64,000 nucleotides of DNA from Ostreococcus lucimarinus (lineage: Eukaryota). Position numbers and translations under genes: made by a program. The number at the start of each line of letters is the position of its first letter. Within the stretch, counting starts at the first letter, position 1. The stretch lies in NCBI GenBank assembly GCA_000092065.1, contig CP000592.1; one strand, given 5' to 3'. Shown here one piece after another: positions 1 to 64,000 of the stretch. The notes under the pieces are model-generated. The model made no database searches, was not told where the DNA came from, and saw only the letters and a program-made list of their open reading frames with translations.

Positions 1-279
1 CTCGTCTTCGACCTCGAGTCGACGAGCGATAACACCACGACGACGCGCGCGGCGCCCGGAGAGTTTCTTCGAGGCATCGCCCGCGCGCAGAGCGACTGGA
101 ACGCCGGTTGCTACGTCGAAATCATCGCCGATTTCGCCGGCTTCGACGACTCTCCGACCACCGCGGCGCGCGAGCCGTCGTCCGTCAAAATCGTTCTCAA
201 GAGCGCGTTCGGCTCGCCAACGCGTCTCTGGCTCGGTCGCGCGGTGGCCGTGTTCTCATCTCACGAAAACGCGCCGTAA
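1..279 (+). CDS. C-terminal fragment of an unidentified protein-coding gene (5' part lies outside the window)
   Basis: Frame 1 is open from position 1 to TAA at 277-279. It reads ...GEFLRGIARAQSDWNAGCYVEIIADFAGFDDSPTTAAREPSSVKIVLKSAFGSPTRLWLGRAVAVFSSHENAP*, which has normal complexity, unlike the Arg-rich junk frames. It is absent from the ORF track because it has no in-window start. Family not recognised. Confidence 0.35.
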   Translation, partial: LVFDLESTSDNTTTTRAAPGEFLRGIARAQSDWNAGCYVEIIADFAGFDDSPTTAAREPSSVKIVLKSAFGSPTRLWLGRAVAVFSSHENAP

Positions 280-406
280 ACGTTCGTTTGTATGATAGCA
301 CTCGACGCTTTCGCCGCGACGACCGCGCGGACGAACGGCGTTCGTCGAACGCCTTCGCGCGCGACGCCTCGCGCGCCTCACACCGCGACGCGCGCCGATT
401 CGCGAC

Positions 407-1126
407 ATGCGCGCGATCGCGCGCGCGCGCCCGTCGGTGGCGCCTTCGCGCGCGGTGCCGACGCCGCGACGCGGGACGATCGCGGTCGGTCGCGCGGCGC
501 GCGCGCGCGCGCGCGTCGACATCGTTGCGTCTCACGAGTGCGCGAACGCGCGTCGTCGCGTCGTCGTCGCGCGCGCGGCGACGAGCGACGACGCGAGCGA
601 CGACGCGAACGAGACGAGTGGGATGGCAAAGGTCAAGGCGTGGTGGCGAGACGCGGCGAAGATCGATAAGAAGAAGATTGCCTCGCTCGGTTCGGCGGCG
701 TTGCTGTCGTACGGGTTCGTGAGTAACGTGTTTTACGTGACGTCGTTGATGCTGGCGACGTACACGGCGGTGAAGACGACGGGGGCGAGCCCGCTGGTGA
801 ATTCGCTGTCGATGAAGACGTTCGCGTCGTCGTATTTTGGGTTGTGGATGATTCAAAACTTTTTGCGCCCGGCGCGATTCGCGTTGTCGGTGGCCATCTC
901 CCCGGGGACGGATAGAATCGTGGAGTTCTTTCGTAGGTACGCGCCGAATAACGATAAGAAGTGGGCGTTTGCGTTGACTGTGTTTTGCATCAACGTTGTC
1001 GGGACTTTTGCGTACATGTTTGCCGGGTTTGGATTGATCGTAGCGCTCACGGGCGTACCGCTGGAATTGTCATCTTTCGGCGGACTGTTGGCAGCCGCCA
1101 AAACGGCAAAGACGGGCGCGGTGTAG
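407..1126 (+). CDS. DUF1279/FAM210-like small membrane protein with an organellar-presequence-like N-terminus
   Basis: ATG at 407. The N-terminal 70 aa are Arg/Ala/Ser-rich and look like a presequence. The C-terminal part (from ATG 623, MAKVKAWWRDAAKIDKKKIASLGSAALLSYGFVSNVFYVTSLMLATYTAVK...RIVEFFRRYAPNNDKKWAFALTVFCINVVGTFAYMFAGFG) resembles the DUF1279 fold with two hydrophobic helices. The start could be 407 or 623. Confidence 0.5.
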   Translation: MRAIARARPSVAPSRAVPTPRRGTIAVGRAARARARVDIVASHECANARRRVVVARAATSDDASDDANETSGMAKVKAWWRDAAKIDKKKIASLGSAALLSYGFVSNVFYVTSLMLATYTAVKTTGASPLVNSLSMKTFASSYFGLWMIQNFLRPARFALSVAISPGTDRIVEFFRRYAPNNDKKWAFALTVFCINVVGTFAYMFAGFGLIVALTGVPLELSSFGGLLAAAKTAKTGAV

Positions 1127-1176
1127 CGCGCGCGCTGTCGAGGCTGATTGAAATTCAATTATTGTACGTGTGTTTA

Positions 1177-2088
1177 CTAATCGTCAAAGTGCAACGCGCC
1201 GTCGTCTTCGTCGTCGTCCGAGTACTCCTCTTCTCGCTTCAACACGGTGACGATATCGCGAATCACCGAACCGCCGTGTCCGCGCCGTTCGAGCCAAGCC
1301 ATCAGACGTCTTACGCGCGCCTGAAAGTCTCCGCGTTTATTCCTCTTAAACTGCGTTCGAGCTGCCTGCAAGAGTTCCTTTGCCCGCGTTCGTTCTAAAT
1401 TTTCCTCGTCGTCCTCGTCGTCGTCCTCGTCGTCGTCCTCGTCGTCTTCAAATAAATCAATCTTTATGGCCCCACCCTCCGCGAACACGGGCCCAAATCC
1501 TAAGTCTATGTCTCGATCATCCACGCCTTTCTGTCGCAGCGCCCCTCGCACGCGCCACGCCGCCCATCTCGAGTTTCTCCACTTGTACCTCGCGAACGCC
1601 TCTGCGTACGCGGCGTCGCTTTGCACCCCCGCGCGTTGCATAGCATCCAACGCCTCGTTCGCATCCTCAGCCTCGTATCCCTTATCGATCGTCAATTTAT
1701 CAAATAACTCCTTACGCGTGCGCGGTTTGTATTCGAGAAATCGCACGATTTGCGCTTTGGCGTCGTCCACGCGCGTCGGTTGAAACGCTCCGGTGGATTT
1801 GTACTTTGTCCCACTCAGTGGTTGATTCTTGAGCGATTCAAAGACGTCCGCGCGCGTCTTCTTCCTAGGCACCTCGGATGCATCGTCGGCGTTCGCCTGC
1901 GCGCGCGTGCGAAGCGCGAAGCCTCGCGTGCGCGATGGAAACGACGTCGTCGTCGCCGACTGGGACGAGTCCAACTTCAAACGCCTCGGCGTCGCCTCGG
2001 CGTGCGTGAGTCGTTCGGCCGGAGCCAGTGGGCGCGCGCACGCGGTACGAACGAATGTGAGAAACATATCGACGCGCGCGCGACGCAT
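1177..2088 (-). CDS. RecX-family-like protein, bacterial-type and probably organelle-targeted, with acidic poly-Asp/Glu inserts
   Basis: The minus-strand ORF has three-helix-repeat-like segments: KAQIVRFLEYKPRTRKELFDKLTIDKGYEAEDANEALDAMQRAGVQSDAAYAEAFARYKWRNSRWAAWRVRGALRQKGVDDRDID and RTRAKELLQAARTQFKRNKRGDFQARVRRLMAWLERRGHGG. The first ATG is at 2088 (MRRARVDMFL...). The upstream part of the track ORF (to 2169) would abut the TPS stop and is probably not coding. Confidence 0.45.
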   Translation of the reverse strand: MRRARVDMFLTFVRTACARPLAPAERLTHAEATPRRLKLDSSQSATTTSFPSRTRGFALRTRAQANADDASEVPRKKTRADVFESLKNQPLSGTKYKSTGAFQPTRVDDAKAQIVRFLEYKPRTRKELFDKLTIDKGYEAEDANEALDAMQRAGVQSDAAYAEAFARYKWRNSRWAAWRVRGALRQKGVDDRDIDLGFGPVFAEGGAIKIDLFEDDEDDDEDDDEDDEENLERTRAKELLQAARTQFKRNKRGDFQARVRRLMAWLERRGHGGSVIRDIVTVLKREEEYSDDDEDDGALHFDD

Positions 2089-2176
2089 GCGATGGCGAAA
2101 CCGCGCGCGGTCGTTTGAAGACGATGCAAGCGAAAAAGAGATGGATACGTTTCCGTGATAGTAATACAAAATTGAA

Positions 2177-4898
2177 TCAGTGTCTGTGGCAGACGTTGTA
2201 TTGAGCCAACGTTTGCAACATGTTGACCACGTCGTCGGTGTCGTCGAGATACGCAGGCGCCTTGCTCGGTTTTTGACCTATGGTTGATGTGTAAATGGAC
2301 GCGCCGGCGTAGAGCGGGAGCTGCGCGTGCGTGTTGACGGCGACGAACATGTCCTCGTCCGAACGGTCGTCGCCAACGGCGAGAACGAAATCGGCGACGT
2401 CAGCGGAAGATTGCGTGTCTAAAAGTTGGTTTATCACCAGACCTTTGTGCACGCCCTTGGGTTTGATCTCGACGGTGCCATTTCCGGCGATGACGTCCAC
2501 GGGGTCGCCGTGTAACACGCTCTCGAGGTGATCGAGAAGTTCCTTGGCTTGCCAAGCCCCAAAATCGGGATCGGCGTCTCGATAGTGCCACACGCAAGAA
2601 CTTTCTTTGGACTGGATGAACGAACCGTCCGTCGCTTCGGCATACTGCTCTAAAATTGGTAGGACGGTATCTTTCCACTCGAGCACGCTGTTGTCCGTGC
2701 CACTCGGAGCAAGCTCGTTCCACGCCACGTCTGATCCGCGGCGGAACCAGTATCCGTGCTCAGCCACCATGCAAAGACCAGGAATATTACCGAACCACTT
2801 GTCTAAAGTCTCGCGCTCGCGTCCAGACACGATACACACCTCGTTTGCGTCGTCATTTACGAGGACGGTGAGGAGGGACAATAAATGCGCCGTCGGCGGC
2901 TGCGCAAAGGATGCCAGTGGTACTAGCGTACCGTCGTAATCGATCACGAGCTTTCGACGAGTCGCCTTGAGGTAGTTGGCCACCACACCGGCCGTGTCGA
3001 GCTTTCGGAACGTCGAACTGAGATGCACGACACGGAAGTTCAACCCGAAACCCAAACCGTAGCATCGGTTGCTCTGAGCCTTCTCTGTCACGCGCTGAAG
3101 CTCGGCGAGGCAAGATTGCGCCCAGAAGCCGACGTGGTGCTCGCTAACGTAGCGCCAGTGCTTCTCATGACGAGCTTCATGCTCGTGACCGCTCATTTGA
3201 AGTGCTTTGTACATGGAATCCGCGACATCCTCTTCGTGCCACGGGTTGACGCGAAGCGCCCCTGAGAGCGACGGCGAACACCCGGTGAACTCAGAAATAA
3301 TCAAAGAGGATTGTCGTGGCAACGAGAAACCATCGGACGTGCCCTGGGACTCGTCATTCGGACCCTGTCTACAAGTTATGTACTCGTATGGCGCAAGGTT
3401 CATACCATCGCGCGTGGCCGTGACCACAGCGATGTCCGCGACTGAGTACAACGCGATGCGCTCGTGCAGCGGCACGGGCCTCACTTCAAACTTCACAACG
3501 TTGACACCATTCTTTGCATACTTGTCATTTATTCTCGCCACCATCGAATCCACGGTCGCTCGCAAATCATCAATGTCCCGCCCACTTCCGCGAGGTGGAT
3601 TACACACTTGATACAGCACAATTTGCTCGGCGATTTCTGGGTGTTCGTCGAGCATGCGTTCAAACGCCGCGATTTTCTGATCGATTCCCTTGAACTCGTC
3701 GAAATCATCGAGACCAAGCAACATTTTGCGCCCCGCAATTTCGGTGACGAGTTCTTTCCGACGATCCTTGCACATTTGTGCGTCTAAAACATCTCGCAAA
3801 CGCGACGTCTTCACGCCAGTGGGACAAATCTTAACCGACACGAGTCTGCCGAAGTTGTCGATGACGAGCGACCCGCGCTCCATCCTATGATTTAATCCGA
3901 GCAACCGCGTGCAGCACGACAAAAAGTGTCGAGCGTAATCGAACGTATGAAAACCGACAAAGTCGGCATTTAAAAGTCCGCGCAGGATTAAATCTCGGTT
4001 CGGCGTCGTTCTGAAGATTTCGCTCGACGGAAACGGGCAGTGCAAAAAGAAACCACACTTGACGGCGTTGAAGCGTTTACGCAGAAACGTCGGCAAAAGC
4101 ATCAAGTGGTAATCGTGCACCCACACTTGATCGTCATCACTGCACACCACTTCCATCAGCTTATCCGCGAAACGCTTATTCGCCGCGATGTACGCCTGCC
4201 ACTGATGTTTTTGAAATCGCGAATCCAACGGCGACATCGGCAAGACGTAGTGCATCAGAGGCCACAGATACTGTTTACAGAACCCCTTATAAAAGTTCTC
4301 CTTGGTATCTTCGGGCAAAAACACCGGCACCGCATCAAATCTCGCCTCTAAATCGTTCGCCACCGCCTCTTGCAACTCAAACGGCACTTGCATCGGCAAC
4401 TGTCCGACGTTTATCACCGCGTCGTACTGCCCGTTCGCCTCCGCTCCTTCCCGACATTGATCGTAAATGCTATCCCCATCCTTTTCGAACGCATACTTGT
4501 GTCCGTACGGTTTCCCCGCCTCCGCGTCCTCTCGCATCTTCAGCGGTAACGAATTACTGACGATGAAGACGCGTTCGACGCGCGGTTCGCTCGCCCCGCT
4601 CGCCCCGCTGAGATCGGCGCTCGACCCGCCGATCGTGTTCGGCTTCCCATCGTTCGCGTCCTCCCCGATCAGCGCTGTTCGTTTCGCAGACCACATCGCG
4701 CGCATCGTCAGTCCGTCGTTCTCGCGCGACGCCCGCGCGCGCGCGCGCCGCGAGCGCGTCTCGACCGCTCGAATCACCAAAAAACCCAAGACTCCGATTC
4801 CGCGTTTCGTCGCTTCGCGCGCGTCGATCGACGCCGCGCGCGCGATTCGCACCTTGTAAGTCCGTGACGGATGAGTTGTTATTCGCCGTGCGGCGCAT
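2177..4898 (-). CDS. TPS: Trehalose-6-phosphate synthase/phosphatase (class II TPS; GT20 synthase domain plus HAD phosphatase domain), probably two exons
   Basis: The 953-aa track ORF has a GT20 synthase domain (..WVHDYHLMLLPTFLRKRF..., LGLDDFDEFKGI) and a C-terminal TPP-like domain (KLVIDYDGTLVP...IVSGRERETL). The Arg-rich N-terminus of the track ORF is spurious. Proposed model: exon 1 at 4853-4898 (ATG CGC CGC ACG... encoding MRRTANNNSSVTDLQ), GTGCGA donor, intron 4675-4852 with ACTGAC 30 nt before the ACAG acceptor, exon 2 at 2177-4674 (ALIGEDANDGKPNTIGG...). The alternative intronless start is ATG at 4705. Confidence 0.8.
4675..4852 (-). other. Putative spliceosomal intron 1 of the TPS gene (178 nt)
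   Basis: Donor GTGCGA directly after exon 1 in phase 1. ACTGAC motif at 4712-4707, 30 nt upstream of AG (4676-4675). Splicing restores the TPS frame (G+CG gives Ala). Confidence 0.5.
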
Positions 4899-5209
4899 CG
4901 CGAGCGCGCGCGCGGTCGTCTGCGGCGCGCGACGGGACGACGAGTCGCCCGTCCGATTCTGTTGCACCGCGAGCCGACGCCGCGAACGCGCGCGACGAGA
5001 CGAACGCGAATTCGCGCGCGCGATGGACGCCGAAACAAACAAAATTACAACAAAACGAAAACTCCGACGCGCCGTCGCGACGCCGCGGCGCCGCGCGTCG
5101 CGCGCGTCCGATCGAAATCGAGCGTCGAGCGTCGAGCGTCGAGCGTCGCGTCGCGCCGGATAAAGCGCGCGCGTCGTCGTCGTCGCGCGACGCCTCCGCG
5201 TCCGCGCGC

Positions 5210-5638
5210 TCACGCGTCCAAGATCTTCTTCGCCGCGAAAAACGTCATGAAGAACAGCGGCACGTCCGCCAGGTGCGACACGAGTCCCCCGAGCCGTCGC
5301 TTCGCCGGGTCTCCCGTGGCGTACCCGCGAATGTACTCCACGCGACCGACCGCCCACACGCAGAGCAGGATCGCCGACGCCCGCGGGTACGCCAGTCCGC
5401 TCGCCGTCCCCATCGCGATCACCGGCGCGTAGTTCTCCAGCGTGTTCTGGTGTCCGCGCTGCACGCAGTCGAACTGTTTCTTCTTTTCGTGTCCCGGCGG
5501 GGCGTACAGGTCGGGGTACTCGACGCCGTGCGCCTTCCGCGCGCGCGCGACGCGCACCGCGCCGTAGACGAGCGGCACGAAGCACGCGCCGACGGCGGCG
5601 ACGACGCAGCCGAACTCGCTCGCGATCTCGAGCGGCAT
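5210..5638 (-). CDS. MGST3: Microsomal glutathione S-transferase 3-like protein (MAPEG family)
   Basis: MPLEIASEFGCVVAAVGACFVPLVYG...HEKKKQFDCVQRGHQNTLENYAPVIAMGTASGLAYPRASAILLCVWAVGRVEYIRGYATGDPAKR matches the MGST3 signature FNCIQRAHQNTLE...RV.YA.GY.TG.P.KR. ATG at 5638. About 142 aa, three to four TM helices. Confidence 0.75.
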   Translation of the reverse strand: MPLEIASEFGCVVAAVGACFVPLVYGAVRVARARKAHGVEYPDLYAPPGHEKKKQFDCVQRGHQNTLENYAPVIAMGTASGLAYPRASAILLCVWAVGRVEYIRGYATGDPAKRRLGGLVSHLADVPLFFMTFFAAKKILDA

Positions 5639-5763
5639 CGCGGCGAATCGATGAATCGTTCGGTGAATCGTTCGTTCGACGCGTCGATCAGTGCCGCGCC
5701 GCGCCACTCCGCGCCGCGCCGAAAACGCCGCGCGCGTCCGGCGCCGAAAACGCCGCGCCGTCG

Positions 5764-6606
5764 ATGCGGCTGGAGACGTACGAGGCGATCCGACGCGAGA
5801 TCGCGGCGACGCCGTGCGACGCCCACCCGAACGTCGACGCGCTTCGCGCGGCGCATCCCGAGCTCACGCTCGACGCGCTCGTGAGCATCGCGTCGCAGGA
5901 GTCGTCGCGAAGGATCCGCGCCGCGCACGGACGGCAGGTGCGCGCGATCGAGGCGCACGCGCGGCGGTACCTGCTGGGGGAGGATGTGTTCAGCGTGGCG
6001 CAGAACTTAGACTTTCCGGCGTGTCAGTTGATGCGGTTGCTGCTCGAACACCTGCTCGGGGTGGGGCACAAGGCGGTGGGGGCGCTGCTCAGGGACCCGC
6101 ACGGGAAGATACCGGCGACGCCGGCGGCGGGGACGCCGGCGGCGGCGCGCGGGGCGAAGCTGTGTCGGCGGTTGCGGTTGGACGTCGAACGCGTGACGGC
6201 GTGGGATCATCACGCGTCGCCGGCGGTGGACGCGCTGCGACACAACGCGGGGAAGGAGTACGAGGAATTGTTGGAGGAGATGCTCGCGGCGGAGGGGATA
6301 CCGTTCGTGACGGAGCGGGATTTACGCGCGGACGGACACGCGCGGACGCCGGATATCAAACTCGAGGTGCCGATCGCCGTGCGCGGGCGAATAGTGAATT
6401 GGATAGACTCCAAGGCGTCGTTCAGCGATCCTTTGGTGCACGTGGAGAAGGGCGTGGAACAGTTTCAGGGATACGTCAACAGATTCGGGCCCGGAATGGT
6501 GATTTATTGGCACGGCATCGTGGACGAGTTGAACGACGATCCCAACGTCTTGCTCGTCGACGCGTTTCCTCACTCGAGCGACATCGTCAAGCTTCGCATG
6601 ATTTAG
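5764..6606 (+). CDS. CDIN1: CDIN1 (C15orf41)-like PD-(D/E)XK nuclease-fold protein
   Basis: The C-terminus, TPDIKLEVPIAVRGRIVNWIDSKASFSDPLVHVEKGVEQFQGYVNRFGPGMVIYWHGIVDELN, closely parallels the conserved CDIN1 C-terminal nuclease-like motif (TPD..L..P..V.G..I.WIESKASFGD...NRFGPG.VIYW.GF). ATG at 5764. Confidence 0.65.
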   Translation: MRLETYEAIRREIAATPCDAHPNVDALRAAHPELTLDALVSIASQESSRRIRAAHGRQVRAIEAHARRYLLGEDVFSVAQNLDFPACQLMRLLLEHLLGVGHKAVGALLRDPHGKIPATPAAGTPAAARGAKLCRRLRLDVERVTAWDHHASPAVDALRHNAGKEYEELLEEMLAAEGIPFVTERDLRADGHARTPDIKLEVPIAVRGRIVNWIDSKASFSDPLVHVEKGVEQFQGYVNRFGPGMVIYWHGIVDELNDDPNVLLVDAFPHSSDIVKLRMI

Positions 6607-6770
6607 TTCGTTCGCGCGCGCGACGAAGGCCTCGCGCGACGAAGGCGTCGCGTTTCGCTGATTGTAACACATTGTAACGCGCGCTAGCGCTAGACGACGT
6701 CCCCGGCGTCTCCGCGACGCGCGCGTCGACTCGCCCCGCGATTTCCTCGCCGCTCGCTTCCCCCCCCCGG

Positions 6771-7211
6771 TCACCCCGCAAACGTCGCCGAATCGTATCC
6801 CATGTTTTCTCGCGCCACGTCCTCGAACGTCACGTACACGCGCGTTCCCGCGATTCCGAACGTCTCGCCCAACAGCGCGCACACGTCCTCGCTCACCGCC
6901 TTGTTATTCTCCAGATCGATCCCTCCCAGGCTCGTCAGCCTGCACAGCGCGCAGTCGTCGTCGGACCCTCCCCAGACGATGTCCGCGCGGTCCACGACGC
7001 ACACCGCGACGTAGCTCTCGGGCTTTTTCAGCGTCTTCGCGACGCTTCGGCTCGCCGCGAGCATGAACGCGCGCTTCCTCGACCCCATGTCCACGTTCGT
7101 GTGCACGACGAGCGTCGGATCGCCCGGCAGGTCGACGAGGTCGCGCCTGATCGCGCCGAGCGCCGCGCGCGGCGTCGCGACGCGCGCGCGGGGCGCGATC
7201 GCGACGCGCAT
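6771..7211 (-). CDS. MIF: Macrophage migration inhibitory factor / D-dopachrome tautomerase family protein with a 31-aa N-terminal extension
   Basis: ...DPTLVVHTNVDMGSRKRAFMLAASRSVAKTLKKPESYVAVCVVDRADIVWGGSDDDCALCRLTSLGGIDLENNKAVSEDVCALLGETFGIAGTRVYVTFEDVARENMGYDSATFAG* aligns along its whole length with MIF (MPMFIVNTNV...FGGS..PCALCSL.SIG.I...N...S..L...L...L.I...RVYI.....N.GW...TF). The catalytic Pro is preceded by Asp, not the initiator Met. The first in-frame ATG is 31 codons upstream, at 7211. The rest of the 502-aa track ORF is Arg-rich junk. Confidence 0.7.
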   Translation of the reverse strand: MRVAIAPRARVATPRAALGAIRRDLVDLPGDPTLVVHTNVDMGSRKRAFMLAASRSVAKTLKKPESYVAVCVVDRADIVWGGSDDDCALCRLTSLGGIDLENNKAVSEDVCALLGETFGIAGTRVYVTFEDVARENMGYDSATFAG

Positions 7212-7259
7212 TCGCGCCGGGCGTCGCGATCTGCCGACGCCGCACTTCGCGACGCGCCG

Positions 7260-10200
7260 ATGCAGCCGCCGCCGATCGGGCCGCCGCCGATCGGCGCGCC
7301 GCGACGCGCGCCGCCGCCGATCGGCGCGCCGGGCGCGGACGCGGGCGCGCGCGACGCGCGTTCGACGCACGATTGGCGCGGCGCGCCGGGACGCGGGATG
7401 GATGGGCCGGACGCGCGCGCGGCGCGCGCGGGCGAACCGAACGGGCAAACGCACGCGGGCGGTCAGACGCACGTCGCGCCGGGCGCGGTCGCGGCGGACG
7501 CGCGCGCGGGCGCGGGACGGGGCGCGCCGGCGATGGGATCGAGCGGCGGATTCGACGGAGGCGGCGGATTCGCGAGCGCGAGCGCGCCGACGCCGGGGGC
7601 GCCGGGGACCGGGATCGCGCCGCCGGTGACGATGGGACGCGCGATGGGAGGGATGCACGCGCCGCCGGCGATGGGAGGGATGGCGGCGATGGCGCACGGA
7701 CAGGGGATGGTGCCGTCGACGGCGAGCGCGCCGCCGATTGGCGCGCCGCCGATCGGCGCGCCGCCGCAGTCGCCGCAGTATCCAACGCAGTATCCAACGC
7801 AGTATCCGCCGCAGTATCCGCCGCAGTCGCCGATGGGGATGGCACCGCAACCGCCGATGGGGGCGATGGCGCCGCCGCCGGTGCCAGGTCCGGGGATGCC
7901 CGCGATGGGAGGGTACCCGCAGGCGGGCGGTTACGGCGCGCCGGCGATGAACTTTGTGGAGGATTTCGCGTCTCTGAACCTCGGTCCGGGCGGTGGTCCC
8001 GGTGGGGAGGCTGGAATGGATCCCGCGACGTTTCCTCGACCGGGCGACGACGAAGCGCGTCCGAACTTGGAGCTTTCGTGCGATCCCAAGTACATGCGTC
8101 TGACGTGCGGGGCGCTGCCGTCGAGCCCGAGCTTGAAGACGAGGTTCGCCATGCCGCTGGGATGCATCGTCCAGCCGCTCAGACCTGGAGATGAGACGAC
8201 GGTGAAGACGGCGCATTTCGGGAGCTCGGGTATCGTGCGATGCCGCAGATGTCGAACTTACATAAACCCTTTCGTGCAATTCACAGACGGCGGGCGGCGA
8301 TTTAGGTGCAACGTGTGCGCGCTGCCCAACGAAGTGCCGGTGGATTACTTTTGCACGCTCGACGCGAACGGGGTGCGTCGAGACATCGCCGAGCGCCCTG
8401 AGTTGAACAGTGGAACGGTTGAATTTTTAGCGAGCCAAGAGTACATGGTGCGACCGCCGATGCCGCCGTCCTACTTCTTCGCCTTGGACGTGTCGCACAC
8501 GGCGGTGAATAGCGGCTTTTTGAAACAAACGGTGGAGGTGATTCGGGACTCCCTCGACGTCATGTCGAAGAAGAGCGAGCGCACGCGGGTCGGATTCTTG
8601 ACGTACGATTCGACGTTACACTTTTATAGCCTGAAGGCGAATCAGTCTCAGCCGCAAATGATGGTAGTCGCCGAGCTCGACGACCCGTTTTGTCCGATGC
8701 CAGACGACTTGCTGGTGAATCTCGCCGAGTCGCGCGCGGTGATTGATGCATTTTTAGACATGGTGTGCGATACGTACGCGCAGACGCAAAACATGGAAAG
8801 TGCCATGGGCCCGGCGATTCAAGCCGCGTTCTTAGCTATGTCTCACATCGGTGGTAAGCTTCTCGTGTTCCAATCCTGCCTGCCCACGCTCGGCGCGGGA
8901 CGCATGATCAACCGCGACGACACGCGAGCGAGCACGGATAGCACGAAGGAACACCTGCTTCGCGGCCCGGTCGATGGTTTCTTCAAGAAGACCTCGGCAG
9001 AGTGCTCACGACATCAGATTTGTATCGATTTGTACACCATCGCGGCGCCGTTCTCTGATTTGGCCTCCATGGCGGTGTTGTGCAAGTTCACCGGAGGCGA
9101 GTTGCGACATTACCCCGGTTTTACGCCGGACAAGGATGGGGTAAAGTACGCAAAGGAGCTGAAAAATAATCTCACGCGCTTCACCGCGTGGGAAGCCGTG
9201 TGTCGGGTGCGATGCAGTCGAGGATTTAGAATCTGCGCCTTCAACGGGCACTTCTTCATTCGATCGATGGACTTGCTCGCGCTCCCGGCGACGGATGGCG
9301 ACAAGGCGTACGGCGTGCACATCGCGCACGACGAAGTGGTTCCGAGCACGAACATTTCGTACTTGCAGTGTGCGCTACTGTACACCTCCGCAGAAGGAGA
9401 ACGCAGAATCCGAGTGCACACGATGGCGGTTCCGGTGGTGACAGACATAGCAGAGATGTACCGCGCCGTGGACTGCGGCGCCATGGGCGCGTTCATGGCG
9501 CGTTTGGGCGCCGAGCGCACGCTCACGGTGCGATTGCAAGATGCGCGCGAGGCGGTGATGACCAAGGTTGTCGCCACGTTGCGTGAGTTCAAGTTGCTCA
9601 ACACGCAAGCGTCGAGAGCGTTCAATAGGCTCATCTTCCCCGAGAGCATGAAGTTACTTCCGTTGTGGATCTTCGCCGCGAGCAAGAGCACGGCGATGCG
9701 AGGCGGCCCGCGAGACGTCCCCGTCGACGCGCGGATCGCCGCTGTGTACGACTTCATGTCTGCCTCGACGGAAGAAATCTTAAAGCTGCTGTATCCCACG
9801 ATGCACGCCTTGCACACGATGCCCGAGGAAGCGGGTACGAAGGACGAATACGGCAGAGTGATTTTGCCGCCGCGCACCGTCCTCGCGGGCGAGCGCATCG
9901 ACGCTCGCGGCGCCTACCTCGTCGACGACGGTCGTCGCCTGCTTTTATGGCTCGGAAAGATGCTCGACCCACAGTTCGTCGCCGCTTTGTTCGGCCCTAG
10001 CGGTCCTCCGAGCGCGGATGTGGACTGCAACCTCCCTCATCTGGACACCGACGTCTCGCGTCGCGCGCGCGCCGTCGTCGACGACATACGCGCCGAGGCG
10101 TCCCGCGCGCGTCATCTCGCCCTCACCGTCGTCATCCAAGGCCATCCGAGTGAGACGCAATTATTCCCTTACCTCATCGAAGATCGAGGCGCGGCCAACG

Positions 10201-10271
10201 TGCCCGGCGCGTCGTCCTACGGCGAGTTCCTAGTGCAGCTTCACAGGCAAGTCTCCGCCGCGCAGCGGTGA
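7260..10271 (+). CDS. SEC24: COPII coat protein Sec24
   Basis: Pro/Gln/Gly-rich N-terminus ([14 protein letters not shown]..., [11 protein letters not shown]). Sec24-type zinc finger [33 protein letters not shown]. Trunk, beta-barrel, helical and gelsolin-like regions are present. ATG at 7260. The upstream part of the track ORF (7101-7259) overlaps MIF on the other strand and is not coding. Confidence 0.9.
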   Translation: [1003 protein letters not shown]

Positions 10272-10351
10272 CCACGGACAAAGTCCGTGTGTTAAATACA
10301 ATCACACATCTTTCATACCATAAAAACAGACACATTGCGCACCGAGACTCG

Positions 10352-10359
10352 TATAATAA
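10352..10359 (+). promoter_or_regulatory. TATA-like element (TATAATAA) in the AT-rich core promoter of the RPL13a gene
   Basis: An AT-rich island (10290-10370) sits in an otherwise about 68% GC region. TATAATAA lies about 77 nt upstream of the proposed initiator ATG at 10436. Confidence 0.4.
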
Positions 10360-10435
10360 CATGGTCAAAAGTGCCAAAGACCTTCCGACGCCCGCGGCGC
10401 GATCCGTCTTTACGCGACGCCCTCGAACGCTCGCC

Positions 10436-11516
10436 ATGGACAAGGTACGGCGCGCGCCGAGCGCGTCGAAGCGCACGTCTTCATCGACATCGCGCGCGTT
10501 CGCGATCGACTCGATCGACGCGCGCGACGCGCGCGACATCGACGCGACGCCCCGCATCGCGTAGGGTTTCGCGATCGACCACGACGCCGACGCGCGAAGA
10601 CTGACGCCGACGCGCGCGCGACGCACCCGCAGGTTATCGTCATCGACGCCAAGGGACACCTTTTCGGGCGATTGGCCTCGATCGTCTCCAAGCAGTTGTT
10701 GCAAGGCCAGCACGTGGTGCGTATCGATTTCGGCGACGCGCGCGCGTTCGCGTTGGGCGCGCGATCATCGCGTCGCGCGCGCGCACCGTGGAGGCGACGG
10801 AGCGCGACGCGATGGCGAGCGATGGATATGGTGGTATTCATGCGATGATTCGCGCGCGCGTTGGACGTCGACAAGACGCAGATGAGGCGCGGGACGATGG
10901 GATGTCGGTCGCATCGGTGGTGGCGGATTAGGGCTTTGACGCGCGAGACGCGCGAACGACGAACGCGAAGACTGACGAAAGCACGCGCGATGGTTTGCGT
11001 AACGAATAGGTTGTGGTTCGCACCGAGGGTATCTGCATGTCCGGTGGTATGGTTCGTCGTCGCATGGCGCACGACCGCTACAAGAACAAGAGGATGAACA
11101 CGAACCCGAAGAAGGGTCCGTACCACTACACGTCGCCGTCTCGACTCTTCTGGAAGACGGTTCGCGGTATGCTTCCGCACAAGACTGTGCGTGGTGCGGC
11201 TGCTTTCGAACGCTTCAAGGCGTACGAAGGCATCCCGGCGCCGTACGACAAGGTTAAGCGCGCGGTCGTTCCGGAAGCGCTCAAGGTGTTGCGCCTCGGT
11301 GAGGGGCACCGTTTCTGCGTGCTCGGCGACTTCTGCGAACAAATCGGGTGGAAGCATGGTGCGATCGTGAAGGAGCTCGAGGCGAAGCGCCAAACTGCGG
11401 CGTCTGAGTACTGGGCGCAGAAGAAGGAGGCTAACTCCAAGTTTGCCGCGGCCAAGGCTGCGGCGAATGCGCAACTCGGCGATTTGCAACAGTTGATCGA
11501 AGCCACCGGGTATTAG
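10436..11516 (+). CDS. RPL13A: 60S ribosomal protein L13a (uL13), three exons
   Basis: Exon 1 at 10436-10444 (ATG GAC AAG, donor GTACGG). Intron 1 at 10445-10632 (ACTGAC at 10600-10605, acceptor CGCAG). Exon 2 at 10633-10716 ([28 protein letters not shown]). Intron 2 at 10717-11009 (donor GTGCGT, ACTGAC at 10970-10975, acceptor AATAG). Exon 3 at 11010-11516 (VVVRTEGICMSGG...RMNTNPKKGPYHYTSPSRLFWKTVRGMLPHKTVRG...). The spliced protein, [38 protein letters not shown]..., matches the eukaryotic uL13 N-terminus residue for residue, including the four consecutive Val. Confidence 0.85.
10445..10632 (+). other. RPL13a intron 1 (188 nt)
   Basis: GTACGG donor directly after ATGGACAAG. ACTGAC 25 nt before the CAG acceptor. 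Phase 0. Confidence 0.65.
10717..11009 (+). other. RPL13a intron 2 (293 nt)
   Basis: GTGCGT donor after ...CAC GTG. ACTGAC 32 nt before the ATAG acceptor. Joins HV to VVVRTEG in frame. Confidence 0.7.
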
Positions 11517-11667
11517 ATTTTTGACACTCGCCAAAAAATAGTAGGTGTGTAGTCGAAAAAGGTTGTGAATGAGATGAGAAAGTTTCAAATTAAATCAATT
11601 TCCAAACTAAAGCGCGCCTTTGCGCAGTTGCCTTTGCGAGAGCGCGCCGCTTAAAACCGCTCGGCGC

Positions 11668-12852
11668 TTAATACCGGAAGTCTCGAACGGTCTTGAAGAA
11701 GTGTCCAACGTTTTCCTCTGGGGTGCCGACCATGACCCCGTGACCGAGATTCATGACGTGCTTCTTGTTTCCAGCCTTGGCGATCGTTTCGTGCACCTTT
11801 TTCGTGATGAAATCTTGCGACGCAAAGAGGTGGAGCGGATCCATGTTCCCTTGCACCGCCTGATCCATACCGAGTCGAGCGCGCGCGTCCGCCATGTCAA
11901 TCGTCCCGTCTAAGCTGATAACATCCGCGTTCGTCGTCGCTAAGCGCTCCAAGAAACCGGCACTTCCAGAGCTGTAAAGGATGAGCGGCACGTGTGGGTG
12001 GGTTTGCTTGCACTCGGCGACGATGCGTTGGAGGTACGGCAGGCAGTACACTTCGAAATCCGCGGGCGAAAACTCGCTTGCCCACGAGTCGAAAATTTGC
12101 ACCACTTGCGCCCCAGAGTCCGCTTGGTACCGCGTGTACTCGATCACGGCGTCCGTGAGCTTATTCATGAGCGCCTCGTACACCGCTGGCGAATCGAACG
12201 CCATTTTCTTAATCACCTTGTAGTGCGAGCTCGTCCCGCCCTCGACGATGTAAGACGCCAACGTAAACGGCGCTCCACAAAACCCGAGCAGCGTCGCCTC
12301 GTTCCCAATTTCATTTCTCAACACCTTCAACGACTCCCCGACGAACGGCACGCTCTTCTCCGGCTCCAACGGCGTGATGCTCTTGATATCGTCCATCTCG
12401 CGCACCGGGTTGAAGATGATCGGCCCCGTTCCCTTTACGATGTCGAACGGAATGTTCATCCCTTGCAACGGCGTGAGAATATCGCTGAACAAAATCACCC
12501 CATCGGGTTTAAACGCCTCGTACGGCTGCAGCGAGATCTCTACCGCGAGATCCACCGTCTCGCTTCGCTCTCGAAACGTCGTGTGCTTTTTGCACAAGTC
12601 TTGATACACCTTCATGTATCTCCCCGCCTGTCGCATCATCCAGATCGGCGGTCGCTCGACGTCTTCGCCTCGGATCGCGCGCAGCATGAGCGGATCGATG
12701 TCACCGCTCGACGCGCGCGCGCACGGCGCGCGGCGCACCGCGCGAGGGCGTCGGGACGCCGCGAGCGGTTTTTGGGCGCGCGCGCGGCGAACGACGTCGC
12801 GCGCGCGGGCGTCGGCGACGTCGGCGAGCGTCGAGGCGCGCAAGGTGGACAT
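11668..12852 (-). CDS. UROD: Uroporphyrinogen decarboxylase (HemE/UROD) with a chloroplast-type transit peptide
   Basis: PPIWMMRQAGRYMKVYQDL...FDSWAS... shows whole-length similarity to UroD. The N-terminal 60 aa are Ser/Arg/Ala-rich. ATG at 12852. Confidence 0.9.
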   Translation of the reverse strand: MSTLRASTLADVADARARDVVRRARAQKPLAASRRPRAVRRAPCARASSGDIDPLMLRAIRGEDVERPPIWMMRQAGRYMKVYQDLCKKHTTFRERSETVDLAVEISLQPYEAFKPDGVILFSDILTPLQGMNIPFDIVKGTGPIIFNPVREMDDIKSITPLEPEKSVPFVGESLKVLRNEIGNEATLLGFCGAPFTLASYIVEGGTSSHYKVIKKMAFDSPAVYEALMNKLTDAVIEYTRYQADSGAQVVQIFDSWASEFSPADFEVYCLPYLQRIVAECKQTHPHVPLILYSSGSAGFLERLATTNADVISLDGTIDMADARARLGMDQAVQGNMDPLHLFASQDFITKKVHETIAKAGNKKHVMNLGHGVMVGTPEENVGHFFKTVRDFRY

Positions 12853-13030
12853 CGCGTCGGTGTGCGCGAGGCAGCGATGGATCCGCGGACGAGGCGATGT
12901 GTGCGGGCGCGGCTCCGGCGGCGATGGCGATCTCTCGTTATCCAGAGAGATTTTCGACGACGCGCGGAACGACGGGAGGGCGGGAAGCTACGATTGGTTG
13001 TGTAAAGCTATTACAGGAATGTTGCGCGCT

Positions 13031-16000
13031 TTACGCGGCCGTGGCGGCGTCCCATTGGATCCAGGCTGGAATACCCTCGTCGTCGTCTTCGTGCTCGTGG
13101 TCGTGGTCGACGTCGTCCTCGGCGAAGGATTCTTCGAGAGCGTCGGCGGAGTACGCGTCCGACTTTGATGCGTGCTTTTTGGACTTGTGAGAGTGTTTCG
13201 AGGAACCGTGCTGAGCGTGCGTCGAAAGGTTTTCGTCACCCTCGTCGTCGTCTTCGTCAAAGTCCGCGGAACTACTGCGATGAGAGCTCTTCTTCTTCGG
13301 CGCGCGCTCAACTGAGTCGTCCCACGGATTCTTATTGTGCTTGGAAGATTCTTTAGGGACAAAACTCTGTGATTCCGCGAGAGCCTCGAAGTCGACGCTT
13401 TCATCATGCTTCTTTCGTCCATGTCCGTGTGCATCGCGCGTGTCCTCGTCGACGTCGTCGTCGTCATCGTCGTACGAGTCGCTCGCCTTGGAGGCGCTCG
13501 AGGAGAAGAGATCGTACGAAATCTTGTGCTTCATATGTTTGGCGTCGTGCATGGAGTACGTCGAGCGGTGGTGATACAAATGATCAGCCGCGTCATCAGC
13601 GTATGTCGGCAACTTGGCGCCAGTGCGAGCAGCGACAGCTTCGCGCGGTTCTTCGTAATATTCTGTCTCGTCCACGTTTTGCTCGTCGTCAATCATGAGC
13701 GAGTTTTGATGAATTTCTGGAGGCTTGAGCGCGTCTAATCCATACGAGGTGCCCCAAAATGAACCATCGTGTCTATCTTTCGCGTACACAATTGGCTTGT
13801 CCGAAGTTGTCGAAGAAGTGACCGGGGCTTGCACAGCCGGAGCAAAGCGAGATGGCACCACTTGGCGCGCCGGCGCAAGCGCTGGACGACTTTGTGACGA
13901 TCCCGACATGGGTACCGGCTGCGCTGGCTGCTGATACGTGGCCGTCTGCTGCGGTTGCTGGTACGTAGTCGGCTGCGCTGGCTGCTGATACGTGGCCGTC
14001 TGCTGCGGTTGCTGGTACGTAGTCGGCTGCGCTGGCTGCTGATACGTGGCCGTCTGCTGCGGTTGCTGGTACGTAGTCGGCTGCGCTGGCTGCTGATACG
14101 TGGCCGTCTGCTGCGGTTGCTGGTACGTAGTCGGCTGCGCAGCAATCGGTTGCTGCCGCACCGTGTGATGTTTCTGCTCGCGGTCAGCTTGCGGTTGTTC
14201 CTTGTGACTGCTGTGTCTCGGCTCGACTTCTTCGAACTCGTCCGAAATGTCGCTCTTGTGATGCTTCTGCTCGCGATTCGGTCCGCCGTTCTGGTTTTCT
14301 TGCGTGAAATCTACGGGCGGTAAACCTCTCGACGCCTTCTCCCAGGGCGCCGCGTGGCCTTCGAATCCCAATGTGCTAGAACTATTGACCTCGGTTGCGT
14401 TCGTCTCAATGCCAGTCAGCGACTGCTGTTCCGCTGCGTTCGGGCTGGTGGTTGGAACTGGGGAAGATGAGGCCGGCGCCACGGGCGTAGGTAACACGTC
14501 CGTTGAAGTAGCTGCCTCAATGCCAGTCAGCGACTGCTGTTCCGCTGCGTTCGGGCTGGTGGTTGGAACTGGGGAAGATGAGGCCGGCGCCACGGGCGTA
14601 GGTAACACGTCCGTTGAAGTAGCTGCCTCAATGCCAGTCAGCGACTGCTGTTCCGCTGCGTTCGGGCTGGTGGTTGGAACTGGGGAAGATGAGGCCGGCG
14701 CCACGGGCGTAGGTAACACGTCCGTTGAAGTAGCTGCCTTCATCGCGTCAGCCAGCGTCATGGGATCTGAGTACTCCTCTGATGCGTCTTCCTGCGATGC
14801 ACCAAGCCTCGCTGCCGTCGGACGTGGCAACGCTTGCGCCTGTTCTGCCGGTGTGGTTCGACCAGCGTTTGTCGTGACGTTACCACCACTCACCTCAGAG
14901 TCGTCGTGAAACGCGCCGAGGGACGCTTGGAAGTGTTCCATGCTCCAGAAATCTTGATGCTTCCCAGCGCGTTGCATTTTCCAACCCCAGAAAAAGTTTG
15001 GCATGTTTGCGACCTCAAAAGCTCGCATTTGACCCCTGTACACAGCATGTTTCACTCTATCTTCGTCGCAGCCCATGGCGCTGTCGTGATGCGTCGCGAG
15101 CGACCACTCGCCCACACTAAATTGGTGCACTCCGATGTCCTCCGCCGTGCGCTTCACCTTCGCGATGTGCCCGGCCATGGCAGATCGAACGGTTTCAGTG
15201 ATGTGTTGCGACGAGTCCGAGCAACTCCAAGCGCACCCAGACTTGCATCCATTCACTCCCCAAGCGAGATAGAAGTGTGTGTCTAATACCGCCCACGTTC
15301 TAAGCTCTTCGCGATCGAACCACTTTCTCATGAGTTTCCCGTACTCTTGTACTGCTAGCCCACTCGTTTCCATCAAATTGACGTACAGCTTTGGCACGCG
15401 CTTGCCCGACATCTCGCGGGGTCGCGCCACGAGCTGACGATACGCAAAGATGGCCTTCTCCATCCATGCCAGCATCGCGTCGCGTTTCGCCGGCATCAAG
15501 TGCGCGGGTTCGTTCAAAAGCGTGAAGCCATCGACAAAATCCTTATCATCCTCAGTGAGGTGGTTGTACCACTTGAACATACTGTGAATCGCGTTCACAC
15601 CCACGTCTTGAAGTTTTGCGTCGTCCCAAAACGCCGGTGGGTGCGGAGACACGCCGTTGTACGTGCCCTCCGAGCTGCCACCGGGCATGTTGTGCATGTC
15701 GACTACCACTCGCGCCCCAGTCTTCTTGTGCAAGATTCGAAGAACGTTCGTCAACGTCATCTGATCGACAGTCACCTGCGCTCGATCGCTATACTTTGGG
15801 TCTTCGACCACTCGCGTCGGGCTTTTCTCCGTGCCCATGAACGCCGCCCAATTCACAGGTAGTCGCAGCGTCTTGTATCCCACTCGCGCGATCTTCTCCA
15901 CGTCCGCGTTCGTCATCCAACTCGATCGATACGCGTTCATAATCTTCACAGTCTTCAAATTCCCATACTTCTTCGCGAGTTTCGCCACCAACTCCCCCTC

Positions 16001-16573
16001 GCTCGACCACGAAAAACCGAGCTCCTCGGCTGAATTGAAAAACGGCGGCAACACCCTTCCCTGCGCGCGCCCGAGCGGCGAATCCACCAACGTGCTCTCA
16101 CCGTTCGCGAAGAACCAATCCTCGAGGTGCAACCATCCGTTCAACGCGACGCCCGCGTTATCCGGAACGCGCGTGAACGCCTCGCGCTCGACCGGCGTCA
16201 ATCCCAGCGCCGCGCTCTCGCGCGCGCGCGCGTCCCCCGTCGCCGTCCCTCGCGCGCGCGCCCCGAGCACCGCCACCATCGCGCCGAGCGCGACGCACGC
16301 CGCGCGTCCGCGTCGCCGCGCATCCCTTCCCGCGCCGTCGCTCGCTCGAGTCGTCTTCCCGCCGCGCGCGTCGTCGCCGGCGTCGCGCGCGCCGTCGTCG
16401 GCGTCGATCTCGCCGCGCGCGCGCTCGACGTCGTACGCGTCGTCGCGCGCGCGCGCGCGGTCGCGCGTCGCGCGGGACGACGACGGACGATCGCCGCCGC
16501 GTCCGAGCAGCGCCGCGCGCTCGCTCATGGCCGCCGTCGCGCGCGGTCGCGGTGTGATGACGCGCCCGCTCAT
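13031..16573 (-). CDS. Glycoside hydrolase family 5 protein (exo-beta-1,3-glucanase/mannanase-like) with an N-terminal signal-anchor and a long repetitive acidic C-terminal region
   Basis: The GH5 catalytic core (GWLHLEDWFFANG...VVDMHNMPGG...LLNEPAH with the NEP acid/base motif...GEWS) follows a hydrophobic segment (RRRGRAACVALGAMVAVLGARARG). The C-terminal half is low complexity: 3 x 37-aa repeats (ATSTDVLPTPVAPASSSPVPTTSPNAAEQQSLTGIEA), 4 x 18-aa repeats (PTTYQQPQQTATYQQPAQ), then an Asp/Glu/His/Lys/Ser-rich tail (DDDDDDVDEDTRDAHGHGRKKHDE..., HDHEHEDDDEG). The first ATG is at 16573. A second ATG at 16528 is also possible. Confidence 0.75.
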   Translation of the reverse strand: MSGRVITPRPRATAAMSERAALLGRGGDRPSSSRATRDRARARDDAYDVERARGEIDADDGARDAGDDARGGKTTRASDGAGRDARRRGRAACVALGAMVAVLGARARGTATGDARARESAALGLTPVEREAFTRVPDNAGVALNGWLHLEDWFFANGESTLVDSPLGRAQGRVLPPFFNSAEELGFSWSSEGELVAKLAKKYGNLKTVKIMNAYRSSWMTNADVEKIARVGYKTLRLPVNWAAFMGTEKSPTRVVEDPKYSDRAQVTVDQMTLTNVLRILHKKTGARVVVDMHNMPGGSSEGTYNGVSPHPPAFWDDAKLQDVGVNAIHSMFKWYNHLTEDDKDFVDGFTLLNEPAHLMPAKRDAMLAWMEKAIFAYRQLVARPREMSGKRVPKLYVNLMETSGLAVQEYGKLMRKWFDREELRTWAVLDTHFYLAWGVNGCKSGCAWSCSDSSQHITETVRSAMAGHIAKVKRTAEDIGVHQFSVGEWSLATHHDSAMGCDEDRVKHAVYRGQMRAFEVANMPNFFWGWKMQRAGKHQDFWSMEHFQASLGAFHDDSEVSGGNVTTNAGRTTPAEQAQALPRPTAARLGASQEDASEEYSDPMTLADAMKAATSTDVLPTPVAPASSSPVPTTSPNAAEQQSLTGIEAATSTDVLPTPVAPASSSPVPTTSPNAAEQQSLTGIEAATSTDVLPTPVAPASSSPVPTTSPNAAEQQSLTGIETNATEVNSSSTLGFEGHAAPWEKASRGLPPVDFTQENQNGGPNREQKHHKSDISDEFEEVEPRHSSHKEQPQADREQKHHTVRQQPIAAQPTTYQQPQQTATYQQPAQPTTYQQPQQTATYQQPAQPTTYQQPQQTATYQQPAQPTTYQQPQQTATYQQPAQPVPMSGSSQSRPALAPARQVVPSRFAPAVQAPVTSSTTSDKPIVYAKDRHDGSFWGTSYGLDALKPPEIHQNSLMIDDEQNVDETEYYEEPREAVAARTGAKLPTYADDAADHLYHHRSTYSMHDAKHMKHKISYDLFSSSASKASDSYDDDDDDVDEDTRDAHGHGRKKHDESVDFEALAESQSFVPKESSKHNKNPWDDSVERAPKKKSSHRSSSADFDEDDDEGDENLSTHAQHGSSKHSHKSKKHASKSDAYSADALEESFAEDDVDHDHEHEDDDEGIPAWIQWDAATAA
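13921..14150. repeat. 54-bp tandem repeat, about 4 copies, inside the GH5 coding region (encodes the 18-aa PTTYQQPQQTATYQQPAQ units)
   Basis: Near-perfect direct repeats of ctgcgctggctgctgatacgtggccgtctgctgcggttgctggtacgtagtcgg on the plus strand. The same periodicity shows up in the spurious overlapping track ORFs 13735-14145(-) and 13955-14323(+). Confidence 0.8.
14407..14740. repeat. 111-bp tandem repeat, 3 copies, inside the GH5 coding region (37-aa units)
   Basis: Three nearly identical copies of caatgccagtcagcgactgctgttccgctgcgttcgggctggtggttggaactggggaagatgaggccggcgccacgggcgtaggtaacacgtccgttgaagtagctgcct. Confidence 0.8.
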
Positions 16574-16743
16574 GAGTTTTGGGTGTTGAACGACAAAAGG
16601 TCCGTGTGGATTCAGCTGATTAAAATTAAAACACACGCGCGGAGCACCGAGGACGCGCGGCGGTGATTGATTATTGGTGATTATCGGTGATCATCGCGCG
16701 ATCGAGGATCGAGCGCGACGGTCGGGGTTGACAAAATTTTCGC

Positions 16744-18366
16744 TCAGACGGCGCCGTAGGCGCCGCGCGCGCCGCGTCGGAGACGCGCGGCCTCGGGCGA
16801 CGCGTGACGGTGTCGCCTGTAAGCGACGAACGCCAAGGCGAGGAAACCGGTGAGAGCGACGGATGGGCCGATGAGCGACGCGTGGGAGTTCGAGGCGGCG
16901 TAGAGGGCTCGGCCCAAGGTTGGAACGCCGACGGGGCCGTCGCCGCCGACGGGGTAACCGCCGCCGGTGGTGCCGTCGCCGCCGACGGGGTAACCGCCGC
17001 CGGTGGCGCCGTCGCCGCCGACGGGGTAACCGCCGCCGGTGGTGCCGTCGCCGCCGACGGGGTGATCGCCGCCGGTGGTGCCGTCGCCGCCGACGGGGTA
17101 ACCGCCGCCGGTGGTGCCGTCGCCGCCGACGGGGTAACCGCCGCCGGTGGTGCCATCGCCGCCGACGGGGTAACCGCCGCCGGTGGTGCCATCGCCGCCG
17201 ATGGGGTGATCGCCGCCGGTGGTGCCGTCGCCGCCGTCGCCGCCGTCGCCGCCATCGCCGCCACCGCCGCCGATGCTGCCGTCGCCGCCTTCGCCGCCTT
17301 CGCCGCCGTCGCCGCCGTCGCCGCCGTCGCCGCCGTCGCCGCCGTCCACGTGAGCCAGGGCGTCTTCGCAGCCGGTGTTGACTTCCGGTAGGTTGGGCTT
17401 CGGATGACAGTGCGGGCCTTCTTCATCGTCGTCATCAGGGTTACCTTCGTCAAACTCACAACCAGCGTTTGCCTCGCATGCACTTTGGTCTTCGTCGCTC
17501 ATCGAACACTCAATGTCGCACAGGTCGATCTGCTTGTTGGTTTCCTTGACGAACGTCTGCAAGTCGCCAAATGTTCTCGGGCACACGTCGAAGCCCATGG
17601 CGTCCGACTCAGGGTGCGGGACGCAAAGTGCTCCGTTCGGGAGCTCTTCGTTCCATTCGCAGGCAATCATGCTAGTGCACGAGTCCGCATCGGTGCCCTC
17701 TCGACAAACCTCCACGCAAGGGTTGGTGGCGTCACCGCCGCCGTCGCCGCCGTCGCCGCCATCGCCGCCGTCGTGGCCGGTGGTGCCGTCACCGTCGCCG
17801 CCTTCGCCGCCTTCGCCGCCTTCGCCGCCTTCGCCGCCTTCGCCGCCTTCGCCGCCTTCGCCGCCGTTGCCGCCACCGCCGCCGTCGCCGCCGTCGCCGC
17901 CGTCCACGCGAGCCAAGGCGTCTTCGCAGCCAGTGTTGACTTCCGGTAGGTTGAACTTCGGACGACAGTGCGGGCCTTCTTCATCGCCGCCTTCAGGGTT
18001 TAGGCCTTCTTCATCGCCGCCTTCATCGCCGCCTTCAGGACCTTTGTCGAACTCACAACCAGCGTTTGCCTCGCACGTACTTTGGTCGTCGATGATCGAA
18101 CACTCGACTTCGCACAGGTTGATCTGCTGAATGTTGTTGGTAGTCTTGACGAACGTCTGTAACTCGCCAAATGTTTTCGGGCACGCGTCGAAGCCCATGG
18201 CGTACGACTCAGGGTGCGGGACGCACGTCGAGTCCGCGTCGCCCCATTCGCAGGCGAGCATGGCGTCGCACGAGTCCGCGTCGGTTTTCGCTTGACAGAA
18301 GCCCTCGCAAGGGTTGTTGGCGTCGCCGCCAGCGGGGTAGCCGCCGTCGCCGCCATTGCCGCCGGT

Positions 18367-18409
<43 letters not shown>

Positions 18410-18534
18410 TTGCCGCCGGTGCCGCCGCCGGTGCCGCCGCCGCCGCCGCCATTGCCGCCGCCGCCATTGCCGCCGGTGCCGCCGCCGGTGCCGCCGCCGC
18501 CGCCGCCATTGCCGCCGGTGCCGCCGCCGCCGGT

Positions 18535-18595
<61 letters not shown>

Positions 18596-18912
18596 TTGCC
18601 GCCGGTGCCGCCGCCGGTGCCGCCGTCGCCGCCGTGACCGCCGCCGGTGCCGCCGTCGCCGCCGTGACCGCCGCCGTGACCGCCGTGACCGCCGCCCTGA
18701 CCGCCGCCGTGACCGCCGTGACCGCCGCCGTGACCGCCGCCGTGACCGCCGTGACCGCCGCCCTGACCGCCGCCGTGACCGCCGTGACCGCCGCCCTGAC
18801 CGCCGACAGCGTGACCGCCGACGTGACCGCCGTCACCCTCGCCGCGCGCCGCGTCGTCCGCGCGATCCGCCTCCTCCGTCGTCGCCGCCGTCACCGCGCC
18901 GCGTCGCGTCAT
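16744..18912 (-). CDS. Gly/His/Asp-rich repeat protein with two duplicated Cys-rich modules and a C-terminal transmembrane anchor (family unknown)
   Basis: The minus-strand ORF carries (GGGHGGHGG)n and poly-Gly tracts, then two about 90-aa modules that conserve all Cys positions (CEGFCQAKTDADSCDAMLACEWGD...CVPHPESYAMGFDACPKTFGELQTFVKT...CEANAGCEFD, and CVEVCREGTDADSCTSMIACEWNE...CVPHPESDAMGFDVCPRTFGDLQTFVKE...CEANAGCEFD). These are separated by (EGG)n/(DGG)n linkers and followed by about 9 GGYPVGGDGTTGG repeats and a TM helix plus basic tail (LTGFLALAFVAYRRHRH...). Conservation between the two modules argues that this strand is coding. The start codon is uncertain: the first internal ATG is at 18912 and the track start at 19095 lies in an AT-rich promoter-like repeat. 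No signal peptide was identified. Confidence 0.4.
16920..17270. repeat. About 36-39 bp tandem repeats (about 9 copies) encoding GGYPVGGDGTTGG-type units
   Basis: ccgccgacggggtaaccgccgccggtggtgccgtcg is repeated with minor variants, and the track ORFs on both strands show the same periodicity. Confidence 0.8.
18330..18830. repeat. Long GGN/CCN triplet-repeat tract (Gly-rich on minus, Pro-rich on plus)
   Basis: (gccgcc)n, (ccgccggtg)n and (gtgaccgcc)n runs. Minus-strand translation gives GGGGG...GGTGGNGGG and (GGHGG)n. Plus-strand translation gives PPPPPP... Confidence 0.8.
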
Positions 18913-19043
18913 CGCGCGTTCGAGCGTTCGAGTACGTTCGCGGTCGCGCGCGCGCGTCGCGGGAGCGCTCGCGTGTGTCGCGCGCGCGTCGTTCGCCGTC
19001 GACGACGCCGATCCATCATCGCTGACGCGGATCGGGGGTGTTG

Positions 19044-19300
19044 CGCAGAGTCGGAATCTTCGATATACCGTAAATATACGCCTTTGTATGTACATTAAAC
19101 ACGTAGAGTAACTCGTAACACCCCATCAATATGCGTGGAGCGAGACGCGCGGCGTGCGACCTCTCTGTGTGTGACGCAGCGTCGGAATCTTCGATATGCC
19201 GTAAATCTACTCTTGTGTATGTACATTAAACACGTATAATCACTAGTAACACTCTATGTGTGGAAACGCGTGCGACCTCTCTGCGTGCCCAGACTGCGCG
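19044..19300. repeat. AT-rich tandem duplication, about 130 bp x 2, in the intergenic/promoter region
   Basis: Copy 1 (about 19044-19175) and copy 2 (about 19176-19300) share gcAGnGTCGGAATCTTCGATATnCCGTAAAT.TAC...TGTATGTACATTAAACACGTA.A.T.ACT.GTAACAC followed by ...GTGCGACCTCTCTG.... Each copy contains the palindromic core ATGTACAT. The GC content is sharply lower than in the flanks. Confidence 0.7.
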
Positions 19301-19524
19301 CCATACGCACGACACGATTCGCCGCGCGCGTCGCGCGGACGCGCGAACGCCAGCGCGACGCGCGGATGCTCGCGCGCGCGATCGCGCGCGTCGAACCGCG
19401 ACCGCGCGGCGACGCGCGCGCGACGCGACGAGCGGCGATTCGACCGAACGCGGCGACGAATCGTTCGATGATCGCGCGCGCGATTCGAAATCGCGCGATT
19501 CGAACGACGCGCGCGCGATTCGCG

Positions 19525-20094
19525 ATGGACGGGACGTCGGCGCGCGCGATGGGGACGTCGGAGACGGTGGCGACGGCGACGCGCGTCGGGAGCGCGCGAG
19601 AGGGGTCGGGAGCGACGGCGGGCGCGCGAGCGACGACGCCGGTGCGAGGCGCGCCGCCGTTGCCGCCGGCGGCGGCGAGAGCGCCGACGCGGGCGCCGAC
19701 GGGAGGCGCGGGGACGACGGGACGCGAGCGCGACGGCGGAGGGAAACCCGCGCTGGGGGGGATCGTGCCGGAGGACATCGACGCGGTGTATCATCAGATG
19801 CAACACTTGGGGAATAAGTGGGCGGACGCGCACGCGGAGGCGGAGATGCTGGAGGAGGCGAAGAAGTGCGTGTTGGCGACGATCACGCTGCATTACATCG
19901 GGGACGGTGGTACGAAGGCGGCGGCGGAGGTGCAGGCGTACGCGTCGCAGGAGTATCAGGATCACATTAAACGCATGGTCGAGGCGCGGAGACGGGCGAA
20001 TTTGGCCAAGATCGAGCTCGAGAGCATCAAGACGCACTTAAACTTGACGAGGACGTACGAGGCGACGCGACGGGAGGAGATGAAGATGCTCTGA
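19525..20094 (+). CDS. Hypothetical coiled-coil protein (family not recognised)
   Basis: The C-terminal 110 aa have normal complexity and a predicted helical/coiled-coil character (IVPEDIDAVYHQMQHLGNKWADAHAEAEMLEEAKKCVLATITLHYIGDGGTKAAAEVQAYASQEYQDHIKRMVEARRRANLAKIELESIKTHLNLTRTYEATRREEMKML*). The upstream part of the track ORF is Arg-rich. The proposed start is ATG at 19525 (MDGTSARAMGTSE...), which is uncertain. Confidence 0.35.
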   Translation: MDGTSARAMGTSETVATATRVGSAREGSGATAGARATTPVRGAPPLPPAAARAPTRAPTGGAGTTGRERDGGGKPALGGIVPEDIDAVYHQMQHLGNKWADAHAEAEMLEEAKKCVLATITLHYIGDGGTKAAAEVQAYASQEYQDHIKRMVEARRRANLAKIELESIKTHLNLTRTYEATRREEMKML

Positions 20095-20187
20095 GCGCGA
20101 TGCGACGGATTTTTCATCGATTTTTGTGCGCTGTGTGAATGACAACGAAATTTTCATGAAATCTACAAACGACCGACGCGTCTCGCT

Positions 20188-21252
20188 CTAAAGCGCGTCT
20201 AGGCCGAGCTCGGCGCTGTATCCGCCCATCTTCTTCGCGTCGCTCACGAGCTCGACCATGCGCGCGACGCCGCCGCCGATCTGAATCATCGTCGCGCATC
20301 CCTCGGAAAGGCGCAAATGCGTGAATCCTATGATGCGAATCAACTCGAGCTTGATGAACTCTGGCATCGCCGTATCGTCAAAATTTTTACACACTCGGTA
20401 CATGGTGCCGATGATGTCGAACACCGAATACCCTTGGTCGTGCAGCGACTTCAAGCGCGCGTACGCGTCATCGACGTTCCCTTGCAAAATGAACGAAAAC
20501 GCGTCTCGCACGATGTTCGGATGCGGTTGATCGCACACTCGAAACACGTTTTCCTCGTTCACCATCCCGAAACCGAGCGCCGTCGATTGCAAGTTATTCA
20601 ACGCCTGTCTCATGTCCCCATCCGCGGTGAACACGATCGCCTCTAAACCTTTCGGCACGTACGTCACCTTCTCCGCCTCCACCACGGTCATCAACCTCTT
20701 CAAAACCTGTGCGTCCGTCAGTTTCCCGAACCGCACGATCGCGCACCGCGACTGAATCGGTTCGATCACCTTCTCACTCGTGTTACACGCCAACGCAAAC
20801 CGCGTCGTCGCGCTGTAAATCTCCATCGTTCTTCGCATCGCTTGCTGCGCCGCCGTCGTCATGCTATCCGCCTCGTCCAATATCACCAGTTTCGTTCGTC
20901 CCGGCGCGAGCGTCACCTTTTTCTGCGCAAACATTTTAATCTTATTCCTCACCACATCGATCCCTCGCTCGTCGCTCGCGTTCATCTCCAGCACCGCCTC
21001 CTTGTATTTATCTCCCAGCAGCTCTCGCGCCAGCACGCCGATCGCGGACGTCTTCCCGCACCCCGGGGGACCGGAAAAGATCAAGTTTGGCATGAAGCCG
21101 CTCCGCACCATGGTTCGCATGCGATCGACCGCGTCGTCGTTCCCGACGAGATCGTCCAGGGTCTTGGGGCGGTACTTCTCGACCCACGGCATGCCGTCGT
21201 CGCTTTTGGGCTTCTGCGCCGCGCGCAGGGCGGCGAAGGCGTCGGCGACCAT
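20188..21252 (-). CDS. RFC: Replication factor C small subunit (AAA+ clamp loader; RFC2/RFC4-like)
   Basis: [21 protein letters not shown]..., Walker [23 protein letters not shown] (DEAD-like Walker B), SRC motif ([13 protein letters not shown]). 354 aa. ATG at 21252. Confidence 0.9.
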
Positions 21253-21304
21253 GGCGAGGAGTGACGCGATCTGGCTGTCAGATTTAAAAAAATGATTTCG
21301 ACGC

Positions 21305-21334
21305 GAACGCGAACGCGAACGCGAACGCGAACGC
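21305..21334. repeat. (GAACGC)5 hexanucleotide microsatellite between the RFC 5' end and the Nudix 3' end
   Basis: Five perfect tandem copies of gaacgc. Confidence 0.85.
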
Positions 21335-21414
21335 GACGACGCGACGCGACGTCTGACTAACGGCTAATCGTGACTACAATCTAAATAATATAGTCCGCGA
21401 TTTACGAACGGTCG

Positions 21415-22113
21415 CTACGCCGCGGTGGCGTCGCAGTCGGCGTCGGCGACGAACGCGCGAAGCCGCTCGAAGAAGAGCTCGCGATACAGCGGCGAGCGAG
21501 GCACGTACTCGTACGGCCCCTTCGCCCCGACCGCGTCCACGCGCGCGGCGGCGTCCGCCAACGCGCGCTCTAACGCATCGAATTCAATCCATTTCGTCGC
21601 CGTGACTTCGGCCAAACCGATCGCGAATTCATCCTCGTCGTCTTCGCCTTCGTCCCGTCGCGTCCATCGCGCGAAGTACACGTCCTCGAAACAGTTACAC
21701 CCCCCGAACGACGCCTGCGCCGCCGGCACCGTGAACTGAAACACCAGCGCGTCTTCGCGCTCTAACTCAACCCCGAGCTCCTCCGCCAGCTCGTGTCGCG
21801 CCGTTCGCCTCGACGATCCGCCGTCCTCCGCGCCGACGTGTCCCGCCGCGCCGACGTCCCACGCGCCGGGAAACGTGTCCTTCATCGCGCTTCGCTTCTG
21901 CACCACCACGCTTCGCGTTCGCGCGTCCACGAGCCACACGTGCGCGCTCCGGTGCCAATCACCGTCCGCGTGGACGTCCGCGCGCCGCTTCACCGCGCCC
22001 GTGGGCGTCGGCGCGTCGACGAACGCGTCGAAATCATCGCCGGGCGGCGCCATGACTTCAAACATCTCATCGCTCGATTGCGCGCTCGTCAGCGCGCGCG
22101 CGTTCTCGCGCAT
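21415..22113 (-). CDS. Nudix hydrolase
   Basis: Nudix box GHVGAEDGGSSRRTARHELAEELGVE (G.5E.7REL.EE.G). The fold starts at about ...ADVHADGDWHRSAHVWLV. The proposed start is ATG at 22113 (MRENARALTSAQSSDEMFEV...); other in-frame ATGs lie at 22065 and 22053. The remaining 170 N-terminal aa of the track ORF are Arg-rich junk that overlaps the ferredoxin-like gene on the other strand. Confidence 0.7.
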   Translation of the reverse strand: MRENARALTSAQSSDEMFEVMAPPGDDFDAFVDAPTPTGAVKRRADVHADGDWHRSAHVWLVDARTRSVVVQKRSAMKDTFPGAWDVGAAGHVGAEDGGSSRRTARHELAEELGVELEREDALVFQFTVPAAQASFGGCNCFEDVYFARWTRRDEGEDDEDEFAIGLAEVTATKWIEFDALERALADAAARVDAVGAKGPYEYVPRSPLYRELFFERLRAFVADADCDATAA

Positions 22114-22239
22114 GCCGCCGTCGCGCGCGTCCGCGTCGTCGGCGCGCGCTCTCTCGCGCGCGGCCGTCGCGGCGTCGCGCGCGTCGCGGAGTCGCGCGCG
22201 CCGACGACGCACTCCGCGACGCCACGATCGACGCGCGTC

Positions 22240-22812
22240 ATGGCGCTCCGACGCGCGGGCGCGGCGCTCGCGCGACCGCTCGGGCGCGGATACGCATCGT
22301 GCGTGCGCGCGCGATCGACGCGCGCGACCGCGGACGCGCGCGCGCGCTTCGACGACGCGCGAGGGCGAACGCGCGCGGAAACCTCGCGCGCGCGCGGCGT
22401 TCGACGACGACGCGCGCGAGCGCGCGAGCGACGCGACGACGCGACTGACGAGCGCGCGCGGTGATGACGCGTCGCGCGCAGGATCTCGGTGACGGTGATG
22501 CGCGACGGCGTGCGCGCGACGATCGACGCGCGCGAGGGCGAGACGCTGGCGAGCGCGTTGGCGCGAGACGCGACGATGAAATCCGCGGTGCCGGTGATGA
22601 GCATCGATCGAGGACCGGACGCGCACGTCGTGATTCCCGATGCATTCTTGAAGCGGCTCCCGGCGCTGGACGCGCTGGAGATGGATAAACTAGAGGACGT
22701 CGCGGCGGGGTTGGGCGCGAATTCGCGCCTGGCGAGTCAGGTGACGCTGACCAAGGAGGTCGACGGATTAGTCGCGGCGATCGCGAAAGTGTACCCCGAG
22801 AACCCGATGTAA
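22240..22812 (+). CDS. Adrenodoxin-fold (2Fe-2S ferredoxin-like) protein lacking all four cluster-ligating cysteines, two exons, with a mitochondrial-type presequence; possible complex I ferredoxin-like (C1-FDX-type) subunit
   Basis: Exon 2 (22481-22812) encodes ISVTVMRDGVRATIDAREGETLASALARDATMKSAVPVMSIDRGPDAHVVIPDAFLKRLPALDALEMDKLEDVAAGLGANSRLASQVTLTKEVDGLVAAIAKVYPENPM*. This aligns with vertebrate-type adrenodoxin ([29 protein letters not shown]...CEGTLACSTCHLIF...LDKLP...E.DMLD.A..L...SRLGCQI.LT.ELDG). The CxxxxxCxxC loop and the final Cys are replaced (RLGCQ becomes RLASQ). An in-frame stop lies just upstream (tga tga at 22462-22467), so the protein needs a 5' exon. Exon 1 at 22240-22298 (ATG...MALRRAGAALARPLGRGYA, phase 2) ends at a GTGCGT donor. 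Intron at 22299-22480 has ACTGAC 29 nt before the GCGCAG acceptor, and the TC+G junction gives Ser. Confidence 0.55.
22299..22480 (+). other. Intron of the ferredoxin-like gene (182 nt)
   Basis: GTGCGT donor. ACTGAC at 22444-22449. Acceptor GCGCAG at 22475-22480. Phase-2 junction restores the adrenodoxin-fold frame. Confidence 0.5.
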
Positions 22813-22825
22813 GTAACGTTTCTTA

Positions 22826-25312
22826 TCACAAATTGCGCGGCGCGGTCGACGTAGGACAGAACGGGTTCGGTCTGTGTGTCATTCGAAAGTGGATCTCTCT
22901 CGCGCGCGAGCGCGGGCTGAGCGAGTCGACGGAACGAGGGACGCCGGGAGGTCGCGCCGTGAGCGCAGACGACGGCTTACACTTCGGACGTTTCGTCGTC
23001 GACTGAGTCGCAGCACTTCGTTGTACGGGGTTATCGTCTTCTGAATCAGAGATCACGATGACGTCGGGTTCGCGTTTCCTCTTACCCGGCGCCCTCGCGC
23101 CGCCCGCGCCGCAAAATTCCGCGGCTTCGCGAATCGCTCGTCGATATTCTTCCTCTTCATCGAGTTCAGAGTCCTCGCCGTCGTCGTCAGTTTTCACCAA
23201 CTCGATCGTTTCTTTCGACTCCACGTTCGGTGTTTCGGCGACGGTGACGCCGTTGACTTTCGTCGCCGTGCTCGTCGGACTTCCGTCGTCGCCGTCGAGT
23301 TTCCAAGTGACGCTGTAACCCGAAATCACCGGCGCGTACCATCTCAGTTGCGATGCATCTAACGGGGGCGCGCCTGCATCTTCGCGAGGACGCCAATGTC
23401 CGTCTTTGTTTATCTCTATTCGGCTCACCTTGCTCAACGCTCGTTCTGTAACTTTATCCACGCAGTACTTGATGAAGCTGTCGACGCGCAAATCCGACGG
23501 ACCGCCCTTTTTACCACACTCCGGACAGCACCACTTTCGACTCACCGTGTTGAGTTGCAAAAAGCTCTCCGCGTCGAACGCATGCAAGCCAACGCACGAA
23601 GATAATCTCGCCGGATTGCGACAAACTTGCCCACTAATTGGACAACGTAGCGAGACCAACGCGACGTCTTCCATGATGACTTCGTCGTCCTTCTCGGTGA
23701 ATCCGAGATGTTTGAGTGCATTTCGTAGCGCCACACCCACGGAGGCGGCTTTTGGTATAGACGCCGCGACTTCTTCGAGCGTGCGCTTTCGTACGATACG
23801 CAAAGCGATCATGAAAGCGCCGCGTCTATCTCGATGAAACATGCGGAAATGATTTGAACCGCTTCGCAAGCGAGACGCGGGAATGCGCACCGAGGGATCT
23901 CTCGTCGACTTGGTCACGCTCTTCACCGTCGATCGCTTGACCACGGTCAACGTGTGATCGTTCGCGGTGAGGTATACGTCTAATGGCCACTGCATGCGTT
24001 CCTTCACATCGTCGTTTTGTAACATGCACACCGCTTGCAGCTCGAACTCGTCCTCGCGTTGTAAAAAGTGCAAATCCGTGGCGGACAAAAAGAAGCACTG
24101 CTGGAACGTCTTCATCGGCACGACTTTTTGTGGTTTCACTAAATCACCTGGAGGATACGATGGATTGTCCGCCGATGAGATCATTTCAAACATGGGATCA
24201 GCCTTCTCCAGCCGCTGATAGAACGTGCGCTCCTCCGGCGTCGCTCCGGGAAGCGTAGCCGCGGCTTTCGACGGCGCGTTGGCGCGCGCCTCTGGCGAAG
24301 ATACTTTTTCAGCCTTTTTCATCGGCGATGCGCGCGCCATGACTTCGCGTCGAAACATTTCTCTACTTAAATTTTCCATCCCAGCGTTCTCGTCAGCCGT
24401 GGGCGGTGGACCCGCCGTCGCCGTCGAACCCGTCGCCGGAGGCGCCGTCGCCGTCGAACCCGTCGCGCGCCTGTCTTCAGCACACTTCGGCTTTGATCGC
24501 CAGTACGGAAACATCGACGCATTCTCAGGCGCTCTGACGTACGCTAAAGCTCTCCGGACCTCGCCGTGAATCCTATCCGGCGTCAACGAGTGCACTTGTT
24601 CTATCGGAGACTGTTGCCCAAACAGGCTGTACAACCTATCCATCGCCCGCGCGTTCGCCCTGGGATCGTTCGACCAATGCCCCTCACCGCAGAACCGCGC
24701 CGGTGGCAACATCGGACAATCCATCGCATCGATCCACTGCCGTTTACTCAGCGGCAATTCCTCGTACACCGCGTCGTACAACAGGTACGCTCGCTCCGCC
24801 CTCGACGTCTCCGTCGAGTAATATCCGTCGACGCTCGAATTCGCCAACGCGTACCGCTCCTTCCAAACCCTCCCCGCGCTCGCCTGATCGCTCGCCGTCG
24901 CGAACGATTCCTCCTCGCCCGCCTTGACGCACACGAACGCGTCCTCGAACGCGCATCCCGCCCCGTCGCGCACCATCCTCAGCGTCGCTCGCGCCGCGTC
25001 GCCTCGCCGCGTCGTCCCTCTCGCGAATCCTCTCCCCATCTGCCCCACGATCGCCCTCACGAGCGCCGCCTTCGTCCCGCTCTTCCGCAGGCTCATCGCG
25101 TCGCACATCGCGCGCAGTTCCTCGCACTGCATCGACGCGAGCGCCCTCGCGACGTCCTCGCGCGCGTCGCGTCGCAGGACGCACGCGAGGACATCCTTTC
25201 CCGTCGCTCGCTCAAACTCCGCGATCGAGCACGGCGCGAGCGGGTGGTGGAGCGGGCGCATCGCGTCGGAGCGCGACTCGCGCGCGCGCGCGTCGTCGGG
25301 CGGCATCGGCAT
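22826..25312 (-). CDS. SP-RING (MIZ-type) SUMO E3 ligase of the PIAS/SIZ family, with an N-terminal SAP domain
   Basis: SAP-like LRAMCDAMSLRKSGTKAALVRAI. SP-RING SLRCPISGQVCRNPARLSSCVGLHAFDAESFLQLNTVSRKWCCPECGK. Acidic/Ser-rich C-terminus. 828 aa. ATG at 25312. Confidence 0.8.
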   Translation of the reverse strand: MPMPPDDARARESRSDAMRPLHHPLAPCSIAEFERATGKDVLACVLRRDAREDVARALASMQCEELRAMCDAMSLRKSGTKAALVRAIVGQMGRGFARGTTRRGDAARATLRMVRDGAGCAFEDAFVCVKAGEEESFATASDQASAGRVWKERYALANSSVDGYYSTETSRAERAYLLYDAVYEELPLSKRQWIDAMDCPMLPPARFCGEGHWSNDPRANARAMDRLYSLFGQQSPIEQVHSLTPDRIHGEVRRALAYVRAPENASMFPYWRSKPKCAEDRRATGSTATAPPATGSTATAGPPPTADENAGMENLSREMFRREVMARASPMKKAEKVSSPEARANAPSKAAATLPGATPEERTFYQRLEKADPMFEMISSADNPSYPPGDLVKPQKVVPMKTFQQCFFLSATDLHFLQREDEFELQAVCMLQNDDVKERMQWPLDVYLTANDHTLTVVKRSTVKSVTKSTRDPSVRIPASRLRSGSNHFRMFHRDRRGAFMIALRIVRKRTLEEVAASIPKAASVGVALRNALKHLGFTEKDDEVIMEDVALVSLRCPISGQVCRNPARLSSCVGLHAFDAESFLQLNTVSRKWCCPECGKKGGPSDLRVDSFIKYCVDKVTERALSKVSRIEINKDGHWRPREDAGAPPLDASQLRWYAPVISGYSVTWKLDGDDGSPTSTATKVNGVTVAETPNVESKETIELVKTDDDGEDSELDEEEEYRRAIREAAEFCGAGGARAPGKRKREPDVIVISDSEDDNPVQRSAATQSTTKRPKCKPSSALTARPPGVPRSVDSLSPRSRAREIHFRMTHRPNPFCPTSTAPRNL

Positions 25313-25676
25313 CGCGCGCGTCGCGTCGCCGCGCGTCGCGCGATGGCGTGCGCGCGTCGTCGCGTCGTCGCGCCGGCATGGGTATATGGCGTCTACACTA
25401 CGTTCGTGTACACAGTACAGTACGCATGTAGAGATCGATATGAGACCTCGAGTGTGTGTATAGTAGACCTCTCACTGGTTCGCAGTGGACGGGGCGAAAA
25501 CCCGGAAACCAACGTCGCCGCCGCGGCATCGCGCGACGCGCGATCGATCGAGCGACGCCCCGGCGCGCGCGACGGACGCGCGCGAGGTCGGACGCGCGCG
25601 CGCGACCGTCGACGCGGCGCGCGCGCGTCGTTTCCGGGAGCGGAAGCGCCGGAACGCGCGAAGGGCGAACGTCAAC

Positions 25677-28600
25677 ATGATGGCGACGACGACGACGACG
25701 GCGACGGCGACGCGAGCGACGCGGGCGCGGAGCCGCGGGAACGGGCGACGCGATGGGAACGTCGGACGACGACGATGCGTGGTGCGCGCGGAGGCGAGGA
25801 CGGGAGCGACGCGCGAGGAGGCGGGGAGAGACGGGGGACGCGCGCGACGGGCGACGACGAAGCGCGCGACGAGAGGGCGGGACGCGCGCGTCTGGGCGAG
25901 CGAACAGGACGTGGAACCGTTGAAACCGATGACGGCGGATGAGGCGGAGGCGATGGCGAGGGAGATTAGCAGGCTTCGAGAGGAGCAGCGGGAGGGGGCG
26001 CGGCGATTGAAGACGGCGGAGGCGGACAGCGCGGAGGGCGAGGCGCAGGCGAAAGCCATGGCTGAACAGGCGGTGTTAGCGACGGAGGCGTACGAGAAGG
26101 ACGATGAGTTAGCCACGAGCGCGATGAAGAGCGCGCAAGAGGCGAGCAAGGCGGTGGTGGAAGCTGTGGCGCTTTCGGACGCCGTCGCCGAACGTATGCG
26201 GCGAGTGGAAGAAGCCGTGGTGCAGGCGCGATTGGTGCCCTCCGAAGACGGCGCGGAACAGAGTGATGACGTCCTGAGTGTGGTCAAGTTTAAGCGCCCG
26301 AACAAAGAGTCCGATGCGGAGACGTTGGCGCGAAAGATGGGCGTGCTTCCCGAGACGTCGTGGTGGGACGAGGACGATTTGAGCCTCGCCGAGGCGAGCG
26401 AACGCTCAAAGTCGGCGTTCGAGGCTGCGGATTTTGTTCGTAAAGAAACGCAGGCGGAATTGACGAAGCGCGAGGCGTTCGCAGAGGAGTGCGCGACGAA
26501 GGCGCAGAGATCGTTGCAGTTGTCGCTGAGCGCGCACGAGAGCGCGGATCAAGCCATGGAGAAGGTTGCGTCAAAGATGCAAGCCATGGTGGCGCTGAGC
26601 GAGAGCGTGGGGGCTCTCGAGAAGGAGATCAACGATAAACAAGCGTTAATTGATGGCGTCAAGTTCGACGAAGCGTCCGTAACCGAAATGATGTCGGCGA
26701 AGACCAAGGCAGACATCAAGGCGGAGGCGGTGCAAGAACTCGCGGTCAAGCGCGCGGAAAAGGTGGAAGAGAAGGAAGCGCAAGAAGCTGCGGAGGGCAC
26801 GGACGACCAATCGGTGAAAAAGTCGAGTAAGTTCATGCCCGCGGGCTACTTCTCCACTGCCGAACAAGATGGACCGACGGAAGAGACGATCATTAAAAAG
26901 ATTTTCACCGGCTTGTTGTTGCTGGGCACCGCGACGTTGATGCTTCCTATGCCGAAATGCAAGGCGGTGCGTGCGCAGATTGGAACTTCGCTCGTCCGAG
27001 CAGGCAGCGCGGCGAAATCAACAACGGGAGTGTTGCGACGAGGTGCGGCTGACATCATCGAACGCGTCGTTCCGGCGAGTGAGCGCGAATTGGCTGCGCA
27101 CGCGGCCCACGAAGCCGAAGAAACAGGCATGTCAGATTTACTTTGGCTCTTGTTCACGTCCGTGCTCGCGGTGACAATCGTGAGCAAAATTCCGGGCGGT
27201 TCACCCGTGTTAGGGTTCCTCGTCGGTGGTGCCCTCGTCGGTCCGTTCGGTCTCGGAATCATCCAGCACGTCGAACAAGTCAAGGTGCTCGCCGAATTCG
27301 GCGTCGTTTTCCTTCTCTTCAACATCGGTCTCGAGCTTTCGTATGATCGTCTCGTGTCCATGGCCAAGTATATTTTCGGACTTGGCTCGTCGCAGATGAT
27401 GCTGAGCACCGCAGTTGGTGCCGCTGTCGCCGTTGCGTGCGGGTTGGCCATACCTCCAGCGGTGATTGTTGGCTTGGGACTCGCGTTTTCTTCCACCGCC
27501 GTTGCGTTGCAAGTGCTCGCCGACAGAGGCGAGTCCGCGAGTCGCCACGGTCGCGCGACGTTTTCCGTGTTGCTTTTTCAAGATTTAACTGTTGTTTTGG
27601 TCTTCATGCTCGTTCCGTTATTGGCTGGTCCCGATAGCGGGAGTCTTACTGCCATCGGCGGCTCGTTACTCAAAGCCGTCGTAAAGACGGCTGCCGCCAT
27701 CGTTTCCATCATTGGTCTCGGTCGCGTGGTTTTACGACCAGTTTTCGATCGCGTCGCAAAATTGCGCCAAGCCGAGCTCATGAGTGCGACGACGTTGTTT
27801 GTTGCGCTCGGCACGTCGCTCTTGACGCAGTCGCTAGGATTATCCATGGCGCTCGGCGCGTTTTTGGCTGGCTTACTTTTGGCGGAGACGGAATTTCATT
27901 TACAAGTCGAAAACGATATCGCGCCGTTCAGAGGGCTTCTGCTCGGTTTATTCTTCATGACAGTCGGGATGACCATCGACCCGATGACGTTCACGCAGAG
28001 TGCGGGCAACATAGTGAGCATGATGGCGGCGATCTTAATCGGCAAAATCGCCGTCGTCGCCGCCGTCGGTCCCATGTTCGGGTTGTCGCTCTTGAATTGT
28101 ATTCGCGCCGGTATGTACATCGGTCCTGGCGGAGAGTTTGCCTTCGTGACTTTTGCCGAAGCGGTTCGTGTCGGTTTATTCAGCCCTGATCTCGCGACGC
28201 AGCTCAACTTGGCTGTGGTGCTTACGATGGCCATCACGCCCTACCTCGCCGAGGTCGGTAACAGCATGAAGGACGTGTGGAAGAGTGGTAACGTCGCTAC
28301 GCTGCAACCAAAGGAAAACGAAGTGGACGACTTGAAAGGTCACGTCATTTTGGCCGGGTACGGCCGTAACGGCAAGATTATCGGCGAGATTCTCAGTGCG
28401 AATATGATTCCATTCGTAGCGTTGGACGTGAATCCAGAAATCGTCAGCGAAGGTCGCGCCGCCGATCAAAACGTATACTTCGGCGATGCGGGCTCGCCTG
28501 AAGTGCTCAGAGCCATCGGCGCCGCTCGCGCGTCTTGTGCTATCGTCGCCCTCAGTTCGCCGGCCGCGAACTATCGCGCCGTGTGGTCGTTGACGAAGAA

Positions 28601-28910
28601 CTTTAGCAACATCCACACGTACGTAAGAGCCGAAGGCGTCGAGGGTGGTTTGATTCTCGAAAAGGCGGGCGCGAAAGCCGTCGTTCCGGAGGCCCTCGAA
28701 CCGTCCCTTCAGCTCGCCGCCGCATGTTTGCGCGAGCAGAAAATGTCGCCGCAAGACATCAGTGTGGCGATTGACAACTACAGACGAAGTCATCTCAAGA
28801 GTTTGTCATCGCGCAAATTTTCCGCCGACTATTCCAGCGTCAACTACGGCGGCGTCGGTCAGTCCCTTGATATGTCTTCGACCGACGAAGCTGAAGTCGC
28901 ATCCGCGTAG
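25677..28910 (+). CDS. KEA: K+ efflux antiporter (KEA1/2-type CPA2 family Na+(K+)/H+ exchanger with a C-terminal KTN/TrkA-N domain) with a long N-terminal coiled-coil extension and transit peptide
   Basis: Thr/Ala/Arg-rich presequence (MMATTTTTATATRATRARSRG...). A long Glu/Ala-rich helical region as in plant KEA1/2. 12-13 TM exchanger core (GGSPVLGFLVGGALVGPFGLG...). KTN NAD-binding domain (HVILAGYGRNGKIIGEIL...FVALDVNPE...VYFGDAGSPEVL). ATG at 25677. The track ORF start at 25485 is a GTG. Confidence 0.85.
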   Translation: MMATTTTTATATRATRARSRGNGRRDGNVGRRRCVVRAEARTGATREEAGRDGGRARRATTKRATRGRDARVWASEQDVEPLKPMTADEAEAMAREISRLREEQREGARRLKTAEADSAEGEAQAKAMAEQAVLATEAYEKDDELATSAMKSAQEASKAVVEAVALSDAVAERMRRVEEAVVQARLVPSEDGAEQSDDVLSVVKFKRPNKESDAETLARKMGVLPETSWWDEDDLSLAEASERSKSAFEAADFVRKETQAELTKREAFAEECATKAQRSLQLSLSAHESADQAMEKVASKMQAMVALSESVGALEKEINDKQALIDGVKFDEASVTEMMSAKTKADIKAEAVQELAVKRAEKVEEKEAQEAAEGTDDQSVKKSSKFMPAGYFSTAEQDGPTEETIIKKIFTGLLLLGTATLMLPMPKCKAVRAQIGTSLVRAGSAAKSTTGVLRRGAADIIERVVPASERELAAHAAHEAEETGMSDLLWLLFTSVLAVTIVSKIPGGSPVLGFLVGGALVGPFGLGIIQHVEQVKVLAEFGVVFLLFNIGLELSYDRLVSMAKYIFGLGSSQMMLSTAVGAAVAVACGLAIPPAVIVGLGLAFSSTAVALQVLADRGESASRHGRATFSVLLFQDLTVVLVFMLVPLLAGPDSGSLTAIGGSLLKAVVKTAAAIVSIIGLGRVVLRPVFDRVAKLRQAELMSATTLFVALGTSLLTQSLGLSMALGAFLAGLLLAETEFHLQVENDIAPFRGLLLGLFFMTVGMTIDPMTFTQSAGNIVSMMAAILIGKIAVVAAVGPMFGLSLLNCIRAGMYIGPGGEFAFVTFAEAVRVGLFSPDLATQLNLAVVLTMAITPYLAEVGNSMKDVWKSGNVATLQPKENEVDDLKGHVILAGYGRNGKIIGEILSANMIPFVALDVNPEIVSEGRAADQNVYFGDAGSPEVLRAIGAARASCAIVALSSPAANYRAVWSLTKNFSNIHTYVRAEGVEGGLILEKAGAKAVVPEALEPSLQLAAACLREQKMSPQDISVAIDNYRRSHLKSLSSRKFSADYSSVNYGGVGQSLDMSSTDEAEVASA

Positions 28911-28997
28911 ATCACTTTCCACATTCATTCTTCTTTTTTTTTGAAGTTTAATTTACTACATCTCTAAATCTTTCCTGGTCGTCACGTCGCTATGCTA

Positions 28998-29931
28998 TCA
29001 GCCCATTCTAAACAAGACTTGTTTTTTCCCCTTCTTCTTCCCAGAGCGGGACGAATCGCCTTCGATCGCAGTCTCCGTCAGCGCCGCCGCGCGGGCACCC
29101 CATAGGGGTGGCGGCGCCACCGGCGCCGATGAACCGAGTGCTGGTCCGAAACTTTCCGTGTTGAAGTTCAAACTTGGACCCCCAGAGGCGAAGCCCAATC
29201 CAACGATGTTGGAAAACGAACGCCCACCCGGGCCGCGAGCGTTTTGCACTTCCTCGTACATCGACATACGCTCCATCTCCTCTTCGGCTTCCTCCGCGAG
29301 TTGTCTCGCGATGGCGGCGTCCATGGACGTATCTGGCGTCAATTTACCTGTGGCGCCCAACTCCGGCATGGCGTCGCGAATCGATTTAGCGAACGGTTGT
29401 GAATTCACCTTTGCCGTCGCCTCAGCGCGTTTCTCCTTTGCCTTGGCGCGCGCCGCCGCCGCGTTCTTCTGCGAACGTCGCTTCGCTCGCTGTCGTAACT
29501 CACTTCCCGCTGGTCCGTCCAAGACTTTCTTTGAAACGAGTGATTTCATGTCCAGTTCCACCATCACAAATTCCGTGGTCAGCGGCAAGTGGCGCAAATG
29601 CGCGGCGCGTCGACGTACGTCTTCGTCTTGCGTTCGATGCTCGAGCTCGATGACAGTACCTTCGATTTCGAGCGGGAGCGCCTCGTACGCACCGAATTGC
29701 TCCAGCAGTACGCGCATGCAAGCGCCGTGGAGTAAAACTTGCTGACCATCTGGGGCTTGGTAAAAGTAATAAACATCCGTTCGCTGATCGCTCGTCGGCG
29801 TCGCGGTCGGCGCCACCGTCGGTGGCGACGACGTCGATACGGTGAGAGGCGTCCGTCGCGAGACGGTAGTCGCGTCGGCTTCACGCTTGCTCGCACCGGG
29901 AGAATCCTCCGCGGACGGTTCGGAATCCGAT

Positions 29932-29963
<32 letters not shown>

Positions 29964-30731
29964 ATCCGTGAACGCAGATTCCACGCGCACCTTTGAACCT
30001 TTCAAATACGCCATATTCTTCCCCGGCGGTGGTAACGACGGGAACGCCTCCTCGCGTGGCGTACTTTTCGGCGCCGGCGCCGGCGTCGGCGCGACGACGC
30101 CCGCGGGCGGCGCCCGCGGCTTGGGCGCCGCCACGCCCTCGCTCGCGCATCGCCGCTCCACCCATCGATCGAGCCTTCGCGTTAGGGCGTCGATCGACGC
30201 CAGCGCGAACGGCAACTCGCTCGCCGCGTCGATTTCGCTTTGCTCCGTCAACACGGCGACGTACGATTCGAGGGATTCCAACTCTTGCGTCGCGATGGCG
30301 ACTTCCTCGCTCGTGAGCGTGTACTTCGCGAACGCGTCGCATCCACAATCCGGTAGCGCTCTCGGCCACGCCTCCGACGCCGGCGGCGGCGTCCCTTTCG
30401 CCGTGCGTCGCGCCGGTACGTTTGAATCCCGTCTCCGCGCCATCAACGCAAACTTTTGCGTCCTCCCCGCGCTCGGCGGCGCGATCAACCGCCGCGACAC
30501 CGACCGCAAATCCCCCAATCGAATCTCCGCGAAACACATCGGGCACTTCGCCGGCGTCCCCCGGTCCCTCGTCGTCAGCACGTGCCGCGCGACGCACGGA
30601 AAACAAAACGCGTGTCCGCACGTCGTCGTCTGCGGCGCGATCGCCCCCGCGCCGTCCTCCAGGCACACCGGACACGAAAACGCCTCCGCGCTCGCCACGT
30701 CCACGCGCACGACGTCCTCCCACGACGCCAT
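28998..30731 (-). CDS. RING finger protein, RNF10-like
   Basis: RING-HC CPVCLEDGAGAIAPQTTTCGHAFCFPCVARHVL...CPMCF. A downstream conserved block (YYFYQAPDGQQVLLHGACMRVLLEQFGAYEALPLEIEGTVIELEH) is reminiscent of the RNF10 family. The proposed start is ATG at 30729-30731 (MASWEDVV...). A further upstream in-frame ATG at 31067 would add a low-complexity 112 aa. Confidence 0.6.
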
Positions 30732-31261
30732 GCGATCCGCGTCCCTCGAGCTCGCGCGCAGATCCGCGCTGTCCGCCACCAAAAACCGAAAATTCGCCTG
30801 CAAGAAGAGCGCCCGCGAGCTGGAGCGCGCGCCTCGCGGCTTTCGTCGTCTCGCCTCGCGCTCGGAGCGCGCGCCGCGTCGTTCGCGCCGCGTCGCGCGC
30901 GCCTCCGGTCGCTCGCGCGGCGCGAAGCACAGCAGAAAGTCCGCGCGCTGGCCCTTGCGTCCGCGCGTCGTCGGCGCGAACGCGCGCGCCGACGCGTCGA
31001 GCGCCGTCGACGACGACGCCGCGGGACGCCCAAGCGCGTCGCCGGCGTCGTCGTCGTCGGCGCGCATCGCGAGTTCGCGCCGCGGTGTCGCGAATCATCC
31101 ATCGCCATCGATCGACGCGCGGTTTCGTCGCTCGCGTCGCGATCCGACGCGCCGCGTCGACTCGAACCCGCGCGTCGCTCGAACCCGCGCGTCTTCGCGC
31201 CGGATTTCGCGCCCGTGCGACGCGCGCGACGCCGATCGCGCGCGATTTCGTCGACGGATTC

Positions 31262-32206
31262 ATGACGCGCGCGCATTCGTGCGCGCGGTGTAAACGCGCG
31301 GCGTACGACGCGGAGAGCGTCGACGTCGACGCGCGAACGCGGTACCACGCGGCGTGTTTCAAGTGCGCGGACTGCGGCGCGCGGTGCGCGATCGCGACGT
31401 TCGTGAAGATCGGCGAGGAGGTGTACTGCCGGCGGCACGCGCTGGAGCGCGACGTGCGGCGAAAGCCGGCGCTGGGCGCGGACGCGCTGGAGATCGCGAC
31501 GTACGCGAATCGACGGACGACGACGGCGAGGGAATGGGTGAAAACGGAGACGGAGGGTGCGGCGACGGGACGCGGGACGTCGGCGACGGCGCGCGCGACG
31601 GGGGGGACCGCGGGAAGCGCGACGGCGGCGCTGACGCGGTCGGCGTGCGAGCGGTGCGGAAAGGCGGCGTACCCGATCGAGTCGGTGGACGTCGACGGGA
31701 AGAAGTGGCACCGGGCGGGGTGTTTTAAGTGCGCGACGTGCGGGGTGGCGCTGAGTTTGACGACGTTCGTGAAGTTTGACGGGGAGTTGTATTGCCGGCG
31801 GGACGCGCCGAAGAGCGCGCCGTCGTTTGAACGCGAGAGCTCGTCGGCGGGGATCGAGATTGAGATCGAGAGCGCGCCGGTGAAGGCGATGAGCGTCGCG
31901 GACGAGATCGTGGTTGAAAAGGCGGCGGCGGTGGAAGAGCGGGCGGCGGCCGAAATCGCCGCGACCGCGGACGAGATTGAAATCGAAGCGAGCGAAAATG
32001 AACCGCCGGCGGTGGCGCGCGACGCGAAAGACGCGTTGGAAAGTCTTGAACCGGCGTCGAACGAGGACGTCGAAGCGATCACCGAGAATATCGCTGCGAC
32101 GAAAATTGCAGACGATTCCGCGACGATTCCGAAGCCGCATACCGTCGCCGGCGGACGCGGCGGCGGCAAGAAGAAGAATAAGAAAAAAAGTGGAGGTCGC
32201 AAGTGA
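31262..32206 (+). CDS. Two-LIM-domain protein (plant CRP/WLIM-like) with an acidic/Ala-rich tail and a basic C-terminus
   Basis: LIM 1: CARCKRAAYDAESVDVDARTRYHAACFKCADCGARCAIATFVKIGEEVYCRRHA. LIM 2: CERCGKAAYPIESVDVDGKKWHRAGCFKCATCGVALSLTTFVKFDGELYCRRDA. ATG at 31262. The 280 upstream codons of the track ORF are Pro/Arg/Ser junk antisense to the RING gene. Confidence 0.75.
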   Translation: MTRAHSCARCKRAAYDAESVDVDARTRYHAACFKCADCGARCAIATFVKIGEEVYCRRHALERDVRRKPALGADALEIATYANRRTTTAREWVKTETEGAATGRGTSATARATGGTAGSATAALTRSACERCGKAAYPIESVDVDGKKWHRAGCFKCATCGVALSLTTFVKFDGELYCRRDAPKSAPSFERESSSAGIEIEIESAPVKAMSVADEIVVEKAAAVEERAAAEIAATADEIEIEASENEPPAVARDAKDALESLEPASNEDVEAITENIAATKIADDSATIPKPHTVAGGRGGGKKKNKKKSGGRK

Positions 32207-32369
32207 CTCGTGCGCTAATCTTGCTCCGTTGGAATACTACAAACCGTGTCGATGTAAGGCGGCCGTTTGCGCGTCAGAGGGCGTGATGGTGCGACGCGCC
32301 CTGCGAACTAATCTCTACCCGCTAATTCCATTCGTCTGTGCCTCTCGCGTGCTTCGAGGACTCTCGAAT

Positions 32370-33392
32370 TTATTTACGTTGTCGCAAAACGTCAAAGTAA
32401 GGATGGCTCTGCGCCTCCTTCGCCGTGATGCGCTCTTGGTGATCGTAGCGCAACAGCTTATCGAGGAAATCGATCGCGTCCGTGCTCACCAGGTGTTGGT
32501 TTTCCGCCGTGACGTACTTGTTCCACGGCTTGCGCGAGTGTCGCCCGATGAGCGTCTCAAAGTTCGGGTCGAGTTCGATGCGGTACTTGTTCAAGTACGC
32601 GTATAACTCGTCCGTTCCGAGCACCTTGGCGATGCGCACCAACTGATCGTAGTTGTCGTGACCGGCGAAGAATGGTTCTTTTCGGAAAATCATCCCCGCG
32701 AACATGCACCCGAGACTCCACATGTCCAACGAATAGTCATAGTCTTGCAAGTCGACCAACAACTCTGGACCTTTAAAGTACCTCGACGCCACGCGAACGT
32801 TGTACTCCTTCCCGGGATGATAAAACTCCGCCAGCCCCCAATCGATCAAACGCAGCTCTCGCTTAGAGTGATCAATCATCACGTTGTGCGGCTTGACGTC
32901 TCGATGCATGATGCCCTGCGAGTGACAAAAATCCAACGCCTTGAGCAATTCGTTGATGTAATACCGAATATCGTAATCCGTCAGCGTCGGATACAACGCT
33001 TTAAAATCTGTATTATTCACGTATTCAAACACCAAACTCGGCGTTTTCGTCGACGGTTCTCGCACGACGTCCAACAGTTTGATCACGTTGACGCCGCCCG
33101 CCAGATTTTGCAAAATTTTAATCTCCCGCTTGATCTTCTTCTTCTTCACCGGTTTCAAAATCTTGATCACGCACTTCTCCCCGCTCTCCGTCCGTCGTCC
33201 CTCGAACACCTCGCTGTATTTCCCGCGCCCCACCTTTCGCACGACCTCGTACTCGTCCTGTTCGCCCCACTGCACGCTCAGCGCCTCGTAGTCCCAGTAC
33301 TCGCGCGCCTTTTCATCATTCGCCTCGGCGTACACGCGCGCCCGCGACGCCACCGCGTCGCGCCGGATCGCCTTACCGATCCTCGACGACAT
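32370..33392 (-). CDS. CK2A: Casein kinase II catalytic subunit alpha
   Basis: ...[11 protein letters not shown]...[15 protein letters not shown]...[19 protein letters not shown]...[11 protein letters not shown]...[23 protein letters not shown]... 340 aa. ATG at 33392. Confidence 0.9.
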
Positions 33393-33694
33393 CGTCCGTC
33401 GCCTCGCGCGCGCCTCGCCGCGCCGCGCGTCTTCTGCGCGCGCGACGCGTCAGAGATCGTCGATCGCCGCGTAGGTTTGGAATCGGCGTCTGGAGCGCGA
33501 TTCGCGCCGCGCTCGACCTCGCGCGTCGCGCGCGACCGCCGCGGCGTCGCGACGCGATATCGACGCGCCTCCGCGACGCCTCCGCGACGCGCTGTCGACG
33601 CGCGCGACGGACGACGCGTCGATGAGTGCGGCGATCGACGCGCGCGGCGTCGACAGACGACGACGCGCGAGGCGCGTCTCGCGGCGCGGCGCGC

Positions 33695-35242
33695 ATGGCG
33701 GACGCGGCGACGCGCGCGGGCGCGTCGGCGAGCGCGTCGGCGAGCGCGAGCGCGCGCGACGCGCGAGCGCGCGACGGCGGCGCGCTGCGATGCGAGTTTC
33801 GAGTGATGCGACTGCGCGCGCCGGCGTACGAACACGCGGGCGCGCGCGAGGGACGCGCGATCGACGACGGAGACGACGGTGACGACGCGCGCGCGACGCG
33901 CGGCGCGCGAGCGAGCGGCGCGGACGCGGACGCGGACGCGGGACGGAACGACGACGACGACGCGCGGCGACGACGCGAACGCGAGACGACGAGCGGCGAG
34001 CTGACGCTGCCGCAATCGTTCGGCGCCGTCGCGCTGGGCGAACGGTTTAGCTCGTTCGTGACGTTTGGGAATTTTTCAGAGCCGACGAGCGGGGCGAGCG
34101 GGACGGCGCGGGAGATCGGGATCAAGGTGGAGCTGCAGACGGAGACGCGGCGAACGACGCTGCGAGACGGGACGAAGACGCCGATTGAGACGCTGCGACC
34201 GGGGGAGAAGGTGGATTTGATCGTCACGAAGGATTTGAAAGAGCTCGGCGCGCACACGCTGGTGTGCTCGGCGACGTATTACGACGCCGCGGGGGAGCGG
34301 AAGTATTCGCCGCAGTATTTCAAGTTCAACGTGGCGAATCCGCTGAGCGTGCGAACGAAGGTTCGCGCGGCGCCGCGCGGGCGCGCGTTTCTCGAGGTGT
34401 GCATCGAAAATACGACGAGGTATGCGTTGTTGCTCGATAGCGCGCGCTTCGATACGGTGGATGGGATCTTGGCGAAGGACATGACGCCAGAATTCGGCGG
34501 CGCCGCGGCGACGCTCCACGGCGTCGACGACTCCCCGGACGCCGGTTTACCTTCGCTCGGTAAGCGCGCGGTGTATCGCCTCGATCCATCGACCGGGGCT
34601 GCGCACTATCTTTTCGAAATCACGCGCGCGAACGCGAGCGAGGAACCGCTGACGCCGCAGACACAGCTCGGAAAACTCGAGCTCCGCTGGCGCGGCGCCA
34701 TGGGCGATCCCGGCCGGTTGCAGACGCAAGTCATCACCGCCGGCAGCGCGGGATCGACCGCTCCCTCCCCGGTCGCGGCGAAGATGCGTCAGTCGATCAT
34801 CGTCCACCCACGACCGCCCGACGCCGAGGACGTGAGCACGGTGTACGCGGAAACGCCGTTCATCCTGCGCGCCGCCGTCGAGGCCCTCGCGCCCATCAAA
34901 GCCGACGCCTGCGTCGTCCGCGTCAAAGATGTCGTCTCCGGCGTCTACATCGACGGTCCGCGCGCGGTGCGCGTCGGCGCTTTATCCCCTGGACAAACCG
35001 TCAACGTCGACATTCCGTGCGTCGCGCTCGGCTTGGGCGTCCAAACGTGCCCGTCCCTCGTCCTCTGCGACGCCGTCGACGACGCCGCGCGCGCGGCGCC
35101 CGCGCCGTTGGAAGTCTTCTCCGTCATCCCGCCCCCGTCCGTCGTCCTCGACGCGCTCAAACGCGTCGAAACCATCGACGTCGCGTCGCCGCCCGTCGAC
35201 GTCGCGCCGTCGCTCGACGCACCGATCGACTCGCTTTTGTAA
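33695..35242 (+). CDS. TRAPPC13: Trafficking protein particle complex subunit 13 (TRAPPC13/DUF974)
   Basis: LRCEFRVMRL.., ELTLPQSFGAVALGERFSSFVTFGNFS, and AHTLVCSATYYDAAGERKYSPQYFKFNVANPLSVRTKV parallel human TRAPPC13 ([75 protein letters not shown]). ATG at 33695. There is a poly-Asp/Gly insert. Confidence 0.7.
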   Translation: MADAATRAGASASASASASARDARARDGGALRCEFRVMRLRAPAYEHAGAREGRAIDDGDDGDDARATRGARASGADADADAGRNDDDDARRRRERETTSGELTLPQSFGAVALGERFSSFVTFGNFSEPTSGASGTAREIGIKVELQTETRRTTLRDGTKTPIETLRPGEKVDLIVTKDLKELGAHTLVCSATYYDAAGERKYSPQYFKFNVANPLSVRTKVRAAPRGRAFLEVCIENTTRYALLLDSARFDTVDGILAKDMTPEFGGAAATLHGVDDSPDAGLPSLGKRAVYRLDPSTGAAHYLFEITRANASEEPLTPQTQLGKLELRWRGAMGDPGRLQTQVITAGSAGSTAPSPVAAKMRQSIIVHPRPPDAEDVSTVYAETPFILRAAVEALAPIKADACVVRVKDVVSGVYIDGPRAVRVGALSPGQTVNVDIPCVALGLGVQTCPSLVLCDAVDDAARAAPAPLEVFSVIPPPSVVLDALKRVETIDVASPPVDVAPSLDAPIDSLL

Positions 35243-35288
35243 AATACGCCGCCGCCTCGCCGCCGCCGCACACATCGTCGCGCCGCGC

Positions 35289-36197
35289 ATGCTCTGCGCG
35301 CGTTCGCCCGCGAGCGTCCCCCGCGTCGTCTCCCGCGCCTTCTCCGCGCCCCGTCGCGCGTCGACGCGCGACGCGCGACGCTCCAGCGCGCGTTTCCTCG
35401 CGCGCGCGTCCGCCGTTCCCCCGGCGCGCGAACGCGTCGCGTCGCTCGAATCTCGCGCGACGACGCGCGCGATGGCGCCGCGCGCGCCCGCGAGATCGCG
35501 ATCGCGATCGTCCGCGCGCGCGAGGGCGTCGAGCGGCGGCGCGGACGACGCGGCGGCGCGGTACGGGTTGGCGAACGCGGAGCGCGGCGTCGCGCTGCGG
35601 TGGCTCCCGACGTTTTTGACGCTCCTGCGCGTCGCCGCGGTGCCGCTGCTCGCGGCGGTGTATTACAGCGATCTGGCGAACGCGGCGCCGATCGCGGGGA
35701 CGATGTTCATCGGCGCCGCGATCACGGATTGGTTGGACGGATACCTGGCGAGACGGTTGAAGGCGAGCAGCGCGTTCGGCGCGTTTTTGGATCCGGTGGC
35801 CGATAAGCTCATGGTCGCCGCGTCCCTGTGCCTGCTGTGCACGCACGCGCCGCGAGGCGTCGCGGCGTGGGCGGTGGCGGTGCCGTCGATCGTCATCATC
35901 GGACGCGAGATCACCATGAGCGCGCTGCGAGAGTGGTGCGCGGCGAAGGGCGGCGAGGCGCACGCCGCCGTCAAGGTGAATAATCTCGGTAAATACAAGA
36001 CGGCGACGCAAATGGTGGCGCTGAGCGTGTTATTACTCGTCAGAGACGGGTCGGACTTCTTCGCGAACGGGGCGCACGATGCTTTGTTGGTGCGAGGGGG
36101 CGTGTGGTGCCTCTGGATCTCCGCCGCGTTGGCTTTGATTTCGTTGTGGGTCTACATGAGCGGCGTCATCGGAATCATGCTCAAATCCGATGATTAA
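35289..36197 (+). CDS. PGPS: CDP-diacylglycerol--glycerol-3-phosphate 3-phosphatidyltransferase (PGP synthase, CDP-alcohol phosphatidyltransferase family) with an organellar presequence
   Basis: LPTFLTLLRVAAVPLLAAVYY...GTMFIGAAITDWLDGYLARRLKASSAFGAFLDPVADKLMVAASL (D(x)2DG(x)2AR...G(x)3D(x)3D motif). The proposed start is ATG at 35289 (MLCARSPASVPRVVSRAF...). The track ORF start overlaps TRAPPC13. Confidence 0.7.
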   Translation: MLCARSPASVPRVVSRAFSAPRRASTRDARRSSARFLARASAVPPARERVASLESRATTRAMAPRAPARSRSRSSARARASSGGADDAAARYGLANAERGVALRWLPTFLTLLRVAAVPLLAAVYYSDLANAAPIAGTMFIGAAITDWLDGYLARRLKASSAFGAFLDPVADKLMVAASLCLLCTHAPRGVAAWAVAVPSIVIIGREITMSALREWCAAKGGEAHAAVKVNNLGKYKTATQMVALSVLLLVRDGSDFFANGAHDALLVRGGVWCLWISAALALISLWVYMSGVIGIMLKSDD

Positions 36198-36313
36198 TCG
36201 TTCGTCGGTCTGTGTGTTATGTATGCTCTATGCTATGGTAGCGCGTGTGAATATGTTTTGCTCTTGTGATGATGCATGTTGTCTTGCGTTACGCGCTCTC
36301 GACGCGTCGCGCA

Positions 36314-38329
36314 TCACCCTTGTTCCATTTTCTGCGAGAGAATCTTGAAGCGTTCTTCGGCGGCGACTCTTTCGCGCAACTCTTTCGCGCCTTGACGATC
36401 GGGGTGGAAGCGCAACAACGCTTTCCTGTACGCGCTACGTAGTTGCTTCGCGTTCGCGTGCGCGCCACCTTCGACCGCGACGCCGAAACACTCGAGAGTC
36501 TCCGCCAAATTTAACGAAGCCACCTTCGTCTCCCATTCTCGTCTAAATTCTTCCCTAATTGAGTCGGTGCTTTGCTCTTCTTCGTGTCGACTCTCCCGCG
36601 CTTCCCGAAACGTCGCGACTCTACTTTCAGCGGCTTTGATCAAATCTTCAGCCGCCTTTGCTTTTTGCTCTTCTCGCCGCCGGCGTTGCGCTTGCGATTG
36701 CTCCTCTTGCTCCGCAGCCTTGATAAGCGCTTGTGCGTCGATTTCCTCCCGCCGCCGCGCAAGAATCGCGCCAACGGCATCGCTGACGATCCATTTCTTA
36801 CTCACGAGCATGTTGAACACTTCTTGTAGCAAAACAGGCTCCCCCAAGCCGCGCGAGTGCGCCGCGTCGTCTTCCAACACCGCCCCGAGAGCGTTGCAGA
36901 GCAGATTGGCGCGCTCGGAACCGTTTTCAGCCAGCTTGAACGCGGTTTGCGCGCTCTTTAACGCTACTCCATGCGCAATCGCAATGGCCGATATCAATTC
37001 CGCGTTTGAATCGTCCAAGAACTCTGTTTCCTCTTCTCTCGCAGACGTCGGCGCCGCCGCCGCCTGCGACTGCGTGCCCCGGGCGAACGACACTAAATCG
37101 TCGATGGATGAGTTCGACCCCGTTGCGAGCGGCGATTTCGGAAGCTTTTCTAGCGGCGACTTGCCCTTGTCTGCGCGCATACTCGACATGGTCGGCTCTT
37201 TTCGCGAGTGCGTGTACGTGTACGGAGGCGGTGTCGGCGGCGCACCGTCGAAGTCTGGTTCGGAGCACGGTTTCAGCGTTCCCGGACACAGCATCAAATC
37301 TACCCACATGTCAGATCCTTCCTCGGCGAAAATAACGCGAGCCGAATTTCTCCCACAGTAGTACTCCCCACGAACTAATCGACACGGCACGCCCGCGCTC
37401 GCCGCTAAAGTTTTGAACAAAATCGCTCGATGGCGTTCGACTCCCTTGGATAAATGCCCGACATGCAGACAACATCCCGACTGACTGCTCGCGTTCAACA
37501 GCTGCTCGCGATCCTCCGCCGTCGCGAGCACAAGGGTTGGATCGTCGATGGTCTTCACGGACCCGCCCAAACGATCGCTCACCAATCTGGCCAGCGCAGC
37601 GCACCGGGCCCGTACGTTCGGCACCTGCGAGCACGTCTCCCGCGCCAACTCGTCGAGCGCGTTCAAAAACATATCCGTGCGCCTGTCCACGACGAAAACT
37701 TCCTCCGTCGCCGTGACCGGTGGCCTCTTGAGCAGATCTCCGAGCGCGGGCAATTGTCCATCCACTGAACTCTCGAACGCGTCGCCCCAGACGTCGTAAA
37801 ACCCGTCGCACGTCTCATCCAAGACTTCGTCCGCGTCGAGCGCTTGCGAGATCCAAAACTTTGACGCCAAGCTTTGCCCCTTACCCCGTCCTTTTCCCGC
37901 GGCATCCGCGGCATCAAATTCCAGCTCCACCGCCAGCACATCCGCGCTCGTCTCTTTCGTGCTCGCCTCGAGCGCGAACTGCATTTCGCGCGCGTCGAAG
38001 CCATCCGTTCGCGCGCGCGCCGAAGCCGTCGCGCGCGCAGCCGTCCCGCCCGCGTCCAGCGCGTCCACTTGGTACATCGCCGACGCCGCCTCGTCCGTCG
38101 ACATCGGCGGCGCCGCGCGCATCGCGTTGACGGTAAACGGCGCGCCCGCGCCATCGCCGCGCTCTTTTCGTCGTTTCAGTCGCGCTGCGTCGCGACGTTT
38201 GCGATTGATTACGTCAGTCCTCTGGTGGTTAAAAGTTGACCGAACGCGCGTCGTCGCGTCGTCGCGCGCGTCGAGCGCGCGTCGAGCGCGTCGAGCGCTC
38301 CGAGACGTACACTTTATCGATTTGAGCAT
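36314..38329 (-). CDS. Protein with an EDR1/CTR1-N-type domain, a possible UBA/CUE-like helical region and a C-terminal DnaJ (J) domain; probably two exons
   Basis: EDR1-N-like: DGFYDVWGDAF...SGCCLHVGHLSKGVERHRAILFKTLAASAGVPCRLVRGEYYCG...VDLMLCPGTLKP (compare CTR1/EDR1 N-terminal [26 protein letters not shown]...VDLMGDPGTL). C-terminal J domain: NAKQLRSAYRKALLRFHPDRQG. Proposed exon 1 at 38311-38329 (ATGCTCAAATCGATAAAGT, MLKSIK), donor GTACGT, intron at 38185-38310 with ACTGAC 25 nt before the GCAG acceptor, exon 2 from 38184. The intron removes an Arg-rich stretch. The unspliced reading is also open. Confidence 0.55.
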   Translation of the reverse strand: MLKSIKCTSRSARRARRALDARDDATTRVRSTFNHQRTDVINRKRRDAARLKRRKERGDGAGAPFTVNAMRAAPPMSTDEAASAMYQVDALDAGGTAARATASARARTDGFDAREMQFALEASTKETSADVLAVELEFDAADAAGKGRGKGQSLASKFWISQALDADEVLDETCDGFYDVWGDAFESSVDGQLPALGDLLKRPPVTATEEVFVVDRRTDMFLNALDELARETCSQVPNVRARCAALARLVSDRLGGSVKTIDDPTLVLATAEDREQLLNASSQSGCCLHVGHLSKGVERHRAILFKTLAASAGVPCRLVRGEYYCGRNSARVIFAEEGSDMWVDLMLCPGTLKPCSEPDFDGAPPTPPPYTYTHSRKEPTMSSMRADKGKSPLEKLPKSPLATGSNSSIDDLVSFARGTQSQAAAAPTSAREEETEFLDDSNAELISAIAIAHGVALKSAQTAFKLAENGSERANLLCNALGAVLEDDAAHSRGLGEPVLLQEVFNMLVSKKWIVSDAVGAILARRREEIDAQALIKAAEQEEQSQAQRRRREEQKAKAAEDLIKAAESRVATFREARESRHEEEQSTDSIREEFRREWETKVASLNLAETLECFGVAVEGGAHANAKQLRSAYRKALLRFHPDRQGAKELRERVAAEERFKILSQKMEQG
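38185..38310 (-). other. Putative 5' intron of the EDR1-N/J-domain gene (126 nt)
   Basis: GTACGT donor. ACTGAC at 38217-38212. GCAG acceptor at 38188-38185. Phase 1. Confidence 0.4.
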
Positions 38330-38464
38330 GCCGCGCGACGCGCGAGACGCGCGCGCGTGTGCGGGAGTCGGGAGAACGCGTCGGGACCGGAGCGGGACGC
38401 GCGAGCGCGTTTTACGCGTTACATGCGTCGCGCGCGCGACGTCGAAATTTGCGGGCGCTAGTTG

Positions 38465-38479
38465 CTAGATTAAAGACGA

Positions 38480-38518
<39 letters not shown>

Positions 38519-39184
38519 GGGCGCCGGCGTCGGCGCGCCGCCCGCGCTCGCCGACGACTTGGCCACGCACAACCACCCCAGAAACACGTACATCAACATC
38601 ACCGGATACACCGCCAGCGCCCTTCTCGACGCCGGCATCGCCGCGCTCACGAACGGCACGCTCGCTTTACTGCTCCACGTCACCGCCGCCGCGACGACGA
38701 TGAATCTGTACACCTTATTCTCGCTCGCCAGGCACAGCGCGCTCGCCAGGCACAGCGGCACCACGCAGTACCCCAACAGCGCCACGCTCTGCAAGAATAT
38801 GATCTTCCCGCCCAGCAACAGCACGTTCGCCGTCAGCGCCACCGCGCCGAGCCCGACCGTCGCGAAGACGACGCTGAACGTCTCGCTCGCGTTCGCCGCG
38901 CCGCCGCTCAGCGTCGCGCTCAGCGTCAGCACGAACGCCAGCGGTCCCCACAGGTCCCACTCTCGCAGCCGCGTCGCGCCGTTCGCCCCCCAGTTCATCG
39001 GCAGCAGCACCGCCGCGCAGTTTCGCCGCACCACGGCGCAATCGCGCCTGACGGTGGCCCAAATCGTTTCATCCAGCGTCCCGAACGCGAGATCGCTCGT
39101 CTCGCTCGCGCCCACGCGCGCGCGCTCGATCTCGTGCTCGCGCGACGCGAACAGCGGCACCGCGTCGCCGAGCGCGCCGTTCAT
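38465..39184 (-). CDS. Yip1-domain (YIPF) Golgi membrane protein
   Basis: ...LREWDLWGPLAFVLTLSATL... followed by multiple TM helices, the typical Yip1 family core. ATG at 39184. The C-terminal tail (PTPAPAPTPTPTPTPTP) is encoded by a (GGCGTC)n microsatellite at about 38478-38535. Confidence 0.7.
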
Positions 39185-39217
39185 CGCGCGGCGCGAGTCC
39201 GCGCGCGCGCGATGCGC

Positions 39218-39272
39218 GGTCGCGATGTGACGCGACGGCCGATGATGCCCTAACGCGCGTCACATCGCGACC
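39218..39272. promoter_or_regulatory. Perfect 17-bp inverted repeat with a 21-nt spacer in the Yip1/DHQ-SDH bidirectional promoter
   Basis: ggtcgcgatgtgacgcg (39218-39234), spacer (39235-39255), cgcgtcacatcgcgacc (39256-39272). The arms are exact reverse complements. The repeat lies in the 143-bp spacer between divergent start codons at 39184 (-) and 39328 (+). Confidence 0.6.
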
Positions 39273-39327
39273 GCGCCTCGCGCGCGCGTCCGCGGCGCGT
39301 CGCGGCGACGCGATTCGACGCGCGCGA

Positions 39328-41028
39328 ATGTTCGCGACCGCGCGCGCGCCCGGCGCGGCGGCCGGCGCGGCGACGCGCGCGACGCGACGGGGAAATCAAC
39401 GCGAGGGCGCGACGACGCGCGCGGCGACGACGACGACGCGACGCGCGATGCGCGTGCGCGCGCGCGCGGCGTGCAAACTGACCACGTCCGTCATCGCGCC
39501 GAACCTGGAGCTCGCGCTGCGGGACGTGGACGACGCCGTGAGGAAGGGCGCGGACGTCGTGGAGCTCAGGGTGGATTTCTTGCGCGACGACGCGGCGCGC
39601 GGGACGCTGGGCGACGCGATCGAAGCGCTGATTAAAGCGTCGCCGGTGCCGGTGATCGTGACGAATCGACCGACTTGGGAGGGAGGGCAAGATGATGGGG
39701 ACGAGAGCGCGCGGTTGGAGGCGCTTTGGAGGGCGCACGAGTGCGGGGCGGCGTACGTGGATTGCGAGGCGCTCGCGGCGGAGCGATTCTTCGCGGCGAA
39801 ACCGGCGACGGCGACGCTGAGGAATGGGAAGACTAAGATCATTTTGAGCTCGCATAATTACGATGAGACGCCGAACGATGAGATTTTGGCGGAGATTCAC
39901 GCGAAGTGCGTGCGCTTGGGGGCGGATATCGTCAAGATGGCGTCGGTGTGTAACGCGGTGGAGGACGTGGCGCGATTGGAGAAGCTCTTGCGCACGAAGG
40001 GAAGGGAGATCGAGACGATCGTTTTGGGCATGAGCGAGCACGGACAAGTGTCTCGATTGCTCGCGGCGAAGTTTGGAAGCTTTTTGACGTTCGGGGCGAT
40101 TCGAAGAGGGGAAGAGAGCGCACCGGGGCAGCCGTTGCTCGAAGAGCTGCGAGATTTGTATCGCGTGCCGACGCAGACGGCGGCGACAAAGGTGATGGGC
40201 GTGATCGGGAACCCGATCGGACACAGTAAGTCACCGGCGTTACACAATCCTTGTCTCGCCGCCGCGGGCGTGGATGCGTGCTACGTCCCGTTACTCGTCA
40301 AGGATATCAAAACCTTTCTCGCGTCGCCGCTCTTCGGGTCGAAGGACTTTGTGGGGTTTAGCGTGACGATTCCGCATAAGGAAGACGCCTTGGAGTGCTG
40401 CGCCGAGGTCGACCCCGTGGCGAAGCAAATCGGCGCGGTGAACACGTTGGTTCGTCAACCGGATGGATCGTTAAAGGGTTACAACACCGATTATGTCGCC
40501 GCGATCGAGGCTATCGAAAACGCGATGGAGAAGAAAACGGGCGTCGCCGCCGCGAAGTCCTTGGCTGGGAAAACAGTCGTCGTCATCGGCGCCGGCGGTG
40601 CGGGCAAGGCTTTGGCGTTCGGCGCTAAGTTTAAGGGCGCCAACGTCGTCATCGCCAATCGCAGCGTCGAGCGCGCACAGGCGCTCGCTGACGCGTGCGG
40701 CGGCGTCGCGGTGTCGCTCGAAGATTTAGCGAGCGGTAGCGTCGTCGGCGACGTCTTGGCCAATAGCACCTCGGTCGGGATGCAACCGAACGTTGAAGAC
40801 ACGCCGACGCCAGCGTCTGTACTCGGAGGGTTTTCCGTCGTCTTCGACGCGGTGTACACCCCGCTCGAGACGCGGCTCTTGCGCGAAGCCAAGGCGAGTG
40901 GGTGCGAAATCGCGAGCGGGCTGGACATGTTCGTCGGGCAAGCGGCGAGGCAGTTCGAGCTCTTCACCGGGAAAGAGGCCGAGGTTGAGCTCATGCGCGA
41001 CGCCGTGTTGTCGAGCATAAAAAGGTAA
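39328..41028 (+). CDS. DHQ-SDH: Bifunctional 3-dehydroquinate dehydratase / shikimate 5-dehydrogenase (plant-type DHQ-SDH) with a plastid transit peptide
   Basis: Type I DHQase region (VVELRVDFL..., PVIVTNRPTWEGG..., IILSSHNY) followed by the SDH region (KVMGVIGNPIGHSKSPALHN...GAGGAGKALAFGA). 566 aa. ATG at 39328. Confidence 0.9.
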   Translation: MFATARAPGAAAGAATRATRRGNQREGATTRAATTTTRRAMRVRARAACKLTTSVIAPNLELALRDVDDAVRKGADVVELRVDFLRDDAARGTLGDAIEALIKASPVPVIVTNRPTWEGGQDDGDESARLEALWRAHECGAAYVDCEALAAERFFAAKPATATLRNGKTKIILSSHNYDETPNDEILAEIHAKCVRLGADIVKMASVCNAVEDVARLEKLLRTKGREIETIVLGMSEHGQVSRLLAAKFGSFLTFGAIRRGEESAPGQPLLEELRDLYRVPTQTAATKVMGVIGNPIGHSKSPALHNPCLAAAGVDACYVPLLVKDIKTFLASPLFGSKDFVGFSVTIPHKEDALECCAEVDPVAKQIGAVNTLVRQPDGSLKGYNTDYVAAIEAIENAMEKKTGVAAAKSLAGKTVVVIGAGGAGKALAFGAKFKGANVVIANRSVERAQALADACGGVAVSLEDLASGSVVGDVLANSTSVGMQPNVEDTPTPASVLGGFSVVFDAVYTPLETRLLREAKASGCEIASGLDMFVGQAARQFELFTGKEAEVELMRDAVLSSIKR

Positions 41029-41107
41029 GCGTGTAGCGGCGTTGTTGGATACAAAATGCGATAATAATATTCTTACAACGAGACATTGTACAGCGCGCTC
41101 GTTCGTC

Positions 41108-41929
41108 TTACGCCGCGAGTTCGAGCGCTTCGAGCGCCTTGGCCGCGAGCGCAGCCTTTTGCGCCTCTTTCGCCGCGTGCTCCTCTTCGCGTCGACGCAA
41201 GCGCGCCGCCGCCTTCGCCGCTTCCTTCTCCTGTTTTTTCTGCTTGCTCTCCGCCCGCTTCGCGCTCTTCGGACCGAGCTTGCCCGGCGACGTCGACCGC
41301 GCCGAGACGCGTCGTCCATCGTCCCCGACCGCCCTCGGCGCCGACGCCGGCGACGCCGACGCCTCCCCGTCGTGTTTCGGCGGTTTCTTCTTCGCCGCCG
41401 CCGTCGCCGCCGGCTCTTTCCCTCGCCCGCTCGCCGTCGGTCGCGCGTAGCTCCTCGAGCCTCCGTTCGACACGAACCCCCCTCGACCAAACTTTCGATT
41501 CCCCAGCACCAGCCTTCGCGCGCGCCCCCGCATCAGCGCCTCCTCCAGCGCATCGCTCCCATCGCTCCCGTCGCTCCCGTCTCGCCCGTCCTCGTCGCCG
41601 TCGTCCCATCCCTCGCCCTCGCGTCCCCTCGTCGCCCACCGCGCGCGCCGCAGCAGGCACAGCGACTCCTCCTGCATCCCCCCGTCCTCGAGCGCGCGTC
41701 CGTCCAGCGCGCGTCGCACCAGCACGCGCTCGCACGACGCCTGGCACAGCGGGCACCGCGTCCGCGCCCCCGCGCGCGTGAACTCGGCCCACTTGGTCAC
41801 GCAGGACGCGCAGAACGCGTGCAGGCACGCCACGACGAGCGCGACGTCGCGCGCGTCCGGGCGCGCGAGGCAGACGGCGCACGTCGGCGACGCGCGCGCG
41901 TCGTCGTCGTCCGGCGCGACGCGCGACAT
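41108..41929 (-). CDS. C3HC4 RING-finger protein with a Lys/Glu-rich coiled-coil C-terminus
   Basis: RING: CAVCLARPDARDVALVVACLHAFCASCVTKWAEFTRAGARTRCPLCQ. Proposed start is ATG at 41929 (MSRVAPDDDDARASPT...). The upstream 245 codons of the track ORF are His/Arg-rich junk overlapping the EamA gene on the other strand. Confidence 0.5.
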   Translation of the reverse strand: MSRVAPDDDDARASPTCAVCLARPDARDVALVVACLHAFCASCVTKWAEFTRAGARTRCPLCQASCERVLVRRALDGRALEDGGMQEESLCLLRRARWATRGREGEGWDDGDEDGRDGSDGSDGSDALEEALMRGRARRLVLGNRKFGRGGFVSNGGSRSYARPTASGRGKEPAATAAAKKKPPKHDGEASASPASAPRAVGDDGRRVSARSTSPGKLGPKSAKRAESKQKKQEKEAAKAAARLRRREEEHAAKEAQKAALAAKALEALELAA

Positions 41930-42151
41930 GGCGCGCGCGACGTCGCGCGGCGCGACGGCGAGTGCGGCGCGCGTCAACGGATAAGCCGCGCGACGCGACG
42001 CGACAGCGCGACGCGCGACGCGCGCGAACGGCGCGACGACATGCGAGCGACGCGCGCGGGGATTTATCTCTAGCTCTTCGCGGCGCGCGCGCGGCGCGAG
42101 GGCGCGCGCGAGGGCGCGCGCGGGACGGCGGCGGCGGCGGGACGGGACGGG

Positions 42152-43165
42152 ATGGCGACGGAAAAAGACGCCGAACGCGGCGACGGGACGCTCGCGAGGC
42201 GGTCGAGCCTGAGCGAGAGCTTCAGCGAGCACGATCGAGGGCAGATCGTGAATCACGCGGCGCTGTGGACGGCGCAGTTGATTTGGGCGCTCATGCACGT
42301 GCTGAGCCACGACGCGCTCGAGCACGTCGAGCCGACGGCGTTCTGCGCGCTCAGGCTCGCGCTGGCGCTGCCGTTTCTGGCGATATCGGCGAGGAAGGAG
42401 GGCGGGAGTCTGCCGTGGCGCGCGGTCGCGACGTGGGTGGTGCCGATGGGGGCGATGATCGGCGCGGCGTATCTGTTGGTCTTCGTGGCGAACGCGCGCT
42501 CGGGACCGACGCTCGTGGCGTGCGTGCAGCCGATCATGCCGGTGTCGGTGGCGGTGATGAGTTATGTGATAGGATTGGAGCGCATGACGCGCGTGAAGGC
42601 GCTGGGCGTGATCGTCGTTTTCGCGGGAACGGTCACCGCGCTGCGCGCGTACGAAATTTTTCAAACGGGCGGGATGAATTTTTTGGACATCTTTCTCTTG
42701 CTGTCGCAGACGAATTCGTACGCCGTCTACGTCGTGATGCTCGGCGTGGCGACGAAAACGTACCCGTATCCATTGCTGTTCTTATTCCTCGCCACCGCCG
42801 TGGCCGAGTTCGTCGTCTTGCTCATCGCGATTCCGGCGTTCGCCCGACTCGACGTCTCCCGCGTTCCCGCGTCCGCCTGGGGCGCCGTCGTCTTCGCGGG
42901 ATGGGGCTCGTCCGTCTTCGCCCACTCCCTGAATTCTTGGGCCGTCGCTCGCGTCAAGGGCGTCTTGCCCACCGTCTACTCCGGCGTCCAAGTCATCTTC
43001 ACCATCGTTCTCAGTCGCGTGTTCCTTCGCGAGCGTCTGCCGTGGGATCGAGGCGTCGGCATCGCCGTCACCATCCTCGGCGTCTGTTTAGTCGCGCGCG
43101 CCAAGTACGCCGAGACGCCCGACGCGACGCGTCGCGACGCGCCCTCGCGCTCGTGCGGCGCATAG
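42152..43165 (+). CDS. EamA-domain transporter (drug/metabolite transporter superfamily)
   Basis: Ten predicted TM helices with two EamA-like repeats (...ALRLALALPFLAISARKEG..., ...VFAGWGSSVFAHSLNSWAVARV...). ATG at 42152. Confidence 0.75.
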   Translation: MATEKDAERGDGTLARRSSLSESFSEHDRGQIVNHAALWTAQLIWALMHVLSHDALEHVEPTAFCALRLALALPFLAISARKEGGSLPWRAVATWVVPMGAMIGAAYLLVFVANARSGPTLVACVQPIMPVSVAVMSYVIGLERMTRVKALGVIVVFAGTVTALRAYEIFQTGGMNFLDIFLLLSQTNSYAVYVVMLGVATKTYPYPLLFLFLATAVAEFVVLLIAIPAFARLDVSRVPASAWGAVVFAGWGSSVFAHSLNSWAVARVKGVLPTVYSGVQVIFTIVLSRVFLRERLPWDRGVGIAVTILGVCLVARAKYAETPDATRRDAPSRSCGA

Positions 43166-43174
43166 TTTTCGTAG

Positions 43175-43218
43175 CGCCTAGCCTTCATTTAATTCGCGCC
43201 TAGCCTTCATTTAATTCG
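43175..43218. repeat. 22-bp perfect tandem duplication (cgcctagccttcatttaattcg x2) immediately 3' of the EamA stop codon
   Basis: 43175-43196 and 43197-43218 are identical. The AT-rich motif TTCATTTAATT could belong to a 3'-end/polyadenylation region. Confidence 0.8.
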
Positions 43219-43364
43219 CGTCTCGTCGGCCAGTCGGCGCTCGCGCTCGAACCAAACCCTCACAACTCCCCTCAGGGTTTTAGTTTTAGCCGCACGTCTC
43301 GTCCGCACATCGCGACGCGTCGGCCTCGCCGCGAACGGTTCCCTCGCGCGGACCTCGACTCGTC

Positions 43365-45026
43365 ATGTCGCACGCCGCGCACCTCCGCCGCGCGCTCTCG
43401 CGCGCGCTCTCGCGCGCGAGCGCCGCGCGCGCGCCGCTCGGCCCGGTCGCGAACCCTGGAGCGACACCCGATCGCGCCGCCGCGCTGAAGCGCGACGCGC
43501 TCCGCGCCTACGCCACGGGCCCGGCGCGACACGAGAAACAAATCTCCGACGATCTGCTCGCGAAGCTCGGCGGGCTGTCCACGCAGGCGCTGATCGATGG
43601 ATTGTGGGTCATGGGATGGCCGACGAGCCACGTGATGGGCGCGCGACCGCTCACGGAGGGACAAAAGAAACTGGTCGGACGCGCGGTGACGCTTCGATTC
43701 GTGCCGCAGCGACCGGATATCGCGGCGAGTAAACCGGCGGGGATGGAATCGCCGGAATACGAGGCGTTTGAACAGACCGGGCCGAACGAGTGCGTGGTCA
43801 TGGAGAGCGTCGGGCCGTGGGAGAGCGTCGGCGGCGATATCAAGTTTTTACGATTGGCGCAGCTTAAATGCGCGGGATTAGTGACCGATGGAAGCGTGAG
43901 AGACACCGCGGTGTTGCGGGAGTACGGATTTCCGGTGTTTTCGATTTCGACGACGCCGAGACAAGGACCGCACGTGCACCAGCCGTGGGAGGCGAACGGC
44001 GTCATCACGTGCGGCGGCATCGTCGTGCGACCGGGCGACGCGATCATCGGCGATCAAGACGGCGTTGTCGTTATTCCAGCGTCTCACGCGCAGGAAGTGT
44101 ACGATATCGCGCACTCTCGAGAGATTGTCGAGGATATCGTGAAGACGGAGCTCGCGACAAATCCGGGTCCGCCGGGCAAATTTTATCCGTTTGTGAGCGG
44201 CAAGATCAAGAAGGACTCGCCGTTGTGCAAGTTGCTCGCGAGCAAGGGCTACGACTCGAGCAAGTTTGCGCACACCGCCGCGAACCCGGGCGCTCGCGCC
44301 GGTCTCGGTGGTATTCCGAAGAGCCGCAATACGCTCGGCGCGCGCAGATCGATGAGCCAACAAGTTCGTCACAAGTCGTACATGCGAACCGACGCCGAGT
44401 TCAACGAAGTGCTCGATCAGTTTGCCAAGCACAAGGCGTGTGCTGTCCTCCGCACGGGAGTCGAAGGTGCGGCGTACAACGCCATGGACGCCGCCGTCCA
44501 AGGCGGCTTCAAGCTCGTTGAATTCACCCTCACCACCCCAGGCTGCCTCGACGCGGTTTCCCGATTTGCCTCCCGCACCGACGTCTTGACCGGCTGCGGT
44601 ACTATTCTCAACATCGACGACGCCAAGAGAGCTTTGGACGCTGGGTCGAAATTTATCGTTGCTCCGATTTTGATTCCGGAAGTTGTCGAGTGGTGCGCGG
44701 CGAACAAAATCGTCTGCATCCCGGGCTGCCAAACCCCGAGCGAGTTGTACCGCGCGTACAGCCTCGGCGCCCCCGTGCAAAAGCTCTTCCCGGGTGTCGC
44801 CGGTGGCCCTAACTGGGTTCGCGCCGTCGCCTCGGCGCTTCCGATGCTTCGAATCAACCCGACGTCGGGCGTCGAAATCGACACCGCCGCCGACTACTTG
44901 CGTGCGGGCGCCGCCTCTCTCGGTTTCGTCGCCCCGGCGTTCGATCAAAACGCCATCAAGGCGGGTGATTGGGACGCCATCTCCAAGCGTGCGACTGAAA
45001 TTATTGCCGCCGTGAAGGCCGCGTAA
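43365..45026 (+). CDS. Fusion protein: N-terminal RraA-like/HMG-CHA-aldolase-like domain plus C-terminal KDPG/KHG aldolase (Eda-type), with a mitochondrial-type presequence
   Basis: N-terminal half: LIDGLWVMGWPTSHVMGARPL...GRAVTLRFVPQRPD...ECVVMESVG...GGDIKFLRLAQLKCAGLVTDGSVRDTAVLREYGFPVFS (RraA-like fold). C-terminal half: GAAYNAMDAAVQGGFKLVEFTLTTPGCLDAVSRFA..TGCGTILNIDDAKRALDAGSKFIVAPILIPEVVEWCAANKIVCIPGCQTPSELYRAYSLGAPVQKLFPG (KDPG/KHG aldolase). ATG at 43365 (MSHAAHLRRALSRALSRASAARAPLG). Confidence 0.8.
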   Translation: MSHAAHLRRALSRALSRASAARAPLGPVANPGATPDRAAALKRDALRAYATGPARHEKQISDDLLAKLGGLSTQALIDGLWVMGWPTSHVMGARPLTEGQKKLVGRAVTLRFVPQRPDIAASKPAGMESPEYEAFEQTGPNECVVMESVGPWESVGGDIKFLRLAQLKCAGLVTDGSVRDTAVLREYGFPVFSISTTPRQGPHVHQPWEANGVITCGGIVVRPGDAIIGDQDGVVVIPASHAQEVYDIAHSREIVEDIVKTELATNPGPPGKFYPFVSGKIKKDSPLCKLLASKGYDSSKFAHTAANPGARAGLGGIPKSRNTLGARRSMSQQVRHKSYMRTDAEFNEVLDQFAKHKACAVLRTGVEGAAYNAMDAAVQGGFKLVEFTLTTPGCLDAVSRFASRTDVLTGCGTILNIDDAKRALDAGSKFIVAPILIPEVVEWCAANKIVCIPGCQTPSELYRAYSLGAPVQKLFPGVAGGPNWVRAVASALPMLRINPTSGVEIDTAADYLRAGAASLGFVAPAFDQNAIKAGDWDAISKRATEIIAAVKAA

Positions 45027-45115
45027 ACGATTTTATTCGTACAAATCCGTCCACGTTGAAATATAAAAACATCTCAAGAATGACAACGCTTCTAAATAAT
45101 GGAATCGCGCGACTT

Positions 45116-47023
45116 TTACTTCCTACTCGAACACGAAAAAACCGTCGGTCGATAGTTCGGGACATACATGGTTGAATACACGTACTCGCTCATCGCTTCC
45201 TCGCCCTGCGCGACGATGTGACGAATGTCTTCCGGCACTCGACCCTCGCGCGCGGCGGCTTCGATGACCTTGATCGCAACGTACGCCGAGATATCGCGGA
45301 TGCGATCGATACGCGGAAAGATAGTGCCTTCTGTGTATTGTTCGGGCGTGAGCATAGCTGGGATAGCCATCGCGGCGGCTTGAAGCATCGCGTCGGAGAT
45401 GACAGACGATTTCGACAGCAACGCACCGAGACCAAGTCCGGGAAAGACGTAAAAGTTATTGCCCTGATTCGCCTTCATCACTCTGCCATTAATCTCGACA
45501 TCGCTGAACGGCGAACCAGATGAAAAGATAGCCCTTCCGTCAGTCGCGTTCGCGGCGTCCTCCGCCGTACATTCGGCACGAGACGTCGGATTTGAGAGCG
45601 GCATGATAATCGGGCGCTCGTTTATTTTACCCATTTCCTCAAGCACCTCCTTCGAAAATAGCCCCTTCACCGTGGAAACGCCGAGTAAAACCGTGGGTTT
45701 CGCCTTTTTAATCACGTCCATGAGCGACGCGCCCTCGGGCATGTCGTTTCGGTTGCGTGCGAAACCTTTCAGCGGCTCCTGTCCGGGATCGTCCAACGCG
45801 CGTTCGGCGGTGACCAGCCCGTTGGCGTCGATGATGTAAAATCTCTTGTATGCTTCCTCGGCCGTCAATCCATTCGCAACCATAGCTTGGTGTAGGAATG
45901 ATGCTATACCACATCCCGCGCTTCCAGCGCCGCACATGACGAAGGTTTGTTTGACAATATCCTTGCGATGACCATGAAGACACTTCATCGCTCCGTACAC
46001 GCCGGCTAGGACGACGGCCGCGGTGCCTTGGATATCATCGTTGAAGCACAGAACTTCATCGCGATAGTGCTGCAAAATTTTGTTCGCGTGCTTCGTTTGA
46101 AAGTCTTCGAACTGAATCAACGCGTTTGGCCACCGGTTTCGCACGCCGCGAATAAACTCCTCCACAAACGCGTAATACTCCTCACCTTCCAGTCGCTTGT
46201 GCGGCGACCCGAGATAATAGGGATCGTTCAAAAGATCTGGATTGTTCGTGCCAACGTCGAGGACGACTGGCAAAACATGCTGCGGATCAAAACCACCCCC
46301 GGCGACGTACAGGTCCAATTTCCCTTGCGAAATTCCCATACCATTCATGCCGAGATCGCCCAAACCCAAAATCCTCGACCCGTCGGTGACCACTATGACG
46401 GAGACGTTCCGTTTCCAGTTGAACATCATCGAGTTAAAATCGCCCCTATCCTCGCGCGAAAAGTACATCCCTCTCGCCCGGCGCAATAACTTTGAATATT
46501 CAAGGCACGCGTCTCCGACCGTCGGCGTGTAAATCACCGGCGCTAATTCCTCGATGTGATCGTGCACCAGGCGATAAAACAACGTCTCGTTACGATCCTT
46601 CAAATCTTGAAGGTGACTCCACCGATCCAGCGGACGCTTCAGCGCTTTATTTTGCGCCCATATCTTCACCGCTTGCTGTCCGATCGTGAAGAACCGCGGC
46701 GGCACGAGCCCGCGAATGCCCAATCGTTCGCGTTCGCTCGCGCTGAACCCGGTGCCTTTATTGTATATGGGATTGTGGAGCACCTCGATGCCGCGCGACG
46801 TGTCGGGATGCATCACCACCACGTCGTCCACCGCGCGCCTGTGACTGTTCGTCCCGATGGGTTCGATCATGCTCGACGCTCGCGAGCGCTCGTCGTCGTC
46901 GAGCAGCGCGCCGACGGCGTTCGACGACGCGGTGGTCGTTGCCGCGTCGCGCGCGAAAATCGACGCGGTGCCGCGCGCGGTGGACGCGAGCGCGCGCGAG
47001 CGCGCGACGGACGCGGAGAGCAT
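45116..47023 (-). CDS. ME: NAD(P)-dependent malic enzyme with an organellar presequence
   Basis: ...NPIYNKGTGFSASERERLGIRGLVPP..., VVTDGSRILGLGDLGMNGMGISQGKLDLY..., FNDDIQGTAAVVLAG... show whole-length malic enzyme similarity. The proposed start is ATG at 47023 (MLSASVARSRALASTARG...). About 635 aa. Confidence 0.85.
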   Translation of the reverse strand: MLSASVARSRALASTARGTASIFARDAATTTASSNAVGALLDDDERSRASSMIEPIGTNSHRRAVDDVVVMHPDTSRGIEVLHNPIYNKGTGFSASERERLGIRGLVPPRFFTIGQQAVKIWAQNKALKRPLDRWSHLQDLKDRNETLFYRLVHDHIEELAPVIYTPTVGDACLEYSKLLRRARGMYFSREDRGDFNSMMFNWKRNVSVIVVTDGSRILGLGDLGMNGMGISQGKLDLYVAGGGFDPQHVLPVVLDVGTNNPDLLNDPYYLGSPHKRLEGEEYYAFVEEFIRGVRNRWPNALIQFEDFQTKHANKILQHYRDEVLCFNDDIQGTAAVVLAGVYGAMKCLHGHRKDIVKQTFVMCGAGSAGCGIASFLHQAMVANGLTAEEAYKRFYIIDANGLVTAERALDDPGQEPLKGFARNRNDMPEGASLMDVIKKAKPTVLLGVSTVKGLFSKEVLEEMGKINERPIIMPLSNPTSRAECTAEDAANATDGRAIFSSGSPFSDVEINGRVMKANQGNNFYVFPGLGLGALLSKSSVISDAMLQAAAMAIPAMLTPEQYTEGTIFPRIDRIRDISAYVAIKVIEAAAREGRVPEDIRHIVAQGEEAMSEYVYSTMYVPNYRPTVFSCSSRK

Positions 47024-47190
47024 CGCACGTCGCGTCGGTCGCGTCGACTGGATCCGCGCGGGAGCGCGGCGTCGACGTGTGGCGTCGCGATTTGGGTTTA
47101 TCTGCTTTCCCGGCGACGGGGACGGGACGGGACGGGACGCGACGAACGCGACGGAATGTAGACTATCGATTGAAACGATTATGGCTAAGG

Positions 47191-49674
47191 CTATTGCTTC
47201 AATCGAGCCTTGATTTCGTCGGTGTCGCCGTACCAGTGCTCGAAGACGCCGATGGCGTGATGGATGACGTCGAGACGGCGGCGAAGGTCGGCGGCGCGCG
47301 CGGCGGCGCGATCGAGCGGGGGACATCGGGCGTCGGCTCGCGCCTCAGCGCGGCCGCGCCTACGGAAGACGAAGGCGACGCTCATGCGTGGTGGATCTGG
47401 GCTGTCGATTTCACACGCGCTGCCCCAGTGGATGATGTTTCCTGACCATGCGAGGAGGGCGCCGGCGTCGACGGGGGCGAGGGGCTTGGCGGCGCCGCGA
47501 GGCACCTCGGGGGCGGATTTTGAAACGTCACTTCGCCCACCATCTTCGTCGTCTTTCTTCGACACGACGTACATGCACCCACTTGTTTCCGTGACGCGGT
47601 TCAACGGGAGCCAAAGGCTGAGGACTTGCGTTTTACCATCTTCGTCGACGGCGTCCGAGAGGGAGTAGTCGCGATGCGGAACGCCAAAGTTGTTACCGAT
47701 GTAACGCTTCCCAGATGCGTCTTTTTCGAGCTTGAACGCGGCAACGGATGGTTCTAACACGCACTCACCGCCAAGTAGGACCTCCGCGTGCGCGAATAGC
47801 AAGTCGATGACACGCCAGGCAACGTCGGAAACGAATATGCACGCCGGCGGCCACTTGGCGTCGACGAGCGCCTCGATGCCGCTGCGGAGCGCGTTGGTAT
47901 CCTTAATCGGCACGATAACATCGCCCCACACGTAGCCGTTCTCTTGTAGCGACGCCACGTGCTCTTGCGTTGCGCTAGCGTCGATTTCACTCACGGTCGC
48001 ATCGCTGTTGCTTGACACCGCGCAGCCGTGCGTGCTTAAAATGGCGTTCCAGTAGGTTGCGTCGAAAACGTTCGTCGAAATTGCCTTTCCCGGAGCTGCA
48101 TCTTCGCCCTCGTCTCCGAACGCGTCCCATGCCGAGTTCTTGTCATCGATCGCTGGTAAATTTCGTACGTCCTCGTCCTCGTCGTTGGCGGCGTAATCGA
48201 GCACAGTAAAGTGCCCGTGTGTATCGACATCAGCGATGCGATAAGGAAATCGAGCGGCGTCGGCGCCAAGCTTTTCTCGCAGTCGCGCGTGCCAGTGCTC
48301 GGGATGAAAACTTTCAACATTCTTCGACGGGTCGAACCAAGTGCATACGATATCGCGTTCTCTCACATCGCTCGTTGCGCTCGTCCTCGTACGCTTTTCT
48401 GGCCGACTTTCCACGTCCTCAAAAGTGACGTCGGCGGGATCTCGCAGCAAGTGCGCATTGTCGCCCAGCGCCTCCAAAGCGGATCCATTCATGCCCGATA
48501 ACGCCAAAACACCGGTATCGGCGTTGATAAGCGTTCGTACACGCAGTACGATCGTCTCATCGTCGCCTTGTGGCCAAGATCCTACGATGGCGTCGTACTT
48601 GGCGCCGCTCGCGCGTTCGAGAAAATCTAAAAAGTCTTCGCTCCAAACTCTAATCTCCCCGCGAGCGCCTGCATCGCTCGCGTGCACCTTTTTATCACAT
48701 CGCGTGCACTCCAAACCAAAATATTTCACCATCAAGTCCACGACCGTGCCATCTTGTTCGACGACGTCGACGCGCGTCTCCGGTGAGTACGTGCGCATGA
48801 ACGACGCCACGGCGGCGCCTCCGGCGCATCCCAGCGCCAACACCCTTCGCACTGGACCGTCCCCCGGCGATGCCATCGCCACCGCGACGTACGTCGCATC
48901 TCTCCACGAATCTAACGCCAATCCGAGCGGTTCGTTCGGGTCCTTTTCCGCCTCGACTGCACCGTCGCTCCCTCTCCACGGGCCGCGCACGAGCGCTCTC
49001 GTGCATTCGCCCCCGGACCCATCCTCCACCGCCATATCGATCACACTCAGCGCCTCAAGCCCACTGTCTTCCGCTCTTTCCACGTGCTCAATGACTTCTA
49101 CGCTCCACGTCAACTTCCCAGTGCGCGCGTCGACCCCCAACGGCGTCACCAACGTCAACGTCTCGATCAACAACGCAAACGTCCAACGCTCCTCCGCGTC
49201 CAATTCATCCTGTGCTCTCAACGTCGGCGTCGTCGCGCTCGCCATCCCGCTCGACGAATCCACGAAAATCGGTTGTCCGGTGCTCTCGTCGAGCTCCACC
49301 TGATACCCCTCGTTCTCGAGCAATCCATTCGCGACGCCGCCGAGTTCGCTCAAAACCAACAGCGCGCCGTCGCTCGCCGCGAGCGCGTCCGCGTCCGCGC
49401 TCTCCACCGGTGCCCCCGTCGCGCTGTCGCGCTCGACCGCTTGCACGGACCTCAACAAAGGCACGACGCACCCCGACGCGCACAGCGCGAGCGCCCAAGC
49501 GGCGCCGTGACCCTCGTCGCCGATGCGCAGCTCGAGCAGTGATTCCGCGGCGGCGGCGCGTTCGCGCGACGATGGCGACGACAAACGGGCGACAAACGAG
49601 CGCAGACTCGCGGTAGAGTCGACCGACGGCGATGCGCGCGCGGTGTCGCGCGCGTCGTCGCGCGGGCGAGGCAT
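47191..49674 (-). CDS. Multidomain protein: central class I SAM-methyltransferase/spermidine-synthase-like domain plus C-terminal PhyH-like Fe(II)/2OG dioxygenase domain
   Basis: MTase-like: RVLALGCAGGAAVASFMRTYSPETRVDVVEQDGTVVDLMVKYFG. PhyH-like: ...NNFGVPHRDYSLSDAVDEDGKTQVLSLWLPLNRVTETSGCMYVVSKKDD...ALLAWSGNIIHWGS (HxD...H). 827 aa. ATG at 49674. Its 3' end overlaps the 5' region of the malic enzyme track ORF. Confidence 0.5.
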   Translation of the reverse strand: MPRPRDDARDTARASPSVDSTASLRSFVARLSSPSSRERAAAAESLLELRIGDEGHGAAWALALCASGCVVPLLRSVQAVERDSATGAPVESADADALAASDGALLVLSELGGVANGLLENEGYQVELDESTGQPIFVDSSSGMASATTPTLRAQDELDAEERWTFALLIETLTLVTPLGVDARTGKLTWSVEVIEHVERAEDSGLEALSVIDMAVEDGSGGECTRALVRGPWRGSDGAVEAEKDPNEPLGLALDSWRDATYVAVAMASPGDGPVRRVLALGCAGGAAVASFMRTYSPETRVDVVEQDGTVVDLMVKYFGLECTRCDKKVHASDAGARGEIRVWSEDFLDFLERASGAKYDAIVGSWPQGDDETIVLRVRTLINADTGVLALSGMNGSALEALGDNAHLLRDPADVTFEDVESRPEKRTRTSATSDVRERDIVCTWFDPSKNVESFHPEHWHARLREKLGADAARFPYRIADVDTHGHFTVLDYAANDEDEDVRNLPAIDDKNSAWDAFGDEGEDAAPGKAISTNVFDATYWNAILSTHGCAVSSNSDATVSEIDASATQEHVASLQENGYVWGDVIVPIKDTNALRSGIEALVDAKWPPACIFVSDVAWRVIDLLFAHAEVLLGGECVLEPSVAAFKLEKDASGKRYIGNNFGVPHRDYSLSDAVDEDGKTQVLSLWLPLNRVTETSGCMYVVSKKDDEDGGRSDVSKSAPEVPRGAAKPLAPVDAGALLAWSGNIIHWGSACEIDSPDPPRMSVAFVFRRRGRAEARADARCPPLDRAAARAADLRRRLDVIHHAIGVFEHWYGDTDEIKARLKQ

Positions 49675-49722
49675 GGCGCGGGCGGCACGCGGCGGATAAT
49701 GACGGTTTGTGTTCCAGCGGCG

Positions 49723-51111
49723 CTACTGCGAGCGGTCGAGGACGAGCGCGAGAGATGAATCGTCGGGAACGAGCGCTTCGAAGTGGCCGGGAAAGTGCTT
49801 GACGCACAGCGCAGGGATGGTATCACCGCCGTGGCGGCAGCGGCGGCGCGCGATGGCGGCGGTAACGAGGGAGAGGGTGAAAGTTTCGCGCGCGCGGCGG
49901 CAACGCCACTCGACGGTTTTACCGTCGCGACGAAATCGACCGTCCGCGAGGTATCTCGCGGGTGCGAAAGCGCGGTGTCTTTCGTCGCGACGCGGTGCGG
50001 CGAGGAAGAAAGGTGACTTGGCCGTCGCTGGGACGCGTTCGTCCGTCGTCTCCACGCACACGATGGCTACGTCGTTGAGACTCGCGATGGCGCATAGCTC
50101 GGCGTCGGTGCCCCAAAAGCGAGTCCAGATTTTCGTCGCCGTGTACGGTGCGGCGTCCTTACGCATCGTGCGAATGTACTCTTTGAAGCGCTCGTCGTCG
50201 CTCGCTCGCTTAAATTTGCCAACGCGCAGGTAGCGTCGCCCCTCGTCGCCGTTCATCAGTAGGTTGTATAGCGCACGTATTTCTGTCCTCCCGCGCATCT
50301 CGTTCCGCCGTTTCTCTAATTCGTCGCACATTCGCGCTCGAATGTCGCGCCAATCCGATCCAGCGCGTTTAACATCCCAAAGTTTATGCCTCGCGAGCGC
50401 CTTGACGCCGTGAGCGATGGACCGAAAACAACAATTTCCGTCCTCGACAACGCCTTGCACGCGCAAGCCCAACGCGCGCGTCTGCGAACTCCAATGACTG
50501 TTCTCTTTGCGTGCTTTTCCCACCGCACGCGCCTCGCCGACGAAGATGACATCGCTCGCGCTCGCGCTTGCGCTCACGCTCGAGCTCGAGCTCGAGCTCG
50601 ACGTCCGCCGCGTCGTTTCGCTCTCGACGTCCTCCACGCGCACTCGCCAACCGCGCGGTCGCAACTGCGCTGGCATCGTCTCCGCCGTCGCGACGCGTTC
50701 TAGGACCGCCCCCGCGAGCGCTGATCCACGCTCTAAAAGCTTTCGAGCGTACTTTGTTCCCATGGAACGACCCTCGCGCGCCGCGGACGTCTCGCGCCGC
50801 CGCGCCGCGGACGCGCGTCGATACGCCGCGAGCAATGTCATCGACGCCAGCGCGAACGCGCGCGTCGAACGAAACCCTAAACGGCCGTACGAAACACATA
50901 AAGCGATGAACTCGGCGTAGACGCGCGAGTTCTGCGAAATCGACAGCTCGAGCGCGCGAAAGAGCGCGCGAGAAGCGCGAGTGATGTCGGCGGCGGACGC
51001 GCGTTTGCCGTCGATTTTTCGCGCCGCGCGCGCCGCGGCGACGGCGAAACGCCTGGACGCGGCGTCGCGTAGCTTTCGTTTGGCACCGCGCGTCGCGAGC
51101 GCGACGCGCAT
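49723..51111 (-). CDS. OTU-domain cysteine protease (deubiquitinase-like)
   Basis: Catalytic Cys box GVVEDGNCCFRSIAHGV. His box region ...HFPGHFEALVP. A poly-Ser linker lies upstream. The first ATG is at 51111. The track ORF starts at a GTG three codons upstream. Confidence 0.6.
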   Translation of the reverse strand: MRVALATRGAKRKLRDAASRRFAVAAARAARKIDGKRASAADITRASRALFRALELSISQNSRVYAEFIALCVSYGRLGFRSTRAFALASMTLLAAYRRASAARRRETSAAREGRSMGTKYARKLLERGSALAGAVLERVATAETMPAQLRPRGWRVRVEDVESETTRRTSSSSSSSSVSASASASDVIFVGEARAVGKARKENSHWSSQTRALGLRVQGVVEDGNCCFRSIAHGVKALARHKLWDVKRAGSDWRDIRARMCDELEKRRNEMRGRTEIRALYNLLMNGDEGRRYLRVGKFKRASDDERFKEYIRTMRKDAAPYTATKIWTRFWGTDAELCAIASLNDVAIVCVETTDERVPATAKSPFFLAAPRRDERHRAFAPARYLADGRFRRDGKTVEWRCRRARETFTLSLVTAAIARRRCRHGGDTIPALCVKHFPGHFEALVPDDSSLALVLDRSQ

Positions 51112-51215
51112 GGCGCGCACGCGCGGATATGGCGCGCGGCTCGGCGACGGTTAGCTGAAGATTTCTAGCGCCGGGACGCGCGCGCGAGCTCTAATGTTCT
51201 ATTACGATCGCTAAG

Positions 51216-53309
51216 TCACGGCTTACAGGCGGTGATTTGCGCGTATAAGTCGTGTGATTTCGTGTCACACGCGCACGTCATGTCGGTCGCGAACAAAAGA
51301 CGCAGAGCGACGAGGTTCTTGGTGGAGATGACGCGCGAAGCGACGACGTCGGCGACGAGCGAGGCGACGACGGCGTCGCTCGCTGCGTGAGGTTCAAATT
51401 TTTCCGTCACGAAGTCAGCCGCGGTACGGGCTTCTTGGAAAAATCGATCGGCGATTCCGGCGAAGACTGTGACGTCGGAGACAGCCTCGTCGGCGTCGGT
51501 GAGCTCACCTCGAAAGTGACTCAGATTGGCCTCGATGGACGCTTTGTAGTCGTCGTAGTGCGCGGGCGGCGGAAGTTCGACGGTTTGAAACGTGCTGAAT
51601 CGCTGCCAAAAGCGCAGATCTTCGCCACTAAACGCAGTAACACACGGTCGTAGCTTGCCACTGTCGAGGAGTGCGGCGAAGGTGAACCGAAGCGCCGAAT
51701 ACATCGAGAGCTTTTGTTGCTCGGCCAAGAAGCAAAGTTGCGTCTGGATCGTCTGCGTTGACGGTGTCATCGCCTTGCGCCTCAGCGTGACGACACGAAG
51801 CCGCTGCAAATAGTGCATGTAGTAGTACACCATCGCGAGCTCGTGGGGCAAGTACAAGTCGAGCGAAAACCCGAGCTCGAGATGCCTGAGTTCGACGTAG
51901 CACGTCAAGTGTTCCGCCCAGGCAATGCAAGGCGCCTGAAGCGATCGCAAAGTCTCGACTTTAGCCCGATCCTCGTCGCTCGTCGCTAACGCGTCGTCTT
52001 GTGCCGCGTCCAGGGCGTCCGCAGCGATTTGCAGATGACTGAACTCACCGAGCGACCGCCTGAGTACGCGCCTGAAGCGCGCCCGGTTGACGCAAAACGA
52101 TCGAACCACAACCGTCAACGGCTGCACGCACTCGTCGATGAAAGCGTCAACCGCGTCCTTGGGGTGCGCGAACGACGTTTCGAGCGTCTTCGTCGTTACA
52201 CCAGCGAACGTCCAAACGGAATGAAGTCCAACGTGACCGAAGTGCCATCCGCACAGCTCTTTCTCGTGCATCAACTCGGCGGCTGCGAGTCCGAGCGCGA
52301 TGGCTCCCGGTCGACGAGTCTGGAGTCGTTCTAAACACTCCAGGACCTCTTCAATCGTCGGCGCTTCCTTACGAGCACGAAATTTGAACACCTCGGCGGC
52401 GACGAGCACGTCGTCGATCTCTCTTTCGAAATATTCAAACGCTCGTCGAGTGCTCAAAAAGTGCACCTCCCTCGGCGGCGCGCCACCCAACATGTGCAAA
52501 CTCAACCCTTTCGAAAAGCTTCCCGCGTTGGGATCCCAATCCAGCGCGTCTTCATCGTCGACGACGTCTTCGCTATAATAATTTCGCATCTCTTTCAAAC
52601 GCGCCTTGGCCGCGTTCGCGTGTTGTCGCGCCTCGTTTCTCGCATCCGTCCCCGCCCCGATGGCTCCCGTCAACGTCTTCATCATCAAGTGATGTGCCCT
52701 CCTAAATTCTAACCGCGCGACGACGGCTTCGACGTCGCGATCACCCCCACTATCCTCCATCTTCATCAGCGCGCTCGCGAGCTCGATCAAAACCTCGTCG
52801 TCCGCCTCCGCCGTCGCCCACGCTTCGCGCCCGGCGACTTCTCCAAAGTCCCCGAGCACCGCGAAATCCTCTTCCTCGTACACGTCTCCCGTTTTCACCG
52901 CGTGCTGCGCCATCGACGCGCTCGCCAGCGTCGCGCGCGTGAACGCTCGCAGCGCCGGCGTGGCGTCGTCCAAGTGTCCCGTTCGATGTCCCGCGCAGTG
53001 CGCGTTCGTCCACACCGTCGTCGCCGCCGCGTAGCCCTTTCGAAACGTCCCTTCCGCGCACAGCATCGCGTCCAGCTCGCGCACCAGATCGCGGCCGGTG
53101 ATGTCTTTCGGTGCGCGTCCGCTGGCGAGGAGCTGGGCGAGCGTGAGGCGAGAACCGTCCCGCACGGCGCCGGCATCCATCTTCAGGTCGCCGATGTCGA
53201 GCGCGCTCATGGCGTCGAATAGGGAGAAATTGGCGTCGTGCACGAGCTCTCCCGAGGTGAGAACGTTCGATAGCTCATTTATGATGGGATCGAGCGGGAT
53301 CCAGGACAT
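51216..53309 (-). CDS. NAA35: N-alpha-acetyltransferase 35, NatC auxiliary subunit (Mak10/NAA35)
   Basis: The N-terminus, MSWIPLDPIINELSNVLTSGELVHDANFSLFDAMSALDIGDLKMDAGA, matches the conserved Mak10 N-terminal motif (...GEL..D..F.LF.AMSA.E.MDPKMD.G). The length (697 aa) is typical. ATG at 53309. The upstream 40 codons of the track ORF are not coding. Confidence 0.65.
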   Translation of the reverse strand: MSWIPLDPIINELSNVLTSGELVHDANFSLFDAMSALDIGDLKMDAGAVRDGSRLTLAQLLASGRAPKDITGRDLVRELDAMLCAEGTFRKGYAAATTVWTNAHCAGHRTGHLDDATPALRAFTRATLASASMAQHAVKTGDVYEEEDFAVLGDFGEVAGREAWATAEADDEVLIELASALMKMEDSGGDRDVEAVVARLEFRRAHHLMMKTLTGAIGAGTDARNEARQHANAAKARLKEMRNYYSEDVVDDEDALDWDPNAGSFSKGLSLHMLGGAPPREVHFLSTRRAFEYFEREIDDVLVAAEVFKFRARKEAPTIEEVLECLERLQTRRPGAIALGLAAAELMHEKELCGWHFGHVGLHSVWTFAGVTTKTLETSFAHPKDAVDAFIDECVQPLTVVVRSFCVNRARFRRVLRRSLGEFSHLQIAADALDAAQDDALATSDEDRAKVETLRSLQAPCIAWAEHLTCYVELRHLELGFSLDLYLPHELAMVYYYMHYLQRLRVVTLRRKAMTPSTQTIQTQLCFLAEQQKLSMYSALRFTFAALLDSGKLRPCVTAFSGEDLRFWQRFSTFQTVELPPPAHYDDYKASIEANLSHFRGELTDADEAVSDVTVFAGIADRFFQEARTAADFVTEKFEPHAASDAVVASLVADVVASRVISTKNLVALRLLFATDMTCACDTKSHDLYAQITACKP

Positions 53310-53594
53310 CGCTTCGCGCGGATGGCGCCGAGAGGCGCGAGGTGAGGTCGACGCGAATCGCGGCGAAGACGGCGAGCGCGCGAGAGAGAGAGCGATGGGC
53401 GAGCGACGCGTGAGACGAATGCGCGTCAATGATAACTACAACATACGTGTTCTCTCTACCGGCCGCGGACGCGATCGACGACGAACGGGATGGGGTTCGA
53501 AACAGACAAACTCCCTTCTCGTTCGCGCGCGTCGCGCCTCGCGGCGCTTCTCTTCTCCTTCGCGACCAGACTAACAAACCAACTCAGTAATCGC

Positions 53595-54424
53595 TTACTT
53601 GAGCGGGATGAACTTGGAACCGGCGGCGAGACCAGCGCGACCGTGCGACACCGGTCTGTACGTGATCGCGTACTCACCGAGGTACGTCCCAATCATCTCC
53701 GGCTTGATTTCAACCGTGTTGAACACCTTGCCGTTGTACACGCCGACGACGGAGCCAACCATCTCCGGGATGATGGGCATGTTTCTCAAGTGCGTGCGCA
53801 CGGTTTCCGGCTTCTCCATACCCGTCACCGCCGCCTTCGCCTTACGAAGCTTCGCGACGAGCGTCTTGTGCTTGCGCACCAAACCGTTACGCTTGAATCG
53901 ACGACGAATGCGCGCGTTGAAGAGCGTCACGAGCTTGTCGTTTTTCAATTCAAGCAACCCCTCGAGATCGATCCCGCGGTACGAAAACTTCTTGTACGGG
54001 TTCTTCTTACGCGGAACCCCGACGAGGGCGTCTTCTTCAGCCGTGGACTGCGCGCGTCGCACACGTTCGCGCTCTCGTCAGTCTCTCTCGTCGCGTCGTC
54101 GTTAGGGCTTTGGCCCATCGCCCCCCCCTCGCGCGTCCCTCGCGCGCCCCCCCCCCACGCCGCCGCCGCCCGCGCCGTCGCTCGAGCGCGCCGTCTCAAA
54201 ACATCCCCCACGTCCTCGCGCGCGCGTCCGCGCCCCTCTCCGCGCGCGCGCGTCGTCCCGTCGCGATCGCGCGTCGCCCCGCGATCGGCGAAACCCCACG
54301 ACGGGCGTCACCGTCGTCGCCGTCGGCTCGCGCGTTCGCGCGCGCGCGCGCCCCGTCGTCCCGCGTCCCGCGCGCGTCGAAATCGTTCGCGTCGTCCGCG
54401 CCGTCGAGCGTCGCGACGCACCAT
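53595..54424 (-). CDS. RPS15: 40S ribosomal protein S15 (uS19), two exons with an ATG-only first exon
   Basis: Exon 2 (53595-54047) encodes [34 protein letters not shown]...[28 protein letters not shown]...[62 protein letters not shown]...KFIPLK*, a full-length match to eukaryotic uS19. There is no in-frame ATG upstream in the exon (the track start is a GTG). A minus-strand ATG at 54424-54422 is followed directly by a GTGCGT donor. The intron at 54048-54421 has ACTGAC 27 nt before the GCGCAG acceptor, and the junction gives M-STAEED... Confidence 0.8.
54048..54421 (-). other. RPS15 intron (374 nt) following the ATG-only exon 1
   Basis: Donor GTGCGT immediately after ATG. ACTGAC at 54082-54077. 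Acceptor CAG at 54050-54048. Contains a long polypurine (G-rich) tract on the coding strand (54121-54160). Confidence 0.5.
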
Positions 54425-54718
54425 GTTCGCGTCCGCGTCGCGTCGTGGAAAGACGGCGCGGCGCTCGCGGCGCGCGCGCGCGCGCGCGTTGGTTTTACGA
54501 TCGACCCACGCGTTCGCGATGATGGGCTTCGATCGCGCTTCAACGCGCATCCGGCGCGTCGTGCGTGCGCGCGAAGGTCTGGTGGCGTGCGTCGCGGGTC
54601 GATCGATCGCGCGCGTCGCGATCGAACCTCGCCGCGAGGTTCGATCGAGTCGCGCGACCGGCGCGTCGTCGATCGAGCGGTGCGAACCGACCGGACGACG
54701 TCACACCGACGCGCGACG

Positions 54719-56032
54719 ATGGCGACGACGGCGCGCGCGGCGACGACGCGCGCGGCGACGACGCGCGCGACGACGAAGACGACGACGCGCGCGACGACGA
54801 CGACGCGACGCGCGCGCGCGACGAACGAGGGCGAGACGCGCGCGGCGACGGGCGACGACGAAGACGACGCTCGAGCGCGAGAGCGCGAGAGCGCGAGGCG
54901 ACGGGACGACGCGTTCTCGTCGTTCGAGCGCGCGCTGGCGGACGCGGCGTCGTTCGGGTCGTCGAGCTCGTCGGGACGGGGGTGGACGCGCGTGGACGAC
55001 GCGTGGGCGCTGGCGCCGCGCGCGGGCGTCGAGGCCAAGGCGGTGGTGCACTTTTGCGGCGGCGCGTTCGTGGGAGCGTCGCCGCAGGTGACGTACGGGG
55101 AGTTTTGCGAGCGATTGGTGGAGCGGGGAGAGGTGGTGGTGATCGCGACGCCCGTGCAGCTGGGGTTGGATCACCTGCGCGTCGCGGACGAGGCGTGGCA
55201 AAAGTACGAGCGCGCGTCGAGGGCGCTGAGGAAGACGATGGACGGGTTCGACGATCTGCCGGTGTACGGCGTCGGACACTCGTTGGGGGCGTTGGTGACC
55301 GTGCTCATCGGGTCGAGATACGAAACGAAGCGACGGGGGAACGTGTTGATGTCGTTTAATAACAAGCCGGCGACGGATGCGATTCCGCTCTTCGCCGAGC
55401 TCTTCGCCCCGGGATTGCAAGGACTTTCGCCCATTCTCGACGCCGCGCAAAAGTCGCCGCTGCGCGCGTTGCAGCGAAACGCCGACGCGCAGCTTCGTGA
55501 GCTCGCGCCGCCTTTGGTCAAGGAGCTTTTACCCATCCTGGACACTCTCGAGCCGGTGATTTTGGAAGTCGCCGACGGGCGCGCCGAGTTCACGCCGACG
55601 CCCGAGGAATCGGCGAAATTGGTGAGGAAGTACTACGCCGTGCGCAAGAATTTGTTGATCAAGTTTACCGACGACACCATCGACGAGACCAGCGCGCTCG
55701 CCGCCACGCTCGCGGGCGCGGTGGCGGCGGAGGATATCGATCTCACCGTGCGCACGCGAAAAGGCGACCACGTCTTCCCGCTCTGGCGCGACACCGGCAT
55801 CGACGTTCCGGACGAAGTCTACGAGGCCGCGGAGCAAGGCGGCGAAATTCTCGCCGCGTTCGGGGACGCGTTCGGGATCAAAGCCGATAGCTCGCCGCTC
55901 GGTGTACTCCGAGAGGGCTTCGACCGCGCGCGCACGCAAGCCAAGGAGGCGCGCTCGGCGCCGGGCGTCGACGAAAACCGCATCCTCATGAACGCCCTCG
56001 TCGACGACGTCGTGAATTGGATGGCGATTTAG
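54719..56032 (+). CDS. DUF1350 family protein (chloroplast-type alpha/beta-hydrolase-like) with a Thr/Arg/Ala-rich transit peptide
   Basis: The C-terminal 300 aa match DUF1350 (VVHFCGGAFVGASPQVTYGEFCERLVERGEVVVIATP...LPVYGVGHSLGALVTVLIG...). Proposed start is ATG at 54719 (MATTARAATTRAATTRATTKTTTRATTTTRRARAT...). The upstream 200 codons of the track ORF are Arg/Pro junk spanning the RPS15 promoter. Confidence 0.65.
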   Translation: MATTARAATTRAATTRATTKTTTRATTTTRRARATNEGETRAATGDDEDDARARERESARRRDDAFSSFERALADAASFGSSSSSGRGWTRVDDAWALAPRAGVEAKAVVHFCGGAFVGASPQVTYGEFCERLVERGEVVVIATPVQLGLDHLRVADEAWQKYERASRALRKTMDGFDDLPVYGVGHSLGALVTVLIGSRYETKRRGNVLMSFNNKPATDAIPLFAELFAPGLQGLSPILDAAQKSPLRALQRNADAQLRELAPPLVKELLPILDTLEPVILEVADGRAEFTPTPEESAKLVRKYYAVRKNLLIKFTDDTIDETSALAATLAGAVAAEDIDLTVRTRKGDHVFPLWRDTGIDVPDEVYEAAEQGGEILAAFGDAFGIKADSSPLGVLREGFDRARTQAKEARSAPGVDENRILMNALVDDVVNWMAI

Positions 56033-56123
56033 TATTCCACGTGCTTTTTAACACCTCTGAGGCGATAGCTTTGCATGATTTCTTCCTCCGGCCCGCGTCT
56101 CGCCGTCACTTTGCGCCTCTCGC

Positions 56124-57092
56124 ATGCCGCCGACGCTTCGCGCGCCGCTACCCACCTCAACGCGCGCGCCCGTCGCCTCGACCTCCGCTCGAGCGCGCTC
56201 GCGCGCGCGCGTCAACGCGCTCGACGTCGGTGCGTTCGCGTTGAGCGGTGGCATCGCCGCGTGCGCGAGCCACTCGCTTTCGGTGCCCTTGGATGTCATC
56301 AAAACCAGACTGCAGTGCGAAAAATTCGACGACGCCACCGTTCTGGGCGTCGGCGCGGCGATCGTGCGGCGCGAGGGCGTCGGTGCGCTCACCGCGGGGT
56401 GGGAGAGCACGTTCTTCGGGTACGGCGCGCAGGGAGCGCTGAAATACGGTGGATTTGAGTTTCTCAAGCGGTGCGCGAGCGCGAGCGCCGGCGGCGACCA
56501 GAGCGCGCTGGGATTGCTCGCGCTCGTCGCGTGCGCCGCGAGCGCCGAAGTCGTTGGAAGCGCCGTGTTGACGCCGTTGGAACAAATCAGGATCAAGACG
56601 GTGAGCGATTCGCGGTACGCGGGGGATTCGTTCGCGGCGGCGGCGAGGCGGTTCGCGAGCGAGCCAAACGGCGGGCTCTCGTCGGTGGCGTCAAATTTAC
56701 CCGTCGTGTACGCCAAGATGCTTCCGTACACCGCGGTGCAGTTGGTATCGTACGACGTGTTCAATCGAACGTTGGCGTCGATGTCGCTCGATTCGGCGAC
56801 GACGCGACCGGCGGCGGCGTTGGCCGCGGGCGTCTTGGCGTCGTTGGCGTCGCAACCGGGCGACACGTTACTCTCAGCGACGAACGCCGGTCGGTGCGTC
56901 ATCGTCGGCGACGACGAAGACACCACCGCGTCTCCGCGCCCGCGTCGCTCGCCGCTCGACGTCGCGATCGAGCTCGGGCCGGTCGGTCTGATGACGGGTT
57001 GGCGCGCGAGAATAGCGCACGTGACTCTCATCGTCTTCGCCCAGCTCCTCGTCTACGACGCCGTGAAAGACGTCTTAGCCTCGCCGCGATAG
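56124..57092 (+). CDS. Mitochondrial carrier family (SLC25) protein
   Basis: Tripartite six-TM layout with carrier signatures PLDVIKTRLQ (repeat 1) and PLEQIRIKTV (repeat 2). The third repeat is degenerate (PGDTLLSATN). ATG at 56124. Confidence 0.65.
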   Translation: MPPTLRAPLPTSTRAPVASTSARARSRARVNALDVGAFALSGGIAACASHSLSVPLDVIKTRLQCEKFDDATVLGVGAAIVRREGVGALTAGWESTFFGYGAQGALKYGGFEFLKRCASASAGGDQSALGLLALVACAASAEVVGSAVLTPLEQIRIKTVSDSRYAGDSFAAAARRFASEPNGGLSSVASNLPVVYAKMLPYTAVQLVSYDVFNRTLASMSLDSATTRPAAALAAGVLASLASQPGDTLLSATNAGRCVIVGDDEDTTASPRPRRSPLDVAIELGPVGLMTGWRARIAHVTLIVFAQLLVYDAVKDVLASPR

Positions 57093-57192
57093 CGATAGCG
57101 TCGTTCATAGAATCTAGAATCCCATCGCATCGTCTCGCGCGACGCGCGTTCGCGAGTCTTCGTCGTTTCCTTCACAACGCGCCGCGCGCTCG

Positions 57193-58293
57193 ATGTCGTC
57201 GAGGCTCCTTCTCTGCGCCGTCTTATTCGCCTTCGTCCCTCGATCGCGCGCCGTCGACGTCGTTCGCGCGAACGATCGCGCGCCGTCGAATCCGATATTC
57301 CCCAACGGCCTGGACGTCTTCGGCAGGGACGCGCGGTGCCGCGCGTGTCACGCCCTGGTGAACGCGCTCAATGAAAATCTCATCCCATCCATCGCCGCCG
57401 AGCGCGCGAAACCGGCGTCTCGAGCGACGTACGGCGCGCTGGACGCCCTCATCGAGGCCGCGCTGGCGCCGGCGTGCCGATTGAGCGCGACCTGGCGCGA
57501 CGCGACGACGAGGAAGGCGTGCGAGAGGCTGATGGAGACGCGAGAGGACGACGTCGCGGCGGCGTATCATCGATGGATCAAACGCGGCGGCGGATCGGCG
57601 CGGGACGGCGGTGGGACGCGCGGAGACGGGTCGAGGGTGACGGTGGCGGAGGCGAGATCGGGGGCGTACGATCCGGTGGGATGGAATTGGAATTACGAGG
57701 TGTGCGGACGCGCGACGGGCGCGTGCAGGGAACAGTTGGCGATGCACGAACTCGCGGAGTTTGACGACGACGGCGCGGGCGACGGAGAGGCGAGGAAGTA
57801 TCGATCGGAGCAGAGACCGGCGGACGGGGAGACGGTGGATGGGATGCTGAAGGTGACGGCGGGAACGTTTCACGAGGCGGTGGTGCGCCGAGACGCGGAC
57901 GTCGTGGCGTACGTGGGATTTCCAAAGTTGGACAAGTGGGGGCACTTTTACGCGGCGGCCGCGTTGGGGAGCGTGCGCGAGATGTTCGCGTCGAACGAGA
58001 CCGCGCGCGAGGGGTTTGAGATCGCGTTCGTGGATGGCACGCACAACGACGTGCCGCCGCCGTACGGGAGCGACGCGCAGGCGCCGACGGTGGCGATGTT
58101 CGCGGCGGGGAATAAAAATTGGCCTCGGTACATGACGGACATGAACGACGGGAAGTTGACCGCGTTTGAAGTCTTACAATTCATCATGCGCACGTCGGCG
58201 AAGCCGTCGACGGTGCAACACGCGCATTGGCTCACGCAGTCGCTTTCGCAAAACGCGCTTCATCGTAGAATTTGGGACGACGACGAGTTGTGA
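57193..58293 (+). CDS. Secretory-pathway protein with signal peptide, Cys-rich saposin-like N-terminal region, thioredoxin-fold domain with a degenerate active site, and C-terminal DDEL
   Basis: Signal peptide MSSRLLLCAVLFAFVPRSRA. CRACHALVNALNENLIPSI and other paired Cys. Trx-like region GTFHEAVVRRDADVVAYVGFPKLDKWGHFY, where the canonical APWCGHC reads as KLDKWGHF with no cysteines. Ends ...RRIWDDDEL*, an ER-retrieval-like motif. Confidence 0.55.
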   Translation: MSSRLLLCAVLFAFVPRSRAVDVVRANDRAPSNPIFPNGLDVFGRDARCRACHALVNALNENLIPSIAAERAKPASRATYGALDALIEAALAPACRLSATWRDATTRKACERLMETREDDVAAAYHRWIKRGGGSARDGGGTRGDGSRVTVAEARSGAYDPVGWNWNYEVCGRATGACREQLAMHELAEFDDDGAGDGEARKYRSEQRPADGETVDGMLKVTAGTFHEAVVRRDADVVAYVGFPKLDKWGHFYAAAALGSVREMFASNETAREGFEIAFVDGTHNDVPPPYGSDAQAPTVAMFAAGNKNWPRYMTDMNDGKLTAFEVLQFIMRTSAKPSTVQHAHWLTQSLSQNALHRRIWDDDEL

Positions 58294-58390
58294 TGAAACC
58301 GGTGAAGTAAAATAACAAGACGCGCGCGCGCGATCGACGAGCGCCGTCGCAACGAAGATGACGTATGAAACAGCTCGCGCGTTCGACGCG

Positions 58391-59119
58391 CTAAATCACA
58401 ACCTGCAGCCCTGACTTTTTATCCGTTCGCAGCGACCGCGCGCTCTCGCTATCGATGGACCTCCGTTCCCAACTCTCGTGCACTTCCTCGAAATACTGCA
58501 GCCACTCCTTCCCCGTGAGCACCGTCTCCGGGTGCGGTTCGTCTCGTCCCATCAGCGCGTGCGTCACCGGCCTCGAGTTCAGGCTTCCCGTGTGCACCAA
58601 ATCCGTCATCAATCCCAACTGAATCATCGCGCTCATCGCGTCCGTGTTCACCCACGACTTCACGATGGCTCCGTTCTCAAACTCCATCACGCACGTCCCC
58701 GTCCATCGCGCCGTGCGTTCATTCAGGCTCGCCGTGAAACTCAGCTGCGCGACGCACTTATCGCCCTCCTCGATCACGTTATCCACCGCTATGACGTAAT
58801 CCGGCAGCGCCTCGCGATTCCCTCGCACGTGCTGCATGTACGCCTCGACCCCTGGCTCGGGCGTCGGGTTCGACGGATCGATCAGCACGTGGTCGTCGCT
58901 GACGTACCGCTCGGCGCTCGCGTTCGCGGACGCCAGGTCGGCGTTGTTCCACACCTCGCGGTAGAGACGGCGGACGATCGATTTGTTGGAGCGCGGCGGC
59001 GCGCGCGGCGACGACGACGGCGCGGGCGGGCGCGGCGCGACGCGCGCGCGCGGCGCGCGAAGCGCCAGGGCGGTCGCGACGCTCGCGAGGACGGCGACGA
59101 GGGGGGGCGGGACGGGCAT
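58391..59119 (-). CDS. Secreted SnoaL-like/NTF2-fold protein (ester-cyclase-like)
   Basis: Signal peptide MPVPPPLVAVLASVATALALRAP. SnoaL-like core SIVRRLYREVWNNADLASANASAERYVSDDHVLIDPS...EAYMQHVRGNREALPDYVIAVDNVIEEGDKCVAQLSFT. ATG at 59119. Confidence 0.55.
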   Translation of the reverse strand: MPVPPPLVAVLASVATALALRAPRARVAPRPPAPSSSPRAPPRSNKSIVRRLYREVWNNADLASANASAERYVSDDHVLIDPSNPTPEPGVEAYMQHVRGNREALPDYVIAVDNVIEEGDKCVAQLSFTASLNERTARWTGTCVMEFENGAIVKSWVNTDAMSAMIQLGLMTDLVHTGSLNSRPVTHALMGRDEPHPETVLTGKEWLQYFEEVHESWERRSIDSESARSLRTDKKSGLQVVI

Positions 59120-59312
59120 CGCGCGCGCGACGGCGCGCGGCGGAGTGGGGAGGAAGCCCGGGCGAGGCGAGGCGAGCGCGAGCGCGAGGCGAAGGCGCGA
59201 GGGATGGACGGAAGACGTGGAGATTAAAATAAATGCGATGGGAGCGCCGGCGAGCGATCGACGCGTCGGGGTGAGGTAAAGGTATGAATAAATGGCCGCG
59301 CGCGAGGCGCGC

Positions 59313-60788
59313 TCACCCGACGGTTCGGAGGGAAGGCACGTACGCCTCGTGGCCGACGCGGGCGAGGTGGGAGAAGTGCGCGCGCAGCGCGGACCAAAAC
59401 GTGGGGTAGATTTGATAGTGTAATCCGTGCTTATCCGCGGCAGCCTTGATGATCGGCGCGAGCGCGGGGTAGTGCACGTGACACACGCCCGGGAAGAGGT
59501 GGTGGACGACTTGATAGTTTAAGCCGCCGGAGAAGTGGGTCCAAAACTTGCTGCCGTGCGCGAAATCAGCCGAAGTCATGAGTTGCGCCTCGCCCCAGCC
59601 CTTGTTGAGCTGGTTCTTTTCGTTGAGGCGGAAGAAGTGGACGTCGCCGACGACGTGGGCGACTTGGAACATGAACGCCAGCAACCAACCGGTGACGAAC
59701 TCGGTGACGGTCCAGAGCGCCAAGAGCTGACCGATCGAGCGATGGGAGTACTTGGCGGGCAAGTAGAGGTAGTAAAACGCCCACGCGAGCTTGCTTCCCC
59801 AAAACGCCACGGCTTCACCGCGAGTAAACTTCATCACCTTCACCCAACCGATTCGGCCGGAGAAGAAGGCGTTGAAGTCGTCCACGAAGCACGATTTGAA
59901 CGACAACAAGCCGTACATCAACGCCAAGTAGACGTGTTGAACTCTGTGGTACGGCTCGTGAGGCTGATGCTCGTTCACCCGTCGCACGTCCTTTTCCGAG
60001 CATCGAATGTCGGGATCGATGCCTTCGACGTTGGTGTACGCGTGATGTCCGGCGACGTGCTGCTGCTTCCACATGAAGCTCGACGCGCCGACGGCGTCCA
60101 AGGTCAACTGCATCGCGTGCAACCAAGTGCGATTGTTTCCGTACGCCCCGTGATTGGCGTCGTGCTGGATCGACACTCCTACTTCCGCCTTGCACGTGCC
60201 GTGCAGCACCGCGAGCGCCAACGCCGCGGCGAAGGACGCCGACGGCGCGAAAAACGACCCGTAGTGTCCGACGACGACGCCCGTCAAAATCACCAACGTC
60301 TTCGCGTACATCTCCCAGTGCACGCGCGGATCGAGCTTATTATCCTTAAAATACTTCGCCGCCCCCGCCTTACAATCCGCGTAAAACTCTCCCTCCCTCA
60401 GATCGTCCTTCAAGTACTCCACCACGTCCTCGTCCTCGCGTTCCCCCGCGTCCCTCCGCAGCGCGCCGATCCTATACTTCTCCAGCGTCGCCCTCGCGCG
60501 CTCGGGATGATACGAGTCGAACAGCGCCGTGCACTCGCCCCCCGCCTTGACGTATATCATGTTCCCTCCCGGGTGTCTCGGCACGAACCTCGTCACGTCG
60601 TACACGCCGCCTCGCACGATCACCCAGCAGTCGTCCGCGCGCGCGTGCCTCGCCACCTCCGCCGCCGTGTACGTCGCCTCGCGCGCGTCATCGCGCGCGA
60701 CGCGCGTCGTCGCGCGTCGTCGTCGCGTCGTCGCGCCCTTTCCCGCGCGCCGCGCGTCGTCGTCGACGATCTCCGCGACCGTCGTCAT
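59313..60788 (-). CDS. Front-end fatty acid desaturase with an N-terminal cytochrome b5 domain (delta4/5/6/8 class)
   Basis: Cyt b5 HPGG motif (TRFVPRHPGGNMI). His boxes HDANHG, HHAYTN and QVVHHLFP (the Q-for-H third box typical of front-end desaturases). 491 aa. ATG at 60788. Confidence 0.9.
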   Translation of the reverse strand: MTTVAEIVDDDARRAGKGATTRRRRATTRVARDDAREATYTAAEVARHARADDCWVIVRGGVYDVTRFVPRHPGGNMIYVKAGGECTALFDSYHPERARATLEKYRIGALRRDAGEREDEDVVEYLKDDLREGEFYADCKAGAAKYFKDNKLDPRVHWEMYAKTLVILTGVVVGHYGSFFAPSASFAAALALAVLHGTCKAEVGVSIQHDANHGAYGNNRTWLHAMQLTLDAVGASSFMWKQQHVAGHHAYTNVEGIDPDIRCSEKDVRRVNEHQPHEPYHRVQHVYLALMYGLLSFKSCFVDDFNAFFSGRIGWVKVMKFTRGEAVAFWGSKLAWAFYYLYLPAKYSHRSIGQLLALWTVTEFVTGWLLAFMFQVAHVVGDVHFFRLNEKNQLNKGWGEAQLMTSADFAHGSKFWTHFSGGLNYQVVHHLFPGVCHVHYPALAPIIKAAADKHGLHYQIYPTFWSALRAHFSHLARVGHEAYVPSLRTVG

Positions 60789-61416
60789 CGCGTCGCGTCG
60801 CGCCCTCGTTCGCCGCGCGGCGTCGTCGACGCGCGACGCCGGCGGTCGCGGGCGCGCGGTGAGCGCGACGGCGCGCGACGCGGCGCGCGAGTCGAGCGCG
60901 CGCGGCGAGCGCGCGGCGTCGTGTGGCGACGCGCGCGCGCGCCGACGTCACCGGGCGGGGCGGTCGGTCGCGTATGGGGATCAGTGACGGGGTCTGTATA
61001 CATCGAGTGACCATCATTTCTTCTACAGTACGGTAATGTTGGTCGTACACTGTGTGGTATTTGTGGTATGTAAACGCGCGTGTCGCACGCGTGTCGGACG
61101 CGTGTCGGACGAATCGCGCGGGAAACGGCGACGGCGCCGCAGACGACGGCGCGCGCTCGACGCGCGCGCGAGGGAGGCGCGAACCGCGAGGAACCGCGAG
61201 AGAGACCGCGATCGACGCGACGCGATCGACGCGCGCGCGCGAGCGCCGCGGAGGAGGACGCGCGCGCGCGAATCGTGGACGCCGGAAGACGCCGATCGCG
61301 ACGACGCGCGAAGACGCATCGCGACGCGACGCGCGCGCGAGACGGCGAGAGCGCGACGCGAGCGACGCGGGCGAACGGTACGCGACTTCGAGGGGGGTCG
61401 CGGCGACGCGCGCGCG

Positions 61417-62253
61417 ATGGGAGGGTCGGGGAGGACGCGACGACCGTCGACGCGGGTGTTGGAGGCGACGGCGGCGCGAGACGACGACGCGGCGAGTCGG
61501 AGTCGACGCGCGATCGCGTCGACGTCGGCGGGGAAGAGGGTGAAGTCGCCGGGAAGCGCGGGAAGGGGGACGGCGGCGCGTCGGGAGAGCGAGGCGCACG
61601 CCAAGGCGGCATTGGCGGCGGTGATGGGCGCGCCGCGAGACGTTTACGTGAACCTGCCGACGTACAGTGAGAGCGCGAGCGCGCATCACGACGATGAGAT
61701 GGCGTTACCGGTGTCGATTTTCGACGATCCGTTGCTGGAGGAGATGCCGTTTTACGTCGAAACGTCGAAGCGGAAGTTGGAGATTGGGTCCATGTCTCCG
61801 GTGGCGGCGAATCGCAAACGATTGAGCATTGACGTTCCTGAACCGTTTGACGACGTGTGCGAGAGCTCTCCGCTCGGTATTCCTCGCCAACGCCGTCGTT
61901 TGAGCGCTAACGGCCGTCGAACGACGCTTCACGAGTTGTTATCGCCCAGACGCACGCTCAACATGGGCGTGAGCGAGGAGTCCAAGCGCGTGCACGATCT
62001 CAAGCCCACAGATTTGGACAGCGCGCGCGAAACCCCGCAAGTCGTCGCTCAGAAAGCGGTTTCACGCTCGCAGTCCCTGAGCTCGATGGCGCGCGACGCC
62101 GACGGAAGAGTATCGCCCACCGGCGCCTTCAAAGCGGCGCTTCGATCGCCCGAAATCGTCGGCCCGCGCGACACGCTCTCGAGACAACTCAGTCGAGGCC
62201 TGTCGTGCGAAAAGTTATTTAACACCTCCGCGTCGCCCGCTCGCGTCGCGTGA
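61417..62253 (+). CDS. Hypothetical Ser/Arg-rich, probably intrinsically disordered protein (no recognisable domain)
   Basis: The ORF is open from about 61036. The 5' 127 codons begin in an AT-rich promoter-like island and then read as poly-Arg. The distal 280 aa have moderate complexity and carry multiple basophilic kinase consensus sites (RRLS, RKRLSID, RRTTLHELLSPRRTLN, SRSQSLSS). The ATG at 61417 is a guess, and the 61036 start is not excluded. Confidence 0.3.
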   Translation: MGGSGRTRRPSTRVLEATAARDDDAASRSRRAIASTSAGKRVKSPGSAGRGTAARRESEAHAKAALAAVMGAPRDVYVNLPTYSESASAHHDDEMALPVSIFDDPLLEEMPFYVETSKRKLEIGSMSPVAANRKRLSIDVPEPFDDVCESSPLGIPRQRRRLSANGRRTTLHELLSPRRTLNMGVSEESKRVHDLKPTDLDSARETPQVVAQKAVSRSQSLSSMARDADGRVSPTGAFKAALRSPEIVGPRDTLSRQLSRGLSCEKLFNTSASPARVA

Positions 62254-62405
62254 GATCCCATCCCGTTGTAAAGTATCATCTTAAACCCGATTGGTGTCGC
62301 CCGAAGTCTCGCGCTCGTCCCGCCGGCGCGTCCCGCCGCCGTCCGCACACGCCGCCTCGGTCCCCGACCGAGTCGTTCAACGCGTCCGCGTCGCCCGCGC
62401 TCGAC

Positions 62406-63320
62406 ATGTCGCTTCGCCGCGCGAGCGCGCACGCCGCGCGCGCGCTCGCGCGGCGCGCGCGCGCCGTCGCGCCGCTCGCGCGCGACGCCAGCTCGACGTC
62501 AAAACCTCTCGAATTCGATCGCCTTCGCGCGGCGTTCGCGACGACGGCGGACGCCGCGCCGCGCGTCAGCGCGACGGTGGACATCGAATCCGCCAACGCG
62601 CCCGAGGCGCCGACGCGCGCGGAGCTCGAGCGAAGGCCGAGGTTGAGCCTGGTCGACGCCGCGCGCTGGGTCAAGGCGAACGCGAAGGCCAAGTTCGCGG
62701 AGAGCGTGGAATTCGCGGTGCACCTCGGCGTGGACCCGAAACGGAGCGATATGATCGTCAGAGGCGCGGTGCGATTGCCGCACGGGACGGGAAAGACGGT
62801 GCGCGTGGCGGTGTTCGCGGAGGGGGAGGACGCGGAGGCGGCGCGAGACGCGGGGGCGACGACGATTGGCGGCGCGGCGTTGGTGGATGAAATTAAAGAG
62901 GGCGGATCGGGGACGATTCAGTTCGATAAGGCGATCGCGACGCCGGGGATGATGTCGAAGTTGAAGGAGATCGCGCGGATCTTAGGCCCGCGAGGGTTGA
63001 TGCCGAATCCGAAATTGGGGACGGTGACGACGGACGTCGCCGAGGCGGTGCGCGAACACCTCGGCGGGCGCGTGGAGTTTAGAGCGGAGAAAAACGCCAT
63101 CGTGCACGTCATGGTTGGAAAAGTGAACTTCGAGGAGGAACATTTGGTGGAAAACGTTGCCACCGTGTTTCGTGAGCTCTTGGCGCTGAGACCTAAAGGG
63201 AAAGGTGCGCCGAACGCGAGCAAGTACGTGCGAAAGGCGTACCTGAGCAGCACCATGGGCAAAGGATCGGCGCGTTTGGAAGTGAGCGATCTCGTGGACG
63301 CCGCGAGCGCGCTGAAGTAG
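62406..63320 (+). CDS. RPL1: Organellar (bacterial-type) ribosomal protein L1 (uL1), probably mitochondrial
   Basis: ...KFAESVEFAVHLGVDPKRSDMIVRGAVRLPHGTGKTVRVAVFAEGEDAEAARDAGATTIGGAALVDEIKEGG...GPRGLMPNPKLGTVTTDVAEAVRE...GRVEFRAEKNAIVHVMVGKVNFEEEHLVENV is a whole-length bacterial L1. Arg-rich presequence MSLRRASAHAARALARRARAVAPL. ATG at 62406. The track ORF start at 62250 overlaps the previous gene. Confidence 0.85.
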   Translation: MSLRRASAHAARALARRARAVAPLARDASSTSKPLEFDRLRAAFATTADAAPRVSATVDIESANAPEAPTRAELERRPRLSLVDAARWVKANAKAKFAESVEFAVHLGVDPKRSDMIVRGAVRLPHGTGKTVRVAVFAEGEDAEAARDAGATTIGGAALVDEIKEGGSGTIQFDKAIATPGMMSKLKEIARILGPRGLMPNPKLGTVTTDVAEAVREHLGGRVEFRAEKNAIVHVMVGKVNFEEEHLVENVATVFRELLALRPKGKGAPNASKYVRKAYLSSTMGKGSARLEVSDLVDAASALK

Positions 63321-63586
63321 TCACGATACAATCCAAGTAGACGAGACGTAGCACGTTTAACATTAGAAAGGAATTGCATCATCTGGTTTGAATTTTCATC
63401 ACAACGCCGCGCTCGCGCGCTCCTGTTTCTCTTCGTTGTCACTACACGTTCCTTTCCCAGGTCTTCGTTTAACTGTTACTTCGCCTATACGCGCGCACGC
63501 TCGACGGCACTCACCGCCGCTCTACCACTCTATTTTGTTTAAATCGTCTCACTCGCCGAACATCCAAGCCTCGTCGCGCCCGCCGC

Positions 63587-64000
<414 letters not shown>

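What the first reader, a model, noticed from the sequence alone, without database searches (positions are those of the whole stretch)
43365..45026. Single polypeptide fusing an RraA-like (HMG/CHA-aldolase-like) domain to a KDPG/KHG aldolase domain
Both halves belong to pyruvate-specific aldolase/oxaloacetate-decarboxylase lineages. The RraA-like fold gives 4-hydroxy-4-methyl-2-oxoglutarate/4-carboxy-4-hydroxy-2-oxoadipate aldolase. The Eda fold gives KDPG/4-hydroxy-2-oxoglutarate aldolase. These are normally separate bacterial proteins. Here they form one 553-aa ORF behind a mitochondrial-type presequence, with no stop or frame change between the domains. This looks like a Rosetta-stone style link hinting at a hydroxy-oxoglutarate or hydroxyproline/glyoxylate-type pathway in the organelle.
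Basis: partly seen in the sequence, partly recalled or inferred. Interest (0 to 1): 0.55.

Follow-up and report, generated by a model that had tools for sequence, protein, structure and literature searches.

The report
Two pyruvate aldolases, one mitochondrial precursor
A picoalga (Ostreococcus) gene really does join two different pyruvate-releasing aldolases in one protein, but the joint looks like a leftover mitochondrial import signal, so the protein is probably imported and then cut into two enzymes rather than working as one fused enzyme.

Summary
Window 43365-45026 (+) is one uninterrupted 553-aa ORF with an RraA-like domain (PF03737) and a KDPG/KHG-aldolase domain (PF01081). Both keep their catalytic residues. 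The fusion is not unique and is already auto-annotated elsewhere. It is conserved (50-93% identity) in Ostreococcus, Micromonas, Bathycoccus, Prasinoderma, Tetraselmis and a Pavlovales haptophyte, and full-length transcripts exist. None of the 150 best hits of an exhaustive search is a bacterial fusion. No paper describing it was found.

New here: the 40-90-aa linker is disordered, basic and almost acid-free. It carries an R-x-[FYLM]-[AS] motif in 39 of 44 family linkers (8.5 expected), the same motif that ends the N-terminal presequence. A sister family fuses the same RraA-like domain to a quinone-reductase (MDR) domain. Its linker is homologous to the N-terminal presequence of the stand-alone MDR ortholog, which in Pavlovales lies head-to-head with the RraA-Eda gene.

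Best reading: an Arg5,6-type composite mitochondrial precursor, probably cut by the processing peptidase. The Eda half has an altered phosphate pocket, so KDPG is unlikely to be its substrate. The true substrate (4-hydroxy-2-oxoglutarate or oxaloacetate are plausible) remains unproven. Moderate interest.

The parts
43365..45026 (+). Complete CDS (553 aa plus stop) of the composite precursor
   Evidence: ORF list. The identical protein is called as one gene on contigs from more than 200 index blocks of public assemblies; the five places shown are marine metagenome contigs.
43365..43511 (+). N-terminal presequence, aa 1-49, ending in R47-A48-Y49|A50 (an R-3 type processing motif)
   Evidence: Composition and amphipathic moment. 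pLDDT is below 50 for aa 1-57. The motif R-x-[FYLM]-[AST] lies directly before the conserved xGPA start in 60 of 67 unique family N-termini.
43512..44159 (+). RraA-like (class II pyruvate aldolase / oxaloacetate decarboxylase type) core, aa 50-265. Catalytic G157-D158, R179-D180 and E256 are invariant in the family.
   Evidence: Pfam PF03737. Alignment to 3noj places D102, R123, D124 and E199 on D158, R179, D180 and E256. These are invariant in alignment A5. Residue roles come from PMC5065237. Fold match.
44160..44252 (+). Conserved C-terminal tail of the RraA-like module (NPGPPGKFYPF...SPLCKLLASKG-Y), aa 266-296
   Evidence: Nearly invariant columns P269-G295. The PGxYYPF part is also present in bacterial relatives such as P0189.
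44253..44390 (+). Inter-domain linker, aa 297-342: disordered, basic, acid-poor. Read as the retained presequence of the downstream enzyme.
   Evidence: pLDDT is below 50 for aa 304-336. Family linkers have 15.9% Arg+Lys and 1.1% Asp+Glu, against 10.1% and 10.3% in the rest of the protein. In the sister family the linker is homologous to the N-terminus of the stand-alone Pavlovales MDR.
44343..44357 (+). Candidate internal processing-peptidase site, R327-R328-S329-M330-S331
   Evidence: R-x-[FYLM]-[AS] is present in 39 of 44 unique family linkers against 8.5 expected from shuffles. The last motif's Arg lies 11-23 residues before the linker end as the script defines it, i.e. about 11-23 residues before the start of the Eda fold; in the window R328 precedes the first Eda helix (aa 343) by about 15 residues. 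Cleavage itself is inferred, not shown.
44391..45023 (+). Eda-type class I (Schiff-base) aldolase domain, aa 343-553. Catalytic R363, E386, T413, K473 and F475. Altered phosphate pocket T500-S501-G502 and V522-A523.
   Evidence: Pfam PF01081. Alignment to E. coli Eda, whose sequence was verified as identical to 1eua_A. The definition of the phosphate site comes from PMC3962226. TMt 0.93 to 1vlw.

Best explanation
This is a nuclear gene of Ostreococcus (O. lucimarinus or a near-identical strain). It encodes a composite mitochondrial precursor with four parts: (i) a cleavable N-terminal presequence; (ii) an RraA-like, metal-dependent class II pyruvate aldolase/oxaloacetate decarboxylase; (iii) a disordered linker that is the retained presequence of the downstream enzyme; (iv) an Eda-type class I (Lys Schiff-base) pyruvate aldolase.

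After import, the mitochondrial processing peptidase most likely cuts at both R-x-[FYLM]-[AS] sites and releases two separate enzymes in equal amounts, as in yeast Arg5,6. Both enzymes release pyruvate from 4-hydroxy-2-oxo acids or from oxaloacetate. The Eda half has lost two of the three phosphate-pocket residues, so it probably acts on a non-phosphorylated substrate such as 4-hydroxy-2-oxoglutarate or oxaloacetate, not on KDPG. The pair belongs to a conserved algal module with a zeta-crystallin-type NAD(P)H reductase.

Shown: the single ORF, both domains and their catalytic residues, conservation of the fusion, linker composition and motif enrichment, and homology between linker and presequence in the sister family.
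Inferred: mitochondrial location, cleavage, and substrate.
My sub-confidences: architecture 0.95, mitochondrial 0.75, internal cleavage 0.5, non-phosphorylated substrate 0.5, a specific substrate below 0.3.
For: Architecture.

Catalytic competence of both halves:
- D158, R179, D180 and E256 correspond to HMG/CHA aldolase D102, R123, D124 and E199 (roles).
- E386, T413, K473 and F475 correspond to E. coli Eda E45, T73, K133 and F135, and R363 to the T. maritima-type Arg17.
- All are invariant across 23 orthologs.

Single transcript and conservation: about 50 full-length orthologs, including complete MMETSP transcripts. No intron lies at the junction in the intron-containing Pavlovales gene.

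Presequence.

Linker as internal presequence:
- It is disordered.
- It has 1.1% acidic against 15.9% basic residues.
- The motif occurs in 39 of 44 linkers against 8.5 expected, placed about 11-23 residues upstream of the Eda fold.
- In the sister RraA-like+MDR family the motif occurs in 18 of 18 linkers against 3.4 expected, usually exactly 9 aa before the MDR Met.
- The stand-alone Pavlovales MDR starts MAGIMSRGALRLAGSVRAFSAVPKTMRAAVV. This aligns with fused linkers such as ...GRGRRAMSTVPATMRAAVV.
- A stand-alone Eda of the same subtype has its own presequence (P0185).
- Diatom-like stand-alone RraA-like proteins lack the basic linker.

Precedent: the processing peptidase cuts Arg5,6 and Atp25 at internal R-2 sites (RSY/RGY) inside presequence-like segments at the junction (PMC8734313).

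Against KDPG as substrate:
[quoted passage not shown] The window has S501, G502 and A523, with V522 in place of G183. This signature is shared by all close relatives, while TGG/GS occurs only in relatives at 38% identity or below, which include the verified E. coli enzyme.
- A 2024 survey reported EDD absent from eukaryotes (PMC10847513).
- Bacterial members of this Eda subtype are not next to kinase or dehydratase genes.
- A cyanobacterial EDA also decarboxylates oxaloacetate and cleaves KHG.

Three-way module: the Pavlovales RraA-Eda gene lies 251 bp head-to-head with an MDR gene that is 70-78% identical to the fused MDR domains.
Against: - No experiment shows localisation or cleavage, and no TargetP or MitoFates run was possible.
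- Part of the motif enrichment could reflect shared ancestry, although the rest of the linker is hypervariable.
- In green algae, chloroplast and mitochondrial targeting peptides are hard to tell apart by eye.
- A Ser at position 162 could still hydrogen-bond a phosphate, so loss of KDPG activity is not proven.
- The closest solved N-domain relative, RraAS2 (5x15), was described as an RNase inhibitor, not an enzyme.
- Prokaryotic neighbourhoods give no independent support for an RraA-like/Eda functional link.
- Both folds are normally trimers (my own knowledge). A stable fusion would therefore be sterically possible and cleavage is not required.
Confidence: 0.5

Rival explanations
1. It is a stable bifunctional enzyme. 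The linker is only a flexible tether and the mature protein keeps both domains, for instance a trimer of fusions. That would allow channelling, or complementary stereochemistry on the two enantiomers of a 4-hydroxy-2-oxo acid.
For: The fusion is conserved across green algae and a haptophyte. Both domains are catalytically intact. The linker is long and disordered, which suits a tether. Both parent folds are homotrimers (my own knowledge; the T. maritima trimer is the scaffold of many designed cages listed).
Against: A mere tether need not stay acid-free or keep an R-x-[FYLM]-[AS] motif at a fixed distance from the downstream domain while the rest of it varies freely. In the sister family the linker is demonstrably the partner's presequence. 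Stand-alone versions of both halves exist in other eukaryotes. The structure model shows no confident inter-domain packing (pTM 0.48).
Confidence: 0.33
2. The database names are right. The C-half would be the Entner-Doudoroff KDPG aldolase of a glycolytic ED route. The N-half would be an RraA-type RNase regulator or a 'demethylmenaquinone methyltransferase'.
For: JGI and NCBI automated names. T. maritima KDPG aldolase is the best PDB sequence match. RraAS2, described as an RNase inhibitor, is the best N-domain match.
Against: Scores fall below the NCBIfam cut-offs for eda (136 against 156) and far below those for RraA (32 against 136). The phosphate pocket is altered. A 2024 survey reported EDD absent from eukaryotes. 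The aldolase catalytic Arg and metal ligands are all present in the N-half. The methyltransferase name is a historical misannotation of this fold (my own knowledge).
Confidence: 0.05
3. These are two separate genes or products in Ostreococcus, as the O. lucimarinus public model suggests (214-aa Eda only). They could arise from an internal promoter, an internal start at M330 or M340, or an unrecognised intron.
For: XP_001420689.1 covers only aa 340-553. Met residues occur at 330 and 340.
Against: The ORF is continuous. Metagenome gene callers and the M. pusilla annotation give full-length proteins. A complete MMETSP transcript encodes the M. pusilla fusion. The linker stays in frame and is conserved in orthologs. 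The internal Met is not conserved outside the prasinophyte members. A product starting at M340 would lack any targeting signal.
Confidence: 0.04
4. The precursor goes to the chloroplast rather than the mitochondrion, and the linker is cut, if at all, by the stromal peptidase.
For: Green-algal transit peptides are also Ala/Arg/Ser-rich. Soybean EDA is plastid-localised (PMC10847513).
Against: The R-x-[FYL]|[AS] motif is the classical mitochondrial R-3/R-2 pattern (and my own knowledge). Haptophyte and cryptophyte orthologs have the same short basic N-termini, and by eye I see no hydrophobic signal peptide of the kind complex plastids require; no signal-peptide predictor was run.
Confidence: 0.08

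Closest known systems
Yeast Arg5,6 (also Atp25, Rsm22-Cox11, rice RPS14-SDHB): composite mitochondrial precursors cut internally by the processing peptidase (PMC8734313, PMC5063612)
   Same: One ORF holds an N-terminal presequence and two complete enzymes. The junction is a presequence-like, basic segment carrying an Arg(-2/-3) plus aromatic/hydrophobic motif. Stand-alone versions of the halves exist in other lineages.
   Different: The enzymes and the taxa (marine algae) are different. Cleavage is not demonstrated here. The N-terminal module pairs with two alternative downstream partners, Eda or QOR. The bacterial homologs are not operon neighbours, whereas Arg5,6 mirrors the bacterial argCB operon.
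[quoted passage not shown]
   Same: Same fold (TMt 0.75). The essential Arg-123 and the ligands Asp-124 and Glu-199, plus Gly101-Asp102, are all conserved.
   Different: Sequence similarity is distant (E about 1e-11, below every NCBIfam equivalog cut-off). The domain belongs to the longer RraAS2/PRK08245-type subfamily with a PGxYYPF tail. Its nearest relatives are SAR202 Chloroflexota genes of unknown function. There is no aromatic-degradation context.
Streptomyces coelicolor RraAS2 (5X15) and Flavobacterium FlDet (an RraA-like KDGR dehydratase/decarboxylase, PMC8563752)
   Same: RraAS2 is the closest solved structure (E 8e-25, TMt 0.88). This is the same long RraA-like subfamily, which includes enzymes acting on 2-keto-3-deoxy acids.
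   Different: RraAS2 was described as an RNase ES inhibitor. FlDet is only about 26% identical to RraAS2 and its sequence was not compared here. Neither protein is fused or organelle-targeted.
Eda: KDPG/KHG aldolases of E. coli (1EUA) and Thermotoga maritima (1WA3)
   Same: TIM-barrel fold (TMt 0.93). The Schiff-base Lys, the Glu general base, Thr73, Phe135 and the T. maritima-type Arg are conserved.
   Different: The phosphoryl pocket G162/G163/S184 reads S/G/A, with Val at position 183. The score is just below the TIGR01182 cut-off. There is no ED-pathway context. The domain is fused and organelle-targeted.
Other RraA-like fusions in NCBIfam: PRK12764 (FAH + RraA-like) and PRK07028 (hexulose-6-phosphate synthase + RraA-like)
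   Same: An RraA-like domain is joined to a second carbon-carbon lyase or decarboxylase-type enzyme.
   Different: In those prokaryotic fusions the RraA-like domain matches the C-terminal part of the model and there is no targeting signal or presequence-like linker. Here it is N-terminal and followed by a presequence-like linker.

Membership tests
RraA-like / HMG-CHA-type class II pyruvate aldolase (PF03737) | Significant match to the family profile | tested here: met
   PF03737, 100 bits against a gathering score of 24.5, aa 90-236.
RraA-like / HMG-CHA-type class II pyruvate aldolase (PF03737) | [quoted passage not shown] | tested here: met
   Foldseek TMt 0.88 to 5x15 and 0.75 to 3noj. Domain pLDDT is mostly 70-90.
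RraA-like / HMG-CHA-type class II pyruvate aldolase (PF03737) | Essential Arg-123 (enolate stabilisation) and metal ligands Asp-124 and Glu-199 (PMC5065237) | tested here: met
   R179, D180 and E256, plus G157-D158 matching G101-D102, align to these residues. They are invariant in 23 orthologs.
RraA-like / HMG-CHA-type class II pyruvate aldolase (PF03737) | Orthology to CHA aldolase LigK/PcmE (NCBIfam equivalog cut-off) | tested here: not met
   TIGR02798 scores 59 against 304.5 and NF006731 scores 64 against 179. It works like this family but is not that enzyme.
RraA-like / HMG-CHA-type class II pyruvate aldolase (PF03737) | Mg2+-dependent aldol cleavage or oxaloacetate decarboxylation | not testable with these tools
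   Needs an enzyme assay.
RraA, regulator of RNase E | Match to the RraA equivalog model | tested here: not met
   NF006875 scores 32 against 136 and TIGR01935 scores 29 against 124.
KDPG/KHG aldolase, class I (PF01081, Eda) | Profile match and TIM-barrel fold | tested here: met
   PF01081 scores 115 bits against 27.8. TMt 0.93 to 1vlw.
KDPG/KHG aldolase, class I (PF01081, Eda) | Schiff-base Lys133, Glu45, Thr73 and Phe135 (E. coli numbering) | tested here: met
   K473, E386, T413 and F475 are invariant. The E. coli sequence used for numbering is identical to 1eua_A.
KDPG/KHG aldolase, class I (PF01081, Eda) | Phosphoryl-binding pocket G162/G163/S184 (PMC3962226), which defines KDPG specificity | tested here: not met
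   The window has S501, G502 and A523, with V522 in place of G183. This signature is conserved in all close relatives. TGG/GS occurs only in relatives at 38% identity or below.
KDPG/KHG aldolase, class I (PF01081, Eda) | NCBIfam 'eda' subfamily cut-off | tested here: not met
   TIGR01182 scores 136.1 against 156.05, a narrow miss.
KDPG/KHG aldolase, class I (PF01081, Eda) | Entner-Doudoroff context (EDD dehydratase or KDG kinase partner) | tested here: inconclusive
   Neither gene type appears among the recurrent neighbour clusters of 63 bacterial subtype loci. The literature reports no EDD in eukaryotes. The rest of this genome could not be searched.
Composite mitochondrial precursor processed internally by MPP (Arg5,6 type) | N-terminal matrix-targeting presequence | tested here: met
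   Sequence level only: basic, acid-poor, amphipathic and disordered, with R-x-[FYLM]-[AST] in 60 of 67 family N-termini.
Composite mitochondrial precursor processed internally by MPP (Arg5,6 type) | Presequence-like segment with an R-2/R-3 motif exactly at the junction of two complete enzymes | tested here: met
   39 of 44 linkers against 8.5 expected, and 18 of 18 against 3.4 in the sister family. The linker is homologous to the presequence of the stand-alone MDR.
Composite mitochondrial precursor processed internally by MPP (Arg5,6 type) | Demonstrated cleavage into two polypeptides inside mitochondria | not testable with these tools
   Needs import assays or N-terminal proteomics.

The most novel reading that the evidence does not exclude
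Marine algae (prasinophytes, haptophytes, cryptophytes) may carry a previously undescribed three-enzyme mitochondrial module. It would consist of an RraA-like class II aldolase/decarboxylase whose nearest prokaryotic relatives are SAR202-type Chloroflexota, an Eda-type class I aldolase re-tooled for a non-phosphorylated substrate, and a zeta-crystallin-type reductase. The enzymes would be delivered as interchangeable polyprotein precursors whose joints are retained presequences cut by the processing peptidase. That would add a new, widespread set of internally processed mitochondrial polyproteins. It would also assign a role to the 'orphan' eukaryotic Eda-type aldolase, for example cleavage of 4-hydroxy-2-oxoglutarate from hydroxyproline or control of the oxaloacetate/pyruvate node.
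Probability: 0.25. Interest if true: 0.7.

Novelty: new member of a known kind. Interest (0 to 1): 0.5.

Why it matters
- It corrects the public O. lucimarinus gene model, which covers only the C-terminal 214 aa. It also flags misleading automated names ('Entner-Doudoroff aldolase', 'demethylmenaquinone methyltransferase').
- It offers a testable new example, outside fungi and plants, of internally processed mitochondrial polyproteins. The evolutionary trail is unusually clear: the linker of the fused form is homologous to the presequence of the stand-alone ortholog.
- It links three orphan enzymes of abundant ocean picophytoplankton into one candidate module.
- It bears on a current question: what do Eda-type aldolases do in phototrophs that lack the ED pathway?

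Tried and rejected
- Prokaryotic gene-neighbourhood support for the Rosetta-stone link. I fetched 80 genome loci around the closest bacterial RraA-like genes, almost all Dehalococcoidia/SAR202. None has an Eda-type gene within 10 kb, and an MDR gene is adjacent in only one, L041. I also fetched 80 metagenome loci around bacterial Eda-subtype genes. None has an RraA-like or MDR gene. The link is therefore eukaryote-specific.
- Inferring the substrate from bacterial context. The neighbours are heterogeneous. For RraA-like genes they include a PanE/ApbA reductase (7 loci in the closest subgroup), SDR, DAO oxidoreductase, MR/MLE dehydratase, amidase and OpuAC. For Eda-subtype genes they include an MBL hydrolase, an AMP ligase, and MaoC plus HpcH/HpaI. 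No single pathway emerges.
- An unrecognised intron or stop in 44050-44350: rejected.
- A bacterial or distant two-domain ancestor: none is present among the 150 best hits listed from the exhaustive search; the remaining hits were not inspected.
- An MDR ortholog inside this window: none.
- Literature describing this fusion: none found. The primary HMG/CHA aldolase structure paper (PMC2978589) is not held, so residue roles were taken from PMC5065237.
- My first attempt at a degenerate-pattern scan used too divergent an alignment (A2) and failed.
Full report
**1. Observation**

Pfam places an RraA-like domain (PF03737) at aa 90-236 (E 1.8e-28). It places a KDPG/KHG aldolase domain (PF01081) at aa 354-541 (E 4.9e-33). 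Both score far above their gathering thresholds.

Searches of solved structures agree.
- By sequence, the C-half matches Thermotoga maritima KDPG aldolase (E about 1e-30). The N-half matches S. coelicolor RraAS2, 5x15 (E 8e-25), and HMG/CHA aldolase, 3noj (E 4e-12).
- By fold, an AlphaFold2 model gives a TM-score normalised to the target (TMt) of 0.93 to 1vlw, 0.88 to 5x15 and 0.75 to 3noj.

**2. Source organism and gene model**

The C-terminal 214 aa are identical to Ostreococcus lucimarinus CCE9901 XP_001420689.1. The window is therefore that species or a near-identical strain.

That public model contains only the Eda half, so it is truncated.

The exact 553-aa protein is called as one gene on contigs from more than 200 index blocks of public assemblies. 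The five places shown are marine metagenome contigs, and in all of them the order is DHQase-shikimate dehydrogenase, RING finger, EamA transporter, the fusion, then a convergent malic enzyme.

**3. Is the fusion genuine, and how widespread is it?**

About 50 full-length proteins share the two-domain architecture at 50-93% identity. They come from:
- other Ostreococcus clades;
- Micromonas pusilla CCMP1545 (XP_003055404.1, named 'demethylmenaquinone methyltransferase/aldolase');
- Bathycoccus;
- Prasinoderma coloniale;
- Tetraselmis striata;
- the haptophyte Pavlovales sp. CCMP2436.

Complete MMETSP transcripts encode the full fusion (P0027, and the M. pusilla transcript). This answers the 'single transcript' question for relatives.

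The linker stays in frame and is conserved at protein level among Ostreococcus-clade orthologs, including one in-frame 2-aa indel. Codon-position GC across the window's linker is coding-like but not decisive. In the intron-containing Pavlovales gene no intron lies at the junction.

An exhaustive HMMER search of 1.84 billion representatives gave 13,236 hits. Of the 150 best that were listed, only one is a full-length two-domain protein, the algal family's own representative. None is a bacterial or distant fusion.

So the architecture is eukaryote-specific. It is already in databases under automated names, and no paper describing it was found.

**4. Catalytic competence**

N-half. HMG/CHA aldolase needs Arg-123 for enolate stabilisation and uses Asp-124 and Glu-199 as metal ligands (PMC5065237). 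The HMMER alignment to 3noj places these residues, plus Gly101-Asp102, on window R179, D180, E256 and G157-D158. All are invariant in 23 orthologs.

The domain fails every NCBIfam equivalog cut-off, both for CHA aldolase and for RraA. Its best match is the uncharacterised PRK08245 type. It therefore works like a class II pyruvate aldolase or oxaloacetate decarboxylase, but it is neither LigK nor RraA.

C-half. E. coli Eda numbering was used, with a sequence verified as identical to 1eua_A. Glu45, Thr73, the Schiff-base Lys133 and Phe135 correspond to E386, T413, K473 and F475, all invariant. The T. maritima-type Arg17 corresponds to R363.

The phosphoryl pocket is different. It is defined as G162/G163/S184, with T161 bridging to the pyruvate site (PMC3962226). 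The window reads T500-S501-G502 and V522-A523.

Across about 80 Eda-type representatives this signature tracks relatedness. All complete eukaryotic relatives, and most bacterial ones at 39% identity or above, have T-[S/N/A]-G with Val at 183 and no Ser at 184 (one bacterial exception, P0209, reads V-S). The canonical TGG/GS occurs only at 38% identity or below, a group that includes the verified E. coli enzyme.

Three further points argue against KDPG as the physiological substrate:
- A 2024 survey reported that eukaryotes lack the EDD dehydratase (PMC10847513).
- Bacterial genes of this subtype are not next to kinase or dehydratase genes.

Non-phosphorylated substrates are therefore plausible. 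This step is inference.

**5. The N-terminus**

Residues 1-49 contain 8 Arg, 1 Lys, 15 Ala, 2 Asp and 0 Glu. They also hold the protein's strongest amphipathic 11-mer, RALSRALSRAS, and are modelled as disordered.

They end in R47-A48-Y49|A50, directly before the conserved 'ATGPA' start of the mature domain. Across the whole RraA-like family, 60 of 67 unique N-termini carry R-x-[FYLM]-[AST] at exactly this position.

This is the classical R-3/R-2 pattern recognised by the mitochondrial processing peptidase and Icp55 (and my own knowledge).

The haptophyte and cryptophyte orthologs have the same short basic N-termini. By eye I see no hydrophobic signal peptide of the kind a complex plastid would require; no signal-peptide predictor was run. 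Mitochondrial targeting is well supported at sequence level but not demonstrated.

**6. The linker, which is the main new point**

A conserved tail follows the RraA-like core (NPGPPGKFYPF...SPLCKLLASKG, aa 266-296). Its PGxYYPF part also occurs in bacterial relatives.

After the tail comes a hypervariable segment of 35-85 aa. In the window it spans aa 297-342 and has pLDDT of about 25-40.

Across 44 unique family linkers:
- basic residues make up 15.9% and acidic residues 1.1%, against 10.1% and 10.3% in the rest of the proteins;
- R-x-[FYLM]-[AS] occurs in 39 of 44, against 8.5 expected from composition-preserving shuffles;
- the last motif's Arg lies 11-23 residues before the script-defined linker end, i.e. 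about 11-23 residues before the start of the Eda fold.

In the window the motif is R328-S329-M330-S331. It precedes the first Eda helix (aa 343) by about 15 residues. The N-terminal site (A50) precedes the first RraA-domain helix (aa 62) by a similar 12 residues.

A sister family fuses the same RraA-like module to a zeta-crystallin/QOR-type MDR reductase. It occurs in the cryptophyte Hemiselmis, in haptophytes and in others. The closest solved relatives of the MDR domain are M. tuberculosis Qor, yeast Zta1, E. coli QOR and 2-haloacrylate reductase.

Its linkers show the same properties: 16.1% basic, 0.7% acidic, and the motif in 18 of 18 against 3.4 expected. In 15 of them the motif lies exactly 9 residues before the MDR Met.

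The decisive comparison comes from Pavlovales. Its stand-alone MDR ortholog is 70-78% identical to the fused MDR domains. It begins MAGIMSRGALRLAGSVRAFSAVPKTMRAAVV. This aligns with the C-terminal part of the fused linkers, for example ...GRGRRAMSTVPATMRAAVV and ...LQRRHMSSVPATMKAAVI.

The linker is therefore the retained presequence of the downstream enzyme, cleavage motif included.

Two further observations fit this reading. A stand-alone Eda of the same subtype carries its own N-terminal presequence (P0185). Diatom-like stand-alone RraA-like proteins end without any basic linker.

This anatomy matches the few known composite mitochondrial precursors. In yeast Arg5,6 and Atp25 the processing peptidase cuts at internal R-2 sites (RSY/RGY) inside a presequence-like segment at the junction (PMC8734313; PMC5063612).

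**7. Functional association**

In Pavlovales the RraA-like-Eda gene lies head-to-head, 251 bp apart, with the stand-alone MDR ortholog.

RraA-like, Eda-type and QOR-type enzymes are thus linked in three ways: two alternative fusions and one shared divergent promoter region.

In a neighbour-joining tree without support values, all eukaryotic RraA-like domains form one clade. Within it they group by lineage rather than by partner, which suggests partner exchange.

Prokaryotic gene order does not mirror the link.
- The closest bacterial RraA-like genes are almost all SAR202/Dehalococcoidia. They are up to 68% identical to the window domain (Ca. Lucifugimonas marina and relatives). No Eda-type gene lies within 10 kb in any of the 80 loci.
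- In the closest subgroup a PanE/ApbA 2-oxoacid reductase sits directly upstream. Elsewhere the neighbours are heterogeneous.
- The 80 bacterial Eda-subtype loci contain no RraA-like gene.

The malic-enzyme neighbour is conserved between Ostreococcus and Micromonas-like contigs. Gene order is broadly conserved among these algae (my own knowledge), so this says little.

**8. Mechanism proposed**

The precursor is imported into the mitochondrial matrix by its N-terminal presequence. The processing peptidase removes that presequence and cuts at the internal site. This releases equal amounts of a metal-dependent class II aldolase/decarboxylase and a Schiff-base class I aldolase.

Both enzymes yield pyruvate from 4-hydroxy-2-oxo acids or from oxaloacetate. 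The most plausible substrates are 4-hydroxy-2-oxoglutarate, possibly with complementary stereochemistry between the two enzymes, and oxaloacetate.

The QOR partner may reduce an unsaturated 2-oxo acid or an aldehyde product. That idea is speculation.

My sub-confidences are: architecture 0.95, mitochondrial targeting 0.75, internal cleavage 0.5, non-phosphorylated substrate 0.5, and any specific substrate below 0.3.

The main rival is a stable bifunctional enzyme on a flexible tether (0.33). Its support is that both parent folds are trimers, so a fusion is sterically feasible. Against it stand the selective maintenance of presequence features and the lack of confident inter-domain packing (pTM 0.48).

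**9. Novelty and verdict**

Both domains are known families. The fusion is already in databases under automated and partly misleading names.

The new elements are:
- recognising that the joint is a retained presequence with a conserved processing motif;
- the sister QOR fusion and the three-way module;
- the altered phosphate pocket of the Eda half;
- the affinity of the RraA-like half to SAR202 genes;
- the truncated O. lucimarinus gene model.

I file it as a new member of a known kind, namely composite mitochondrial precursors made of known aldolase families. Interest is 0.5.

Noticed in passing
window 44382-45026 (aa 340-553): The public O. lucimarinus CCE9901 model XP_001420689.1 (214 aa, 'predicted protein') is identical to the Eda half only. 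The RraA-like half, the presequence and the linker are missing, so that gene model appears truncated.
   Followed up: yes
P0057, P0062-P0118, P0186, P0194 (proteins): A sister architecture exists in cryptophytes, haptophytes and other eukaryotes. The same RraA-like module is fused to a zeta-crystallin/QOR-type MDR reductase through the same kind of basic, acid-free linker, which ends in '...RRHMSS(V/T)PATMKA'.
   Followed up: yes
L168:3509-4749 (-) and L168:5001-7187 (+) (Pavlovales sp. CCMP2436, MU631394.1): The stand-alone QOR/MDR ortholog (70-78% identical to the fused MDR domains) lies head-to-head, 251 bp apart, with the RraA-like-Eda fusion gene. Its N-terminal presequence is homologous to the linker of the fused forms.
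   Followed up: yes
L042-L051 (SAR202/Dehalococcoidia, including Ca. Lucifugimonas marina JH545), central gene at about 10001-10700: The algal RraA-like domain is 60-68% identical to one marine SAR202 subgroup, unusually close for a eukaryote-bacterium pair. In an NJ tree without support values all eukaryotic copies form one clade sister to a SAR202/Rokubacteria clade. The direction and timing of any transfer were not resolved.
   Followed up: partly
L043:9022-9933 (+), and the same position in L046-L049 and L051: In that SAR202 subgroup a PanE/ApbA-family 2-oxoacid (ketopantoate) reductase lies directly upstream on the same strand as the RraA-like gene (7 loci). This pairs an NADPH reductase with the RraA-like enzyme, which recalls the algal reductase fusion although the reductase family differs.
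   Followed up: partly
window 45116-47326 (-): A malic enzyme gene converges on the fusion gene. The arrangement is conserved in Micromonas-like contigs (L166, L167). The mechanical ORF is 736 aa but gene callers give 584-635 aa, so the true start and any targeting peptide are unsettled.
   Followed up: partly
window 39328-41028 (+), 41108-~41930 (-), 42152-43165 (+): The upstream neighbours are a bifunctional dehydroquinase-shikimate dehydrogenase, a RING-finger protein and an EamA-family transporter. The DHQ-SDH and RING genes are also conserved upstream in Micromonas-like contigs.
   Followed up: no
L104, L113 and two further metagenome loci (Eda-subtype context): In four bacterial loci the Eda-subtype gene follows a MaoC/mesaconyl-CoA-hydratase-like gene and an HpcH/HpaI (citramalyl/malyl-CoA-lyase-like) gene. 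This hints at C4-C5 dicarboxylate or glyoxylate metabolism rather than sugar-acid catabolism.
   Followed up: no
window 43365-43529 (aa 1-55): The presequence-coding stretch is extremely GC-rich (GC1/2/3 = 0.82/0.71/0.91) compared with the rest of the gene (about 0.62/0.47/0.75). Window GC also swings between 0.55 and 0.71 in 2-kb bins.
   Followed up: no

What the first reader, a model, noticed from the sequence alone, without database searches (positions are those of the whole stretch)
47191..49674. Unusual fusion of a class I methyltransferase-like domain with a PhyH-like Fe(II)/2-oxoglutarate dioxygenase
One 827-aa ORF carries a spermidine-synthase/SAM-MTase-like Rossmann motif (VLALGCAGG...VDVVEQDG) and, 350 aa further on, a PhyH-type HxD...H dioxygenase core. 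A methylation plus hydroxylation pairing is reminiscent of tRNA wybutosine/ALKBH8-type bifunctional enzymes or of secondary-metabolite tailoring. The substrate cannot be inferred from sequence.
Basis: partly seen in the sequence, partly recalled or inferred. Interest (0 to 1): 0.5.

Follow-up and report, generated by a model that had tools for sequence, protein, structure and literature searches.

The report
Methyltransferase-fold plus PhyH dioxygenase fusion protein
A green picoalga (Ostreococcus-type) gene really does join a methyltransferase-shaped domain to an iron/2-oxoglutarate dioxygenase in one conserved protein, but the methyltransferase part has lost key catalytic residues, so it more likely holds a protein substrate for the dioxygenase than methylates it.

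The parts
47191..49674 (-). Complete single-exon ORF, 827 aa plus stop
   Evidence: The identical gene is called on an independent assembly. Full-length orthologues appear. The O. tauri gene model Q00XN8/XP_003082417.1 is 822 aa.
49312..49617 (-). aa 20-121: armadillo/HEAT-like helical repeat
49219..49311 (-). aa 122-152: degenerate WW-like beta-hairpin (EGYQVELDESTGQPIFVDSSSG...TP); both signature Trp residues are lost
   Evidence: The model has strands at 124-128 and 135-139. Homologous segments in stand-alone relatives give sub-threshold Pfam WW hits (P0162 E 0.011, P0156 E 0.028). The window protein itself gives no WW hit. This is weak evidence.
48871..49218 (-). aa 153-268: helix plus N-terminal beta-sheet subdomain of the spermidine-synthase fold
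   Evidence: Foldseek alignments of 285-333 columns cover whole spermidine or spermine synthases. Identity among Ostreococcus orthologues is 68%.
48430..48870 (-). aa 269-415: Rossmann (7-beta-strand) core, METTL13 MT13-C / spermidine-synthase-like. Motif I is VLALGCAGGAA (48811-48843). The Post I residue is E306 (48757-48759). The DG-motif equivalent is D347. The Post II position is S366 (48577-48579).
48193..48429 (-). aa 416-494: post-Rossmann segment shared with the stand-alone family (LLRDPADVTFEDV, FPYR, VLDYA)
   Evidence: The segment is aligned with the stand-alone family in A3. Invariant residues are listed.
48109..48162 (-). aa 505-522: junction motif NLPAIDDKNSAWDAFGDE in a disordered acidic linker. 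It is homologous to the extreme C-terminal DDPxWxLFD tail of the stand-alone N-half family.
   Evidence: N513, A515, W516 and F519 are invariant. Six complete stand-alone proteins end in [WF]x[LM]FD-COOH and a seventh (P0213) ends in WDLF. pLDDT is below 50 for residues 494-534.
47194..48069 (-). aa 536-827: PhyH-family Fe(II)/2-oxoglutarate dioxygenase domain
47668..47676 (-). H667-R-D669: the HxD of the 2-His-1-carboxylate iron triad, within the clade signature GxNFxxPHRD
   Evidence: Invariant in 25 sequences and in the methyltransferase-fused relatives. Coordinates verified.
47428..47430 (-). H749: distal iron-binding His (NIIHWGS)
   Evidence: Invariant H-W-G.
47380..47388 (-). R763-M-S765: predicted 2-oxoglutarate C5-carboxylate-binding Arg and Ser
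   Evidence: Invariant R-x-S lying 14 residues after the distal His. The role is inferred from the PhyH-family pattern. It was not checked in model coordinates.

Best explanation
This is a genuine single nuclear gene of an Ostreococcus-clade picoalga. It arose by end-to-end fusion of two proteins that exist separately in other eukaryotes.

Part A (aa ~20-521) belongs to a family that is stand-alone in chytrid fungi. That family has armadillo-like helices, a degenerate WW-like hairpin, a METTL13 MT13-C / spermidine-synthase-fold 7-beta-strand domain and an acidic-aromatic C-terminal tail ([WF]xLFD). The tail is now the internal linker motif WDAFGD.

Part B (aa ~536-827) belongs to a distinct, mostly eukaryotic clade of PhyH-fold Fe(II)/2OG dioxygenases. 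Its iron and 2OG ligands are intact, so it is most likely catalytically active (inferred, not shown).

In the Ostreococcus lineage the methyltransferase fold has lost or degraded three of its four cofactor or catalysis motifs. I therefore infer that it no longer methylates in the METTL13/SpdS manner. It more likely acts, together with the ARM/WW-like region and the linker motif, as the substrate-recruiting module for the dioxygenase.

The same dioxygenase clade is independently fused to SET, Methyltransf_16 (protein-lysine MTase), Methyltransf_11, LRR and ankyrin modules. One of its closest structural neighbours, ThoJ/TsaJ, hydroxylates a peptide residue only after that residue has been methylated. 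From this I infer that the substrate is a protein or peptide. The likely reaction is hydroxylation, or oxidative demethylation, of a residue that is or has been methylated.

Shown: the gene, the fusion, both folds, the conserved dioxygenase ligands, the motif decay and the partner-domain spectrum. Inferred: catalytic activity, inactivity of the methyltransferase fold, protein substrate and reaction type.
For: Fusion and conservation:
- The ORF is uninterrupted and has full-length orthologues.
- Exhaustive HMMER found 8 proteins matching both halves, 19 hits to the N-half only (seven of them complete stand-alone proteins, the rest fragments) and 132 with the C-half only.
- The N-only proteins are chytrid hypothetical proteins, labelled 'PABS domain-containing'. 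Two of them pass Pfam Spermine_synth. Their best PDB match is METTL13 5wcj at E 6e-5.
- The junction motif aligns with their C-terminus.

Dioxygenase:
- H667, D669, H749, R763 and S765 are invariant.
- The core is 83% identical among Ostreococcus orthologues.

Motif decay:
- Motif I is GCAGG, SCAAG or GLRCG, against GLGGG in METTL13 and the stand-alone family.
- The Post II position is S366, and Arg or His in orthologues.
- D347 alternates with Ser.
- Only the Post I residue E306 is invariant.
- Residue roles are taken from PMC6109062.
- The Rossmann core is 44% identical.

Partner domains of the same dioxygenase clade:
- SET+LRR (P0127, P0129), Methyltransf_16 (P0173, also an MMETSP transcript), Methyltransf_11/25/31 (P0159, P0178), LRR, HA+LRR and Ank.
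- All of these share the clade signature.

Precedents:
- PHYHD1 is an oxidative demethylase (PMC12709175).
Against: - No biochemical or expression data were available.
- The methyltransferase fold is still clearly under selection. R277, V278, L279, C283, A284, G286, E306, Y360, D361, G365 and P368 are invariant.
- Its glycine-rich loop keeps small residues, and the Micromonas-like orthologues keep an Asp (GDLP) that may occupy the Post II position. SAM binding, or even a non-canonical transfer, is therefore not excluded.
- Of the 40 relatives scanned, 17 carry a recognisable methyltransferase-type domain. Many C-half family proteins have only a coiled-coil or acidic N-extension.
- No characterised PhyH-family enzyme is known to modify a folded cellular protein (own knowledge). 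Most close structural neighbours act on small molecules.
- Bacterial relatives gave no consistent gene neighbourhood.
- The whole-protein model has only moderate confidence (pLDDT 71.7).
Confidence: 0.45

Rival explanations
1. This is a truly bifunctional enzyme. The N-half still methylates and the C-half hydroxylates the same substrate in sequence, as ALKBH8 does on tRNA or TsaG/TsaJ do on a peptide.
For: - The Post I Glu (E306) is invariant and the Rossmann fold is kept.
- Stand-alone relatives have canonical METTL13-like motifs (GLGGG, DVY).
- The dioxygenase clade is fused to methyltransferase domains that pass the Pfam thresholds for their families in other organisms.
- Methylation-then-hydroxylation has a precedent in TsaG/TsaJ.
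Against: - In the Ostreococcus orthologues the Post II position is S, R or H, whereas METTL13 Asp575 is required for activity.
- Motif I is degraded and the DG-motif Asp is variable.
- The Rossmann core is the least conserved folded part.
Confidence: 0.25
2. This is a small-molecule enzyme. Options include a polyamine-related aminopropyltransferase-like domain plus hydroxylase, a secondary-metabolite tailoring enzyme of the EvdMO1 type, or a PHYHD1-like demethylase of free methylated nucleosides or metabolites.
For: - Most of the closest solved structures act on small molecules: AviO1, SnoK, MysH, PtlH, KanJ and PHYHD1.
- EvdMO1 is a bacterial MTase-oxygenase fusion.
- PHYHD1 demethylates free 2'-O-methyl nucleosides.
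- The N-half fold is that of spermidine synthase.
Against: - The dcSAM-selective Asp of the spermidine-synthase GGGDG loop is absent, and so are the putrescine-binding Post II aspartates.
- The family is closer to METTL13 MT13-C, a protein N-terminal methyltransferase, than to SpdS.
- The partner domains are protein-interaction or protein-methylation modules: ARM-like, WW-like, LRR, Ank, SET and Methyltransf_16.
- There is no biosynthetic cluster context. The neighbours are malic enzyme, an OTU-like protein, NAA35 and an RraA-aldolase.
Confidence: 0.17
3. This is a tRNA or rRNA modification enzyme analogous to ALKBH8 or the wybutosine pathway.
For: The only support is the general logic of a methyltransferase paired with a 2OG oxygenase. 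One bacterial relative lies next to RsmD-like and RluB-like genes.
Against: - No RRM or other RNA-binding domain was found.
- The methyltransferase fold is not Trm9- or Trm5-like.
- The bacterial neighbourhoods are inconsistent.
Confidence: 0.05
4. The fusion is an annotation or assembly artefact, and two adjacent genes have been read through.
For: None was found.
Against: - The frame is continuous.
- The linker carries conserved coding motifs in orthologues only 59-66% identical.
- The same fusion occurs in relatives at 32-50% identity.
- Independent assemblies and the O. tauri gene model agree.
Confidence: 0.02

Closest known systems
Human METTL13 C-terminal domain (MT13-C, PDB 5wcj), the eEF1A N-terminal methyltransferase
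   Different: In the window protein motif I is GCAGG. The position of the essential Post II Asp575 is Ser, and Arg or His in orthologues. There is no MT13-N domain. Extra ARM-like and WW-like modules, a tail motif and a fused dioxygenase are present. No substrate is known.
Spermidine/spermine synthases (Pfam PF01564; e.g. 6qmm, 2o06, 3c6m)
   Same: The overall fold is shared, including the N-terminal beta subdomain (Foldseek E ~2e-6; profile E 0.003). Two stand-alone relatives pass the Pfam threshold.
   Different: It lacks the GGGDG Asp that selects decarboxylated SAM and lacks the Post II aspartates that bind putrescine. The window protein itself does not reach the Pfam threshold.
PhyH-family Fe(II)/2OG dioxygenases: PHYHD1 (2opw/3obz), ThoJ (6zyl), SnoK, AviO1, PHYH (2a1x)
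   Same: It has the double-stranded beta-helix fold with an HxD...H triad and a downstream Arg. ThoJ/TsaJ hydroxylates a peptide His only after N-methylation. PHYHD1 performs oxidative demethylation.
   Different: Identity to any solved member is only 13-19%. It has its own clade signature (EPS..., GxNFxxPHRD, NGCMYVVP, IHWGS, HWY) and a helical N-terminal extension. Its substrate is unknown.
EvdMO1 (PDB 6ec3) and other bacterial methyltransferase-PhyH fusions (Iyer et al. 2010, PMC2938197)
   Different: EvdMO1 is a bacterial, antibiotic-cluster sugar-tailoring enzyme with a different methyltransferase subfamily. The protein here is eukaryotic, has no cluster context, has a METTL13-C-like fold with decayed motifs, and carries extra protein-interaction modules.
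ALKBH8 (RRM + AlkB-type oxygenase + Trm9-like MTase)
   Same: It combines a 2OG oxygenase and a methyltransferase fold in one protein.
   Different: The oxygenase subfamily differs (AlkB versus PhyH), the methyltransferase subfamily differs, the domain order differs, and there is no RRM. It is an analogy only.

Membership tests
PhyH (PF05721) Fe(II)/2OG dioxygenase | Match to the family HMM above the curated threshold | tested here: met
   The window protein scores 23.6 bits against a cutoff of 22. All 11 orthologues match, with a best E of 3.6e-7. Relatives reach up to 48 bits.
PhyH (PF05721) Fe(II)/2OG dioxygenase | Double-stranded beta-helix fold superposable on solved family members | tested here: met
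PhyH (PF05721) Fe(II)/2OG dioxygenase | HxD...H iron-binding facial triad | tested here: met
   H667, D669 and H749 are invariant in 25 aligned family members and in the methyltransferase-fused relatives.
PhyH (PF05721) Fe(II)/2OG dioxygenase | Basic residue binding the 2OG C5 carboxylate downstream of the distal His | tested here: inconclusive
   R763-x-S765 is invariant. Its placement in the active site was not inspected in model coordinates.
PhyH (PF05721) Fe(II)/2OG dioxygenase | 2OG-dependent oxidation activity, and phytanoyl-CoA as substrate for PHYH proper | not testable with these tools
   This needs an enzyme assay. The database name 'Phytanoyl-CoA dioxygenase' for the O. tauri orthologue is a family label, not a tested function.
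METTL13 MT13-C-like / spermidine-synthase-fold 7BS methyltransferase | Fold: Rossmann core plus N-terminal beta subdomain | tested here: met
METTL13 MT13-C-like / spermidine-synthase-fold 7BS methyltransferase | Significant sequence match (Pfam PF01564 or a PDB homologue) | tested here: inconclusive
   The window protein has no Pfam hit. NCBIfam matches are E 0.05 and PDB matches are E 0.003 with the profile. Homology is established transitively. The stand-alone relatives match the window protein at E 1e-19 to 1e-25. Two of them pass PF01564, and P0195 matches 5wcj at E 6e-5.
METTL13 MT13-C-like / spermidine-synthase-fold 7BS methyltransferase | Motif I glycine-rich loop (GxGxG; METTL13 Gly503) | tested here: inconclusive
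   The window has GCAGG, with a one-residue insertion after the loop relative to the other sequences. Orthologues have SCAAG or GLRCG. METTL13 and the stand-alone relatives have GLGGG.
METTL13 MT13-C-like / spermidine-synthase-fold 7BS methyltransferase | Post I acidic residue (METTL13 Glu524, required for activity) | tested here: met
   E306 is invariant. Its role is taken from PMC6109062.
METTL13 MT13-C-like / spermidine-synthase-fold 7BS methyltransferase | Post II Asp (METTL13 Asp575 / SpdS Asp173, required for activity) | tested here: not met
   The position is S366 in the window protein and R or H in other Ostreococcus orthologues. The DVY segment of the stand-alone relatives is missing. 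Micromonas-like orthologues have GDLP.
Spermidine synthase proper (aminopropyltransferase) | Asp in the GGGDG loop that selects decarboxylated SAM | tested here: not met
   The loop is GCAGGA, with no Asp. The stand-alone relatives have GLGGGS, as METTL13 does.
ALKBH8 / wybutosine-type tRNA modification enzymes | AlkB- or JmjC-type oxygenase, Trm9/Trm5-type methyltransferase, RNA-binding domain | tested here: not met
   The oxygenase is PhyH-type. The methyltransferase fold is METTL13/SpdS-type. No RRM or other RNA-binding Pfam domain appears at E<=10.
WW domain (PF00397) | HMM match, and two signature Trp residues | tested here: not met
   The window protein gives no hit, and both Trp positions are substituted (GYQ......SATTP). 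Relatives give only sub-threshold hits at E 0.011-0.028. I describe it only as WW-like.

The most novel reading that the evidence does not exclude
The C-half clade may be a previously unrecognised family of eukaryotic protein-directed PhyH-type dioxygenases. These would read or erase methyl marks, either by methylation-dependent hydroxylation or by oxidative demethylation. Such a role would explain why the clade has repeatedly fused to SET, Methyltransf_16, Methyltransf_11 and METTL13-C-like modules. The N-half family may dock onto its target through a tail ([DE][DE]Px[WF]xLFD) that mimics the ribosomal P-stalk C-terminus (SD[DE]DMGFGLFD). That would make a translational GTPase such as eEF1A or eEF2 the likely substrate.
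Probability: 0.12. Interest if true: 0.8.

Novelty: new variant of a known kind. Interest (0 to 1): 0.5.

Why it matters
- Both folds are well known, and methyltransferase-PhyH fusions already exist in bacteria. The architecture is therefore not categorically new.
- The family is uncharacterised. It is conserved across Mamiellophyceae and beyond, and it gives a clean Rosetta-stone link between two orphan eukaryotic families.
- One of those families is a chytrid-type METTL13-C-like protein with a P-stalk-like tail. The other is a PhyH-type dioxygenase clade that keeps pairing with protein-methyltransferase and protein-interaction domains.
- If the dioxygenase acts on methylated protein residues, PhyH-type enzymes would join JmjC and AlkB enzymes as oxygenases that act on methyl marks.
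- O. tauri is genetically tractable and has a compact proteome, so it would be a practical system in which to find the substrate.

Tried and rejected
1. The third word-index homologue search, run with the N-half alignment A3, returned only orthologues already known. It gave no new named relatives.
2. The AlphaFold-database fold library was not available. I therefore have no taxonomic survey by structure.
3. I examined bacterial relatives found by pattern scan (12 loci, 23-31% identity) for operon context. Their neighbours were heterogeneous: RsmD-like plus RluB, a class I MTase, a second PhyH paralogue, glutaminase, CAT and Sel1. I rejected this as a source of functional inference.
4. Ten further 520-600-aa C-family proteins had no extra Pfam domain. 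Methyltransferase fusion is therefore recurrent but not universal.
5. The two-gene artefact reading is rejected.
6. The ALKBH8/wybutosine analogy is rejected as membership.
7. Spermidine-synthase function is rejected for this protein, because the dcSAM-selecting and putrescine-binding aspartates are missing.
8. The tail motif has two short-motif look-alikes: the P-stalk C-terminus (PMC3280276) and the WxxF-acidic AP-2 alpha-ear motif (own knowledge). I could not discriminate between them and claim neither.
9. The neighbouring genes are an RraA-aldolase, malic enzyme, an OTU-like protein and NAA35. They give no functional clue.
Full report
**Observation.** One search lists an ATG-started ORF at 47191..49674 on the minus strand, 827 aa. 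One search confirms that its only stop codon is at the end. VLALGCAGGAA is aa 278-288. VDVVEQDG follows at aa 302-309. The HxD is H667-R-D669 and the distal His is H749. The window has about 60% G+C and closely packed genes. The neighbours are an RraA-like/KDPG-aldolase ORF, malic enzyme, an OTU-like ORF and NAA35/Mak10. The identical 827-aa protein, with the same neighbours, is called as one gene on an independent assembly. The closest named relative, at 61% identity, is Ostreococcus tauri Q00XN8 / XP_003082417.1. It is 822 aa and carries the automatic label 'Phytanoyl-CoA dioxygenase'. The window therefore comes from another Ostreococcus-clade alga.

**One gene or two?** Ten distinct orthologues at 59-66% identity are full length, 795-884 aa. 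They align end to end. The segment between the two domains holds invariant coding motifs (LLRDP..V.F.DV, FPY, VLDYA, N.AW.AF). A Micromonas-like orthologue of 1030 aa (P0011) and more distant proteins at 32-50% identity (P0085-P0093) match both halves. The artefact reading is refuted.

**C-terminal half.**
- Pfam PhyH just passes its threshold in the window protein (23.6 bits against 22). It is found in all 11 orthologues.
- With 25 sequences, AlphaFold2 gave a confident model of aa 530-827 (pLDDT 90.8, pTM 0.90).
- By profile, the best solved relative is PHYHD1 at E 3e-4.
- H667, D669, H749 and R763-x-S765 are invariant across the family. The dioxygenase core is the most conserved part of the protein, at 83% identity among Ostreococcus orthologues.
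- I infer an active Fe(II)/2OG dioxygenase. The clade has its own signature (LEPS, GxNFxxPHRD, NGCMYVVP, IHWGS, HWY).

**N-terminal half.**
- The window protein alone gives only weak matches to spermidine synthases and METTL13. The orthologue profile improves these to E 0.003.
- The exhaustive HMMER search recovered proteins that match only aa ~20-373, at E 1e-19 to 1e-25.
- The named ones are chytrid hypothetical proteins from Rhizophlyctis, Phlyctochytrium, Blyttiomyces and Chytriomyces. One is labelled 'PABS domain-containing protein'.
- Two of these proteins pass Pfam Spermine_synth, and two give sub-threshold WW hits. Their best PDB match is METTL13 MT13-C at E 6e-5.
- On the whole-protein model (pLDDT 71.7), Foldseek finds spermidine and spermine synthases at E ~2e-6.

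**The fusion junction.** Six complete stand-alone proteins end in [WF]x[LM]FD at the very C-terminus, usually after DDP, and a seventh (P0213) ends in WDLF. In alignment A3 this tail matches DDKNSAWDAFGD (aa 510-521) of the window protein. There N513, A515, W516 and F519 are invariant, and the model is disordered. Other fused proteins carry the same internal motif, for example FGLFG in P0085. The fusion thus joined a complete N-half protein, tail included, to the dioxygenase. The tail resembles the ribosomal P-stalk C-terminus SD[DE]DMGFGLFD (PMC3280276). It also resembles the WxxF-acidic adaptor-binding motif (own knowledge). I could test neither.

**Is the methyltransferase fold still an enzyme?**
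- According to PMC6109062, MT13-C uses motif I (Gly503), Post I (Glu524, required), a DG motif (Asp551) and Post II (Asp575, required).
- The stand-alone relatives keep GLGGG, Glu and D-V-Y.
- The window protein has GCAGG with an inserted residue. E306 is conserved. D347 is Ser in several orthologues. S366 sits at the Post II position, where other Ostreococcus orthologues have Arg or His.
- The DVY segment is missing in all Mamiellales proteins. A more distant fused protein (P0089) keeps it.
- The Rossmann core is the least conserved folded region (44%). The flanking beta subdomain is at 68% and the WW-like hairpin at 67%.
- I therefore consider canonical methyl transfer unlikely in this lineage, with probability about 0.6. 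The fold more likely serves binding. This is an inference; SAM binding is not excluded.

**Substrate class.**
- Pfam scans of 40 relatives show the same dioxygenase clade fused to several other partner modules.
- These are SET+LRR (P0127, P0129), Methyltransf_16 'lysine methyltransferase' (P0173, also an MMETSP transcript), Methyltransf_11/25/31 (P0159, P0178), LRR, HA+LRR and ankyrin repeats.
- All of these proteins share the clade signature. Many other members have only a coiled-coil or acidic extension.
- Protein-methylating and protein-binding partners, together with the ARM-like and WW-like modules here, favour a protein or peptide substrate.
- Two precedents make a link to methyl groups plausible. 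TsaJ/ThoJ (PF05721; ThoJ is the second-best structural neighbour) hydroxylates a peptide histidine only after bis-N-methylation by a partner methyltransferase (PMC8153245). PHYHD1 is a 2OG-dependent demethylase of free 2'-O-methyl nucleosides (PMC12709175).
- Most close structural neighbours act on small molecules, however, so a small-molecule substrate remains a real rival.

**Comparison with known systems.**
- MTase-PhyH fusions exist in bacteria: EvdMO1, 6ec3 (citation), and the fusions noted by Iyer et al. 2010.
- The present protein differs in several ways. It is eukaryotic. Its methyltransferase fold is METTL13-C-like and has decayed motifs. It carries ARM/WW-like modules and the tail motif.
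- It is not an ALKBH8- or wybutosine-type enzyme. The oxygenase and methyltransferase subfamilies are wrong, and there is no RNA-binding domain.

**Verdict.** This is an uncharacterised but conserved fusion, best described as a new variant of a known kind. Its main value is as a lead. It connects two orphan eukaryotic families, and it points to a possible protein-directed, methylation-linked role for a PhyH-type dioxygenase clade. Interest is moderate (0.5).

Noticed in passing
window 43365-45026 (+): A 553-aa ORF combines an RraA-like domain (aa 90-236) with a KDPG/KHG aldolase domain (aa 354-541) in one protein. This is another two-enzyme fusion, lying two genes away from the gene under study.
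   Followed up: no
window 49723-51120 (-): A 465-aa ORF gives only a sub-threshold OTU cysteine-protease match (19.6 bits against a cutoff of 23.3). Its stop codon lies only 48 bp upstream of the start codon of the gene under study, so that gene's promoter must overlap the OTU-like gene's 3' end.
   Followed up: no
window 45116-47326 (-): The mechanical malic-enzyme ORF (736 aa) overlaps the 3' end of the studied gene. The gene is called at 635 aa on an independent assembly, about 100 codons shorter, so the start is probably near 47026 (my reading of the translation) and the overlap is not real.
   Followed up: partly
proteins P0162, P0165, P0166, P0183, P0195, P0206, P0213 (chytrid fungi and unnamed eukaryotes): The stand-alone METTL13-C-like family ends in DDPx[WF]x[LM]FD-COOH (P0213 ends in WDLF). 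This closely resembles the ribosomal P-stalk tail GFGLFD that docks translational GTPases.
   Followed up: partly
proteins P0127, P0129, P0173, P0159, P0178, P0170, P0188, P0212: The same PhyH-like clade is fused to SET+LRR, Methyltransf_16, Methyltransf_11/25/31, HA+LRR, LRR or C-terminal ankyrin repeats in unnamed marine eukaryote proteins.
   Followed up: partly
L004 3306-4271 and 5671-6804; L007 2375-3361 and 5797-6834: Two deltaproteobacterial MAGs each carry two PhyH-like paralogues a few kb apart. In each, one is a relative of the algal clade that shares GxNFxxPHRD. L004 also has a small class I methyltransferase nearby.
   Followed up: partly
window 1-64000: G+C in 2-kb windows alternates between about 0.55-0.60 and about 0.70 along the window. 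The cause was not examined.
   Followed up: no

Follow-up and report, generated by a model that had tools for sequence, protein, structure and literature searches.

A first coding exon consisting only of the start codon is predicted for RPS15 (uS19) of Ostreococcus lucimarinus

In Ostreococcus lucimarinus CCE9901, the first exon of RPS15, the gene for ribosomal protein uS19, very probably ends at the ATG and is followed by a 374-nt intron and by a second exon that completes a 151-aa protein; we assign this structure a probability of approximately 0.93. According to the gene model that we favour for this locus, which lies within a 64,000-nucleotide stretch of genomic DNA (hereafter, the window), RPS15 would be transcribed from the minus strand, starting at a pyrimidine-rich initiator near position 54453. 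The resulting exon 1 of approximately 32 nt would consist of a short 5′ UTR with the AUG as its final three bases, and the removal of a canonical U2-type intron (54421-54048) through the species-typical signals GTGCGT...GACTGACG-N-CAG would place the AUG next to codon 2 (TCC, Ser) of uS19. The intron may have been retained since it separates, and perhaps houses, regulatory elements. As far as the sequence allows us to judge, the locus has an ATG at an exon end followed by a GT donor, the splice signals of its host, an in-frame full-length product and an intron position shared with its relatives, and we infer that this junction is spliced in O. lucimarinus itself. Against this assignment, the +4 base after splicing would be U, instead of the G favoured in many plants, and the in-frame ATG at 54550 would come into use were transcription to start further upstream. 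The features of the locus and the orthologous junctions are listed in Table 1.

Table 1. Features of the RPS15 locus in the window and the corresponding junctions of related Mamiellales (a slash marks the exon-intron or codon junction, or the predicted transcription start)
Feature	Position	Strand	Remarks
RPS15 (uS19), O. lucimarinus CCE9901	exon 1 ~54453-54422, intron 54421-54048, exon 2 54047-53595	-	
Exon 1	54453-54422	-	~32 nt; 29-nt 5′ UTR (54453-54425) and ATG (54424-54422); 5′ boundary predicted
Intron 1	54421-54048	-	374 nt (3n+2); phase 0, between codons 1 and 2; 78% G+C
5′ splice site GTGCGTC	54421-54415	-	directly after the ATG; 6 of 7 positions match the published GTGCGTG
Branch site GACTGACG	54083-54076	-	branch A at 54078, 30 nt before the last intron base
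3′ splice site CAG (within GCGCAG)	54050-54048	-	first AG more than 10 nt past the branch site
Exon 2 CDS	54047-53595	-	150 codons, STAEED... to ...SKFIPLK; TAA stop at 53597-53595
Upstream ATG	54550-54548	-	in frame with ATG 54424, no stop between; most likely upstream of the transcription start
Decoy GTG	54062-54060	-	start chosen by the ORF caller; inside the intron, between branch site and acceptor
Putative pyrimidine (TCT/TOP-like) initiator CCGTCTTTCC	54456-54447	-	CCG/TCTTTCC; predicted transcription start at T 54453
Conserved intron block TGGGGTTTCGCCGATCGC	54298-54281	-	resembles the reverse complement of the plant telo-box; near-invariant in three Ostreococcus clades
TGGGCC followed by AAAGCCCTAA	54117-54102	-	resembles plant "site II" plus a telo-box-like motif; conserved in three Ostreococcus clades
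Mak10/NAA35-like ORF	51219-53309	-	flank of RPS15; exact match to XP_001420852.1 of O. lucimarinus CCE9901
DUF1350 ORF	54719-56029	+	flank of RPS15, divergent; exact match to XP_001420690.1 of O. lucimarinus CCE9901
Ostreococcus clade L005/L006			ATG/GTGCGC; intron 417 nt
Ostreococcus clade L026-L029			ATG/GTGCGT; intron 404 nt
Micromonas commoda-type L007			ATG/GTACGC; intron 493 nt
Micromonas commoda-type L011			ATG/GTAAGC; intron 505 nt
Bathycoccus prasinos L015			ATG/GTACGT; intron 518 nt; junction M/PKDTSEED
Micromonas pusilla CCMP1545 L016			ATG/GTGCGC; intron 467 nt; junction M/GGEEDAL

Exon 2 opens with the codons TCC ACG GCT GAA GAA GAC and reads without interruption to its TAA, and joining the ATG to position 54047 yields the 151-aa uS19. 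By the usual rules of N-terminal processing, this protein would be expected to lose its initiator Met and to be acetylated at the Ser. This product scores 172.9 bits against the TIGR01025 model (uS19_arch), for which the cutoff is 139, and the Pfam domain PF00203 is precomputed on its homologues. Residues 2-151 align with the uS19 chains (140-154 aa) of solved plant, animal and fungal 80S ribosomes, the best structural matches being the plant chains (E ~1e-54). Since the alignment runs from end to end, the predicted N-terminus is conventional, as a preliminary description of this DNA had proposed, and further introns have no room. Among the population variants of O. lucimarinus type, exon 2 shows 0-4 differences. 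With respect to its neighbours, RPS15 is inverted between Ostreococcus on the one side and Bathycoccus and M. pusilla on the other.

The same description had placed an ATG at 54424-54422, followed directly by GTGCGT and separated by 374 nt from a GCGCAG acceptor, and these coordinates were confirmed. It had also stated that the uS19 frame lacks an ATG before residue 70 and that the ORF detected at this position begins with GTG; indeed, the first internal methionine of the product is residue 78, and the ORF at 53595-54062 opens at a GTG. Upstream of the acceptor, the uS19 frame is closed by a TGA at 54080-54078, ten codons before exon 2, and by a TAA at 54104-54102. Between this TGA and exon 2 there are zero in-frame ATG codons; thus, a contiguous AUG start is impossible. 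The minus strand from 55200 to 54040 contains four ATGs only (54550, 54424, 54204 and 54118). Without splicing, reading from the ATG at 54424 stops after 38 codons because the 374-nt interval is of length 3n+2.

The signals that delimit the intron are those of the host genome. Based on EST-confirmed introns outside chromosome 2, Irimia and Roy (PMC2483917) described an atypical 5′ splice-site consensus for O. lucimarinus, GTGCGTG, and in the same set the ACTGAC branch motif was present in 87% of the introns and its extended form, GACTGACG, in 66.5%. The RPS15 branch site coincides with the extended motif at 8 of 8 positions and lies 30 nt from the terminal AG, in line with the 28-34 nt measured in four other clear introns of the window. 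In comparison with GTRAGT and a degenerate branch site, the splice signals of O. lucimarinus are unusual and rigid, with no difference in kind. In the window, GTGCGY follows approximately 0.15% of all ATGs, which gives a probability of approximately 0.006 that one or more of the four upstream ATGs would carry it by chance. The single other ATGGTGCGY of the window, at 24968-24976 on the minus strand, was considered as a second start-codon intron and rejected as a chance match, since it corresponds to MVR codons within an 828-aa ORF.

The pattern of sequence variation separates the intron from the coding exon. In two natural variants among the environmental contigs of O. lucimarinus type (L019 and L021), a 1-nt indel brings the intron to 373 nt. 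Between the window and the Ostreococcus clade L005, identity is 88% in exon 2, 65% in the intron and 58% in the upstream region; the gaps in exon 2 are all codon-compatible, and the intron contains dozens of indels. The low identity and the many indels of the intron relative to exon 2 indicate that this interval evolves as non-coding DNA, except for a few short blocks. The coding part of exon 1 is the ATG alone, with an A at position -3, and the 35 nt preceding it are identical in 11 of 11 environmental contigs of O. lucimarinus type.

To examine the conservation of this structure, homologues were collected by protein search and their DNA was compared with the locus of the window. An ATG followed by GT, with a phase-0 acceptor right before the first conserved uS19 codon, is present in each of the six other Mamiellales lineages examined (seven with O. 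lucimarinus), which answers the question, raised in the preliminary description, of whether related picoalgae share the phase-0 intron after the ATG; contigs L030 and L017, described below, represent spliced forms. The structure of the window is also repeated in 11 environmental contigs of O. lucimarinus type. In M. pusilla CCMP1545, the range of the annotated gene MICPUCDRAFT_30685 (3001-3923) begins at ATG/GTGCGC, and its 151-aa product opens with M-GGEEDAL. The orthologue model of M. commoda RCC299 (XP_002507596.1) has 147 aa and begins with MSEEDAL. Unlike these Micromonas orthologues, the 151-aa RPS15 of O. lucimarinus is absent from the protein collection that we searched.

Transcript-derived sequences of the relatives bear directly on the junction. 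The 627-nt ENA contig L030 is cDNA-like: an Illumina adapter remnant at its 5′ end is followed by ...TCGACGCAGCGAACGGCGAGA ATG TCC GCC GAA GAA GAA, and the contig matches genomic L026, from a sister Ostreococcus clade, over 2077-2111 and again over 2515-3072, with the 404-nt intron left out. Contig L017 aligns with the M. pusilla L016 at 100% identity, also in two blocks (2941-3004 and 3470-4067). These cDNA-like contigs prove that the ATG is joined directly to codon 2 in the sister Ostreococcus clade and in M. pusilla. At the protein level, P0006 reads ...LYSTQRTARM/SAEEEALVG, in which the 5′ UTR of L026, translated in frame, leads into the junction, and P0023 reads ...RAPPNDTM/NEEDAL, which corresponds in the same way to the 5′ UTR of L007. 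Both come from the source "merc", in which Tara metatranscriptomes are assembled at the protein level. An exact 27-mer of the O. lucimarinus-type junction, comprising 5′ UTR, ATG and exon 2, gave 0 matches in JGI metagenome contigs. In the EST study of O. lucimarinus (PMC2367439), the shortest ribosomal protein models were reported as missing from the EST set, and S15 goes unmentioned in its supplements.

Considering the upstream ATG at 54550, exon 1 could be longer and use the same donor and acceptor, producing a 193-aa protein with a 42-residue arginine-rich extension (MRVEARSKPIIANAW...ADANM-STAEED). This reading draws on the stop-free frame that joins the two ATGs and on a comparable N-terminal extension in the public Bathycoccus model. 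Nevertheless, the relatives do not share the extension: in L026 the frame is interrupted by stops and the upstream ATG is missing, and the sequence of L005 is unrelated. Moreover, the 5′ ends of the relatives lie only ~28 nt upstream of the main ATG, the solved uS19 chains (140-154 aa) have no such extension, the divergent DUF1350 gene, with its start codon at 54719 just 169 nt away, would leave approximately 170 nt for both promoters, and the 193-aa product is absent from the protein collection. We reject the ATG at 54550 as the start because it is unconserved and because of the 5′ ends of the relatives, and we regard the longer exon 1 as very unlikely. It is less credible still that another upstream exon or an alternative donor is spliced into the acceptor at 54048, or that alternative splicing makes the ATG-only exon a form other than the main one. 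The intron is long for the O. lucimarinus genome and contains further GT dinucleotides, as would suit such an arrangement; against it, a donor follows the ATG at 54424 alone among the four upstream ATGs. The ATG at 54118 is in a different frame and, at 68 nt from the acceptor, too near to it, while the ATG at 54204 reads ATGTTTTGA. Additionally, the 1 kb that precedes the branch site contains no other GTGCGY, and the two spliced cDNA-like contigs and the two metatranscriptome-derived proteins of the relatives all show the ATG-only junction.

The chance that the gene is not spliced at all, and that initiation at the GTG at 54062 of an unspliced mRNA produces the 155-aa protein of the ORF caller, is in our view practically negligible. 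The GTG-started ORF does exist, and metagenome gene catalogues have recorded it; its five extra codons, however, extend over the acceptor region of an intron of textbook form. The residues that they encode are unconserved, start codon included (MRRAQ in the window versus MFLAQ, MCLLAQ and MLFLTLPHYFAPEQ (...FAPEQ) in the relatives). Since the would-be starts of the sister clades differ in both codon and residues, the GTG at 54062 is not a conserved start. The spliced transcripts of the relatives lack these codons, and an unspliced mRNA would offer the AUG at 54424 first, in the frame that ends after 38 codons. To our knowledge, routine GUG initiation has no precedent for an abundant eukaryotic ribosomal protein.

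Returning to the model with the ATG-only exon, the transcription start of RPS15 is most likely located near 54453, to judge from the sequence motif and from the relatives. The motif CCG/TCTTTCC is found 32 nt before the RPS15 ATG, which puts the predicted pyrimidine start 29 nt before the ATG; CCGTCTTTAC (CCG/TCTTTAC) precedes the ATG of the uL13 gene at 10436 with identical spacing. Both L030 and P0006 begin at the homologous CCG/TCTCTATTCG of L026, and the cDNA and metatranscriptome 5′ ends of this sister clade map ~28 nt upstream of the ATG. The leading "MG" of P0006 would be consistent, we assume, with a template-switch oligo ending in ...ATGGG. Another copy of CCGTCTTTAC, at 27690 on the minus strand with an ATG 35 nt downstream, was considered as a third start of the ribosomal-protein type and rejected; it is a chance match because it lies antisense within a 1141-aa plus-strand ORF.

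The intron was also compared with known RNA genes and repeats. A snoRNA or other structured RNA within it was rejected, given that the Rfam search of the RPS15 intron gave no match at E<=1 and that of six orthologous RPS15 loci gave none at E<=0.01; near the locus, Rfam returned only weak miRNA-like matches, on an intergenic palindrome at 54600-54663. Against the 64-kb window, the intron matches itself alone; as far as this window shows, its uniqueness speaks against an origin from an introner element or repeat. The orthologous position of the intron in seven lineages, with divergent intron sequences, argues against a recent insertion.

Several short blocks inside the intron resemble regulatory motifs of plants. 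Nearly every ribosomal protein gene of Arabidopsis and rice is marked in its 5′ region by telo boxes (AAACCCTA) in combination with site II elements (TGGGCY) (PMC3022908). The window motifs TGGGCC plus AAAGCCCTAA and TGGGGTTT contain one-base variants of AAACCCTA, and in both systems short telomere-like motifs follow closely on the start of transcription of ribosomal protein genes, a predicted start in the case of Ostreococcus. In contrast to the plant telo-box, which is placed in the 5′ UTR, the Ostreococcus motifs sit in the intron. The comparison suggests a resemblance only, in two genes. Among the three Ostreococcus clades, a block TGGGGTTT(T)CGC(C)GATCGCG is conserved ~125-140 nt past the donor, and another, CAAAGCCCTA, ~65-80 nt before the acceptor, where it is preceded by TGGGCC in the window. 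The sequence AAAGCCCTA occurs in two copies in the 64 kb (0.06 expected), one in RPS15 intron 1 and the other in uL13 intron 2. In uL13 intron 1, TAGGGTTTCGCGATCG is located at 10562-10577, in the same sense orientation as the RPS15 block TGGGGTTTCGCCGATCGC. The exact TAGGGTTT is found at a similar offset in the Micromonas RPS15 introns and also in uL13 intron 1; no motif of the TAGGGTTT type was found in the Bathycoccus RPS15 intron.

We tentatively propose, as a possibility that we consider rather doubtful, that the ribosomal protein genes of Mamiellophyceae could share a regulatory architecture. Its parts would be a CCG/TCTTT initiator that precedes the AUG by exactly 29 nt, a first coding exon of minimal size, and telomere-repeat-like elements of intron 1 ([T/A]GGGTTTCGCGATCG, and AAAGCCCTAA beside TGGGCC) that would act as a downstream promoter or enhancer. 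The pattern is shared by both ribosomal protein genes of the window, RPS15 and uL13, and the motifs are kept in three Ostreococcus clades and in Micromonas. If the proposal were true, the telo-box/site II regulon of plants would be as old as the base of the green lineage.

Introns at the start codon are known to be enriched in ribosomal protein genes (Nielsen & Wernersson 2006, PMC1626468). Among 73 human ribosomal protein genes, 20 have an exon 1 whose 3′ end coincides exactly with the ATG, according to Yoshihama et al. as quoted in that study (PMC1626468), and the lists of start-codon introns in its supplement include chicken S15 (CHKRIG) and a putative rice 40S S15 (AAP44665.1). [quoted passage not shown] The O. 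lucimarinus gene resembles these cases in its predicted phase-0 intron right after the ATG, in the predicted short non-coding part of exon 1 behind a putative pyrimidine-rich start region, and in the short, lysine-rich, highly conserved and highly expressed protein that it encodes. RPS15 (rig) of human, mouse and chicken and the rice S15 belong to the same family and have the same intron position, with unrelated intron sequences. Based on these lists and on the Micromonas annotation, the structure, its occurrence in the RPS15 family and its presence in annotated Micromonas orthologues are already known.

The representation of this gene in public protein sets is a different matter. The exact 151-aa product was absent from a collection of ~15 billion proteins, even though the RefSeq proteins of both flanking genes are present in it. 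RPS15 of O. lucimarinus type is represented there only by the GTG-start ORF of 155 aa (308 contigs) and by comparable calls. Ten guessed variants, such as forms without Met, truncated or extended to the upstream ATG, were looked up, and none was found under the name of O. lucimarinus; the 74-aa fragment starting at Met78 is present as a metagenome ORF only. The warning in the preliminary description that start-codon-only exons are an annotation trap was borne out in several ways. Marine metagenome catalogues contain only GTG- or TTG-start ORFs for RPS15. A Micromonas copy in which an in-frame ATG, 12 nt ahead of the acceptor, acts as a decoy (MAVEQNEEDAL...) has been deposited as "30S ribosomal protein S19 [Acidimicrobiaceae bacterium]" under an Acidimicrobiaceae MAG. 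The Bathycoccus model has the right junction but starts at the most distant in-frame ATG, ~98 codons (an extension of ~100) further upstream. Public protein sets appear to lack the correct 151-aa uS19 of O. lucimarinus, although its genome is a reference among picoalgae.

RPS15 of O. lucimarinus would be an ordinary instance of a known gene structure, adding one more lineage to the evidence that the start-codon intron of RPS15 either is of great age or has repeatedly been favoured, and it leaves current views unchanged. Its value lies mainly in annotation: a rule permitting an ATG-only coding exon before an intron of the form GTGCGT...GACTGACG...CAG would mend the miscalls in Mamiellophyceae.

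A second ribosomal protein gene with a near-minimal first coding exon is present in the window: uL13/RPL13a (10404-11516, plus strand), whose predicted 5′ UTR of 29 nt equals the length inferred for RPS15. The 5′ introns of these two genes have telomere-repeat-like motifs in common. The sequence [T/A]GGGTTTCGC(C)GATCG occurs in intron 1 of both RPS15 and uL13, in the sense orientation in each case, and AAAGCCCTA is found only twice in the 64 kb of the window, versus 0.06 copies expected. The RPS15 copy of AAAGCCCTA is directly preceded by TGGGCC, the plant 'site II' motif. Telomere-repeat-like motifs of the RPS15/uL13 type are kept across three Ostreococcus clades; the exact TAGGGTTT is contained in Micromonas RPS15 introns and is absent from the Bathycoccus RPS15 intron.

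Features of the uL13 gene, telomere-repeat-like motif sites and promoter palindrome in the window
Feature	Position	Strand	Detail
uL13 initiator-like motif	10404-10411	+	CCG/TCTTTAC
uL13 start codon	10436	+	ATG
uL13 exon 1, coding part		+	ATG GAC AAG, nothing more
uL13 intron 1	10445-10632	+	GTACGG...GACTGACG...CAG
uL13 exon 2	10633-10716	+	
uL13 intron 2	10717-11009	+	GTGCGT...GACTGACG...TAG
uL13 exon 3	from intron 2 to 11516	+	
Telomere-repeat-like motif	10562-10577	+	
Telomere-repeat-like motif	10929-10937		
Telomere-repeat-like motif	54102-54117	-	
Telomere-repeat-like motif	54281-54298	-	
Near-perfect palindrome	54610-54656		23-nt arms, 91% complementary, 1-nt spacer

The divergent promoter region of approximately 265 nt between RPS15 and the DUF1350 gene includes a near-perfect palindrome with the core CGATCGAACCTCGC-G-GCGAGGTTCGATCG, which gives weak miRNA-like Rfam matches on both strands. 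This palindrome is absent from two other Ostreococcus clades (L005 and L026).

In one Micromonas lineage (L011, 3001-3015), an in-frame ATG lies 12 nt before the acceptor of the RPS15 intron (ATGGCCGTTGAACAG/AAT); thus, prokaryotic gene callers output a plausible 151-aa protein, MAVEQNEEDAL... It was submitted to NCBI under HBV24747.1 as the bacterial S19 of an Acidimicrobiaceae MAG, and its presence there indicates that the bin contains contaminating eukaryotic sequence. The public uS19 model of Bathycoccus prasinos (OZ116814.1; L015, 3001-3297) has the correct ATG/GTACGT junction and a length of 251 aa, beginning at the most distant upstream in-frame ATG; its ~98 extra residues resemble a translation of the promoter and the 5′ UTR. 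In another Ostreococcus-like lineage (protein cluster P0025), the ORF calls open in unrelated sequence and meet uS19 at ...RFKRDGL, which suggests an extra intron near residue ~52.

In Ostreococcus (window 51216-56032), RPS15 is arranged head-to-head with the DUF1350 gene and in tandem with Mak10/NAA35. Bathycoccus and M. pusilla have the same three neighbours with RPS15 inverted, head-to-head with Mak10; the difference in orientation is an in situ inversion of a single gene. The M. commoda-type RPS15 (L007-L014) is located outside the Mak10-DUF1350 interval, in a different neighbourhood of low GC content (48-50%), where it adjoins a tRNA methyltransferase or a Na/H exchanger gene. Its C-terminus, HGRAGLAGGKFIPLK, is similar to those of Ostreococcus and Bathycoccus; the syntenic M. 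pusilla copy retains the canonical HGRPGIGASASARFIPLK. The location and C-terminus of the M. commoda-type gene may reflect a gene relocation or replacement inside Micromonas.
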